Assembly: GCA_031289285.1 (NCBI GenBank)
Contig: JAITPT010000143.1
Span: 1-38,705, forward strand
Reading direction: 5' to 3'
DNA length: 38,705 nucleotides
Source of the DNA: Puniceicoccales bacterium
Lineage (GTDB): Bacteria > Verrucomicrobiota > Verrucomicrobiia > Opitutales > UBA953
Shown one piece after another: positions 1 through 38,705 of the stretch; positions within the stretch are counted from its first letter, which is position 1, and each line of letters opens with the position of its first letter. The notes below the pieces were generated by a model, which worked only from the letters and a program-made list of their open reading frames with translations, ran no database searches and was not told the origin of the DNA. Made by a program: the position numbers and the translations under genes.

Positions 1-1
1 C

Positions 2-598
2 GCCCGCGCAAAGGGTCTCCAGCAAATGGAGCGTGAGATGGGGCTTGTCGCGCAATTTGGCGGCAAGACGATTGCCGCGCCGCCCGCTGGCGCTTACGAC
101 CCGCCGCGCCTCGACCTCGACCGCGTTGCGGAGCGTTACCGCGCCGCGCTCGAACTCGGCGCAAAAACGGGCGTCACGCCGCAATTGGAGTTTTGGGGTG
201 GTTCGTCAAACTTGAGTCGGCTCGACCAGTGTGTCTATGTCGCCGCTCGCGCCGCCCATCCCGACGCCTGTGTGCTCGCCGATGTTTTCCATTTGTATCG
301 AGGCGGAAGTGACGTGGCGTCTTTGCATTTGCTTGGAAAAAACGCGCTCCGTTGTTTCCATGTCAATGACTATCCAGCTTCACCGGAGCGCGCCCGCATT
401 CAAGACAGCGACCGTGTTTGGCCGGGCGACGGTGTCGCGCCGTGGCGAGAAATTTTTGCTGCGTTTGCCGCCAACGATGCCGCGCCTTGGCTTTCGCTTG
501 AGGTATTCAACACAAAATACTGGAAAACCGACGCCCTCGAAACTGCCCGCGCCGGTCTCGCCAAGCTCCGCGCCGTCGTGGAAAAATCGAGGGCGTAG
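2..598 (+). CDS. Sugar phosphate isomerase/epimerase, xylose isomerase-like TIM barrel (5' end outside window)
   Basis: Frame is open from the window edge. The C-terminal half shows the family pattern HVNDYP...DRVWPGDGVAPWREIF...PWLSLEVFN. Confidence 0.75.
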   Translation, partial: ARAKGLQQMEREMGLVAQFGGKTIAAPPAGAYDPPRLDLDRVAERYRAALELGAKTGVTPQLEFWGGSSNLSRLDQCVYVAARAAHPDACVLADVFHLYRGGSDVASLHLLGKNALRCFHVNDYPASPERARIQDSDRVWPGDGVAPWREIFAAFAANDAAPWLSLEVFNTKYWKTDALETARAGLAKLRAVVEKSRA

Positions 599-749
599 CG
601 GTGCGTTGTTGCAGCGTTGAATTTGACCGCAGATAACACAGAGGGCGCAGATGAATTTCAATTAGACATAATAATTGTTGTGCGAAAGGTCGGGCGGGAG
701 CGACGGGGCACCGGCATATCTGCGGGCTGCGGTCTTTTTTTTGAAAACT

Positions 750-958
750 GCAAAGCAGCATCTGCCTTTTTTTTGGAGTGCGGTGGCAGAGGGTGCGAAG
801 TGATAACGAAGCACCCGCCGACACCGCTTTCGCAGACACCGCGACCACAACGGTTGCCAGTGTCTTTCTGCCGGTTTGAAAGCGGTGTCGGCGGGCACTG
901 CGCTACGCTCCATGCCCTCTGCCACCGCACTCCATAAAACCGCAAAGTGGCATCTGCC
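750..958. repeat. Inverted pair of a short interspersed repeat (C-arm family), arms about 773-831 and 878-937
   Basis: ggagtgcggtggcagaggg...cccgccgacaccgctttc on the left has its reverse complement gaaagcggtgtcggcggg...ccctctgccaccgcactcc on the right. A third copy lies at 37591-37653. Confidence 0.8.
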
Positions 959-1040
959 TTTCGATGTTCCGTCAAAAATTTTGAAATAAGATGCGTATTA
1001 TTTTTTCTTTGTATTCCGACGCAGAAGGTGTCACTCTTGC

Positions 1041-1679
1041 TTGATTGTGACTTACGTAAAATCCGCCGCAGACATTGAGAAGAAACGCATTCGCGACGTC
1101 GTTCGCTTGCGCCGCGAACTTGTTCTGGCCGCCAATCCGGCAGCCGCCGACCCGCTTGCAGAGTCCGTCAGAATTTCGGAAATCTTGCGCACATTGCCGT
1201 TCTGGGACACGGTGCGCTCTCCGTGCATTTACCTCGCACTGCCCAGCGAGGCACCGACCACGACCATCTTGACGGATTGCTTTTCGCGCCAACTGACCGT
1301 GCTCGCACCACGTGTTTCAGGCGACATACTCACCCTGCACCGCATCACCGCCGACACGCCGCTCACTCATGGCGCATTCGGCATTTTGGAGCCGCCCGCC
1401 GCCGCGCCCGTCGCATTCCCCGTCGCCGACGGCGGCGTTTGCGAGTGCGATTGTTTCCTTGTGCCGGGCGTCGCCTTCGACCTTCTCGGCGGACGTGTCG
1501 GGCACGGCAAAGGTTTTTACGACCGCCTTCTGGCGCAAATCCCGCTCTCGACGCCGCGTGTCGGGCTGGCTTGGGAGTGGCAAATTTTTAAGGAGGTTCC
1601 GGTCGTGAAACACGACGTCCGTATGGACTGGATTGTCACGCCGGAACGCGCCGTTCACTGTTCGCCGGGGGCGATGTAA
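1041..1679 (+). CDS. 5-formyltetrahydrofolate cyclo-ligase (MTHFS family)
   Basis: 212-aa ORF with the family signature LLGGRVGHGKGFYDRLL and C-terminal HDVRMDWIVTPE. The start is uncertain (TTG 1041 or GTG 1047). Confidence 0.85.
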   Translation: MIVTYVKSAADIEKKRIRDVVRLRRELVLAANPAAADPLAESVRISEILRTLPFWDTVRSPCIYLALPSEAPTTTILTDCFSRQLTVLAPRVSGDILTLHRITADTPLTHGAFGILEPPAAAPVAFPVADGGVCECDCFLVPGVAFDLLGGRVGHGKGFYDRLLAQIPLSTPRVGLAWEWQIFKEVPVVKHDVRMDWIVTPERAVHCSPGAM

Positions 1680-1960
1680 AGACCTTCTTTGCGCCGTTCT
1701 TCGAGCGTCAGCGGCTTAGGCGAAACAAATTTTTCGTATTCGTTGTTCGTATTGGGGACTTTTTTCCAATACACGTATTCCTTGGTTTCGGACACCGGCA
1801 TTTGGTCGCCGACGGCGCGGACGGGTCCCGTGACAGGATACGCGGCGACACGGCCAGTGTTGCTGGCACTGGTGTCCATTTCGTGGGTTGAGCAGGCGGA
1901 CAAAACCGAAGCCGCCGCAAGAAGCGGGATGAGTTGTGGGATGAGTTGGATTGTTTTCAT
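1655..1960 (-). CDS. Small hypothetical lipoprotein
   Basis: Internal ATG at 1960 gives MKTIQLIPQLIPLLAAASVLSAC, a signal peptide plus lipobox (LSAC). There is no recognisable domain. Its 3' end overlaps the convergent MTHFS gene by 25 nt. Confidence 0.5.
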   Translation of the reverse strand: MKTIQLIPQLIPLLAAASVLSACSTHEMDTSASNTGRVAAYPVTGPVRAVGDQMPVSETKEYVYWKKVPNTNNEYEKFVSPKPLTLEERRKEGLYIAPGEQ

Positions 1961-2212
1961 AGCGTCGCAGATAACACCCGCGCCCCGCCTTTTTGACAAC
2001 CAAAACTTTTTTTACGCAGTTTTTGAGCGGGGACAAACGCGGGGACAAACGCGGAGACAAACGACCACCGGAGCAGACTTGGTGGTAGCCTTGCGACACA
2101 TCTGTCGCCCGTGTTGTGCGCGGCGCAGTCGTGCTCCCTACGGCCTCCACATGTCAAGTGGTTTATTTAGCCTGGTAAATTATTTTTCAGGGGCGAGAGG
2201 TGACCGCGAACA

Positions 2213-2846
2213 CGGGGTTGAAACCCAATACCGTTCAGGTAGCGTGAAAATACGAGAATAGCCTTTGAAACGGAGAGTGCCTCGTAGCGCTGAAAGCGCG
2301 GCTTCATAATAGCCTATGGCGTAGCCATAGGTATCGGTCTCGTCCTGTCTCTGTGGGCTGTAAGCCCACCTCAACGCAATGGAGGTGCGGCGGGAGGCCG
2401 CGAGGGTGGCGTTCTGAGCGAAGGTTGAGGCGGGCTTACAGCCCGCTGTGAACCGCCGTCGCGTATCCTATGGCTACGCCATAGGCTATTATGAAGCCGC
2501 GCCTTCAGCGCTCCAAGCCACATGCGGTTTCAGAAATGCCCTTCGTATTTTGGGGCACTACTATAATAGCCTATGGCGTAGCCATAGGTATCGGTCTCGG
2601 CCTGTCTCTGTGGGCTGTAAGCCCACCTCAACGCAATGGAGGTAGGCGGCGGGAGGCCGCGAGGGTGGCGTTCTGAGCGAAGGTTGAGGTGGGCTTACAG
2701 CCCACTGTGGAGAAACCGCCCGTTATCCTATGGCGTTGCCATAGGCTATTATGAAGCCGCGCCTTCAGCGCTACGATGCACTCTCCGTTTCAAAGGCTAT
2801 CTCGTATTTTCACGCTACTGGAACGGTATTGGATTGAAACCCCGTG
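2213..2846. repeat. Composite nested-palindrome element (PAL family): arm, core, spacer arm, core, arm
   Basis: The outer ~105-bp arms (2213-2320 and 2740-2846) are reverse complements. Two ~188-bp cores (2306-2492, 2563-2752) each contain REP-sized hairpins CCTATGGC-gta-GCCATAGG and GTGGGCT-gta-AGCCCAC plus their complements. Related copies lie at 6660-6977 and 27169-27473. Confidence 0.9.
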
Positions 2847-2885
2847 CTACCGACATGCCGTCCCTGCGGGACGGAAATGCGGCGG

Positions 2886-3746
2886 TCAGCGGTTCAGCAA
2901 TGGCCGGAGTTGTTCGGCGCACCAAGCACCGTTTTGGAGCGTGACACCGTCGGGGTCGCCGACGGCGGCGTGACACTCGTCTTCGCAGACAATCCAGCCC
3001 GTGTAGTTGCGGCGGACAAGCCACTCGGTGATTTGGTGAAAATCCAGTTTGCCAGTGCCCATTTGCGCCCACGGTTCGGGACCATTGCCAGAGAAATCTT
3101 TGTAGTGAATGTGGTTCACTAAATAATCCCAGTGGTTCAGCGTCTCGATGACGTTCATGCCGCCACGGACGATGTGCCCGACGTCGGGCGTCCAACCCGT
3201 GACTTCGGGGTCGAGGCTGTTCAGCACGACATCGTAGTCTTCGCGGGTGCGGATGGCGGAATGCGGCGGCGAGTTTGGATGAAAACTACAAACAATGCCG
3301 GCGTCGGCAGCACGTTTTGAGACGGCGTTGACGTTGCGGACGAGGTTGAGTCGGCGTTCGTGGATGTGGTCACGTCCGCTCGGCATTTGGACGGTGCCGA
3401 GACGTGCGCCCGGGAAACGTTTGAGAATGGCAAGCGCGACATCGGCGGCGGCGCGGTCTTGCTCATTTTCGCGTTCTTCTCGCCAACCGCAGGTGAGCGA
3501 AATCGCAGCGAGTTTTATGTTGTTTGCGGCAAGCGTATCGGCCAGCCGCGACGGGTCTTTGAAGTCGCCAAGCCAGTAGTCGTCTGACAAGTGCGAAATG
3601 ACCATAGGCTCGATACCGTCAAAACCGGCTTTTGCGGTAATGGCGGCGAGGTGGTCGAGTTTGTTGGCGTAGGCTTTGCCCCCAGCCTGCATGAACCAAG
3701 TATAAACCTCGGCTCCGAACTGTATTTTGGATGTTGGTGTTGACAT
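2886..3746 (-). CDS. Sugar phosphate isomerase/epimerase (xylose isomerase-like TIM barrel, IolE-like)
   Basis: Start taken at ATG 3746 (MSTPTSKIQFGAEVYTW...). The upstream part of the track ORF is translation of the low-complexity AT-rich island. The family pattern is visible, e.g. GFDGIEP, FHPNS, HIHYKD. Confidence 0.8.
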   Translation of the reverse strand: MSTPTSKIQFGAEVYTWFMQAGGKAYANKLDHLAAITAKAGFDGIEPMVISHLSDDYWLGDFKDPSRLADTLAANNIKLAAISLTCGWREERENEQDRAAADVALAILKRFPGARLGTVQMPSGRDHIHERRLNLVRNVNAVSKRAADAGIVCSFHPNSPPHSAIRTREDYDVVLNSLDPEVTGWTPDVGHIVRGGMNVIETLNHWDYLVNHIHYKDFSGNGPEPWAQMGTGKLDFHQITEWLVRRNYTGWIVCEDECHAAVGDPDGVTLQNGAWCAEQLRPLLNR

Positions 3747-4251
3747 AAGAAAAAAGAAAAAAAGATGAAAAGAAAAAGTGAAAGGAAAGAAAAAAAGGAA
3801 GATGGAAGTGAAAATAGAAAACGAGGAGAAACCACGGATGACACGAATTATCACGAATGTTAAAGAACAGAAAGATGTTGCGATGAAAGCTGGAGGTTTA
3901 GTTTTTTTGAGTTTTTTTGAGTTTTTTAGTTTTTTTCAACGTAAAACTTTATTATTTAATTTGAAATTTGAGATTTGAAATTTGAGATTTATTTTTTGAG
4001 ATTTATTTTTGAAATTTAAAATTTGAATTTTGATTTTTTTGAGTTTTTTTCTTTTCTATTTTCTTTTTTTCTCTTGTTTTATTTGTTTGAGTTTTGTTGA
4101 GGTTCTTTTGAGTTCTTGTTTTTACTTCTACTTTTTTTATTTCTATTTTAGTTTTTTACTTTGAACTCCTTAACATTTATTATTTGTGGACATTCGTGTC
4201 ATTCGTGGTTTCTCTTCGTTTTTTTATTTCTGTTCCCTTCCCCTTCCCTTT
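3747..4251. repeat. AT-rich low-complexity island bounded by ~80-bp imperfect inverted repeats
   Basis: The purine-rich left arm (3781-3860, ...gagaaaccacggatgacacgaat...) is the reverse complement of the pyrimidine-rich right arm (4176-4258, ...attcgtgtcattcgtggtttctc...). The interior is full of short tandem repeats (gagttttttt, atttgaaatttgagattt). Confidence 0.85.
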
Positions 4252-5313
4252 TTATTCTGCCCAGCCGTGGTTTTCGCGGACTTGTATCATGGCGGCTAAG
4301 ATGTCGTTCCATGTTTGTTGTTTTAGCAAGGTCTCATTGGAAAACATACAGCCGTCCCAGCAAATATGGCGGATTTTTTTGGTGACGACGCCTTTGCCGT
4401 CGCGCAGCCAATAAGCGGCGTCGCGGCCAATGTTGAGTTTGCCATTGACGTCTGTCGGGAGGCAGTGGCGGCCTGTTTTGTCGTGCGAACCGGAGCCTTT
4501 GACAGTGGCGTCGTTTTGGGCGACATGGAAGTCAATTGTCCAAGGGCGAAGAGCCTTGGTGAGTTTTTTCATTGCGCTGTGGAAACGGGCGGGTTCCCAG
4601 TGAAAATCTTTCGAGACGATGCGGTGAGACTTCGGGGCGTTATATCCGAGGAGATAGAGGAGCGTGTGTGCCATGTCGGCTTCAAAACCGAGATGCGCGG
4701 GGTCGCCGACGCCTTCGAGGATTTGGAGCATATACTTCCACGATTGCATCCCGCCCCAACAGATTTCGCCCTCGGCGGCGAGACGTTCGCCAAAACCGGC
4801 GGCGATGCGGGCAGCCTCGCCAAAGGTGGCGACGATTTTTGCGGTGTTGCCGTTGCGGTCTTCCTTCCACTCGGTGACGCCGCCCGCTGAGTCAATGCGC
4901 ACGATGCCGTCGGGGCGAATGCCGAGGTCGGTGAGTTTGCGGGCGATTGCGCAACCCTTGCGGACTTGGGTGAGGAAACGCCCGCGCTCTTCGTCGCTGC
5001 CCATCGCGGAGCCGCCACCAGTGGGTGCCCAGATAGGTGCGCCGACGGAGCCGATGACAAGCCCGCGAGCGGCGACCTTATCGGCGAGGCGTTTGATGTC
5101 GTCGTCCGTGGAGTCTATGTCGAAATGCGGCGCGGAGAGATTGAGGTTGATGCCATCGAAGCCGACGCCGTTGACCTTCGCCTTGGCGGTGAGGTCGAGT
5201 ATCGTATCGAAGTCAATGGCGGGTTCTGCGCCGGGGTCGCCTTTGCCGACGATGCCCGGCCAAGCGGCGTTGTGAAGTTTGGGATAGTTGTTTGGTTGAG
5301 CAGTCGTTGACAT
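4252..5313 (-). CDS. Xylose isomerase-like TIM-barrel protein (sugar phosphate isomerase/epimerase family)
   Basis: Start taken at ATG 5313 (MSTTAQPNNYPKLHNAAWPG...). The 354-aa product has TIM-barrel-type segments GFDGINLN, GERLAAEGEICWGG, FEADMAHT and FHVAQND. Confidence 0.75.
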   Translation of the reverse strand: MSTTAQPNNYPKLHNAAWPGIVGKGDPGAEPAIDFDTILDLTAKAKVNGVGFDGINLNLSAPHFDIDSTDDDIKRLADKVAARGLVIGSVGAPIWAPTGGGSAMGSDEERGRFLTQVRKGCAIARKLTDLGIRPDGIVRIDSAGGVTEWKEDRNGNTAKIVATFGEAARIAAGFGERLAAEGEICWGGMQSWKYMLQILEGVGDPAHLGFEADMAHTLLYLLGYNAPKSHRIVSKDFHWEPARFHSAMKKLTKALRPWTIDFHVAQNDATVKGSGSHDKTGRHCLPTDVNGKLNIGRDAAYWLRDGKGVVTKKIRHICWDGCMFSNETLLKQQTWNDILAAMIQVRENHGWAE

Positions 5314-5467
5314 ACGGCGGCGAGCAAACCAAAGCCGCCGCACACCGGCAAGATGAAAAACACCCGCCGCTCGCGCCCGCCCCTGCCCTGCGCCGCCAGA
5401 CGCGGCTTGTCCGCCGCCGTGCGGCTCGCCATTGTCGCGCCCCTTTTTCCAGACAACTTTAATAACC

Positions 5468-6322
5468 ATGCCTGCACTCACCGCACTTTTACACGGCCCC
5501 GATTCGCCCGGGATTGTCGCCCGCACCGCCAGTTGGATTTTTCAAAACGGAGGCAACATCCTCCACGCCGACCAGCACCGCGACGCTGGCGCAGACGTAT
5601 TCATCCAGCGTATCGAGTGGCAACCCGCTGCGGGTCACGACGCCGACGCCGAGGGTGCGCAATTCGGCGAATACGCGGCCTCGCTCGGTCTGCACGCAAA
5701 AATCGCACGTGGCGACGAGCGTCCGCGAGTTGCCGTGCTTGTCTCGAAGCAAGGCCACGCATTTCACGATTTGATGCTGCGCTGGACGGCGGGCGAGCTG
5801 CCTTGCGACATCGCCTTTGTAGCGTCGAACCACACGGTCTGGGAGGCGGCGGCGCGTGAACATTATCGGGTGCCGTTTTTCCACATCCCCGTCGCGCCGG
5901 AGCGCAAACACGAGGCGGAGGCGCGGCTGGCGGCGCTGGCGCGTGAGCACGACGTCAACCTGCTCGTGATGGCGCGCTACATGCAGGTTTTGAGCGGGGA
6001 CTTTTTGCTGCGGCTTTGTCCTGCGCCTGTCATCAACATCCACCACTCATTTTTGCCGGCGTTTGCGGGCGCGAAGCCCTACCACCAAGCACACGAGCGC
6101 GGCGTGAAACTCATAGGCGCGACGGCGCACTACGCGACGCCCGTGCTCGACGATGGCCCGATTATCCACCAAGCCGTCTCGCCGATTACGCACCGACACA
6201 GCGTCGAAGACCTTGTGCGTCTTGGGCAAGATTTGGAGAAACAGGTGCTCGCGCAAGCCGTCCGCTGGCACCTGCAAAACCGCGTGCTCGCCTACGGCAA
6301 GAAGACTGTGGTGTTTGAGTGA
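5468..6322 (+). CDS. purU: Formyltetrahydrofolate deformylase
   Basis: N-terminal ACT-like segment (LLHGPDSPGIVARTASWIFQNGGNILHADQH) followed by a formyltransferase domain (NLLVMARYMQVLS, INIHHSFLPAFAGAKPYHQA, IGATAHY). Confidence 0.93.
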   Translation: MPALTALLHGPDSPGIVARTASWIFQNGGNILHADQHRDAGADVFIQRIEWQPAAGHDADAEGAQFGEYAASLGLHAKIARGDERPRVAVLVSKQGHAFHDLMLRWTAGELPCDIAFVASNHTVWEAAAREHYRVPFFHIPVAPERKHEAEARLAALAREHDVNLLVMARYMQVLSGDFLLRLCPAPVINIHHSFLPAFAGAKPYHQAHERGVKLIGATAHYATPVLDDGPIIHQAVSPITHRHSVEDLVRLGQDLEKQVLAQAVRWHLQNRVLAYGKKTVVFE

Positions 6323-6336
6323 GGGCCCTGCCCTCA

Positions 6337-6501
6337 GCCTAATAACGGCAGTTGAGTCGGGTCGTCTTGCGGAAGCTGGGATGTTATCTGCACTTGTTGG
6401 CTTTGTTCGACGCACCATCAGGTGCGCCTTCACAAATCCACCAAGCGCAGCTGCCACAACATCTTCTCGCAATACTTCCCCTCCAACCGCCGTTTTTAGG
6501 T
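6337..6501 (+). mobile_element. 165-bp MITE, copy A (TIR ACCTAAAAACGGCAGTTG-like)
   Basis: Starts gcctaataacggcagttga and ends caaccgccgtttttaggt. It is the same length as copies at 26264-26428 and 37425-37589 and begins 14 nt after the purU stop. Flanking trinucleotides are TCA / TAA. Confidence 0.85.
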
Positions 6502-6518
6502 TAAAACCCAATACCGTT

Positions 6519-6659
6519 CAGTTCCAACCCCGCGAGGGCGCGGACAAATCGGGGAAGGAACTTGGGGTGTCAGACGTTTGTGTTAGTCACTAAAAATGCC
6601 CAAAATCTCGGTTTCGTAATTCCTTGAAAAACAACATATTACAATCTGTTCCTTGCAAG
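6519..6659 (+). repeat. 140-bp interspersed unit with hairpin head (HH-140 family)
   Basis: The head is GTTCCAACCCCG-17 nt-CGGGGAAGGAAC (10 bp plus an AA/AA mismatch). The conserved body ends ctgttccttgcaag. Other copies: 26679-26819, 26818-26957, and a head only at 27938-27984. Confidence 0.85.
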
Positions 6660-6977
6660 GTAGTGCCAAGAATACGAAGAGCATTTCTGAAACCGCATGT
6701 GGCTTGGAGCGCTGAAGGCGCGGCTTCATAATAGCCTATGGCAACGCCATAGGATACCGGACGGCGGCTCTCAGCGGGCTGTAAGCCCGCCTCAACCTTC
6801 GCTCCGAACGCCACCCTCGCGCCTCTCGCCGCCTACCTCCATTGCGTTAAGGTGGGCTTACAGCCCACAGAGACAGGGCGAGACCGATACCTATGGCGTT
6901 GCCATAGGCTATTATGAAGCCGCGCTTACAGCGCTACGAGGCACCCTCCGTTTCAAAGGCTATTCTCGTATTTTCAC
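6660..6977. repeat. PAL-family nested-palindrome element (single core 6728-6915, inverted relative to 2306-2492)
   Basis: Same arms and core as 2213-2846. The right arm ends ...ctcgtattttcacgctacctgaacggtatt and runs directly into the minisatellite. Confidence 0.88.
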
Positions 6978-7266
6978 GCTACCTGAACGGTATTGCTACC
7001 TGAACGGTGTTGCTACCTGAACGGTATTGCTACCTGAACGGCATTGCTACCTGAACGGCACTGCTACCTGAACGGCATTGCTACCTGAACGGCACTGCTA
7101 CCTGAACGGCACTGCTACCTGAACGGTATTGCTACCTGAACGGCATTGCTACCCGAACGGCATTGCTACCCGAACGGCATTGCTACCCGAACGGCATTGC
7201 TACCTGAACGGCACTGCTACCTGAACGGTGTTGCTACCTGAACGGTATTGCTACCTGAACGGTGTT
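6978..7266 (+). repeat. Minisatellite, 17-bp unit x 17 copies (GCTACCTGAACGGYRYT)
   Basis: Exactly 289 nt, counted unit by unit. Variation is limited to four positions and consists only of transitions. The unit equals the last 17 nt of the PAL arm. Confidence 0.97.
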
Positions 7267-7343
7267 GCCAGTGCTCACGGTAGCTGCCCGTCGGCTTTAA
7301 CGTTGAGCGGCGGTTTCCGTTTTGCATCTTCGCGGGCCTGCCA

Positions 7344-8135
7344 ATGCCGATGTCAATGCCAATGCCAACGTATCTCAAACACTCCATTTTTAGTCGCGAA
7401 CGCGACGGGCGGCACGGCGGACGCCCCGACCTCGCACTCACTCCTGCACTCGCTCCTGCACTCACGCGCACCCCTGCGCGCACCCCTGCACTCACGCTCG
7501 CGCTCGCCGTTTTGTGGTTGGTGCTTCCGCTTCTCGCCGGATGTGCAAACCCGCCGCTGGAACCGATTGTGACACTCTCGCCAAACATCACCGTGCGGCT
7601 ACCGCGTCCGCCCGCGCCAGACACGCCGCCCGTCCACCGCGAACAGCTGCTCACCGCCACCGCGCACGGCAAGACGCACACGCTCTACGTCGTGCTCGAC
7701 ATCTCCGGCGGCAAAGTGCGGCTCGCTGGCCTCTCGCCGCTCGGCATACGCCTTTTCACGGGCACCTACGACGGCGAGACAATCGCCGTCGAGCAAATCC
7801 CCGTTGCCGCCGAGCTTCCGCCCGCCGCGCAAGTGCTCGGCGACATCATGCTTGCCAGCTGTTCGCTTGCGGAATGGGCGGCGGTGTTGCCTGCTGGCTG
7901 GGTTCTCGCCGACGCCCCCGACGGCCTGCGGCGTGTCTTGAAAAACCCCGAAGGCACCGTCATCACCGAGATTTTTTACACCCAAACGCAAGGCTTGCGC
8001 GAACCCTCCGGCCTTCGCAATCACCGCTTCGCCTACGAAATAAAAATCACAAACCTCGCCGATACCGACGCCGACGATGCCGCCAATCCCGCCGATACCG
8101 CCAACTCCGCCCCCGCCGATGCCGCCGCCCGCTAA
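7344..8135 (+). CDS. DUF3261-like lipoprotein (ApeN-like position)
   Basis: Lipobox LLAGC follows a hydrophobic stretch. The body (LYVVLDISGGKVRLAGLSPLGIRLF...VLGDIMLASC...LPAGWVLAD) matches my recollection of DUF3261 proteins, which sit next to the KS/DH/KR genes in aryl-polyene clusters. The C-terminal tail is D/A/P-rich and low-complexity. Confidence 0.6.
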   Translation: MPMSMPMPTYLKHSIFSRERDGRHGGRPDLALTPALAPALTRTPARTPALTLALAVLWLVLPLLAGCANPPLEPIVTLSPNITVRLPRPPAPDTPPVHREQLLTATAHGKTHTLYVVLDISGGKVRLAGLSPLGIRLFTGTYDGETIAVEQIPVAAELPPAAQVLGDIMLASCSLAEWAAVLPAGWVLADAPDGLRRVLKNPEGTVITEIFYTQTQGLREPSGLRNHRFAYEIKITNLADTDADDAANPADTANSAPADAAAR

Positions 8136-9381
8136 CCGCCCGCCGCCTTTCGCCCCCGTATTCATCAACGCCCTTGGTGCGCTCTGTGCGCTCGGCGGCA
8201 CCGTCTCCGAAATCCGCGATGCCCTCTGCGCCGCCGTCCTCCCCGCTGCTCCCACGCGCCTGACGCCCTGCGCCGACTGGCTCACCGACGGCACCTGCAC
8301 CTACGTCGGGCGCGTCCCGCAAAACACCGCGCTGCCCGCCATCCCTACCGCGCTGCGCCACCACGCTAACCGCAGCAACCAACTCCTCCTCGCCGCATTC
8401 GAGCAAATCCGCCACGAAGCCAACGCTGCCCTCGCGCAATACGGGCGCGAGCGTGTCGCCGTCATCCTCGGCACCAGCACCTCCGGTATGCGCGAAGGCG
8501 AACTCGCCTACCAGCAACACCGCGACCACGGTGCCTTCCCCGCCCGCTACCGCTACTCCCGACAAGAGCTTGGCAACCCTGCCCTCTTCCTCGCTGAACA
8601 CCTCGGCGTGAGCGGCCCCGCCTACGTCATCTCTACCGCCTGTTCGTCCAGTGCGCGCGCCATCATCAGTGCCTGCCGCCTGCTCGCTGCCGACGTCGTG
8701 GATGCCGCCATCGTCGGCGGAGTTGACGAGCTTTCCCGCGTCACGCTCAACGGCTTCCACAGCCTCTCCGCGCTCTCGCACAAACTCTGCCGCCCGTTTT
8801 CCGCGCACCGCGACGGCATCAACATCGGCGAAGGCGCGGCACTGTTCCTGCTCACGCGCACACCAGCCGCCGTCGCCATCATCGGAACGGGCGAATCTTC
8901 CGACGCGCACCACACCTCTGCGCCGCAGCCCGATGGACGCGGTGCCGAAGCTGCGATGCGCATGGCCCTCGCCTCTGCCGCCCTCACCGCGCCCGTCGCC
9001 GACATCGGCTACATCAACCTCCACGGCACCGCCACGCCGCTCAACGACAGCATGGAGAGCCGCGCTGTCCACCGCATCTTCGGCGACGCCGTGCCGTGCA
9101 GCTCTACCAAACACCTCACCGGCCACACCCTCGCCGCCTGCGGTGTCATCGAAGGCACCCTCTGCCACCTCCTCCTCGAAAACGCCCGCGCCCTCCCGCT
9201 CCCCCCGCAACACCTCGCTCCCGACGACCACGACCCTGCCCTTGCTCCCATCGGCCTCCTCCGCGCCGCCGCGCACCTCACCGTGCCGCGCATTCTTTCC
9301 AACTCCTTCGGCTTTGGCGGCAACAACGCCAGCCTCATTTTCGCCACGCACCCGCATCTCACTCACCCGCACCACCAATGA
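8119..9381 (+). CDS. Beta-ketoacyl-ACP synthase family protein (KS, Cys-His-His triad present)
   Basis: Contains ISTACSSS (active Cys), SDAHHTSAP (His), NLHGTATPLND (His) and C-terminal NSFGFGGNNASL. The start could be ATG 8119 or ATG 8077, and both overlap the upstream gene. The stop overlaps the next start (ATGA at 9378-9381). Confidence 0.9.
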   Translation: MPPPANRPPPFAPVFINALGALCALGGTVSEIRDALCAAVLPAAPTRLTPCADWLTDGTCTYVGRVPQNTALPAIPTALRHHANRSNQLLLAAFEQIRHEANAALAQYGRERVAVILGTSTSGMREGELAYQQHRDHGAFPARYRYSRQELGNPALFLAEHLGVSGPAYVISTACSSSARAIISACRLLAADVVDAAIVGGVDELSRVTLNGFHSLSALSHKLCRPFSAHRDGINIGEGAALFLLTRTPAAVAIIGTGESSDAHHTSAPQPDGRGAEAAMRMALASAALTAPVADIGYINLHGTATPLNDSMESRAVHRIFGDAVPCSSTKHLTGHTLAACGVIEGTLCHLLLENARALPLPPQHLAPDDHDPALAPIGLLRAAAHLTVPRILSNSFGFGGNNASLIFATHPHLTHPHHQ

Positions 9382-9851
9382 ACTTCCCACAACCCGCCGC
9401 CCTTTTTCTCCCGCACCGCCCGCCCATGCTCTACGTGCAACACGCACTCGCCGTGGACGACAGAAGTGCCGTCTGCGAGACCGCGCTGGACGACACCTTT
9501 GCGCCGTTTTTTGCCGCCGCTGCCGACGGCACCGACGCGCTCCCCGCGCATTTCCTCCTCGAAATCATCGCGCAATCTATAGGCGTTTGGGCTGGCTACC
9601 ACACCTTGCAAAAAGGCGAAGCTGCGAAGTCGGGCATGTTTCTCGGTTGTCGCGATTTCACCACGGTGCGCCCCGAATACCCACGCGGCGACATCCTCCG
9701 CATCGAGGTCAAACTCCTCGTGCTCGACGGTGCCACCGGCAGTTTTGAGGGCGTCGTCCTTTGCGCTGGCGAACGTATCGCCAGCGCGACGCTCACCACC
9801 CACCAAGTCACATGGGAACAACTCGACGCCCTATTGCACCCACAACACTAA
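9378..9851 (+). CDS. Hot-dog fold 3-hydroxyacyl-ACP dehydratase (ApeP-like)
   Basis: 157 aa starting MNFPQPAALFLPHRPPMLYV, the LPHRPPML motif of this dehydratase family. It is translationally coupled to the KS gene. Confidence 0.75.
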   Translation: MNFPQPAALFLPHRPPMLYVQHALAVDDRSAVCETALDDTFAPFFAAAADGTDALPAHFLLEIIAQSIGVWAGYHTLQKGEAAKSGMFLGCRDFTTVRPEYPRGDILRIEVKLLVLDGATGSFEGVVLCAGERIASATLTTHQVTWEQLDALLHPQH

Positions 9852-9873
9852 CACCGACACCGACACCAAAAAC

Positions 9874-10701
9874 ATGCCTCCCACCGCCGCCGCCACTCCG
9901 CCCACAGCGTCCACTCCGTCCACCCAGTCCACAGCGTCCACCGCTGCCGCGCCTTCGCCGCGCACCGTCCTCGTCACAGGTGCCAGCAAAGGCATAGGTG
10001 CCGCCATCGCCCGCCAGCTCGCTGCCGACGGCTTCGCCGTAACGGCGCACTACCACACCGACCGCGCTGGTGCCGAGCGTGTGCTCGCCGACATATCCGC
10101 CGCCAACGCCACCACCGCGTCTGCCGCTGCCCGCCTCCTGCAATTCGACATCCGCGACCGCGCCCAATGCGAGGCTGCGCTCGCTGCCGACATCGCCGCA
10201 CACGGCCCCTACTACGGCGTCGTCCTCAACGCTGGCATCGCCCGCGACGCCGCCTTCCCCGCGCTTTCTGGCGACGACTGGGACGACGTGTTGCGCACCG
10301 ACCTCGACGGTTTTTACAACGTCCTCCGGCCCTGTGTCATGCCCATGATTGGTGAGCGGCGTGGCGGGCGCATCGTCACGCTCTCCTCGGTTTCGGGCAT
10401 CATGGGCAACCGCGGGCAAGTCAATTACAGTGCGGCGAAAGCTGGCATCATCGGTGCGACCAAGGCGCTCGCTGTCGAGCTTGCCCGCCGCAAAATCACT
10501 GTGAACTGCGTTGCCCCCGGTCTCATAGATACAGGGATGCTTGCCATCGAGCCGGAGGCTTTGGCGCAGGCCATGCAGCTCATCCCTGCTGCCCGCATCG
10601 GCACCCCTGCCGAGGTCGCCGCCTTAGTGGCCTTCCTCGTCTCCGACCGCGCCGCCTACATCACCCGCCAAGTCATCTCCATCAATGGTGGCATGTTGTA
10701 G
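9874..10701 (+). CDS. 3-oxoacyl-ACP reductase, SDR family (FabG/ApeQ-like)
   Basis: VLVTGASKGIGAAIA (TGxxxGxG), NAG, and SSVSG...YSAAKAG (the Y-x3-K catalytic motif). It has a 30-aa T/A/P/S-rich N-terminal extension. Confidence 0.9.
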   Translation: MPPTAAATPPTASTPSTQSTASTAAAPSPRTVLVTGASKGIGAAIARQLAADGFAVTAHYHTDRAGAERVLADISAANATTASAAARLLQFDIRDRAQCEAALAADIAAHGPYYGVVLNAGIARDAAFPALSGDDWDDVLRTDLDGFYNVLRPCVMPMIGERRGGRIVTLSSVSGIMGNRGQVNYSAAKAGIIGATKALAVELARRKITVNCVAPGLIDTGMLAIEPEALAQAMQLIPAARIGTPAEVAALVAFLVSDRAAYITRQVISINGGML

Positions 10702-10740
10702 GGCAATGTATCACGGAAACCGTTTTTCAACCCCGACGGG

Positions 10741-10816
10741 TATAGGACTTATAGGACTTATAGGACCTATATGACCTATAGGACCTATAGGACCTATACG
10801 ACCTATAGGTCCTATC
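10741..10816. repeat. 9-bp tandem array, unit TATAGGACY x 8, ending in the palindrome GACCTATAGGTC
   Basis: tataggact tataggact tataggacc tatatgacc tataggacc tataggacc tatacgacc tataggtcc. It is the mirror image of the array at 13272-13350. Confidence 0.92.
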
Positions 10817-10888
10817 TATGAGTCAGTTATCCTATTGCGTTTCCACTTGTGTCTGGTCTTTGTTGGCAAAGGCCGTTTTTTCCCGCGT

Positions 10889-12355
10889 ATGCCCGCTGCA
10901 CACCTTGACTCACTGCAAAGCCACTACGACGTCGTCGTCATCGGTTCCGGTCTGGCCGGAATGACGGGGGCCAATCGGCTTGCCCGCCTCGGACACCGCG
11001 TGTTGCTGCTCGAACACCATTCGCAACTCGGCGGTCTCGCCACATCGTTCAGACGCCCGGGCGGGCATATCTTCGATGTCTCACTGCACGGTTTCCCGCA
11101 AGGCATGGTGAAGTCTTGCCGCAAATACTGGTCGCCCGCCGTCGCCGCTTCTATCCGGCAAATCCACGACATCCGTTTCGACAACCCCGACTTCAAACTG
11201 CAAACCACCTTCGACCGCGCCGACTTCACCCGACTGCTCACCGAACATTTTCGCGCCCCCGCCGAGCACGTCGCCGCGTTTTTCGCACACCTGCGCGACA
11301 TGAATTATTACGACCGCGACACGCGCACCATCCGCGATTTGTTCGACGAGTTTTTCCCCGCCCGCCCCGACATCCACCGCCTCCTCCTCGAGCCTATCGC
11401 CTACGCCAACGGCTCCACGCTCGACGACCCAGCCATCGCCTACGGCATCGTTTTCTCAAACTTCATGAACGCCGGCGTCTTCACATTCCAAGGCGGCACC
11501 GATGTCTTCATCGGACGCCTGACAGACGAGCTACGCGCATCGGGGGTCGAAATCGGGCGGCGTTGCCTCGTGGAAAAAATCCTTTTTGAAAGCGGCCCAG
11601 ACGGACGCCCGCAGGCGCGTGGTGTGCGCGTGAAATCGCTGCGCGACGGCGGCGAGCGCGACATCGCTTGCGGCGCAGTGTTCTCCAACGCGGGCGTCAA
11701 AAACACCGTGCTGCGCCTTGCAGGCGAGGCGAACGTGCCCGCCGCATTTGCCGCCGACGCCCACGCCGTGCGCGTCAACAATAGCTCGGCGCAGGTCTAT
11801 ATCGGGGTGCGCGCTGGGGAGAGTTTGCCGCGTTCGGGAGACCTGCTTTTCACGTCGGAGGCGTCGCCGTTTTCGAGCGACGAGCTTGTAGATTTTCACA
11901 CCACGAGCCGCACCTTCAGCATCTACTACCCCGAGACGCGCCCGCAACTTGCCGCGCCGCGCTACGCAGTCGTCGCCTCGCTCAACCAACGCTGGGAAGA
12001 CTGGGCTGCGCTGGACGACGCCGACTATGCGCGGCACAAGGCGCGGCTGGTCGAGGAGGCCTTGAGCGGTCTGGAGAAACACATCCCGGGTTCACGCGCC
12101 AAAACAGATTGGGCGGAGGCGGCGACGCCGCGCACCGTCGGGCGCTACACGCGGCACTGGGAGGGCACATCGTTTGGCACAAAGTTCGAGGGGCTGCGCG
12201 TCTCGCTGGAATTGCCCGAACACGTGCCCGGCCTCTTTCACGCTGGCTCCGTGGGCATCATCATGTCCGGCTGGTTGGGCGCGTTGAACTACGGCGTAAT
12301 CGTCGCCGCCAAGACCGACGCCTACCTGCGCAGCAGCGCGAGCGGCGCGGTTTAA
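10889..12355 (+). CDS. NAD(P)/FAD-dependent oxidoreductase, phytoene-desaturase (CrtI)-like
   Basis: N-terminal dinucleotide fold [42 protein letters not shown]. Length is 488 aa from ATG 10889. Confidence 0.8.
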
Positions 12356-12378
12356 CCTAAAAACTGCCGTTTTTAGGT
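12355..12378 (+). terminator. 24-bp mini-derivative of the MITE forming an 11-bp hairpin directly at the stop codon
   Basis: ACCTAAAAAC-tgcc-GTTTTTAGGT is flanked by direct TTA/TTA. The stop TAA (12353-12355) uses the first base of the element. A terminator function is only inferred (A/T-rich stem, TTTAAT tail). Confidence 0.5.
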
Positions 12379-12425
12379 TTAATCCGGCGTTGCGTGGGCG
12401 GGTGTTCGGCGTTTCCTCGCGGGGC

Positions 12426-13196
12426 GTGTTACAAATCGCAGACCGCTCCTTCAATTCTCGCCTGCTCGCGGGCACCGGAAAATACGCCTCTGGCGAAATC
12501 ATGGCAAAAAGCCTCGCCGCTGCTGGCTCGGAGATTGTCACCGTCTCTGTCAAACGTGTGCAATTTGGCAAAAAAGAAGACCCCATCCTCGGCTATCTCG
12601 ACAGAGAGCGCGTGTTGCTGCTCCCGAATACCTCCGGTGTGCGCGACGCCCGCGAGGCCGTCTTCGCCGCGCAAATGGCGCGTGAGGCACTGGGCGTGAA
12701 TTGGCTGAAACTCGAAATCCATCCCGACCCCAAATGGCTTATGCCCGACCCCGTAGAGACGCTCGCCGCTTGCGAGCAGCTTGCCAAACTCGGCTTCGTC
12801 GTGCTGCCCTACATCCACGCAGACCCCGTGCTCGCCAAACGCCTCGAAGACGTCGGTGCCGCCGCCGTCATGCCGCTGGGTGCTCCCATAGGCTCGAACC
12901 TCGGTCTGCGCGCCCGCGACTTCATCGCCATCATCATCGCGCAGGCAAAGGTGCCAGTCATCGTTGACGCGGGTTTGGGCGCACCCTCTCACGCCGCCGA
13001 GGCGATGGAGCTTGGCGCAGACGCGGTGTTGGTGAACACCGCGCTCGCCGCCGCCGCCGACCCCGTAGCTGCAGGTCGGGCATTTAAGCTCGCAGTGGAA
13101 GCAGGGCGCCTCGCCTTCGAGTGCGGCTTGCCCGCACAAAACTTCGCAGCCTCGCCGACCTCGCCAACCGAGAGCCTGACAGGATTTTTGGGGTGA
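12426..13196 (+). CDS. thiG: Thiazole synthase
   Basis: From GTG 12426 the product starts [20 protein letters not shown]. It also contains [29 protein letters not shown] and [17 protein letters not shown] 12390 is an alternative start. Confidence 0.93.
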
Positions 13197-13245
13197 GGGC
13201 GGGAGGGGGGTGAGCGGGCGGGCGAGGGGCGAGGAGCGGGGGGCT
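13190..13245 (+). other. G-run tract (at least 8 runs of GGG or longer in 56 nt) spanning the thiG stop
   Basis: ggggtgagggcgggaggggggtgagcgggcgggcgaggggcgaggagcgggggg. Confidence 0.7.
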
Positions 13246-13271
13246 TCTCGTGGCCAGATGGCTACTGGGTC

Positions 13272-13350
13272 GGATAGGTCGAATAGGACCTATAGGTCGT
13301 ATAGGTCGTATAGGTCTTATAGGTCTTTCTGGTCTTATGGTCTTCTGGTC
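13272..13350. repeat. 9-bp tandem array, unit TATAGGTCK, inverted relative to 10741-10816
   Basis: ggataggtc gaataggac ctataggtc gtataggtc gtataggtc ttataggtc tttctggtc... It contains the same palindrome GGACCTATAGGTC, here near its left end. Confidence 0.9.
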
Positions 13351-13379
13351 TTTCGGCGCGTTGGTGGGCGGTCTCCCGT

Positions 13380-14648
13380 TTATCCGCAGCCGGTGCCGGT
13401 GCCCTTGCAGGAGAAACCGCAGCCGGAGAAACGACGGGCGAGGACAGGAGGCATGGGCTTGTCGTTAAAAACGACATCGAGGCCGTCTTCTATCATGCCC
13501 TCCATTTCAATCACACGCACACCACGCGCCTCAAGGGCACGCTTGGGCTGGGGGCCAGCAGCAGAGACGAGCAAGGCACGGCAATCATGCAGGATGTCGC
13601 CAAACTCAGCCCAACGGGCAGGACCGGCACCGGGTTCGGGAGCACGGCGGGTCTCGATGTATTTGAAACCGGAAGGCGTCTCGGCGTCTTGGCGAAAAAC
13701 CAGCACACGGGCAGCTTCGCCAAGATGCTGGTTCACGAGCATCCCCTCCTGCGAAGCAACCGCAATGTAAGGACGAGCCGAGAGGTCGGCCTCGGGACGC
13801 GAGAAACGCGCCAACGCGCCAAGATGCTCCGGCGTCATCCCCTCGTCAATGAGACCGACGGCATCGGCGCGACAACGGGCGCAGTGCGTCATCTGCGGCA
13901 GGTGGCGTTCGGCGAGCAGGCGCGTGCCCGCGACGAGCTTGGCGTCGGGCGGCGGGAGGTCTTCAAACACAGCGCCCTCGACAGGCAAAAACGCCATGCA
14001 GTTCATGATGTCGGCACCGAGAGCGGCGACGGTTTTGGCGACTTCGCCGATGTGGCTGTCGTTCACGCCGGGCATGATGATGGTGTTAATTTTCACGACA
14101 ATCCCCCGCTCCTTGAGCTGGCGCACGGCGTCGAGCTGGCGGTCGAGAAGAAGCTGGGCGGCGGGAATGCCGCGCATGGGGCGGTGGCCGTCGCGCACCC
14201 ATGCGTAGATTTTTGCGCCGATGAGCGGGTCAACGGCGTTGATGGTGATGGTGACGTGGCTGACTTCGAGCGCGGCGAGCGCGGCGATGTGCGGGCCGAT
14301 GGCGAGGCCGTTTGTGGCGAGACACAGGAGTATCTGCGGGTGGCGGCGGCGGACGGCGGTGAGCGTGGCGAGGGTCTCCTCGGCGTTGGCAAACGGGTCG
14401 CCCGGGCCGGCGATGCCGACGACTGCGATGTTCGGGACGCGCCGCAGCACGTCGTCGAGGTAATCGGCGGCGCGTTGCGGGGCGAGGACGGCACTCGTGA
14501 CGCCCGGGCGGCTCTCGTTCATGCAGTCAAACTTGCGGTTGCAGAAGTTGCATTGGAGGTTGCAACGCGGGGCGACAGGCAGGTGGACGCGCCCGTGTGT
14601 GTGGTGAGAGTCTTTGTTGAAACAGGGATGTTGACTCAGGTCTATCAT
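13380..14648 (-). CDS. nifB: FeMo-cofactor biosynthesis radical SAM protein NifB with C-terminal NifX-like domain
   Basis: Contains HPCFN, the radical SAM motif CNLQCNFCNRKFDC, GIAGPGDP, THCARCRADAVG, and then a NifX/NifB-C-like domain (YIAVASQEGMLVNQHLGEA...). The tail is GCGFSCKGTGTGCG. Confidence 0.95.
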   Translation of the reverse strand: MIDLSQHPCFNKDSHHTHGRVHLPVAPRCNLQCNFCNRKFDCMNESRPGVTSAVLAPQRAADYLDDVLRRVPNIAVVGIAGPGDPFANAEETLATLTAVRRRHPQILLCLATNGLAIGPHIAALAALEVSHVTITINAVDPLIGAKIYAWVRDGHRPMRGIPAAQLLLDRQLDAVRQLKERGIVVKINTIIMPGVNDSHIGEVAKTVAALGADIMNCMAFLPVEGAVFEDLPPPDAKLVAGTRLLAERHLPQMTHCARCRADAVGLIDEGMTPEHLGALARFSRPEADLSARPYIAVASQEGMLVNQHLGEAARVLVFRQDAETPSGFKYIETRRAPEPGAGPARWAEFGDILHDCRALLVSAAGPQPKRALEARGVRVIEMEGMIEDGLDVVFNDKPMPPVLARRFSGCGFSCKGTGTGCG

Positions 14649-14675
14649 GCGTTTGGTAGGTCTCCGTGTTGGTGG

Positions 14676-17555
14676 TTAAAGGTAGGAATAGCCGACCTCG
14701 GAGGCGGCTTGTTTGCGCTCAAGGACGGCGTTGACGATGCGGTCAAAAAGTGACTGTGCGCCGGCGTAGCCGACGTGGAGGACGCGCTGGCCGCCGATGC
14801 GGTCGTGAATGGGGAAGCCGCAGCGCACGAGCGGCACGCCGAGGCGTCGGGCGAGCGCTTGCCCCTTACTGGAGCCGAGGAGGAAGTCGGGGCGTAGCGT
14901 CGCGGCGTCGGCTTCGATTTCGGAAAAGTCTGCGCCCTCGCGCACGAGGATTTTTCCTGTGGTCTCGGGGGCGACGTCGGCGATGGCGGCGGCGAAACCT
15001 CCGCTACGCCCGCCGCTGGCGCACAGCACAGGCGTGACGCCGATTTCGGCGAGCAATGCGGCGAGGCCGACGACGAGGTCTTCCTCGCCATAGACGACGG
15101 CGCGTTTCTCGAAAATGTATTTGTGGCCGTCCACCCACGAGTCGGTGAGACGCCCGCGCTCGGCGGCGAGCGGCGCGGGGATTTGCGGCAGGCCGGCGAG
15201 CGCGGCGAGGACGCCGAGGAAGCGGTCGGTCTCGCGCACGCCTATGGGCATACCGAGGCGGTGCGCGGCGACGCCGCAGCGCGAGGCGAGCACGGTGGCG
15301 GCGGTGGCTGGGGCGTAGGCGAGTGTGCGCCCGAACTCGACGGCGGCGGCGGCGTTGGCGAGGGCGCGGATGTCGGCGACGGCGGTTCCGCCAGCGGGAA
15401 GTTTCTGGTAGTCCGCCCAAGAGGGGCCGTCGAGGGTGTCGCTGTAATCGGGCAAAATCGTCGGGCTGATGTCGAAGTAGCCAGCGATGCGGCGCAATTC
15501 GCGCAGGTCAGCAGGCGAGAGCATTCCGGGGAAAAGCGCGACGGGGCGGGCGGCGGTTGGCGCGGTTGGCGCGGCGGCGTTGTCGGCGGTGGCGGCGGTG
15601 TCGGCGGTGGCGGGCGCGGCGAGTGTTTCCACGAGTGCGCGGACGGCTTTGTGGAAACCGTTGGCGTGTGTGCCGCGATAGCTCGCGCAAGAGACGGAGA
15701 CAATAGGCGGGATGGCGACGCCCTCGACGCCGGCGGGGTGCTCTTCGTGGAAGTCGTGCAGGTGCCCGGCGAGGTTTTCGCCTATGGTCTCGCTGAGGCA
15801 AGTGGTGGCGAGGCCGACAAGCTCTGGTTTGTATTGGCGGATGACGTTTTCGAGGCCGATGCGGACGTTCAGCCCGCCGCCAAAAATCGCGCTGGACTCC
15901 GAGAAGTTGGAGGCGGCGATGTCCATCGGTTCGCGGAAATGGCTGATGACGTAGCGCCGGATGTAGGTGGCGCAGCCTTGCGAGCCGTGGAGAAAAGGTA
16001 TCGCGCCACGCACTCCGCGAAACACGAGACAGGCACCAAGCGGGGTGCAGAGTTTGCAGGCGTTGGTGGTGGCGTTGGGGTAGGTGGCGGCAGCGCGGGC
16101 GCGGGCGACAGGCACTCGACGCGGCGGCGGCGGGACGGCGGTGGCAACGGCAACGGCGGCGGCGGCAACGGCGTTGGCGGCGGCATTTGCGCGGCGCGGG
16201 GTTTGTTGCCAGACGGGCGAGAGCACGCTGGCGCGGACTTCGCGGGCGAAGTTCACCATGCCGACATAGCCCGCGAGTGCCTCTTTGCGCTCGTGGTTGT
16301 GGTCGCAAAAACCTATGCCGAGTTTGTAGGCGATGGGGCGTTCTTTGACGCCGCCGATGAAGAGGTCCACGTCTTTTTCGAGGCAAAACTTGGCAAGCTC
16401 GAGCGGGTTGGAGTCGTCAACGATGATGGTTCCCGGGTCGCACATTTGGCGCAGCAGCGCGTAGTCCTCTTTGTCGCCAGTCTGCGTGCCGACGAGCGCG
16501 GTGGTCATCCCAAGTGTGCGCAGGGCGCGGACGAGCGAGAAGGCTTTGAACGCGCCGCCGACGTAGATGGCGGCCTTTTTGCCCGCCAGCTCGGCGCGGA
16601 TGCGGCGTAGCTCCGGCATGACGGCTTCGATTTCCGAGCGCACGAGTGTTTGCGTGCGGGCGGGCAGTTCGGGGTCTTGCGCGGCGAAAAAAGCGGCGGT
16701 CTCGTAGAGCGCGGCAGACACGTCTTCGATGCCGAAAAACGAGACGCGCTTGAACGGGATGCCGTGCTGCGCCTCCAACATTTTGGCGAGGGGCGTCATC
16801 GAGCCGGAGCATTGCACGAGGTTGAGTTTCGCGCCGTGGCAGCGGCGGATGGCGTCAACACGCCCGTCGCCCGTGAGGGTGGCGACGATGTGGACGCCCA
16901 TGCGCGTGAAGTAGTCGCGCACAATCCATGTCTCGCCGGCGATGTTGAAGTCGCCGAGCAGGTTGATGCTCACGGGCGGGATGTCGGCGGTGTCGCCACT
17001 GCCGACGAGCCGCCACAGGGCATCGCAGGCAGCGCGGTAACCCGTTTTTTTTGTGCCCTTGAAACCTTCGGACGCGACGGGGATGACGGGGATACCGGTG
17101 TCGGCAGCGACGCTTTTGCAGACGGCCTCCACGTCGTCGCCGATGAGGCCGACGATGCACGTGGAATAGACGAATGCGGCCTTGGGGGCGTGGCGGGCGA
17201 TAAGCTCGCGCAGGGCAGCGCCAAGTTTTTTTTCGCCGCCGTAGATGACATCGAGTTCGCGCAGGTCGGTGGAAAAGCTGTTACGGAAAAGTTGTGGGCC
17301 GCTGCTTTGCGCACCGCGGATGTCCCATGTGTAGGCGGCGCAACCAATCGGGCCGTGGACGAGGTGGAGGGCGTCGGCGACGGGATAGAGGATGACCCGC
17401 GAGCCGCAAAACGCGCAGGCGCGTTGGGTGACGGAGCCAGCGAGGCTGTTGCGGTCGCAGGCAAGCGGCGCGGCGGTAGCAGGGTTGTTTCCGGCAACAG
17501 TGACGGAGGCAGCGCGGGCGGGCAAAATGCTGATGGTGTCGGCGACGGCGGTCAT
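14676..17555 (-). CDS. nifEN: Fused nitrogenase cofactor scaffold NifE-NifN (959 aa)
   Basis: The N-terminal half is NifE-like (CAFCGSRVILYPVADALHLVHGPIGCAAYTWDIRG). An Ala/Pro-rich linker (about nt 16040-16200) follows, then a NifN-like half (CKLCTPLGACLVFRGVRGAIPFLHGSQGCATYIRRY). It is a single open frame. Confidence 0.93.
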   Translation of the reverse strand: MTAVADTISILPARAASVTVAGNNPATAAPLACDRNSLAGSVTQRACAFCGSRVILYPVADALHLVHGPIGCAAYTWDIRGAQSSGPQLFRNSFSTDLRELDVIYGGEKKLGAALRELIARHAPKAAFVYSTCIVGLIGDDVEAVCKSVAADTGIPVIPVASEGFKGTKKTGYRAACDALWRLVGSGDTADIPPVSINLLGDFNIAGETWIVRDYFTRMGVHIVATLTGDGRVDAIRRCHGAKLNLVQCSGSMTPLAKMLEAQHGIPFKRVSFFGIEDVSAALYETAAFFAAQDPELPARTQTLVRSEIEAVMPELRRIRAELAGKKAAIYVGGAFKAFSLVRALRTLGMTTALVGTQTGDKEDYALLRQMCDPGTIIVDDSNPLELAKFCLEKDVDLFIGGVKERPIAYKLGIGFCDHNHERKEALAGYVGMVNFAREVRASVLSPVWQQTPRRANAAANAVAAAAVAVATAVPPPPRRVPVARARAAATYPNATTNACKLCTPLGACLVFRGVRGAIPFLHGSQGCATYIRRYVISHFREPMDIAASNFSESSAIFGGGLNVRIGLENVIRQYKPELVGLATTCLSETIGENLAGHLHDFHEEHPAGVEGVAIPPIVSVSCASYRGTHANGFHKAVRALVETLAAPATADTAATADNAAAPTAPTAARPVALFPGMLSPADLRELRRIAGYFDISPTILPDYSDTLDGPSWADYQKLPAGGTAVADIRALANAAAAVEFGRTLAYAPATAATVLASRCGVAAHRLGMPIGVRETDRFLGVLAALAGLPQIPAPLAAERGRLTDSWVDGHKYIFEKRAVVYGEEDLVVGLAALLAEIGVTPVLCASGGRSGGFAAAIADVAPETTGKILVREGADFSEIEADAATLRPDFLLGSSKGQALARRLGVPLVRCGFPIHDRIGGQRVLHVGYAGAQSLFDRIVNAVLERKQAASEVGYSYL

Positions 17556-18277
17556 TGGGCGGGTGGCGGGTGAGTAGCGGCGGCGGTGGGAGCGGGAGCA
17601 GCGGCGGCGTTGTCAGCGACGGCGGTGTCGGCGACGGCGGTGTCGGTAACGGAAGTGGCAGTGGGTAATATATCGCGGCGCAGGACGACCCACTCGGAGA
17701 GCGGGGCGGCACCTATGGATTGGTAGAAATCGAGCGCGGGCTTGTTCCATTTGAGGGCACGCCATTCGAGACGGCTGCAACCTTGGGCGGCGGCGGCGTC
17801 GGCGGCGGCGTTGAGCAGTGCCATGCCGACGCCTTTGCGGCGCAGAGCGGGGCGCGTGTAGAGGTCTTCAAGAAACGCACCGGCGCGTCCGGCAAAAGTC
17901 GAATAGGTAGGATACCACACGGCGAAACCGGCGGGGATGCCGTGGTAGAGCGCGAGGTGGGCAAAGGCGAGCGGCTTTTCGCCGAAAAAGTGAGCGGCGA
18001 AGGCTTGCGGAGTTGACTCTATCTCGTGCGAGAGGCTCTCGTAAGCGGCAAGCTCACAGACCATTTGCCAGAGCAAAACGGCGTCGCCACGCACGGCGGG
18101 GCGGACGCGAATGGCTGGGCGGGCGGGGTCGTTGTCGGGGCGGTTTGCGGCGGCGCGGAGATTTGCGAGCGAGGCGGGGTTACACGCGCAACCCGCCAGA
18201 CTCGCGGCGGCGCAAGCGCTCGCTTCGATGCCGCAGGCGGCGGTGGGTGGCGGGTTGTCGTTGCGTGGCGTTTCCAT
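17552..18277 (-). CDS. GNAT family N-acetyltransferase (diamine/SSAT-like subfamily) with Cys-rich N-terminal extension, embedded in the nif operon
   Basis: GNAT core IRVRPAVRGDAVLLWQMVCELAAYE...LEDLYTRPALRRKGVGMALL...LEWRALKWNKPALDFYQSIGA. N-terminal extension with C15-x6-C22-x7-C30-x-C32. The start lies 19 nt after the nifK stop, and the stop overlaps the nifEN start (ATGA). Confidence 0.85.
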   Translation of the reverse strand: METPRNDNPPPTAACGIEASACAAASLAGCACNPASLANLRAAANRPDNDPARPAIRVRPAVRGDAVLLWQMVCELAAYESLSHEIESTPQAFAAHFFGEKPLAFAHLALYHGIPAGFAVWYPTYSTFAGRAGAFLEDLYTRPALRRKGVGMALLNAAADAAAAQGCSRLEWRALKWNKPALDFYQSIGAAPLSEWVVLRRDILPTATSVTDTAVADTAVADNAAAAPAPTAAATHPPPAQ

Positions 18278-18296
18278 TGTTTATTTATGGCGCTTA

Positions 18297-19670
18297 CTAC
18301 ATCACCAGTTCGAACCATTCCTCGGCACAGGAACGGTCTTTTTTATCGAAGAGTGCACTTGTTATCATGTCTATCAGACGCAACGCGCCTGTGTAGCCGA
18401 CAGTCGGGAAAAAGCGGTGCCCGACACGGTCTAAAATCGGGAAGCCGACACGCACTAACGGGATGTCTTCAACCCGCGCTATATACTTCCCGTAGGTGTT
18501 GGAAACTATCAGGTCAACGGGTTCGTTCTTTATCCATTGATGTAACTCAAAAAAGTCGGACTGTTGTTTTATTTTCGCCTCTGGAACAACTGGGTCGAGC
18601 AATTCATGGAGACGTTTTTCAAAGTGATTTCCGAGACTTCCTGTGATTACATAGACAGGCTTCATCCCAAGCTCGAGGAGGAACTGCGTGTGTGCAATAA
18701 CTTGGTCGGGGTCGCCCGCGACGGCGACTCGCTTTTGGTGGAAGTATTGCTGCATGTCGCTGATGGCGTCTATAAGGCGGGCGCGGTCTGTCTCGATTTG
18801 CGCCGCGACTGCGCCGTCTTTAGAGAAAGCGCGGAGTGTCTGTATAAAAGCGTCAGTTGCGCCGACGCCTATTGGCAATTCGAGCAAGGTGGCGGGGACG
18901 TTGTGCTTCGTCTCCAAGGTGAGTGCGCCCGGGTGCCCAGTGAAATGGCCGAGGCCGATTGTGGCTTGGCTGTCGCCTGTGCTGCGGATTTCTGGCAGCG
19001 TAGTGCCGCCTTTGGGAAACATCTCGTAAGTGCCGTCGAGGCCGCCGTCGAGCACTCCCGATGTATCAGGAAGCAAGACATTTGCGACGCCCATCAGGTT
19101 GGCGAGACGTTTGATTTCGCGCATGTCGGCGGGTTCGACAAAACCCGGGATAATGTTGATTTGCTCCTTGGGCGAACTTTTCTCCGAAAGGTATTTTATG
19201 ATAGCACTCACCATGTTTGAAAAGCCAGTGATGTGCGAACCGACAAAGCTGGGAGTGTTGGCGTGTATAACGATTTTCCCCTCTGGAACAACGCCTTCTT
19301 CGGTGGCGCGTTTGACAATCGTCGGGATGTCGTCGCCGATGACTTCGGAGAGACAAGTCGTGTGGACGGCGACGATGTCGGGATTATAAATCGTGAAGAT
19401 GTTGCGGAGCGCTTGCGTCAGATTGGCGAGACCGCCAAAGACCGACGCGCCCTCCGTAAAAGAGCTTGTTGTAGCGACAACTGGCTCTTTGAAGTGGCGC
19501 GTGAGGTGCGAGCGGTGATAAGAGCAGCATCCCTGCGAACCGTGGCTGTGCGGCATACAGCCGTGGATGCCCAGAGAGGCATACATAGCACCAATGGGCT
19601 GGCAGGTTTTGGCGGCGTTCACGCGAAGCGCTTTTCGTTCGACGATTTCGGCGGTAGTGGCGTTGAGCAT
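18297..19670 (-). CDS. nifK: Nitrogenase MoFe protein beta subunit (short N-terminus type)
   Basis: From ATG 19670: MLNATTAEIVERKALRVNAAKTCQPIGAMYASLGIHGCMPHSHGSQGCCSYHR. Length is 457 aa. The longer track ORF would overlap nifD and reads through the C/A-rich leader. Confidence 0.96.
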   Translation of the reverse strand: MLNATTAEIVERKALRVNAAKTCQPIGAMYASLGIHGCMPHSHGSQGCCSYHRSHLTRHFKEPVVATTSSFTEGASVFGGLANLTQALRNIFTIYNPDIVAVHTTCLSEVIGDDIPTIVKRATEEGVVPEGKIVIHANTPSFVGSHITGFSNMVSAIIKYLSEKSSPKEQINIIPGFVEPADMREIKRLANLMGVANVLLPDTSGVLDGGLDGTYEMFPKGGTTLPEIRSTGDSQATIGLGHFTGHPGALTLETKHNVPATLLELPIGVGATDAFIQTLRAFSKDGAVAAQIETDRARLIDAISDMQQYFHQKRVAVAGDPDQVIAHTQFLLELGMKPVYVITGSLGNHFEKRLHELLDPVVPEAKIKQQSDFFELHQWIKNEPVDLIVSNTYGKYIARVEDIPLVRVGFPILDRVGHRFFPTVGYTGALRLIDMITSALFDKKDRSCAEEWFELVM

Positions 19671-19750
19671 ATTGTGTGTGTGTTGTTTTGTTGTTGTTTG
19701 TTGTGTTGCTTTTTTGTTAAAAAGAGTGTATGTTAAGTGTGTGTTAAAAG

Positions 19751-21514
19751 TTATCCACGTTTCCAATTTTTTGCGGCACCTTCATCTTCGAAGCCACCGC
19801 CGCGAACGCGCGGCCTATAGACGGGTTTGGGCGGGACGGTGGGGTCGCTTTTCCAAGGAGCAGTGACAAGTCGCCAGACTTTTGTGTTCACCATGCGGTC
19901 TATTTCCTTGTAGAAATTCCCCGCTCCCGTGAAGGCTGCGTAGGGGCCGCTGTAATCGTAGCTGTGCAGCTGTTTGCACGGCACACCGAGTTTCTCTATG
20001 ATGAACTTCTCTTTTATCCCGGAGCCGATGACATCCGGCTTGTAGATTTCTATGAGCTTCTCCATTTCGTGGTGCGAAATATCGTCTATCACAAGACTCT
20101 CTTTGCGCATCTCTTTCATCATGCCTTCGTAGTCGCGGAAAGAAAATCCGCCAGCTTCCAACGCAGCTTTTTGCTCCTCCGTTTTGCGCGGACGGTAGCG
20201 TGTGGGGTCGGCTTCGACGGTAAGTTCCTCGATGTTACGCGAGTCGGCGTCAATTTTTATAGTGGGGAGGACATCGCGGCCTTCGTAGTCGTCGCGGTGT
20301 GCAAACTCATAGCCAGCAGCGATAACGGTCATTCCGATGTCGCGGAAGAGGTCTTGATAATGGTGTGCGCGCGAGCCGCCGACAAAGAGCGCGGCGGTTT
20401 TTCCGGCGCAGCGCGATTTGACGTCGTCCATGATGGGGCGCAGCACCGACAACTCTTGTGCGATAACTTCTTCAACACGGTCGGTGAGTTTTTTACTGTC
20501 AAAAAACTTTGCGATTTTTCGCAGCGATTTTGCGGTTGAGTTAGCGCCTATGAAGTTCACTTTGAACCAGGGAATACCGAACTTTGTTTCCATCATATCC
20601 GCCATGTAGTTAATCGAGCGGTGGCATTGCACGACGTTGAGGTCAACGGTGTGCGCCTTCACAACTTGCTCGTAAGAAATATCGCCGGAGAGTGTGGCGG
20701 TGACATGTATGCCGCATTTGCGCAACAGTGTGTCAATCTCCCAAGCGTCGCCGCCGATGTTATATTCGCCGAGCATGTTCATACGAAACTCGGCGTCGTC
20801 GGGCGTGTCGTCAAGACCGACCATGTGTTTGAAAACGCCGTTGTTTGCGATGTGGTGCCCAGCGGATTGGGAGACGCCTTTGTAACCTTCGCAAGAGAAA
20901 CCGAAAACGTTAATTCCGAGTTCCGCTTTTGCGAGGCGGCAAACGGTGTGGATGTCGTCGCCGATGAGGCCGACTGGGCAAGTCGCATAGACAGCGATGG
21001 CTTTGGGTTTGAAAATTTTGTATGCTTCGCGAATGGCGGCGGCAAGTTTCTTTTCGCCGCCGAATATAATCTCGTCCTCCATCATATCGGTTGTCATAGA
21101 GTATTGGAGATAGTTGACATCTCCCGGGCGCGGGCGGGCGAGATTGCGGCGCGTCTGCCATGAATAAAACGAACAGCCGATAGGGCCGTGCGTTATGTGG
21201 AGCACGTCGTGCATCGGGCCGATAACGACGCCTCTACAGCCGGCGTAAGTGCAGCCGCGCTGGGTGATTATTCCCGGAACGGTGCGTGTGTTGGCCGCGA
21301 TAGGCTGCGGGCTTTCCGGGTCGTTGAGAAGAAATTGTTTAGCGCGTTTTTTCTTTGTTTTATCTGGATAAATCTCAATCATCTTCTCGCGCGCCTCGGC
21401 GGCGTTAATCGAGGCGGCGTGTTCGGCGGAACTGCCGGGCGGTGGCGGCGCAAGTGCTTCGGTGTCGGTGGCGTCAGAAACGCCGGATTCTGGTTCTGGA
21501 CTAATAGAGGACAT
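19751..21514 (-). CDS. nifD: Nitrogenase MoFe protein alpha subunit (with anaerobe-type ~50-aa insertion)
   Basis: CTYAGCRGVVIGPMHDVLHITHGPIGCSFYSW, and LNVVQCHRSINYMADMMETKFGIPW (the cofactor Cys region). Insertion EADPTRYRPRKTEEQKAALEAGGFSFRDYEGMMKEM. About 35 aa of N-terminal extension. Confidence 0.96.
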   Translation of the reverse strand: MSSISPEPESGVSDATDTEALAPPPPGSSAEHAASINAAEAREKMIEIYPDKTKKKRAKQFLLNDPESPQPIAANTRTVPGIITQRGCTYAGCRGVVIGPMHDVLHITHGPIGCSFYSWQTRRNLARPRPGDVNYLQYSMTTDMMEDEIIFGGEKKLAAAIREAYKIFKPKAIAVYATCPVGLIGDDIHTVCRLAKAELGINVFGFSCEGYKGVSQSAGHHIANNGVFKHMVGLDDTPDDAEFRMNMLGEYNIGGDAWEIDTLLRKCGIHVTATLSGDISYEQVVKAHTVDLNVVQCHRSINYMADMMETKFGIPWFKVNFIGANSTAKSLRKIAKFFDSKKLTDRVEEVIAQELSVLRPIMDDVKSRCAGKTAALFVGGSRAHHYQDLFRDIGMTVIAAGYEFAHRDDYEGRDVLPTIKIDADSRNIEELTVEADPTRYRPRKTEEQKAALEAGGFSFRDYEGMMKEMRKESLVIDDISHHEMEKLIEIYKPDVIGSGIKEKFIIEKLGVPCKQLHSYDYSGPYAAFTGAGNFYKEIDRMVNTKVWRLVTAPWKSDPTVPPKPVYRPRVRGGGFEDEGAAKNWKRG

Positions 21515-21627
21515 GTTGTTGTGTGTGTTGTTGTTAAGTGTGTGAGTGAGTGAATAAATGCAAGTTGTCGGTGATGAAAAAAAAGAGGTGTAAAAAATGG
21601 AGTTGGTGGGTGCATCTGGTGCGAATT

Positions 21628-21715
21628 AAAACAACAGAAGGCGCGGGAGAAATTCTTTCCAAAGAAATTTCGGCAAACGGATTTCTGTTCACAATCCCCG
21701 CGCCTTTTGTTGTTA
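21628..21715 (-). terminator. Long intercistronic stem-loop between nifH and nifD (possible attenuator or mRNA-stability element)
   Basis: aacaacagaaggcgcggga (21630-21648) pairs with tccccgcgccttttgttgtt (21695-21714), 18 of 19 bp. The loop holds a second near-palindrome, gaaattctttccaaagaaatttc. On the mRNA the 3' arm runs into UGUUGUUUUAAUU. Confidence 0.55.
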
Positions 21716-21746
21716 AATTATCAGCACAAGCCGCGTTTTTTTGTTT

Positions 21747-22643
<897 letters not shown>

Positions 22644-22669
22644 TTACTGTGTGAACGCCGCCAGACATA

Positions 22670-22684
22670 GCAGCCGCCGTGCCA
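22670..22684 (-). promoter_or_regulatory. Sigma54 (-24/-12) promoter of the nif operon
   Basis: The minus strand reads TGGCACggcggCTGCT, with GG and GC at the canonical spacing (consensus TGGCAC-N5-TTGC). It lies about 98 nt upstream of the nifH ATG. The predicted start near 22658 gives an ~87-nt leader. Confidence 0.75.
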
Positions 22685-22817
22685 GACGCAGAAATGAGTG
22701 CGGGAAATGTTTTGTAACTTTTTGAGGCAAAGGGAGATATTTTTTTGGCAGGCGAGAGTTGGTGGTGAAGCGGGGCGAGAGATGGTGGGGAAGTGGCGGC
22801 GGGAGTTGGTGAGGATG

Positions 22818-22862
22818 CTACCTGCACGTAGGCATTTTGAGACGTTCCTACTAAAATGTAGG
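22818..22862. promoter_or_regulatory. Two CTAC-N6-GTAG dyads 30 bp apart, about 135-180 bp upstream of the sigma54 promoter (candidate enhancer sites)
   Basis: CTACctgcacGTAG at 22818-22831 and CTACtaaaatGTAG at 22848-22861. Confidence 0.4.
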
Positions 22863-22898
22863 ATTTTGGGAGATGGGTGGCGTGAGGGCGAGCAGGGA

Positions 22899-22945
22899 CA
22901 CGGACAGGCACGGACAAACACGGACTTTCACGGACCTTCACGGAC
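22899..22945. promoter_or_regulatory. Five CACGGAC heptamers phased at exactly 10 bp
   Basis: Copies at 22899, 22909, 22919, 22929 and 22939: gacacggac aggcacggac aaacacggac tttcacggac cttcacggac. They lie 215-261 bp upstream of the -24 element. Confidence 0.5.
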
Positions 22946-23116
22946 GCTGGCGAGGAAGCGCGCAAGAAGGGGGGCACGCGGAGGGACCTTCACGGGTGCC
23001 GCAGACACTGGGCAGCGCTCCCCCCCATGCTGGGCACCCTGCCCTGCGGACGGCGTTTAGACGGTGCTTGGGGACAGTGCTCAGGCAGCGCTATCGCCAT
23101 TTTTTACTTGCAGGGC

Positions 23117-25726
23117 TTACTTCACAGGCAGGGGTTTTATGTGCCAGATTTCGTCGGCGTATTCGCGGATGGTGCGGTCAGAAGAAAACTTGCCGACTCG
23201 GGCGGTGTTCAAAACCGCCATGCGCGCCCATTGCGCTTTGTCCAAGTAGGCAGCGTTCACGCGCTCCTGCGCCTCGACGTAGGCACGGTAATCCGCCAAG
23301 ACGAGGAAGGGGTCGCCGTGGTCGAGCAGACTGGCGACGACAGGGGCAAGCGAGTGAGGTTCGTCGGGCGTGAAATAGTCAGACGCGAGCCAGTTGAGAA
23401 CTTCACGCAACTCGGTGTCGCGCTCGTAGATTTCACGCGGGTTGTAGCCACGCGCCCAGAGGGCATGGACCTCGTTGACGTCCATGCCGAAGATGAAAAT
23501 GTTGTCCGCGCCGACTTCTTCCATGATTTCGACGTTGGCACCGTCGAGGGTGCCGAGGGTGAGCGCACCGTTGAGGGCGAGCTTCATGTTGCCCGTGCCA
23601 CTCGCCTCTTTGCCCGCAGTAGAGATTTGCTCAGAAATATCGGCGGCAGGGATGATTTGCTCGGCGAGCGTGACGCAGTAGTCGGGCAGGTAGGCGACCT
23701 TGATTTTGCCGCCGACGCGGGGGTCGGCGTTGATGCGGGCAGCGACGGCGTTGATGGCGTGGATGATGTCTTTGGCGAGGTCGTAGCCCGGGGCAGCTTT
23801 GGCCCCAAAGATGAAAACGCGCGGCGCGATGTTGAGCGCAGGGTTGTTGAGAAGACGCCGGTAGAGGGTGAGGATGTGAAGCAGGTTGAGGTGCTGACGC
23901 TTGTATTCGTGGAGGCGTTTGATTTGGACGTCGAAGAGGGCGTCGGGAGAAACTTGCACGGCGCAGAGTTTCTCGATGACGGCAGCGAGGCGCTCCTTGG
24001 CAGCGTGTTTGACGGCCATGAACTCGGCTTGGAAGGCGGGGTCGTCCGCCCATTTTTCGAGACCGCGGACAGCCTCGAGGTTCTTCGTCCAACCCTTGCC
24101 GAGGCGGGCGTCTATCAGGGCAGCGAGTGCGGGATTGCAGGCACGTAGCCAGCGGCGCGGGGTGATGCCGTTGGTTTTGTTTTGAAAACGAGTCGGCCAG
24201 AGGGCGGCGAAATCTGCGAAGAGGCTTTCGGTGAGGAGTTGGCTGTGGAGGGCGGCGACGCCGTTGACAGCGTGGCTGCCGACGACGGCGAGGTGTGCCA
24301 TGCGGACGGTCTGCACGCGGCCTTCTTCGATGAGGGAGAGGGCGCGTTTTTTGGTGTCGTCGCCCGGCCAACGCGCTTCGACGAGGGCAAGGAAGCGGCG
24401 GTTGATTTCGTAGATGATGAGGAGGTGGCGAGGGAGAACTTTTTCAAAAAGCGGGACGCTCCATTTTTCGAGGGCTTCGGGGAGGAGGGTGTGGTTGGTG
24501 TAGGCGAAGACGCGGGTGGCGATTGACCACGCGGCGTCCCAGCCGAGGTGCTCGGTGTCAATGAGCAGGCGCATTAGCTCGGCGACGGCGACGGCGGGGT
24601 GGGTGTCGTTGAGCTGGATGGCGACTTTTTCGGGGAAGACTTCCCAGCGCGCTTTGCCGTCGGGCGCGGTGTTGTCGCGCTTGAAACGCCGGATGAGGTC
24701 TTGCAGGGAACAGGAGACGAAGAAAATTTGCTGGACAAGGCGGAGTTCGCGCCCCGTGGCGGTCTTGTCGTTTGGATAAAGGACTTTTGAGTAGGTCTCG
24801 TCGGCGGTTTTTTGGCGCACGGCGTCGGCGTAGTCGCCTTGGTTGAAGAGCTGGAAGTCGAACTCGTTTGAGGCGCGAGATTCCCAGAGGCGCAGGAAGT
24901 TGACGGTGCCGGTGTCGTAGCCGACGACGGGGATGTCGCAGGGGATGCCAACGATGGAGCGCGAGTGGAGCCACGCGGGGGTAAGGTTGCCGGAGTCGTT
25001 GTAGCGCATTTCGACGCGCCCGTAGAGGGGGACGGTCTGGCAAAACTCGGGGCGGCGCACAGGCCACGGGTTTGCGGTGGGAAGCCAGTTGTCGGCATTT
25101 TCGACTTGACGGTTCTTCTCGAAGGATTGGCGGAAGAGGCCGTATTCATACATGATGCCGTAGCCGATGGCGGGGTAATCGAGGGTGGCAAGCGAGTCGA
25201 GGAAACAGGCGGCGAGACGCCCAAGGCCGCCGTTGCCGAGGCCCATGTCTGGCTCTTCGTTGAGGAGGCTGTTGATGTCGAGGCCGAGTTGGCGGAGGGC
25301 TTCGGCGGTGCTCTCGTAGATGCCGTCGTTGGTGAGGTTATTCCGCAGGAGACGCCCCATGAGGTATTCGAGAGAGAGGTAATAGACGCGGCGGGTGTTG
25401 GCGGTGTTGTGCGCAGCTTGGGTGCGGATGAGGCGGTCGAGTGTGCGCGCCTGCGCCATTTGGCAGGTGGCGAGCCACCAATCGTGGAGGCGGGCAGTAG
25501 AGGTGTCGCGGGCAAGCGAGCAGCGGAGGTAGTGGAGAATGGCTTGGCGGATGGCGGCTGGGTCGCGGCGCGGTTCCTCAGAGTAAGACTCCTCGGCAAG
25601 AGCGGCACAGGCAGGCGCGAGAGCGGGCGCGAGGGGGGACGCGGGAGCAGGCGCACGGGCGGCGGCGAGGGCGGCGGCGGTTTTGTTTTTGGCGGAGGCA
25701 GTGGTGGCGGTGGCGGATTGGTTCAT
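23117..25726 (-). CDS. glgP: Glycogen/maltodextrin phosphorylase (GT35)
   Basis: Start at ATG 25726 (MNQSATATT...). Contains [27 protein letters not shown], and the PLP site [34 protein letters not shown]. Length is 869 aa. Confidence 0.96.
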
Positions 25727-25873
25727 GGATGCGATGATGGTGTGGTGTGTGGTGATGCGGTGTGCGGTGATGCGGTGATGTGACGTGTGGTGATGCGGTG
25801 TGCGGTGTGTGAATGGTGTCGGAATGTTTGTGTTAGCAGGAACGGTGCCGCAGGAATGGGCAGCGCGGGGATG

Positions 25874-25902
25874 TATAAAGGCGAAGGGGCGGCGCGGGTC
25901 AA
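25874..25902 (-). promoter_or_regulatory. Sigma70-like promoter candidate for glgP
   Basis: The minus strand reads TTGACC, a 17-nt spacer, then TTTATA. It sits about 150 nt upstream of the glgP ATG, ahead of a C/A-rich leader. Confidence 0.45.
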
Positions 25903-25955
25903 GCGGCGGAAAGCGGCACGGGACGGCGGGGGACGGGACGGGATGGCGGGGCGGG

Positions 25956-26687
25956 TCAAAGATGTGTGAGGTCGCAGGCGGCGGCGGAGTAGTTCGTGCG
26001 GGTGGCTTTTTGTGCTTCGGGGTTTTCGAGGAAAAACGCCTTTGCTGCTTGGCGGCAGGCACGGCGCGAGTGCGCCGTCGGCAGGAAACGTCGCCAGCCT
26101 ACGCGACGGGAAATCTCCTCTTCCACCATTGGGCGGATGTAACCTTCTTTGATTTGGAAATCGCCAAGCCATTTGGCGGCTGCGACCGCTTCGGTGCTTC
26201 CGCCAGCACGGACGATGGCGTCGCGCACGGCAGCGTTGGCGTGTTTTTCGCTTTGGATCTTTATCCTAAGAACGGCGGTTGGAGGGGAAGTATTGCGAGA
26301 AGATGTTGTGGCAGATGCGCTTGGTGGATTTGTGAAGGCGCACCTGTTGGTGCGTCAAACAAAGCCAACAAGTGCAGATGCCATAACAGCTTCCGCAAGA
26401 CGACCCGACTCAACTACCGTTTTTAGGATTATAGCATTGGCGGCGGGCGAGAAGTCAGCGTTCACCTCCGTGGTTCGGAGCCGGAGGTTCTTGTCGCGGC
26501 GGCGTCCGCCCGGGTGCCCAAGCTCGTGGAGGTAGGAGTAGTTTTGCCCAGTGTGCGGCTTCCAAAACGGCAAGATTGGAGAGGTGAGGAAAGCGTTTTG
26601 TCCGTCAACTTGGACTTGGTTCGCGTAACCTTTCCTCGACAAGAAAAGGTTGAATCGGTTCTTGCGGATGTCGCTCTTCAGTTCCAA
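25956..26687 (-). pseudogene. HExxH-motif ORF (possible metallopeptidase remnant) interrupted by a MITE and truncated at its 5' end by another repeat
   Basis: The N-terminal fragment (...NYSYLHELGHPGG...FSPAANA) reads into the MITE and stops there. Removing the 165-bp element plus one copy of the 3-bp duplication rejoins it in frame with the C-terminal fragment (...IKIQSEKHANAAVRDAIVRAGG...). The apparent TTG start lies inside the HH-140 repeat. Confidence 0.45.
26264..26428 (-). mobile_element. 165-bp MITE, copy B (inverted relative to copies A and C), inserted in a coding frame
   Basis: tcctaagaacggcggttgg...caactaccgtttttagga, flanked by direct TTA/TTA. Confidence 0.9.
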
Positions 26688-26819
26688 CCCCGCGAGGACG
26701 CGGACAAATCGGGGAAGGAACTTGGGGTTCAGACGTTCGTGTTAGTCGCTAAAAATGCCCAAAATCTCGGTTTTGTAATTCGTTGAAAAACAATACATTA
26801 ACAGTCTGTTCCTTGCAAG
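26679..26819 (+). repeat. HH-140 unit, tandem copy 1
   Basis: Same head hairpin and body as 6519-6659. Confidence 0.85.
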
Positions 26820-26957
26820 TTCCAACCCCGCGAAGGCGCGGACAAATCGGGGAAGGAACTTGGGGTGTCAGACGTTTGTGTTAGTCACTAAAAATGCCCA
26901 AAATTTCGGTTTTGTAATTCGTTGAAAAACAACACATTACAGTCTGTTCCTTGCAAG
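26818..26957 (+). repeat. HH-140 unit, tandem copy 2
   Basis: Directly abuts copy 1, sharing the junction nucleotides ag. Confidence 0.85.
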
Positions 26958-27022
26958 CGCTACGATGCACCCTCCGTTTCAAAGGCTATTCTCGTATTTT
27001 CGCGCTACTTGAACGGTATTAG
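26958..27022. repeat. Isolated PAL-family arm
   Basis: cgctacgatgcaccctccgtttcaaaggctattctcgtattttcgcgctacttgaacggtatt, the same arm as at 2769-2833. Confidence 0.8.
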
Positions 27023-27168
27023 TCATGAACGAGACAAAAAACACCACGCCACAAGCAAGACGGCACGATTGTCGTCAGCACCAAATGCGTTGCCCGCGCC
27101 AGCACTGTGCTTGTGCTCATTCGTTCCCTGCTTGGGCCATGTATCGTGTCAAATATTTTTTTAGCCTA
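27022..27168. repeat. P-module copy 1 (truncated in the conserved box)
   Basis: About 95% identical to 27474-27640. The minus strand carries an A-tract, TTGACA, AGGGAA, and ATG MSTSTVLARATHLVLTTIVPSCLWRGVFCLVHD. Confidence 0.8.
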
Positions 27169-27473
27169 AACCGTGCGTGGCTTGGAGCGCTGAAGGCGCG
27201 GCTTCATAATAGCCTATGGCAACGCCATAGGATAATGGGCGGTTTCTCCACTGTGGGCTGTAAGCCCACCTTAACGCAATGGCGGTAGGCGGCGGTGGTG
27301 CGAGGGTGGCGTTCAGAACGAAGGTTGAGGCGGGCTTACAGCCCGCTGAGAACCGCTGTCGTGTATCATATTGCTTCGCGATATGCTATTATGAAGCCGC
27401 GCCTTCAGCGCTACGATGCACCCTCCGTTTCAAAGGCTATTCTCGTATTTTCGCACTACTTGAACGGTATTGG
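27169..27473. repeat. PAL-family element (core 27206-27392 plus right arm)
   Basis: Same architecture as 6660-6977. The terminal hairpin is changed to CATATTGC-ttc-GCGATATG. Confidence 0.88.
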
Positions 27474-27640
27474 TCATGAAGGAGACAAAAAACACCACGC
27501 CACAAGCAAGACGACACGATTGTCGTCAGCACCAAATACGTTGCCCGCGCCAGCACTGTGCTTGTGCTCATTCGTTCCCTGCTTGGGCCATGTATCGTGT
27601 CAAATATTTTTTTTAGCCTAGTAAATTATTCAGGACGGGG
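27474..27640. repeat. P-module copy 2
   Basis: Ends in the box ttttttttagcctagtaaattattcaggacgggg. Confidence 0.85.
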
Positions 27641-27806
27641 CATGAGCGAAACAAAAACACTGCGCCACAAGCAAGACGACACGATTGTCGTCAGCACCAA
27701 ATACGTTGCTCGCGCCAGCACTGTGCTTGTGCTCATTCGTTCCCTGCTTGGGTCATGCATCGTGTCAAATATTTTTTTTAGCCTGGTAAATTATTCGGGA
27801 CGGGAG
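27641..27806. repeat. P-module copy 3
   Basis: Ends in the box ttttttttagcctggtaaattattcgggacggg. It differs from copy 2 by an indel near the 5' end. Confidence 0.85.
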
Positions 27807-27937
27807 GAAGGATTATTCTAAAAACGGAAGTTAATACTGGCAACTTTTCACAAGATTTTGGACATCCGAGAGTTGCGTTTTGATTTATGTGCGCTACAAG
27901 TGGCACATTGGGAGAGATACCTCGGGGAAACCGCCTT

Positions 27938-27984
27938 CAGTTCCAACCCCGCGAGGGCGCGGACAAATCGGGGAAGGAACTTGG
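27938..27984 (+). repeat. Solo HH-140 head hairpin
   Basis: cagttccaaccccgcgagggcgcggacaaatcggggaaggaacttgg, located 86 nt upstream of the binding-protein gene. Confidence 0.8.
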
Positions 27985-28069
27985 CACTCAAAAAGGGACA
28001 GGCCCTTTTTTCACTTGCATCCATTTCGTGCTTGCATGGCCAGACGCCGTCGCCAGTGTCGCGACCGCT

Positions 28070-29098
28070 ATGAATATGAAAACTCGTTCCACTCTCTTAC
28101 TATCGCGTTTGCCTGCGCTTGCACTCCTGCTTGCCGTGTTCCTTGCAGGTTGCGGAAAAAAAGAAGACCCCGCAAAAGTTTTGCGCGTCGGTTTTTTTCC
28201 GAACATCACCCACGCGCAAGCGATTATCGCCCAACAAATGGAAGCCGAGGGCAAAAGCTGGTATGCGCCACGAATGCCCGCCGGAGTCACGCTCCGGTGG
28301 CTCCCGTTCAACGCCGGCCCCACCGCGATGGAGTCGCTGCTCATTGAGAGCATTGACGTCTCCTACGTCGGCCCCAACCCCGCGCTCAACGCCTACGTGC
28401 GACGCGGAGGCAAAGACATCCGGCAGCTCACTGGCTCCGCCACGGGCGGCAGCGCACTCGTCGCCCAACCCGAACTTGCGCTTTCTCCCGTGCCACAGGC
28501 CGCCGACTTCAAGGGCAAAAAAATCGGCACTCCCCAATACGGCAACACGCAGGATGTCGCCTGCCGCGTGTGGCTCGTCAAGGGCGGTTTGAAGGTTCAC
28601 AAAACTGGCGGCGAGGCGGCGATTGTCCCCATGCAAAACCCTGAGCTTGTGCAGCTTTTCGGGCAAAAAGATATTGACGCCGCATGGACGGTCGAGCCGT
28701 GGGTCTCCCGCCTCGTCGCAAAAGGCGGAAAAATCGTCCCCGTTAAACGCGATTTTCCCGACATCACGACCCTTATCGCGACCTGCGAGCGAACCTTGCA
28801 AACGCAGCCCGTTCTTGTCCGCGCTTTTGTAAAAGCACACGGCGAATTGACAGACTGGATGAACAAAAATCCAGACGCTGCGCTCGGTTATTTACACAGG
28901 GGTCTTGAACGTCTCACGGGGACAAAACTTGACGCCAAACTCGTCGCCTCCGCTTTTAAGAATATCACTTTTACAACAAAAGTTGACCGTGCCTCCATGC
29001 GCGCCTTCGTGGACGACGCTTTTTCGATTGGCATGTTTGAAACAAAAGAGAAGCCCGACCTCGTTAACTTTTTCCACGAGGAAAACACAGAAAAGTAA
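28070..29098 (+). CDS. ABC-transporter-type substrate-binding lipoprotein (NitT/TauT, NMT1/SsuA-like family)
   Basis: From ATG 28070: MNMKTRSTLLLSRLPALALLLAVFLAGCGKK (lipobox LAGC), then RVGFFPNITHAQ and GTPQYGNTQD. No permease or ATPase gene is adjacent. Confidence 0.78.
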   Translation: MNMKTRSTLLLSRLPALALLLAVFLAGCGKKEDPAKVLRVGFFPNITHAQAIIAQQMEAEGKSWYAPRMPAGVTLRWLPFNAGPTAMESLLIESIDVSYVGPNPALNAYVRRGGKDIRQLTGSATGGSALVAQPELALSPVPQAADFKGKKIGTPQYGNTQDVACRVWLVKGGLKVHKTGGEAAIVPMQNPELVQLFGQKDIDAAWTVEPWVSRLVAKGGKIVPVKRDFPDITTLIATCERTLQTQPVLVRAFVKAHGELTDWMNKNPDAALGYLHRGLERLTGTKLDAKLVASAFKNITFTTKVDRASMRAFVDDAFSIGMFETKEKPDLVNFFHEENTEK

Positions 29099-29208
29099 GC
29101 GGGAGAAAACTAAGAACAGTAAGAACAGCAGTTACACACAACGAAACGAAGCACAACGGGACGGAACTTTCGCCACGCAGGCTTGTTTCCGTCCGCCACC
29201 AAAAAAAT

Positions 29209-30537
29209 ATGTCCGCAAACACATTCGCCGCAACCGACGCACTTACGCGCCGCCGCTTTCTCCGCAACTCCGGTCTCGCGCTCGCTTCGAGCCTCGCGTT
29301 TCCCGCGCTCATCCCTGCGCCGGCAATCGGGCGTGCTGGTGCCGTGGCACCGTCAAACCGCGTCCAACTCGGCGTCGTCGGCGCAAAACAGGGACACTTC
29401 AACTGGCAACGTTGCCGATTTGCCAATGTGCAAACGGTCGCCGTTTGCGAAGTGGACAGCAACCGCCGCCACTCGTTTGTCCGCGATGTTAACCAGCACC
29501 ATAAACAAAAGGGCACCAAAGATTACGGCGATTTTCGCGAGATGTTTGCCAAGGCAAAACTCGATGCCGTGATACTCGCCGCGCCCGACCACTGGCACGG
29601 CGCGATGTCCGTCGCCGCCGCTCGCGCTGGTATTTCTATTTGGGGCGAAAAACCGCTCGCGCACACCATTTGGGAAGGGCGCGCTATCGTGAAGGCCGTG
29701 GCGCAGCACGGCGTCGCTTGGCAGACAGGAAGTTGGCAACGCTCGCTGCCGTATTTCCGCCACATCTGCGAGCTGGTGCGCAACGGGCGTATCGGCAAAG
29801 TGCAGCGCGTGGAGGTCGGCACAGGCGGTTTCAGCGGCGCGAATTACCACAGTGCCGGCGGCAGTATCGGTAGCCCGCCCGCCAGTCTCGACTACGACAC
29901 ATGGGTCGGCCCCGCCACTTGGCGCGATTATCATCCGGGCATCACGCACTATAACTGGCGTCTCGTGCTCAACTTCGGAGGCGGGCCGCTCATGGATTGG
30001 GTCGGACACTACTACGACATCGCGCAGTGGGCACTCGGTCTCGACCACACCGGCCCTGTTAAAATCACTGGCACTGGCACCTATGCGCGCCCCACGCCCG
30101 AATTGCCCTACGACGCAGAAACAAGCTACCGCTACGATTGCGAATACGCCGATGGCGTCGTCATTTCTGGCGGCAGTGATTATGCCTCCGGCACACGCTT
30201 TTTCGGCGAAGGCGGCAAGTGGCTACACGTCCAGCGCAACCGCCCGCTACGCGCCTCCGACCCGAACATTTTGCGCGAAAGCATCGGTCAAAACGAGACG
30301 CACCTTTACAAAAGCGACAACCATTGGCGCAACTTTATAGACGCCTCGCTCTCGCGTCGCGAAACGGTCGCCCCCGCCGAAGCCGGACATCGCGCCGCCA
30401 GCGCCGGCCTTCTCGGGCAAATCGCAATTTTGACGGGCCGGACAATTCGCTGGGACCCTGTTAAAGAAGAAATCCTCGGCGACCCCGCCGCATCCGCCTT
30501 GCTAAAACCTTCCCTCCGCGGCGGCTGGGGACTCTAA
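29209..30537 (+). CDS. Gfo/Idh/MocA family oxidoreductase with twin-arginine signal
   Basis: TAT motif TRRRFLRNSGLALA, then a Rossmann-like N-domain VQLGVVGAKQGHFNW...ILAAPDHWHG...EKPLA. Confidence 0.88.
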   Translation: MSANTFAATDALTRRRFLRNSGLALASSLAFPALIPAPAIGRAGAVAPSNRVQLGVVGAKQGHFNWQRCRFANVQTVAVCEVDSNRRHSFVRDVNQHHKQKGTKDYGDFREMFAKAKLDAVILAAPDHWHGAMSVAAARAGISIWGEKPLAHTIWEGRAIVKAVAQHGVAWQTGSWQRSLPYFRHICELVRNGRIGKVQRVEVGTGGFSGANYHSAGGSIGSPPASLDYDTWVGPATWRDYHPGITHYNWRLVLNFGGGPLMDWVGHYYDIAQWALGLDHTGPVKITGTGTYARPTPELPYDAETSYRYDCEYADGVVISGGSDYASGTRFFGEGGKWLHVQRNRPLRASDPNILRESIGQNETHLYKSDNHWRNFIDASLSRRETVAPAEAGHRAASAGLLGQIAILTGRTIRWDPVKEEILGDPAASALLKPSLRGGWGL

Positions 30538-30563
30538 ACCTAAGAACGGCAGTTGATACGGGC
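30538..30563 (+). mobile_element. Left-end remnant of the MITE abutting the stop codon
   Basis: acctaagaacggcagttgatacggg begins immediately after the TAA stop at 30535-30537. The similarity is lost after about 26 nt. Confidence 0.6.
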
Positions 30564-30587
30564 GGTTTTCAGGGGGAGGGGCAATGC

Positions 30588-31622
30588 TCAGTGTTTGCGA
30601 CGGCGTAGGACACAGAGATCTTTCGGCCAATCGGCGGAAATCTCCGCATCTGCGTCGGCAAACGGGATGGGTTTGCAACCCGAGCGGCGGTTGGTCTCGC
30701 GAGTGTATTGCGCCAAGATTGCGCCCACAAACTTTGCGTCACCAATGGCACCGCCACGTGTGAACTGCGTGGCCGTCGTAAGCAGACGTTCCGAGTGGGA
30801 AAGTTTCCCGCCAGAAGCCGCGACAGCTTGGGCGGCTTCGGGAGTGATGCGGGCGGCGGACGGGTCGCCACGTTTTGCCGTCGCGCCCTTGCCAAACAAC
30901 ACAACGCGGTAGGTATCCAGCATCTCTTCGTCGCTGAGATTGTCGGAGGAAACTGCATAGCGGAGATTGCGGCGCATCGTGCCCTTGCTACCCGTTGCCA
31001 CGGCTTCGGCGTAGCCGCACCAACGGTAGTCTTTCGGGTCTGCGACAATGCGCGCACGGACGGGGTTGAGGTCAATGTAGGCGGCGGCACTTTCCATCGC
31101 GAAGAACTTGTCGCTCTGCACGAGAGTGCTCGAAAACCGCTCTGACCAAAGTGTTCCAAAACGTTCGTGTGTGCGGTTATACCAGATGGAAAACCGTTGC
31201 TTAAAGGTCTTCATGAACTCGGAGACATCGCCCATGCGACGCAGCATTTGCTTGCGCCACGCCTCGGCCTCTTCGTCGTTCTTCTTGAGCATCTCGGCGA
31301 GCACCTTGACATCGGCGGGTGCCCATTTCGTGGGCTTGGGATAAAGCACGGAGTAACGACGCAGCAGTTCTGCATCGGAGAGTTCGCCCTGTTCTGGCAC
31401 TCTGACGAGCACATGGAAATGGTTCCCCATAAGGGCGTATGTCACGACTTGGACGCCGCAGAAGTCTGCGACTTGGTGGAGTTGTTTTTGCATGATGTCC
31501 TTCTCGGCGTCGGAGAGGAAAATCTCTCCATTGACTGTTCGAGACACGCAATGAAAAACGCTGACTGAGCCGCTGGCCTTTATCCGGCGGGCACGTTGGT
31601 GTTTGGTTCTATGTTTTGGCAT
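30588..31622 (-). CDS. REP-associated-type Y1 (HUH) tyrosine transposase, IS200/IS605-like domain with long C-terminal extension
   Basis: From ATG 31622: MPKHRTKHQ... It has the HUH motif GNHFHVLV, the catalytic Tyr region AAAYIDLNPVRARIV, and WSERF. Length is 344 aa. Confidence 0.85.
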   Translation of the reverse strand: MPKHRTKHQRARRIKASGSVSVFHCVSRTVNGEIFLSDAEKDIMQKQLHQVADFCGVQVVTYALMGNHFHVLVRVPEQGELSDAELLRRYSVLYPKPTKWAPADVKVLAEMLKKNDEEAEAWRKQMLRRMGDVSEFMKTFKQRFSIWYNRTHERFGTLWSERFSSTLVQSDKFFAMESAAAYIDLNPVRARIVADPKDYRWCGYAEAVATGSKGTMRRNLRYAVSSDNLSDEEMLDTYRVVLFGKGATAKRGDPSAARITPEAAQAVAASGGKLSHSERLLTTATQFTRGGAIGDAKFVGAILAQYTRETNRRSGCKPIPFADADAEISADWPKDLCVLRRRKH

Positions 31623-31857
31623 AAGGATGAGTTCAGTTGGTTTGGGCAAAAGTGATGTTCGTCGCGAAAAAAAATGAAAAGTTAAGGATGAGTCAAGAGC
31701 CTTTTTTAACCTGGTTAAAAAATTGGAATCGGAGGGGTCGGTGTTTGGGCATGAGGATGATTTCTGGTTTGTTTGGACAGAAGAGTAATGTTCGGCGCAG
31801 GCGAAAATGAAAAGTGGAGGGGGAGTCAAGAACTTTTTTTAGCCTGGTTAAAAAATG
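31613..31857. repeat. Tandem duplication (~115-bp units, ~75% identity) of the transposase 5' end plus upstream region
   Basis: Unit A is 31613-31725 and unit B is 31741-31857. Both contain the MPKHR start on the minus strand, TTGACT, and the box ttttttWRcctggttaaaaaat. Unit B encodes only MPKHRPLRFQFFNQVKKGS. Confidence 0.8.
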
Positions 31858-31943
31858 AGGGGAGGGAGGATGAGGCTCGCATTTTTGGGAGGGGAAGTTT
31901 TTACAGGGGTATGCGCTTTGTGCCGGGCAAACGATGTGTCGAA

Positions 31944-34643
31944 ATGGCAACTGGGGAGTTCGCCCAATTCGGGGAACCGCCAGTTTCTTCCGGCTTCGGT
32001 CACGGACAACAATGGCGAGCAGAAGCCGGACGCGAATGGCACAAAGTCCTTCGTTCTCTCGTAGAAAACGCAGCAGCCACCACCACCCCTCCGGCCACAT
32101 CCTCCGCCGTTTCCCACACCACCACCCCAAACTCCACTCCGCCCTCTTCCGACTCCCCCGTCCCCACATCCGCCGCCTGCATACCCTCCCCTTCCGCTAC
32201 GTCCGCCGCCATCTCCCTCGCAGCGTCCACCGATTCCGCCGCCCCCTCTTCTCTTTCCGCCACCGCCTCACCACACACACCCATTCCCGCCTCCTCCGCC
32301 ATTCCCTCCGCCTTCACCCCCATTCCCGCCTCCATTCCCTCCGCCACCACCGACGCACCACCACCCACTTCCGCCACCTCCGCCACCCCACCGCTCACCT
32401 CCGTCCTTGCCTCTGCTTCCTTCCCCTCTGGTGCGGCGGGGCAATGGCTGTTTGAACACTCCGTTCGCACTACACTTCTTTGCGAACGCTGGACAATCAC
32501 CGCCGAGGGGCGCGCCGACCAGCTGTTCATCCCCGCCGACCCAGATATGCCGCTCGTTGTGCGCGAAATCAAAACCGTCTCCGAATCGCTGCCCCGCCCC
32601 GCTGCGCATTGGCGCGAAAACCGCCCTGCCTTTTTCACCCAACTCGCCCTCTACTGCCACGGTCTCTCGCAAATACCCGCGCACACGAAGCGCGGCGTCA
32701 CCGGCGTTCTTGTGCTCGCGGAACCCGCCACGGGCATCATCCAAGAAGTTCCGTTAGACGGTGCGCCGTCCGCTTGGCTTGCTCCACGCGCCAGCCGGTT
32801 TGCGCGTTTCGCCGAGTCGCGCTGGAACAGCCGCCTGCGCCTTGAACACCTCCGCCTCCTCAACCCCTTTGCGGAAAGTCGCGCCGAGTGGGACGTCGCT
32901 GCTGGCCAACTCGCCGCCGAAAACGCGCCCGCCATACTCCTCGAAGCGCCCACCGGTTTCGGCAAAACCTCCCTCGCTCTCGTTGACGCGCTGCACCACC
33001 TGCGCGACGGCGAAGTCTCGCGCATCGTCTATGTCACAGGGAAAAACTCTGGTCGCCTCCAAGTCCTCCGCGAGCTGTCGCGCCTCACTGAGCCGGGCGC
33101 GTTGCGTGCGCTCACGCTCCACTCGCGAGCGGAGCACGAAGTCGCTGGCGTCCCCCGCGAACCGGAGGTCTGGGTGCAGAACTGGCGTCGCGCCGCGATT
33201 GACCCCGGCGCGTTGTTCGACTCCGGCGAGACCGAGCTTGCTGCCGTCCGTGCCCTCGGCGAGCGCGTCGGCGTTCCTCCTTGGGAAATCACCAAGACAC
33301 TTCTCCCGCTCGCCGAGTTAATTCTCTGCGATTACAACTATGTTTTTTCGCCGTGGCAGGCGGGGGTTCTCGGCGGCATGGACGGCTGGGATCCCGCCGC
33401 GACGCTGCTCATCGCCGACGAGGCGCACAACCTCCCCGAGCGTGCCGCCGAAGCTCGCTCTATTGTTTGCGACGCTGCCCGCGCTGCCGACGCCCTCGAC
33501 GCCCTCCGCTACGCCGGAGTCCGTGGCGGCTGGCTGCGCGAATGGGAGGCGTGGGCGGAGTTCCTCGCTGCGCTTCCGCAGGCAAACGCGCTGGAGCCGC
33601 TTGCGCTCTACCTCGCCCGCGACCACTGCGCGGAAATCACCCGCCTCTGGGAGGAGCAAAACCCGCTTCACTACGAGCTTCCCCAAGACACCATTGACGC
33701 GCTTGAACGCCCCGCGCAGCTCCTTCCCATTTTGGAGGCGTCGCCGGAAAACTATTTTTTCTGGTCGCCGCGTCCGCGTTGTTTCCGCGCCGCCTGCCTC
33801 GACGCCGCCGTCGAGACCGGCGAAACCCTCCGCGCCTTTCACCGCGCCGTGCTCATGTCGGCGACCCTCTCGCCGCCCAATGATTTTGCCGAAGCCGTGG
33901 GCCTCTCCCTCGCCGCGTCGGCAAACACCCCGCCCACCGCGCCGCCCTCCCGTCCGCCAACCGCGCTCGCGCCGCCCGACTCCGTCTTCCTCTCGGTCGC
34001 CGCCCCTTGGCGTTTCGACGCCTACGAGGTCGCCGCAGACGTCCGTGTTGACACGCGCCTCAAAAGCCGCGAGCGCCATTTTCGCGCCACGGCGGAAAGC
34101 GTCCTCTCCCTCGCCGCCGCTGAGCCAGCCGCCGTCTTCTTCCCCTCCTTCGCCTACGCGGAAACCATCAAGACCTACATCGCCGCCCTCGACTCCGGCT
34201 TCCAAGTATTCGTCCAGCCGCGTGGTGCCACGCCCGACGAGAACGCCGCCTTCCTCACCGAGGCGTTGCTGCTTGCCCACGCCATCTTCCTCGTCGCTGG
34301 CGGTGGGCTGGCAGAGAGCGTTGACATGCTCGGCGGGCGCATCACGCGGGCGATGGTTGTCAGCCCCTGCCTGCCGGAAGTCTCTGCCGAGCGCGCCGCA
34401 AAAATGGCGTTGCGCGAACGGGCGGGCGACGGCGACCCGTTTCGCAGCGCGTATCTACTCCCCGCGTTGCGCAAAGTGAACCAAGCGCTCGGGCGGCTTG
34501 TCCGCGCCCCCGACCAACGCGCAAAGGTGGTGCTGCATTGCCGCCGCTTCGCCGACCCAAACCTCGCCGCCCTGCTTGCGCCGGAGTATCGCGGCGGACG
34601 TCTCATCCGCAACGCGCACGAGTGGGCGGAGTTCACCGCTTAA
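31944..34643 (+). CDS. PD-(D/E)xK nuclease domain fused to a DinG/XPD (Rad3)-like SF2 helicase lacking the Fe-S cysteine cluster
   Basis: Nuclease motifs: GREWHKVL, GRADQLF, VVREIKT (ExK), FFTQLALY (QxxxY). Helicase motifs: EAPTGFGKTS, ILCDYNYVF, ADEAHNL, LMSATLSP, GGGLAESVDM, QALGRLVRAPDQRAKVVL. The start is uncertain (ATG 31944, 31911 or 31773). A ~120-aa T/S/P/A-rich insert splits the nuclease domain. Confidence 0.8.
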   Translation: MATGEFAQFGEPPVSSGFGHGQQWRAEAGREWHKVLRSLVENAAATTTPPATSSAVSHTTTPNSTPPSSDSPVPTSAACIPSPSATSAAISLAASTDSAAPSSLSATASPHTPIPASSAIPSAFTPIPASIPSATTDAPPPTSATSATPPLTSVLASASFPSGAAGQWLFEHSVRTTLLCERWTITAEGRADQLFIPADPDMPLVVREIKTVSESLPRPAAHWRENRPAFFTQLALYCHGLSQIPAHTKRGVTGVLVLAEPATGIIQEVPLDGAPSAWLAPRASRFARFAESRWNSRLRLEHLRLLNPFAESRAEWDVAAGQLAAENAPAILLEAPTGFGKTSLALVDALHHLRDGEVSRIVYVTGKNSGRLQVLRELSRLTEPGALRALTLHSRAEHEVAGVPREPEVWVQNWRRAAIDPGALFDSGETELAAVRALGERVGVPPWEITKTLLPLAELILCDYNYVFSPWQAGVLGGMDGWDPAATLLIADEAHNLPERAAEARSIVCDAARAADALDALRYAGVRGGWLREWEAWAEFLAALPQANALEPLALYLARDHCAEITRLWEEQNPLHYELPQDTIDALERPAQLLPILEASPENYFFWSPRPRCFRAACLDAAVETGETLRAFHRAVLMSATLSPPNDFAEAVGLSLAASANTPPTAPPSRPPTALAPPDSVFLSVAAPWRFDAYEVAADVRVDTRLKSRERHFRATAESVLSLAAAEPAAVFFPSFAYAETIKTYIAALDSGFQVFVQPRGATPDENAAFLTEALLLAHAIFLVAGGGLAESVDMLGGRITRAMVVSPCLPEVSAERAAKMALRERAGDGDPFRSAYLLPALRKVNQALGRLVRAPDQRAKVVLHCRRFADPNLAALLAPEYRGGRLIRNAHEWAEFTA

Positions 34644-34713
34644 CTTTTTCCGCGCCGTCGCCGCCATCGCCGCCGACGCTGTCGTCGGCCACGGTCGCCG
34701 CCGACGTCGCGCC

Positions 34714-35919
34714 TCACCGCGCCAAGAAGTAATCTGCGTCGGAACAGTTGGCCATCTGTGCGCCGCTGAGGACGGTTTCCTTCACCTGCTTTTGACGCGG
34801 GTCGGCGTCAATCAACACCAACCTCGACGTCACGCCCGACACACGCGTCGCGAGAATATGCCGCCCGTCCGCGCACCAAACCGGATTGGAGTAGCGGTGA
34901 TTTCCGGCGGTGGCGAGCGGCTCCACTTGCCCCGAGGCGATGTCAACCACCCCGATTTTGAACACGCCGCTCTTGTTGTAAGTGAACGCGATTTTGTTTT
35001 TGAAAACGGGGTTCCACGACGGCTCCGTCGAATACCCGAAGCCCGTGGAAACACGCCGCGCCGCGCCGCCGCTTTTGTTGACGATGTGAATGCCCGGGCG
35101 TCCCGTCGCGCCGCTCGTCACCGCCAGCCGCTCGCCATCGGGCGACCACGCGGGGTCGGTCTCCACCTCGCCTTTGGTGCCGAAGAGGACGCGGATGCCC
35201 TTGCCGTCGGCGTTGGCGAGAAAAATATCCATGTCACCCAAGCCCGAAGACGCGAAGGCCACCTGGCCAGTTTTCGGATTGGAGACCGCGCCCGTGGCCG
35301 TGCCGCGTTTGCCGACGATGACGCCGCGCCGTGCGCCCGATACGGCATTGACGGCATAGATGTCGGTGAAGTTCCGGTTAGCGTAAGTCGTGTGAAGCAC
35401 CTCTGAGCCGTCAAACGTCCAGCGCGGCGTGACGGAGATAGAGCGGTAGTTGGTGAGCTGGCGCACGGTGTCGAAAAAAAGATCGCCCGCGTAGATTTCC
35501 TTCTTGCCCGTGCGGTCACTCACGAAGGCGATTTTTGCGGCGAAGAGCGGACGCTGCTTGTCAATGACGAGCGCGGCGTCGCAGGCGCGCAGCACGGCGT
35601 CGGCGAGAGTCGCGCCGGAGACAGAGTTTCCCCGCGTCCCCTTACTATCGCGGAAAACGAAACTGACGGCGTTCGCGCCGGCCTTCGTCAAGCGCAACGA
35701 ACGCGTCGCGCTGGCCCCGCCGAGCTTGTATCCGCCGTGGGCAGCGAACGCCCGCCGCGCAAGCGAGGCGATTTCTGGCGTGCCAGACTCCACCGCGATT
35801 TCGTTGGGCGTGACGTATGCCACGATGACGTTGTCCTCGCGGGCGGCAGCGCGGGGCGCGACGGCGGCAAAGGCAGTGGCGGCGAGAATTGCAAAAATGG
35901 AAAGTGTTTGGAGACGCAT
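34714..35919 (-). CDS. TolB-like periplasmic beta-propeller protein
   Basis: From ATG 35919: MRLQTLSIFAILAATAFAAVA (signal peptide), then repeated propeller blades DPAWSPDGERLAVTS, EPSWNPVFKNKIAFTY and SNPVWCADGRHILATR. No tol or pal neighbours are present. Confidence 0.8.
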   Translation of the reverse strand: MRLQTLSIFAILAATAFAAVAPRAAAREDNVIVAYVTPNEIAVESGTPEIASLARRAFAAHGGYKLGGASATRSLRLTKAGANAVSFVFRDSKGTRGNSVSGATLADAVLRACDAALVIDKQRPLFAAKIAFVSDRTGKKEIYAGDLFFDTVRQLTNYRSISVTPRWTFDGSEVLHTTYANRNFTDIYAVNAVSGARRGVIVGKRGTATGAVSNPKTGQVAFASSGLGDMDIFLANADGKGIRVLFGTKGEVETDPAWSPDGERLAVTSGATGRPGIHIVNKSGGAARRVSTGFGYSTEPSWNPVFKNKIAFTYNKSGVFKIGVVDIASGQVEPLATAGNHRYSNPVWCADGRHILATRVSGVTSRLVLIDADPRQKQVKETVLSGAQMANCSDADYFLAR

Positions 35920-36108
35920 ATTCGTTCGGTGGTGTTTGCTGGTATTTCCCCTTGTGGCGGGAAGCACGGGAAAGTGACATATCGCACGAGGGCGGAAAAG
36001 CCGGAAAGCAAAGACAACGTAAAAATATCTTGCACCACGCGACGTTCCTCGCAGCGTCGTCCCCCTCTCATTCACATTCCTCAAAAAAATCCAACCCACT
36101 AACAAAAA

Positions 36109-36546
36109 ATGGAACAGGAAACACAAACACCCAAAGTTGAGCAGGAAGTAGGCAAACCGCCTTTCCAGCCAACACCACTGCAAGACCTCTGTTATAAGGT
36201 GACTGGCTGCGCCATCACCGCGCTTAACACCGTCGGGCCGGGTCTCGATGCCAAAATCTACGAGAACTGCCTGATGATCGAACTCGCAAAACAAGGTTTG
36301 CAATTTGATTATCAACGAAAAGTGGACGTCCTCTACAGCGGACAAAAGGTCGGCGTCGTCACGCTGGGCTTAGTCGTCAACGAGCTGCTCCTCGTGGACA
36401 CCCGCTCTGTGGCGTTCTTCAACGAGACTGATTTCTCTGAGAACATCAGTTACCTCAAACTCACGCAGCTTCCTATGGTGCTCATGCTGAACTTCAAGTT
36501 CGGCAAACTCCAATGGAAAAAGATCGCCTACGACCCAAATCGCTGA
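36109..36546 (+). CDS. GxxExxY-family (PD-(D/E)xK-like) protein with substituted signature residues
   Basis: ITALNTVGPGLDAKIYENCLMIELAKQGL...VDVLYSGQKVG...LVVNELLLVDTRSV...YLKLTQLPMVLMLNF. This follows the family layout as I recall it, but reads GLDAKIY where GxxExxY is expected. Confidence 0.7.
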   Translation: MEQETQTPKVEQEVGKPPFQPTPLQDLCYKVTGCAITALNTVGPGLDAKIYENCLMIELAKQGLQFDYQRKVDVLYSGQKVGVVTLGLVVNELLLVDTRSVAFFNETDFSENISYLKLTQLPMVLMLNFKFGKLQWKKIAYDPNR

Positions 36547-36901
36547 ACGAGTGTTCTGCAATTCGACGGGGTCGCGACGGCGGCGGCGGCGCAGATATTT
36601 GCGTCGGCGTCGCCGTTGGTGTTTTTTTTGCGGGGCACATCGCACGGCACCTCGCGTGGCACCTCTCGTCCGCGCTTGAACGAGCGTTCCACATTTGTCA
36701 AGCCCGCTATGGACGCGCCGCAACAAATGCGCCACAACGACCACACCAAGCGGTGATGCCGAGTGCGCCAAGTAGTGGTGCCGAGTTACGCCAAATGGAG
36801 GCACTGAGTGCAAGAACAGTCACAGCCCCGAAGGCAGAGCGCCGAATGTGAAGGCGAATGTGGAGGCGGGAGAGGGGGAGCCAAGGCGTATCGCAGACTG
36901 C

Positions 36902-37326
36902 CAAGTCTGCTTCGGAGGAATAGCCACAGAGAGGCGGCAGCGGTGTGGATGTGTGCAGGCGGGAGTAGTGGGTATGGTGAGTAGTGGGTATGGTGTGTGG
37001 GTGTGCTTAGCGGCAGACGAATGGCCTGATGCGTGGTGCCACTGCCCTGCAATTGATGTCACTGGCTTTTTGTAGTCAAGCAGCTTTTTTAGCCTGGTTA
37101 ATTATTCGGGAGGGGGGGGGGTGGGGGAAGTCTGCTTCGGAGGAATAGCCACAGAGATGCGGCAGCGGGGTGGGTGGGTGCAGGCGGGAGTAGTGGGTAT
37201 GGTGTGTGGGTGTGCTGAGCGGCAAACAAATGGCCTGATGCGTGGTGTCACTGCCCTGCAATTGATGTCACCGGCTTTTTGTAGTCAAGCAGCTTTTTTA
37301 GCCTGGTTAATTATTCGGGGGGGGGC
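36902..37326. repeat. Two tandem direct repeats (226 and 198 bp), each ending in the conserved box
   Basis: Both copies read aagtctgcttcggaggaatagccacagag...ggtatggtgtgtgggtgtgct...cctgcaattgatgtcac...gtagtcaagcagcttttttagcctggttaattattcggg. A third unit starts at 37327 but diverges. Confidence 0.88.
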
Positions 37327-37424
37327 AAGTCTGCTTCGGAACGGGACGCCCCTTCGGAAGTGCGCTTCGCGCACACGGAGCAGACTTGGCAGTCTGGGAT
37401 ACGGCGTCTTCCGTGCCATTTTGA

Positions 37425-37589
37425 ACCTAAAAACGGCAGTTGAATCGGGGAGTCTTGCGGAACCTGTTACGTCATCTGCACGTAGTGCTTTTGCTCGACG
37501 CACCAACAGGTGCGCCTTCACAAAAGCCCTAAGCGCATCTGCCGCAACATCTTCTCGCAATATTTCCCCTCCAACTGCCGTTTTTAGGT
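37425..37589 (+). mobile_element. 165-bp MITE, copy C, inserted at the edge of a C-arm repeat
   Basis: acctaaaaacggcagttgaatcgggg...ccaactgccgtttttaggt, flanked by direct TGA/TGA. The rejoined flank tttTGAaagcggtgtcgg matches the uninterrupted copy at 866-885. Confidence 0.92.
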
Positions 37590-37590
37590 T

Positions 37591-37653
37591 GAAAGCGGTG
37601 TCGGCGGACGCGGAGAAGCACTCCGCGCCCTCGCCACCGCACTCCAAAAAAAA
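37591..37653. repeat. C-arm family repeat, third copy
   Basis: gaaagcggtgtcggcggacgcggagaagcactccgcgccctcgccaccgcactccaaaaaaaa. Confidence 0.75.
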
Positions 37654-37917
37654 GACAGCGACCCACAGAAATGCGGGTGACAGACGTGTGCGATGTGTGG
37701 CACGAGCGAGACGCCCGTGCCACAGCACACATGCCGCTCCCTGTCGGCGACTGGAAACACTGGCGTCTCGCCCGTGGTGCGTGAGTAGGACACAGGACAG
37801 GGGACACAAGACGCCGCTGGGAGGATGCGGGACACAGGGGAGCGTGGCACGGGCGCCTCGCCCGTTCGAAGCGGCGCCGGAGGCGACGGCAACACAGACA
37901 GGATTGTCTGTGCTACA

Positions 37918-38705
37918 CTACTGCACCAAGACGGTGGCAGTCGCGACGGCGGCATGGGCGACGCCAGCAGCATTGGTGACGAGGACACGATACTGGCCAG
38001 TGGCGGCAGTAGTCGTGAGTTTTATCGAGAGAGCAGCTTTTGCCGCGCCAGTGATGGCGTTTGCAGTGGTGCCCTTGGGACTGTCAGTGAGCGTCACCCA
38101 TTCAGCGGTGATAGTGCCATCGGCAGGGATGGGACGGTATTGCCATTGGTAGGTGAACTTCGCAGTGCCTGTGACTTTGGTTTTTAACGAGAGGACCTTT
38201 CCGGCGGCGATTTGCACGGCGGCGACGCCGTTGGCGTCGGGGACAGTCTTGGTGGTGATTGTCACGGCGGGCGGAAGTATCGCTTTTATCGCTAAGACTT
38301 TGCCCTTCACGGTCGAGAGCGGTTTGCCTTTGGCGTCGGTGGCAGCAGTGCGCACCGTTACCGAGATTTTCGACTTCGCGTTGACTCCGGCGTAGAGGAA
38401 GTAATCCGTTTGCGCAAAGGTCGCGCCGCTTTCGCGGATAACTACTTTGCCGTCGAGCCATGTGTAGATCACAGGCACTTCGGGGGCACTTTCGAGTTTG
38501 GCGGTTAGGCCGATAAACTCGCCAGCGGCGATGACTACGCCGTTCTTTACGGCGGGCACAGGCGTCGTCACTTGGTCGGTGATTAACAGGGCTGCGGTTT
38601 TGTCGAACTTCAACACAGGGATTATTTGCACCCAGCCAAAGTCCGCCGCTAAGACACTCACCGCTTCCGTGGCGTCGGCGGGCGTGTAGTTGTAATAAAC
38701 AACAT
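37918..38705 (-). CDS. Ig-like repeat-containing surface/secreted protein (5' end outside window)
   Basis: The frame stays open to the window edge. The C-terminal repeats have a beta-sandwich-like pattern (FTYQWQYRP...TGQYRVLVTNAAGVAHAAVATATVLVQ). Confidence 0.6.
   Translation of the reverse strand, partial: VVYYNYTPADATEAVSVLAADFGWVQIIPVLKFDKTAALLITDQVTTPVPAVKNGVVIAAGEFIGLTAKLESAPEVPVIYTWLDGKVVIRESGATFAQTDYFLYAGVNAKSKISVTVRTAATDAKGKPLSTVKGKVLAIKAILPPAVTITTKTVPDANGVAAVQIAAGKVLSLKTKVTGTAKFTYQWQYRPIPADGTITAEWVTLTDSPKGTTANAITGAAKAALSIKLTTTAATGQYRVLVTNAAGVAHAAVATATVLVQ

What the first reader, a model, noticed from the sequence alone, without database searches (positions are those of the whole stretch)
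17552..18277. GNAT acetyltransferase with a four-Cys N-terminal extension, translationally wired between nifK and nifEN
The GNAT gene starts 19 nt after the nifK stop, and its stop overlaps the nifEN start in an ATGA. It must therefore be co-transcribed and probably co-translated with the nitrogenase genes. Its core resembles the diamine/SSAT-like GNAT subfamily (RRKGVGMAL, LEWRALKWNKPALDFYQSIGA). It also carries about 55 extra N-terminal residues with the pattern CX6CX7CXC and an Ala/Thr-rich tail. To my knowledge the accessory acetyltransferase seen in some nif clusters is the hexapeptide-type serine acetyltransferase NifP/CysE, not a GNAT. The gene occupies a slot in an operon that otherwise holds only the minimal nifHDKENB set and has no nifI1/nifI2. 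Possible roles, all speculative: lysine acetylation of nitrogenase components, polyamine or amino-acid acetylation linked to N status, or detoxification.
Basis: partly seen in the sequence, partly recalled or inferred. Interest (0 to 1): 0.7.

Follow-up and report, generated by a model that had tools for sequence, protein, structure and literature searches.

The report
Nitrogenase-operon acetyltransferase with cysteine-rich head
A small acetyl-transfer enzyme gene sits between the nitrogenase structural genes and the cofactor-assembly genes, and the same arrangement recurs across nitrogen-fixing Verrucomicrobia, so it is probably an undescribed accessory gene of nitrogen fixation whose target is still unknown.

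Summary
A 241-aa GNAT gene (17552-18277) starts 19 nt after nifK. Its stop overlaps the nifEN start in ATGA. It carries C15-x6-C22-x7-C30-x-C32 ahead of an SSAT/thialysine-type GNAT core.

- Every close homologue with readable context lies directly after nifK, usually before nifE. This covers about 16 distinct Opitutales loci, including TAV5, EW11 and Termitidicoccus-like sequences.
- A second, larger clade of 166-aa proteins without the Cys head occupies the same slot in other MAGs.
- The 78 next-best genome homologues, all outside Opitutales, are not nif-linked and lack the Cys head.

The nif-linked proteins keep the catalytic Glu/Asp and Tyr and the RxxGxG CoA loop. They share diagnostic substitutions, notably Lys/Arg where all other family members have Asp/Glu.

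The Cys head must be translated. ATG 18277 is the only canonical start upstream of strand β1, and Cys codons vary synonymously across orthologues.

I read it as a nif-dedicated acetyltransferase with an altered, non-polyamine acceptor. The Opitutales Cys head is a probable metal or redox module. Substrate and role are inferred, not shown. I found no paper describing it.

The parts
21747..22571 (-). nifH, first gene of the operon
   Evidence: TIGR01287 446 bits, above the 394 cutoff; PF00142
19751..21514 (-). nifD
   Evidence: TIGR01282 655.5 bits, above the 653.55 cutoff
18297..19766 (-). nifK. This is the longest ORF. The database copy is 457 aa, so the real start is probably near 19670.
   Evidence: TIGR01286 447.9 bits, above the 427.3 cutoff; P0121 is 457 aa at 100% identity
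18278..18296 (-). 19-nt A/T-rich spacer between the nifK stop and the GNAT start (TAAGCGCCATAAATAAACA). It holds no promoter- or terminator-like site.
17552..18277 (-). nif-linked SSAT-type GNAT acetyltransferase, 241 aa plus stop
18182..18235 (-). Cys-rich module, residues 15-32 (C15-x6-C22-x7-C30-x-C32). It is preceded by a 14-residue leader (18236-18277) and followed by a linker with a predicted helix at residues 34-44 (18113-18181).
   Evidence: The motif is conserved in Opitutales orthologues as MCxNxxxC...C[TN]CGG or CxCG...CxC variants. Cys codons vary TGC/TGT. No Pfam match. AF2 pLDDT is below 50.
17666..18112 (-). GNAT catalytic domain, residues 56-204. It has E137/D138, Y185 and R146-x-x-G149-x-G151. 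The subfamily-specific residues are Y122, T124, F135, R147, R173, K176 and L199.
17555..17665 (-). Low-complexity Ala/Thr/Pro C-terminal tail, residues 205-241. It is specific to this genome and partly encoded by a 15-nt x 3 tandem repeat (17601-17652).
   Evidence: AF2 pLDDT is low
17552..17555 (-). ATGA overlap of the GNAT stop (TGA) and the nifEN start (ATG)
   Evidence: The same stop/start overlap with nifE is seen in L090, L112, L113 and L114.
14676..17555 (-). Fused nifE-nifN, 959 aa
   Evidence: TIGR01283 638 bits for residues 23-456. TIGR01285 317 bits for residues 495-945, just under that model's 326.8 cutoff. NifEN model 714 bits.
13380..14648 (-). nifB, last gene of the operon
   Evidence: TIGR01290 371 bits, above the 343.65 cutoff

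Best explanation
The gene encodes a catalytically competent, acetyl-CoA-dependent N-acetyltransferase of the SSAT/thialysine branch of the GNAT superfamily. This branch has become a dedicated component of the nitrogenase gene cluster in Verrucomicrobiota.

**Expression (inferred).** It is transcribed with nifHDK. Its translation is coupled to nifEN through the ATGA overlap.

**Distinct subfamily (shown).** The nif-linked proteins form their own subfamily. They keep the catalytic acid/base residues and the CoA loop. The acceptor side is remodelled: Lys/Arg replaces the family-wide Asp/Glu at position 176, there is an extra Arg/Lys at 147, and Phe replaces Tyr at 135.

**Acceptor (my inference).** The acceptor is no longer a polycationic polyamine. 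It is more likely a neutral or anionic amine, most likely a small amino-acid-type metabolite whose pool is tied to active nitrogenase or ammonia assimilation. The enzyme would then act as a metabolic or detoxifying helper during N2 fixation.

**Cys head (partly shown, partly inferred).** In the Opitutales lineage, which includes this window, the enzyme has additionally acquired an N-terminal four-Cys module. I infer that it binds a metal or Fe-S centre and modulates or localises the enzyme. It cannot be needed for the core role, because the sister clade lacks it.

**Status of the steps.** Shown: gene reality, family, conserved linkage, subfamily signature and translation of the Cys segment. 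Inferred: co-transcription, acceptor class, metal binding and physiological role.

**Confidence.** The figure of 0.5 is for the whole picture including the inferred steps. The shown part (a real, nif-dedicated SSAT-type GNAT subfamily) I would put near 0.9.
For: **Family and fold**
- PF00583 at E=5.5e-16.
- PDB sequence hits 12jc and 2fe7 at E about 4e-35, with the alignment covering residues 56-202.
- The AF2 core has pLDDT about 90. Foldseek's top hits are 2fe7, NATA1/2, SSAT2 and SSAT1.

**Catalytic residues**
- E137/D138 align to hSSAT E92/D93 and Y185 to Y140. R146xxG149xG151 is conserved.
- The roles of E92 and Y140 are taken from PMC4964394.

**Linkage**
- Among the best 80 species-representative genome loci, only the 2 Opitutales loci are nif-linked.
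- TAV5 has nifHDK-GNAT.
- L085-L091 have draG-draT-nifHDK-GNAT-nifE-N-B.
- In the metagenome scan, the 9 loci closest to the query are the nif-linked ones; 7 of the 8 that hold the gene's 5' end carry the Cys head.
- EW11 has the same order.
- Clade B loci L112, L114 and L115 have the same slot.

**Subfamily signature**
- Position 176 is K in 100% of clade A and R in 100% of clade B (120 of 120 search hits). It is D in 84% of the non-nif set and never K or R there.
- The nif-linked clades group together in 50 of 50 NJ bootstraps. The four non-nif Puniceicoccales sequences (P0010, P0024 and P0028/L108) nest inside clade A in every replicate, and other non-nif sequences intrude in a minority of replicates.

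**Translation of the Cys head**
- There is no in-frame ATG, GTG or TTG between codon 1 and codon 62.
- An ATG directly precedes the first Cys in 23 orthologues.
- TGC/TGT variation occurs at each of the four Cys positions.

**Retention**
- The gene is kept in the minimal 7-gene operon of this window.
- It stays with nifHDK in TAV5 although nifEN is not adjacent there.
Against: - No biochemical or expression data exist for any member. I found no paper that mentions it.
- The gene is not universal. One related cluster, L111 (NifK 72% identical), goes nifK to nifE with a 12-nt gap and no GNAT.
- In Geminisphaera colitermitum TAV2 an IS insertion separates nifK from an N-terminally truncated copy. 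This suggests dispensability in at least some settings.
- Close non-nif paralogues exist in Puniceicoccales, so the family is not exclusively nif-associated.
- AF2 gives no confident structure for the Cys head, and no known metal-binding family matches it.
- The interpretation of position 176 rests on alignment to hSSAT.
Confidence: 0.5

Rival explanations
1. It is a protein acetyltransferase. It acetylates a lysine or the N-terminus of a Nif protein (NifH, NifDK, NifEN) or an acidic electron donor. This would give a post-translational control or maturation step beside, or instead of, DraT/DraG. In this reading the Lys/Arg substitutions bind an acidic protein surface, and the Cys head docks or senses redox.
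For: - The gene sits between the structural and the assembly genes and is translationally coupled to nifE(N) in several lineages.
- The window's operon has no draT/draG nearby.
- Nitrogenase subunits are reported as acetylated in a Zymomonas acetylome under N2-fixing conditions. That paper (PMC8600466) was only listed, not read in full.
- The charge reversal at 176 and 147 would suit an acidic partner.
Against: - All characterised close relatives (44% identity and below) act on small amines or amino acids.
- Most relatives have both the GNAT and draT/draG, so it does not replace them.
- No domain typical of bacterial protein lysine acetyltransferases is present.
Confidence: 0.22
2. It is a hitch-hiking housekeeping GNAT. 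A generic thialysine/diamine acetyltransferase landed after nifK in an ancestor and has been carried along by operon inertia, with no specific role in nitrogen fixation.
For: - The gene is absent from one related cluster (L111) and disrupted by an IS in TAV2.
- Non-nif paralogues nest inside the clade.
- The family is huge and generic: 22,415 representatives at E<=1e-3.
Against: - The gene is retained at the same slot across two deep clades, with NifK only about 70% identical between them.
- It is kept in the stripped-down operon of this window.
- It is kept next to nifHDK when nifEN is not adjacent, as in TAV5.
- The nif-linked subfamily has fixed diagnostic residues, whereas paralogues that left the operon lost K176 (A, S or N at that position).
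Confidence: 0.13
3. Its main role is non-enzymatic metal or cluster handling. The Cys-rich head binds an Fe-S or Mo-containing species and delivers or stores it for NifEN/NifDK, as a functional analogue of NifQ or NifX/NafY. The GNAT domain would serve as a scaffold.
For: - Four invariant or nearly invariant Cys lie within about 20 residues at the extreme N-terminus.
- The gene lies immediately upstream of, and is coupled to, nifE(N).
- In clade B loci a TOBE (molybdate-binding type) gene occupies the space just before the GNAT (L112 and L115).
- No nifQ or nifX/nifY family turned up among the window ORFs scanned around the operon.
Against: - Clade B holds the same operon slot without any Cys head, so the shared function is not Cys-based.
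- The catalytic residues are strictly conserved, which argues for an active enzyme.
- The motif matches no known metal-binding family.
Confidence: 0.1

Closest known systems
Bacterial SSAT-like thialysine/'probable' N-acetyltransferase (PDB 12jc and 2fe7; 2fe7 is from Pseudomonas aeruginosa)
   Same: - The full GNAT domain aligns, about 44% identity (residues 56-202; E about 4e-35).
- Same fold, CoA loop and catalytic Glu/Asp and Tyr.
   Different: - These proteins have no N-terminal Cys module and are about 160 aa.
- The 78 next-best genome homologues outside Opitutales, to which this type belongs, are not nif-linked.
- The aligned 12jc/2fe7 sequences read LEWSVLDWN, with Asp at position 176 where this protein has Lys.
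- In the non-nif set as a whole, position 135 is Tyr (here Phe) and position 147 is Gly (here Arg).
Eukaryotic SSAT1, SSAT2 (thialysine N-epsilon-acetyltransferase) and plant NATA1/NATA2
   Same: - Same subfamily by sequence (E 1e-14 to 1e-23) and by Foldseek.
- General base E92 and general acid Y140 are conserved (roles from PMC4964394).
   Different: - Identity is only 25-32%.
- The substrates there are polyamines, thialysine, ornithine and lysine.
- hSSAT1 has Glu where the nif proteins have Lys/Arg.
NifP/CysE, the serine O-acetyltransferase found in some nif clusters
   Same: It is an acetyl-CoA-using enzyme encoded inside nif clusters (general knowledge of cyanobacterial and Azotobacter clusters).
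   Different: - It has an unrelated fold (left-handed beta-helix with hexapeptide repeats) and does O-acetylation of serine for Cys and Fe-S supply.
- No hexapeptide family matches this protein.
DraT/DraG ADP-ribosylation switch of NifH
   Same: It is a nif-adjacent post-translational modification system. This would be a functional parallel only if the GNAT modifies Nif proteins.
   Different: - The chemistry and the folds are different.
- draT/draG co-occur with the GNAT in most relatives, so the two are not alternatives.
HaaN, cyclophane-RiPP N-acetyltransferase (NCBIfam NF041716; the best NCBIfam hit)
   Same: Weak GNAT-level similarity over residues 57-200 (56 bits).
   Different: - The score is far below the 250-bit cutoff.
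- No RiPP maturase or precursor lies nearby; the neighbours are nif genes.

Membership tests
GNAT superfamily (Pfam PF00583 Acetyltransf_1) | Profile match above the curated cutoff, and the GNAT alpha/beta fold | tested here: met
   59.3 bits against a 20.7 cutoff. The AF2 core has pLDDT about 90 and Foldseek probability 1.00 to many GNAT structures.
GNAT superfamily | Acetyl-CoA pyrophosphate-binding loop Q/R-x-x-G-x-G/A | tested here: met
   R146-R-K-G149-V-G151. R146, G149 and G151 are invariant in both the nif-linked and the non-nif sets.
SSAT / thialysine-type subfamily | Closest sequence and structure neighbours are SSAT-type enzymes | tested here: met
   12jc and 2fe7 at E about 4e-35, followed by NATA1, SSAT2 and SSAT1. 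Foldseek gives the same ranking.
SSAT / thialysine-type subfamily | Catalytic general base (hSSAT E92) and general acid (hSSAT Y140) | tested here: met
   E137 (Asp in 80% of clade B) and Y185 align to E92 and Y140. Their roles come from PMC4964394.
SSAT / thialysine-type subfamily | Acidic residue at the L-[DE]-W-N position of strand beta6 (hSSAT E131; D in bacterial members) | tested here: not met
   K176 here. The position is K in 100% of clade A and R in 100% of clade B. It is D in 84% of non-nif homologues, with no K or R. Whether this residue defines substrate class was not tested.
SSAT / thialysine-type subfamily | Acetylation of polyamines or thialysine | not testable with these tools
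   This needs an enzyme assay.
HaaN RiPP N-acetyltransferase (NF041716) | Score above the equivalog cutoff | tested here: not met
   56.3 bits against a 250 cutoff.
Aminoglycoside AAC(6') families (NCBIfam) | Score above the curated cutoffs | tested here: not met
   21-26 bits against cutoffs of 140-320.
NifP/CysE serine O-acetyltransferase | Hexapeptide-repeat left-handed beta-helix domain | tested here: not met
   Only GNAT families match in Pfam.
Known Cys-rich metal or Fe-S modules (any Pfam family) | Profile match of the N-terminal 30-73 residues | tested here: not met
   There were no meaningful hits even at E<=10, for four variants of the head.
Proposed nif-linked GNAT subfamily (defined here) | Position directly downstream of nifK, plus the signature Y122, T124, F135, [RK]147, [KR]176, L199 | tested here: met
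   The window protein has every one of these residues and the position.

The most novel reading that the evidence does not exclude
The four-Cys head binds an oxygen- or redox-labile Fe-S (or Mo/Fe-S) centre. This turns the enzyme into a sensor-coupled acetyltransferase that acetylates a nitrogenase component or its electron donor. It would be a previously unknown acetyl-based switch or protection mechanism for nitrogenase in microaerophilic Verrucomicrobia, operating alongside or instead of ADP-ribosylation.
Probability: 0.1. Interest if true: 0.85.

Novelty: new variant of a known kind. Interest (0 to 1): 0.6.

Why it matters
Accessory genes of nif clusters are thought to be largely catalogued, and that catalogue comes from Proteobacteria, Firmicutes and cyanobacteria. 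Here, a catalytically intact acetyltransferase with its own sequence signature sits in a fixed slot between nifK and nifE across a whole, poorly studied diazotroph lineage that includes termite-gut, soil, wood and freshwater Verrucomicrobia. That points to an unrecognised requirement or control point of nitrogen fixation in these organisms.

The idea is directly testable, because cultured strains carry the gene (Opitutaceae TAV5, EW11, Termitidicoccus). If the gene matters for activity, it would also bear on 'minimal nif gene set' definitions used for in-silico diazotroph calls and for transplanting nitrogenase into other hosts. The window's operon is essentially nifHDKENB plus only this gene.

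Tried and rejected
- **Structure prediction of the Cys head.** I ran two AF2 jobs, one on the window protein with an 18-sequence alignment and one on the short form P0018 with 28 sequences. Both left the head below pLDDT 50. This says nothing either way about metal binding.
- **Pfam scan of four head variants at E<=10.** Only noise came back.
- **NCBIfam naming.** HaaN, AAC(6') and STAT all fall far below their cutoffs and were rejected.
- **Internal promoter or terminator around the GNAT.** Pattern hits are at background level (18 found against 14 ± 3.8 expected) and none lies in the junctions.
- **Alternative downstream start that would skip the Cys segment.** Rejected. There is no ATG, GTG or TTG before codon 62, and codon 62 is already inside the fold.
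- **Genome-collection scan.** Its counts are therefore lower bounds. I recovered those genomes by exact-protein look-ups.
- **Literature.** Nine searches and several full-text look-ups found no description of a GNAT in verrucomicrobial nif operons. Cabello-Yeves 2017 (PMC5673642) compares these operons without the terms 'GNAT' or 'acetyltransferase' appearing in the text. The Wertz 2012 TAV2 paper is not held.
- **First tree script.** It timed out. I redid it with a lighter NJ and 50 bootstraps, which is a rough tree rather than a maximum-likelihood analysis.
- **Unbiased prevalence estimate.** Only three clusters were reached through NifK rather than through the GNAT. Two have the GNAT and one does not. 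That is too few for a frequency.

Full report
**1. What is in the window**

The feature lies on the minus strand. The ORF 17552..18277(-) encodes 241 aa.

The genes upstream are:
- nifH (21747..22571)
- nifD (19751..21514)
- nifK (18297..19766; the database copy is 457 aa)

The genes downstream are a fused nifE-nifN (14676..17555, 959 aa) and nifB (13380..14648). All were identified with Pfam and NCBIfam. nifH, nifD, nifK and nifB score above their equivalog cutoffs, as does the nifE part of nifEN. The nifN part (317 bits against a 326.8 cutoff) and the fused-NifEN model fall short of theirs.

The nifK stop is followed by 19 A/T-rich nucleotides and then the GNAT ATG. The GNAT TGA overlaps the nifEN ATG as ATGA at 17555-17552. 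Promoter- and terminator-like patterns in the region are at background level and none lies in the two junctions.

Outside the operon the neighbours are unrelated:
- thiG, an FAD amine-oxidase-like gene, an SDR and a ketoacyl synthase on one side
- glycogen phosphorylase on the other

The operon is therefore nifHDK-GNAT-nifEN-nifB and nothing else. No draT/G, nifI, nifV, ferredoxin or nifX family matched any of the flanking ORFs scanned.

**2. The protein**

- **Residues 56-204** are a confident GNAT domain: PF00583 at E=5.5e-16 and AF2 pLDDT about 90.
- **Nearest solved relatives.** These are a bacterial 'thialysine acetyltransferase' (12jc) and the P. aeruginosa protein 2fe7, both at E about 4e-35 and about 44% identity over the whole domain. 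Plant NATA1/2, human SSAT2 and SSAT1 follow.
- **Catalytic residues.** The CoA loop R146-x-x-G149-x-G151 is conserved. So are the residues aligned with the hSSAT general base E92 (E137, with D138) and general acid Y140 (Y185). Their roles are taken from PMC4964394.
- **Rejected names.** NCBIfam offers only sub-threshold names: HaaN at 56 bits against a 250 cutoff, and AAC(6') types. I reject all of them.
- **Residues 1-55.** There is a 14-residue leader, then the Cys module C15-x6-C22-x7-C30-x-C32, then a short predicted helix.
- **Residues 205-241** are a low-complexity tail found only in this genome. It is partly encoded by a 15-nt x 3 tandem repeat.

**3. Is the Cys segment real protein?**

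- There is no in-frame ATG, GTG or TTG between codon 1 and codon 62. Codon 62 lies inside strand β1/helix α1 of the fold, so a complete enzyme must include the Cys segment.
- In 23 orthologues the protein begins M-C. Their consensus is MCxNxxxC-x(7-12)-C[TN]CGG.
- Termite-gut and EW11-type orthologues carry variants such as CxCG...C...CxC.
- Each of the four Cys positions is encoded by both TGC and TGT in different orthologues. That is amino-acid-level conservation with synonymous drift.
- The module matches no Pfam family.
- AF2 does not fold it. This is uninformative for a possible metal site with so shallow an alignment.

**4. Genomic neighbourhoods of homologues**

*Clade A, with the Cys head (Opitutales)*
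- Opitutaceae TAV5: nifH-D-K-GNAT, followed by unrelated genes.
- Geminisphaera colitermitum TAV2: nifHDK, then IS-type genes, then an N-terminally truncated GNAT.
- Three independent metagenome lineages: draG-draT-nifH-D-K-GNAT-nifE-nifN-nifB, followed by ferredoxin and nifV.
- Opitutaceae EW11: the same order.
- A Puniceicoccales MAG and an uncultured Opitutaceae MAG.
- Nine of 16 metagenome loci. These are the nine closest to the query, and seven of the eight that hold the gene's 5' end carry the Cys head.

*Non-nif homologues*
- The other 78 of the 80 best species-representative genome loci are 41-52% identical and come from a wide range of phyla outside Opitutales (mostly Proteobacteria). 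None has a nif neighbour or a Cys head.
- The same holds for the 7 weaker metagenome loci.
- Within Puniceicoccales there are close paralogues without a Cys head, and the two whose context I could read are not nif-linked: P0028 and P0024.

*Starting from NifK instead of the GNAT*
- One related cluster has no GNAT (L111).
- One has it (EW11).
- One revealed a second clade (L112).

*Clade B*
- A search with the L112 protein returned 120 proteins at 65% identity or more. Most are 166 aa and none has a Cys-rich N-terminus.
- Two further look-ups (L114, L115) show nifA-draG-draT-nifH-D-K-(TOBE)-GNAT-nifE-nifN-nifB-ferritin-like-101aa-nifV.
- Three more clade B proteins share contig lengths with NifK hits (151308, 47235 and 15573 bp). 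This suggests the same linkage.

*Junctions.* The stop/start overlap with nifE recurs in L090, L112, L113 and L114.

**5. A distinct subfamily**

I compared 17 nif-linked with 86 non-nif sequences, and then clades A and B with 92 others.

| Position | nif-linked | Other homologues |
|---|---|---|
| 122 | Y | F |
| 124 | T | N |
| 135 | F | Y |
| 147 | R/K | G |
| 152 | R | K |
| 176 | K (100% of A), R (100% of B) | D in 84%, never K or R; hSSAT has E |
| 199 | L | Y |

All 120 clade B search hits have R at position 176. All Cys-head proteins in the list have K there. The clade A-like proteins without a Cys head have A, S or N at that position, including the two shown not to be nif-linked.

In a rough NJ tree, clade B is monophyletic in 50 of 50 bootstraps. 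Clades A and B group together in every replicate. The four non-nif Puniceicoccales sequences (P0010, P0024 and P0028/L108) nest inside clade A in all 50, and other non-nif sequences intrude in a minority of replicates.

The exhaustive profile search shows that the wider family is very large: 22,415 representatives at E<=1e-3. Only two of the best 150 representatives cover the Cys part of the profile. The Cys head is therefore a narrow, lineage-specific addition.

**6. Interpretation**

Shown:
- The gene is real and its product is catalytically equipped.
- It belongs to the SSAT/thialysine branch of GNATs.
- It has been a fixed part of verrucomicrobial nif clusters long enough to evolve its own signature.
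- The Opitutales branch added a conserved, translated four-Cys head.

Inferred:
- **Co-transcription and translational coupling**, from the junction geometry.
- **An acceptor other than a polyamine.** A family-wide acidic residue next to the W-N of β6 is replaced by Lys/Arg, and a further basic residue appears in the CoA loop. I favour a small neutral or anionic amine or amino-acid-type metabolite linked to nitrogenase activity or ammonia assimilation, with confidence of about one half for this overall picture. My reason is that every characterised relative is a small-molecule enzyme.
- **Metal or redox binding by the Cys head.** It would act as an accessory, since clade B performs the shared role without it.

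Rivals:
- Protein acetylation of a Nif component or electron donor (0.22).
- A hitch-hiking housekeeping gene (0.13). This is supported by the loss in L111 and the disruption in TAV2. It is opposed by slot conservation, the sequence signature and retention in a minimal operon.
- A mainly metal-handling role for the head (0.10).

**7. Novelty**

The fold and the enzyme family are well known. What seems new is the conserved nif-operon membership, the subfamily signature with charge reversal, and the Cys head. My searches of the held literature found no mention of any of these. A paper comparing verrucomicrobial nif operons contains neither 'GNAT' nor 'acetyltransferase' (PMC5673642). I classify the finding as a new variant of a known kind, of moderate to good interest. 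It is directly testable in cultured strains.

**8. Limits**

- Only three clusters were sampled independently of the GNAT.
- The tree is NJ only.
- Structural mapping of the diagnostic residues rests on sequence alignment, not on coordinates.
- No expression or biochemical data exist.

Noticed in passing
window 18297-22571 versus 13380-18277: There is a sharp composition step exactly at the nifK/GNAT junction. nifH, nifD and nifK have GC 0.53-0.54 and GC3 0.61-0.64. GNAT, nifEN, nifB and the flanking glgP have GC 0.63-0.67 and GC3 0.73-0.81. No such step exists in TAV5, L085, EW11 or L114. This may reflect a recent replacement of nifHDK by recombination or transfer, or a peculiar codon bias.
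   Followed up: partly
window 14676-17555: nifE and nifN are fused into one 959-aa ORF here. The L001 Puniceicoccales MAG may have the same fusion. In most relatives they are separate genes.
   Followed up: partly
L112 9394-9633; L115 7793-8029: In clade B clusters a 78-79-aa TOBE (molybdate-binding type) gene sits between nifK and the GNAT. L114 has a TOBE gene at the far end of the cluster instead.
   Followed up: no
L084 8285-10510 (Geminisphaera colitermitum TAV2): IS-type genes (Y1_Tnp, DUF4096) are inserted between nifK and the GNAT. The remaining GNAT ORF (169 aa) has an unrelated N-terminus and lacks β1/α1 and the Cys head, so it is probably a pseudogene.
   Followed up: partly
L081 (Opitutaceae TAV5, CP007053 223654-244322): nifHDK-GNAT is followed by AraC-type regulators and glycoside hydrolase genes rather than by nifEN/nifB. 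The assembly genes are therefore not adjacent, while the GNAT stayed with the structural genes.
   Followed up: no
L114 (GCA_035504945.1, 262-kb contig); P0260: A clade B nif-GNAT cluster sits on a large contig of a MAG labelled Candidatus Aquilonibacter (phylum Vulcanimicrobiota). Another member is labelled Limnocylindrales. This is either horizontal transfer of the whole cluster or mis-binning.
   Followed up: no
L085 15269-15577; L088 16460-16942; L111 13526-13834 and 15214-15756; L114 13543-13848 and 14974-15540: Two conserved ORFs without any Pfam family recur in these nif clusters. One is 101-102 aa and lies after nifB. The other is 134-188 aa and lies after nifV.
   Followed up: no
L093 3540-3983: A nif-linked clade A GNAT has no recognisable Cys motif or start codon pattern in its upstream in-frame sequence. 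This may be a frameshift, an assembly error or a real loss.
   Followed up: no
L108 2056-2547 (P0028); L110 2784-3404 (P0024); P0010, P0011, P0017, P0023, P0025: Some Puniceicoccales-type paralogues nest within the nif clade, keep R173, have lost K176 (A, S or N) and have no Cys head. The two with readable context are not nif-linked. They look like copies that left the operon.
   Followed up: partly
window 30588-31829: A 413-aa ORF contains an IS200-like Y1 transposase domain (PF01797, E=2.5e-8). It lies next to a DEAD_2/helicase gene.
   Followed up: no
window 17601-17652: A 15-nt unit (GCGACGGCGGTGTCG) repeated about 3 times encodes the TDTAVADTAVAD part of the GNAT C-terminal tail. The tail is absent from all orthologues aligned.
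   Followed up: yes

Follow-up and report, generated by a model that had tools for sequence, protein, structure and literature searches.

The 38,705-nucleotide window (the whole stretch of DNA analyzed here) carries on its forward strand a gene for a single polypeptide that joins a nuclease to a DNA helicase. The locus raises the question of whether such a protein is an undescribed arrangement linked to defence, towards which the original prediction had leaned, or a member of a known family with a different role in the cell.

Gene, reading frame and start codon

31911..34643, + strand: EndoDinG-type nuclease-helicase gene, 910 aa plus stop, aligned over its full length with 56 homologues

According to the ORF list, the forward frame is uninterrupted from 31773 to 34643. 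The original prediction placed the start of the gene at 31944; the ATG at 31911, located 33 nt upstream, is the more likely start because the N-termini of the homologues read MRFxPGxRR, and the predicted protein would then begin MRFVPGKR. Residues are numbered from this Met throughout. The deposited gene call (P0001) is considerably shorter, 698 aa, and begins at a Met located after a disordered insert described below, which is probably the reason why the call was cut; if this start were used in vivo, its product would be devoid of H44, E182 and D203 and thus nuclease-dead. Relative P0013 was also called short (619 aa, with 560 bp uncalled upstream). Scans for promoters and terminators around the gene gave nothing exceeding the shuffled expectation, and an Rfam scan of the window detected no families.

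The nuclease domain

31911..32846, + strand: PD-(D/E)xK (RecB/Cas4-like) nuclease domain, aa 1-312 (invariant residues, 9kqh profile match, Foldseek)
32028-32051, + strand: nuclease motif GREWHKVL, aa 40-47
32508-32528, + strand: nuclease motif GRADQLF, aa 200-206
32562-32573, + strand: nuclease motif REIK, aa 218-221
32637-32654, + strand: nuclease motif TQLALY, aa 243-248

The catalytic set of this domain comprises H44, E182, D203, E219 and K221, plus Q244 and Y248. All the nuclease and helicase motifs listed in the original prediction were located in the 910-aa protein; E182, the fifth catalytic residue, had been overlooked there. In an alignment of 57 sequences H44, E182, G200-R201-D203, E219-x-K221 and Q244..Y248 are invariant, as are APTGxGKT and DEAH in the helicase half, where QAxGRLVR is near-invariant; the motifs of both halves are thus not chance matches.

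Pfam detected helicase domains in the whole protein but no nuclease domain, and gave no match to the N-terminal 320 aa, either intact or with the insert deleted. Since Pfam is blind to this half of the protein, the nuclease assignment is based on a profile match in the PDB, on a fold search, and on the PF12705 matches precomputed in many of the homologues. A profile built from the N-terminal region only matched the nuclease domain of Finegoldia magna DinG (FmaDinG, 9kqh residues 2-150) at E=5.3e-9, with the H, E, (D75A), ExK and Q..Y positions lining up, whereas the same profile was much weaker against Cas4 (4ic1, E=0.008) and AdnAB (0.01-0.06). Foldseek also pointed to 9kqh, and the nuclease fold postulated for the N-terminal region is therefore supported by both the profile and the structure search. 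As had been predicted, there is no Cas4-type Cys cluster: the cysteines at positions 9, 90, 191 and 249 are not conserved, and no Cys is invariant within aa 1-312.

The helicase core

32847..34640, + strand: XPD/DinG-type SF2 helicase core, aa 313-910 (Pfam, PDB matches, PADLOC, AF2/Foldseek)
32949-32969, + strand: helicase motif PTGFGKT (Walker A), aa 347-353
33327-33347, + strand: helicase motif CDYNYVF, aa 473-479
33417-33428, + strand: helicase motif DEAH, aa 503-506
33858-33869, + strand: helicase motif SATL, aa 650-653
33900..33980, + strand: short Pro/Ala/Thr-rich insert, second of the protein, in the second motor domain, aa 664-690 (sequence; pLDDT dips to 63-66)
34482-34505, + strand: helicase motif QALGRLVR (motif VI), aa 858-865

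The Pfam domains found were DEAD_2 and Helicase_C_2, and helicase domains were also detected by NCBIfam; an Arch-like helical insert lies within the core at about aa 515-612. The top sequence match in the PDB was FmaDinG (9kqh_A, E=2e-21), followed by XPD at 3e-16. The AF2 model of the protein (pLDDT 85, pTM 0.83) gave the same order when compared by Foldseek: 9kqh_A came first with E=6e-36 over 769 columns, then XPD (1e-26), with CasDinG at about 1e-16. The alignment, the N-terminal profile and Foldseek agree in describing a single polypeptide that combines a Cas4/RecB-like PD-(D/E)xK nuclease with a DinG/XPD helicase, in keeping with what had been read from the motifs.

Models of the individual helicase families fitted poorly. 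XPD/Rad3 (TIGR00604) reached 72 bits against a cutoff of 247 and the curated Csf4 model (TIGR03117) 19 bits against 400, while ExoDinG models matched only about aa 709-872, far under their cutoffs (NCBIfam dinG_rel, 19.9 vs 547.7 bits).

Loss of the Fe-S cysteines

33096..33320, + strand: pseudo-FeS domain at the position of the 4Fe-4S domain, aa ~396-470 (no Cys; clade conservation; pLDDT about 87-96)

The claim that the helicase is missing its 4Fe-4S cysteines proved correct, the sole Cys between Walker A and DEAH being C473, in CDYNY. At the positions of the first and last Fe-S ligands the protein reads Glu (EHEV) and Pro (VPPWE), respectively. The region is Cys-free in this protein and in its 26 closest homologues, whereas more distant homologues have 3-4 Cys. 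In a neighbour-joining tree, a rough one calculated from BLOSUM distances and carrying no support values, the sequences without these cysteines group together as a single clade, with about 26 Opitutae/Puniceicoccales members. Within the clade the motifs DDPe.wr.NW and GVPPWEIT are kept in the pseudo-FeS domain, and mean pairwise identity is 53% in this region vs 52% in the whole helicase. As judged from these alignments, the four ligands have been lost in this subclade and the domain has been retained as a conserved pseudo-FeS domain; we tentatively suggest that the Fe-S cysteines may have been lost independently at least twice.

A disordered insert in the nuclease domain

32082..32438, + strand: Ser/Ala/Pro/Thr-rich low-complexity insert, aa 58-176 (about 120 aa), in frame (composition, tandem repeats, pLDDT)

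The insert interrupts the nuclease domain after the His helix and before the E182-bearing strand, and is made of short C-rich tandem repeats (period 9-30 at 32276-32403). It separates H44 from E182 by 138 aa vs 17 in typical homologues; in the nearest relatives the distance is 57, 39, 24, 23 and 21 aa. AF2 confidence falls below a pLDDT of 50 across aa 63-160. Homologue P0002 also has an insert at the same site. Given that it adjoins the catalytic His and Glu, the insert could impair or regulate the nuclease.

The original prediction did not mention this tract. In the window a similar low-complexity tract was seen only in the N-terminal extension of glycogen phosphorylase; with one other tract only, low-complexity inserts could not be established as a trait across the genes of the window.

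Relationship to known nuclease-helicases

The fusion of a nuclease to DinG is not new, contrary to what had been supposed: it corresponds to the EndoDinG subgroup, named and classified by Cheng (CSBJ 2025, PMC11981726), whose type example is FmaDinG, with a published crystal structure (PDB 9KQH) and enzymatic assays (Li et al., Cell Mol Life Sci 2026, PMC13650095). FmaDinG cuts ssDNA endonucleolytically, with a preference for Mn2+, and couples this activity to 5'-3' unwinding driven by ATP (PMC13650095). The protein studied here shares with it the order of domains, namely an N-terminal PD-(D/E)xK nuclease, MD1 with inserted FeS-position and Arch domains, and MD2, as well as the same catalytic set (H, E, D, ExK, plus Q..Y), and 9KQH is the top sequence and fold match for both halves. 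The residues that define the subgroup are present as H44 (His, alpha2), E182 (Glu, beta2), D203 (Asp, beta3) and E219-x-K221 (Glu-x-Lys, beta4), next to an XPD-like SF2 core (MD1, MD2, Arch) in which Walker A, DEAH and motif VI can all be recognized. Nevertheless, identity to FmaDinG is only about 19%; EndoDinGs are said always to carry a conserved CCCC [4Fe-4S] motif, which is missing here, the disordered insert of about 120 aa sets the nuclease domain apart, and Verrucomicrobiota/Opitutae are not among the orders listed for EndoDinG. The gene is thus a modest variant of a known family, unusual in its absent Fe-S cysteines and its long disordered insert.

Other systems resemble the protein in part. 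CasDinG (Csf4, of type IV-A CRISPR-Cas) is likewise an XPD-like helicase whose pseudo-FeS domain is devoid of cysteines (PMC11981726), but it carries a small helical N-terminal domain instead of a nuclease and is encoded beside csf (Cas5/6/7/8-like) genes and a CRISPR array, neither of which turned up among the window ORFs scanned with Pfam or at the relatives' loci; its fold match falls short of that of FmaDinG by about 20 orders of magnitude. ExoDinG proteins (DinG of Staphylococcus aureus and Bacillus, with a DnaQ-like 3'-5' exonuclease) are also nuclease-DinG fusions coupling degradation to translocation, some of them with a pseudo-FeS domain, although their nuclease has the DEDD/DnaQ fold and not that of PD-(D/E)xK. 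Archaeal and eukaryotic XPD/Rad3, the second-best structural match, share the helicase core fold, the Arch domain and the motif set; however, a 4Fe-4S cluster is present in XPD and a fused nuclease is not, the reverse of the present protein on both counts. Finally, Cas4, AddB, AdnAB, Dna2 and EXO5 share the PD-(D/E)xK core with the His helix, D, ExK and QxxxY, but have an Fe-S cluster of their own and SF1 helicase or Cas1 partners, in contrast to the SF2 XPD-type motor and Cys-cluster-free nuclease found here; neither the four-Cys Fe-S cluster nor the cas adaptation module of Cas4 is present.

Genomic context and homologous loci

30588..31623, - strand: REP-associated Y1 tyrosine transposase (RAYT) (Pfam Y1_Tnp, NCBIfam REP_Tyr_transpos; likely start ATG 31623)

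A Pfam scan of the window ORFs showed metabolic and nif genes only, with no cas, csf, prophage or defence genes in the 38.7 kb. Four close relatives examined have housekeeping genes beside the gene and no cas/csf or defence genes. At least 553 species genomes matched, and nearly all of the best 80 carry labels of Opitutae or other Verrucomicrobiota. In these 80 loci a recO-like gene directly precedes endoDinG in 47, and the conserved Opitutae block reads phoH-7TM_HD-ybeY-DUF502-recO-endoDinG-pyrRBC; in other Opitutae recO is divergent and endoDinG lies directly downstream. The identity of this neighbor as RecO is accepted because of its matches to Pfam RecO_N (11 of 19 members) and TIGR00613 (8 of 19, best 4e-7); its profile reached RecO in the PDB (8ab0) at E=0.34 only. 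The recO linkage is absent from the window and from the four close relatives' loci, and tblastn with the recO-like neighbor found no copy within the 38.7 kb. Plasmid and phage collections held no close relative, only distant matches to the helicase core, all below 32% identity.

The original prediction had also cautioned that the architecture might turn out to be a common, characterized housekeeping repair protein of this phylum. Its commonness and its housekeeping context were largely borne out by these loci; the part that did not hold is the characterization of a verrucomicrobial member.

The RAYT and endoDinG genes are divergent and about 290 bp apart, and their spacer holds a 133-bp tandem duplication. 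The divergent neighbor that had been pointed out is therefore real. However, the pairing is missing at the loci of the four close relatives examined, which makes it probably incidental, and the RAYT probably does not belong to the system. Nor does Y1_Tnp occur among the neighbors conserved in the 80 Opitutae loci. Many dispersed repeats lie nearby, and repeats are spread over the whole window.

Alternative explanations

A helicase-nuclease acting in defence from an accessory island, either alone or in the manner of CRISPR type IV (CasDinG-like), would agree with the match of aa 324-878 to the PADLOC 'typeIV_DinG' model (PDLC01439, E=6.6e-54), with the Cys-free pseudo-FeS domain shared with CasDinG, and with the transposase gene and dispersed repeats close by. 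We rejected the PADLOC match as CRISPR or defence evidence, because it is limited to the generic helicase core, while the protein stays far below the cutoff of the curated Csf4 model; moreover, Foldseek placed FmaDinG and XPD far above CasDinG, and the repeats are not confined to the surroundings of the gene. The metabolic and nif genes of the window, the housekeeping synteny that stays fixed across 47 of the 80 Opitutae loci, and the lack of defence genes in the window or beside the four relatives and of close homologues among plasmids or phages all speak against the defence, type IV CRISPR or prophage link originally considered, which we regard as very unlikely. A narrower idea, that the protein partners the Y1 transposase, for instance by processing ssDNA intermediates of REP/RAYT transposition, draws on the divergent arrangement with its duplicated spacer and on the action of Y1 transposases on ssDNA. 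Given that no Y1 transposase adjoins the gene in the four relatives or recurs among the neighbors in the 80 loci, and that there appears to be no statistical co-occurrence of RAYT and EndoDinG in the loci examined, this idea is hardly credible.

Another reading is that the nuclease half, split by the repeat-expansion insert, is decaying. What functions would then be only the 698-aa helicase predicted by the gene caller, or the gene would be a pseudogene throughout. The two short public calls, the silence of Pfam on the nuclease and the disorder of the insert in the AF2 model would fit it. Against it, the frame is open from 31911 right through the insert, the nuclease residues, H44 among them, are all preserved and do not vary across the alignment, and third-position GC in the insert (0.73) resembles that of the remaining gene (0.75). 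Furthermore, aa 1-57 are packed onto the core in the AF2 model (pLDDT about 90) and are conserved like the remaining protein, identity to P0002 being 63% in this segment, 65% in the nuclease core and 68% in the helicase. By these identities the N-terminal segment is still under constraint, and since P0002 shares the insert site, the N-terminus has continued to be selected after the insert arose. We thus find decay unlikely.

Proposed mechanism and role

We are fairly confident that the gene encodes a chromosomal ssDNA endonuclease and 5'->3' helicase of the EndoDinG family, belonging to an Fe-S-less subclade, bearing an insert, and likely serving in housekeeping repair or recombination. The identity of the domains, the conserved residues, the lost cysteines, the insert and the gene context come directly from the sequence data, whereas what the enzyme does, how its two activities are coupled and its part in repair are inferred, the mechanism by homology to FmaDinG. 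The motor domains would load onto a 5' ssDNA tail and move 5'->3' with ATP, unwinding duplex DNA and feeding the strand they displace to the nuclease site, which comprises H44, E182, D203, E219 and K221. The N-terminal nuclease would be metal-dependent and cut ssDNA, and the feeding of the strand into it would result in processive DNA resection. The pseudo-FeS domain probably persists as a conserved structural wedge after the loss of its ligands, and the insert of about 120 aa, located in a surface loop of the nuclease, was probably produced by repeat expansion.

The cellular role is likely housekeeping DNA repair or recombination, and probably not phage or plasmid defence; the repair role is extrapolated from more distant orthologues because neither the window nor the loci of the four close relatives show the recO linkage. 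We advance as a tentative and rather speculative proposal that the Opitutae/Puniceicoccales clade works without an Fe-S cluster and that Opitutae EndoDinG is, as its pairing with recO hints, the resection nuclease-helicase of a RecO-dependent RecA-loading pathway.

The remaining interest of the locus is modest and concerns helicase and repair specialists. The repeat-expansion inserts of the clade seem to make gene callers drop the nuclease domain, so automatic annotation under-reports the nuclease-DinG architecture. FmaDinG becomes insoluble once its Fe-S cluster is disrupted (PMC13650095), so a relative devoid of the cysteines might differ in behavior. It has been put forward that the cluster is indispensable for stability and that it senses redox state; the conserved Cys-free clade is a natural test of its purpose, and function of that clade without Fe-S would, if true, contrast with FmaDinG. 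As to function, the many Opitutae in which recO and endoDinG are linked provide a concrete lead that can be tested, and a role in the RecO pathway, if true, would be the first physiological role for the EndoDinG family.

Gene model and an insert in the nuclease domain

The plus-strand frame is single and unbroken from 31773 to 34643. Homologues begin with MRFxPGxRR(l/i)E(l/i)SAxEFAxFG and, because the N-terminus encoded from ATG 31911, MRFVPGKRCVEMATGEFAQFG, resembles theirs, this ATG was taken as the best start, giving a predicted product of 910 aa. The open reading frame of the original prediction was thus confirmed, with its start corrected from ATG 31944 to 31911 and an insert added; all nine motifs quoted there were found in the protein.

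The stretch from H44 to E182 spans 138 aa, versus 17 aa in typical homologues; the corresponding lengths in the nearest relatives are 57, 39, 24, 23 and 21 aa. In the window protein this stretch contains the following feature, encoded by C-rich short tandem repeats and predicted to be disordered in our AlphaFold2 model:

32082-32438, plus strand: insert, aa 58-176, ~70% Ser/Ala/Pro/Thr

The database gene call on this contig (P0001) is a 698-aa protein starting MPLVVREIK. Of the five catalytic residues of the nuclease, three lie 5' of this start, and the call would correspond to a helicase-only product instead of a 910-aa nuclease-helicase. Nevertheless, aa 1-57 share 63% identity with the homologue P0002 (65% and 68% for the rest of the protein) and are packed by the model against the nuclease core; because this segment stays conserved and packed, we read the insert as a probable tolerated expansion of a surface loop and not as a gene-splitting lesion. 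The call of another homologue, P0013 (L085:7001-8860), is 619 aa long, where ~770-910 aa are expected for the clade; both automatic calls begin downstream of the nuclease N-terminus, so that the nuclease domain was missed in annotation.

The only other window gene with a comparable low-complexity tract is the glycogen phosphorylase (23117-26062, minus strand), which, provided that its longest ORF is the one used, has an N-terminal extension of ~255 aa that is Ala/Pro/Thr-rich at aa 111-157.

Relationship to the EndoDinG family

EndoDinGs, DinG homologues with an N-terminal PD-(D/E)XK nuclease (PMC13650095), were named as a subgroup in a 2025 classification (PMC11981726), and the first structural and biochemical characterisation, that of Finegoldia magna DinG (FmaDinG, PDB 9KQH), appeared in July 2026 (PMC13650095).

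A Pfam search of the window protein detected DEAD_2 (E=2.6e-7) and Helicase_C_2 (E=3.5e-19), with Walker A at aa 347-353 and DEAH at aa 503-506, and no nuclease domain, even with the low-complexity insert removed; many homologues carry precomputed PF12705 (PDDEXK_1) matches. The NCBIfam rad3, DinG and YoaA models matched only partially, far under their cutoffs. Among solved structures the top sequence match was 9kqh_A (E=2.1e-21), followed by Thermoplasma XPD (~3e-16). A profile of the N-terminal domain only also retrieved 9kqh_A (residues 2-150, E=5.3e-9), ahead of Cas4 SSO0001 (4ic1, E=0.008) and mycobacterial AdnAB nuclease domains (E=0.01-0.06); this alignment pairs the His, Glu, Asp, ExK and Q..Y positions, the Asp being Ala in the D75A crystal mutant. 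H44, E182, G200-R201-D203, E219-x-K221 and Q244...Y248 were invariant in a 57-sequence alignment. When the AlphaFold2 model built from the alignment (mean pLDDT 85, pTM 0.83) was compared with the PDB by Foldseek, 9kqh_A again came first (E=6e-36, 769 aligned columns, target TM-score 0.72), with XPD (~1e-26), E. coli DinG (~1e-19), CasDinG (~1e-16) and S. aureus ExoDinG (~1e-15) ranking lower.

FmaDinG is a Mn2+-preferring ssDNA endonuclease requiring H40, E54, R73, D75, E88 and K90, and a 5'->3' helicase on 5'-tailed substrates; with ATP it also digests far into duplex DNA, an ability that an ATPase-dead mutant lacks (PMC13650095). Every one of its catalytic positions is conserved in the window protein. 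By analogy, the best-supported inference is the same coupled mechanism, in which a translocating motor would feed the nuclease.

A clade without iron-sulfur ligands

EndoDinGs are said to retain a canonical CCCC FeS domain (PMC13650095, PMC11981726), all six table entries in the review being "4C" (PMC11981726). Of the three testable features that define the family, the window protein shows two but lacks this one: the sole cysteine between Walker A and DEAH is C473 of CDYNYVF, and the FeS-position region is cysteine-free here and in the 26 nearest homologues (at least 41% identity). Homologues at 30-40% identity carry EHCxNxxFxCxxxxCxYL...ICPYE or HTCxxxxxC...CPYE instead. A rough neighbour-joining tree groups the Cys-free sequences in a single clade that lies within the Cys-bearing ones, and it also shows a few further Cys-free deep branches.

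The region shows no decay. Within the clade, pairwise identity averages 53% here, 52% over the whole helicase and 34% over the Arch region; two motifs, DDPe.wr.NW and GVPPWEIT, are kept and the model is confident across it, and we therefore regard it as a pseudo-FeS domain, of the same kind as those known from CasDinG and some ExoDinGs (PMC11981726). Neither PMC13650095 nor PMC11981726 records one in an EndoDinG. The clade is notable mainly because mutation of two cluster cysteines left FmaDinG insoluble (PMC13650095). The protein is thus a pseudo-FeS, Verrucomicrobiota variant of a known, recently characterised family; the architecture and Fe-S loss originally proposed were right. On novelty the proposal is out of date, EndoDinG having been described in 2025/2026.

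Distribution of homologues

Homologues were labelled Puniceicoccales, Opitutales or Opitutae. A scan with one genome per species found a relative in at least 553 genomes, a count in which some other DinG-like proteins may be included; nearly all of the best 80 bore Opitutae or other Verrucomicrobiota labels. The N-terminal profile matched 151 clusters (50% identity) at E<=1e-30 and 420 at E<=1e-10, with full-length members of ~765-800 aa. For Opitutales/Puniceicoccales the review gives canonical 4C DinGs alone, and neither order is among those listed for EndoDinG (PMC11981726). No close relatives were found in the plasmid and phage collections searched.

Genomic context and repeats

The window is ordinary chromosome, with the following genes:

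Sugar-phosphate isomerase-like; 5-formyl-THF cyclo-ligase; formyltransferase
KAS; FabG; ThiO-like oxidoreductase; ThiG
13380-22571, minus strand: nitrogenase block nifB-nifEN-GNAT-nifK-nifD-nifH
Glycogen phosphorylase; solute-binding protein; GFO/IDH/MocA oxidoreductase
Y1 transposase; EndoDinG gene; PD40/TolB-like protein; PDDEXK_3 protein

The nitrogenase cluster comprises a nifB-like radical SAM protein, a fused nifEN-like protein of 959 aa and a GNAT acetyltransferase, among others; its presence suggests that the source is a Puniceicoccales-like verrucomicrobium able to fix nitrogen. Nothing resembling cas genes, known defence systems or a prophage was found among the window genes. The PDDEXK_3 protein (36109-36546, plus strand; Pfam E=4e-24) is a small stand-alone PD-(D/E)XK protein encoded 1.5 kb 3' of the EndoDinG gene. 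Its gene overlaps the TolB-like gene when the latter is taken at its longest-ORF extent, and it has no evident relation to EndoDinG.

Dispersed repeats are spread through the whole window and are not specific to the surroundings of the EndoDinG gene. Repeats of several kinds were noted:

2200-2850, 6330-7000, 26260-27800, 37426-37594: several intergenic families of 50-200 nt, direct and inverted, 80-98% identity, palindrome-containing, REP/MITE-like
31612-31856: 133-bp tandem duplication (1.9 copies, 80% identity) in the Y1 transposase-EndoDinG spacer, copying the transposase 5' end (MPKHR...) and the region upstream of it
2153, 27599, 27764, 31692, 31825, 37075, 37284: seven 44-nt copies of the intergenic motif GTCAAG....TTTTTTAGCCTGGT(T/A)AA..ATT, two of them in the same spacer
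6927-7317: array of ~23 17-bp units (core 87-94% identity) upstream of a DUF3261 gene
10715-10842, 13238-13347: arrays of a 9-bp TATAGGACC-like unit in inverted relative orientation, flanking the thiO-like and thiG pair (10835-13196)
36903-37325: local duplications (80-138 nt, 209-225 bp spacing, 94-96% identity) in an apparently non-coding stretch 3' of the PDDEXK_3 gene

The REP/MITE-like repeats fit with there being a REP-associated Y1 transposase in the window, and the seven-copy motif may represent a terminator, a promoter or the end of a repeat element. Rfam detected no family over the whole window, TPP riboswitch included.

Loci of relatives and linkage to a RecO-like gene

The genes of the four close relatives examined lie in differing housekeeping surroundings (GAPDH and RNase HII; AsnC and amylomaltase; GFO and URO-D; and similar), none with a Y1 transposase near the gene. 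The defence or accessory framing first suggested is wrong: taken with the conserved block described below, the window genes, the relatives' loci and the lack of close plasmid or phage relatives in the searched collections point to a vertically inherited repair/recombination gene and away from a mobile module for defence.

Neighbour genes were clustered across 80 Opitutae loci (the best 80 of at least 553 genomes), revealing a conserved same-strand block, HIT-phoH-7TM_HD-ybeY-DUF502-X-endoDinG-pyrR-pyrB-pyrC. X is a ~205-aa protein encoded directly upstream of EndoDinG; in 47 of the 80 loci its end coincides with the start of EndoDinG (for example L026:7092-7796 and L039:7039-7743). RecO_N matched 11 of 19 members (best 5e-5), TIGR00613 matched 8 of 19 (best 4e-7), and the X profile gave a colinear match to RecO 8ab0 at E=0.34; by these weak but consistent signatures X would be a divergent RecO-like protein. 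No recO-like gene was found within the window. The pairing is kept in both Cys-free loci (L002-L013) and Cys-bearing ones, and its occurrence in 47/80 loci suggests that RecO and EndoDinG are functionally connected. Only this linkage and the natural Fe-S-free clade merit follow-up here, and their interest is modest.
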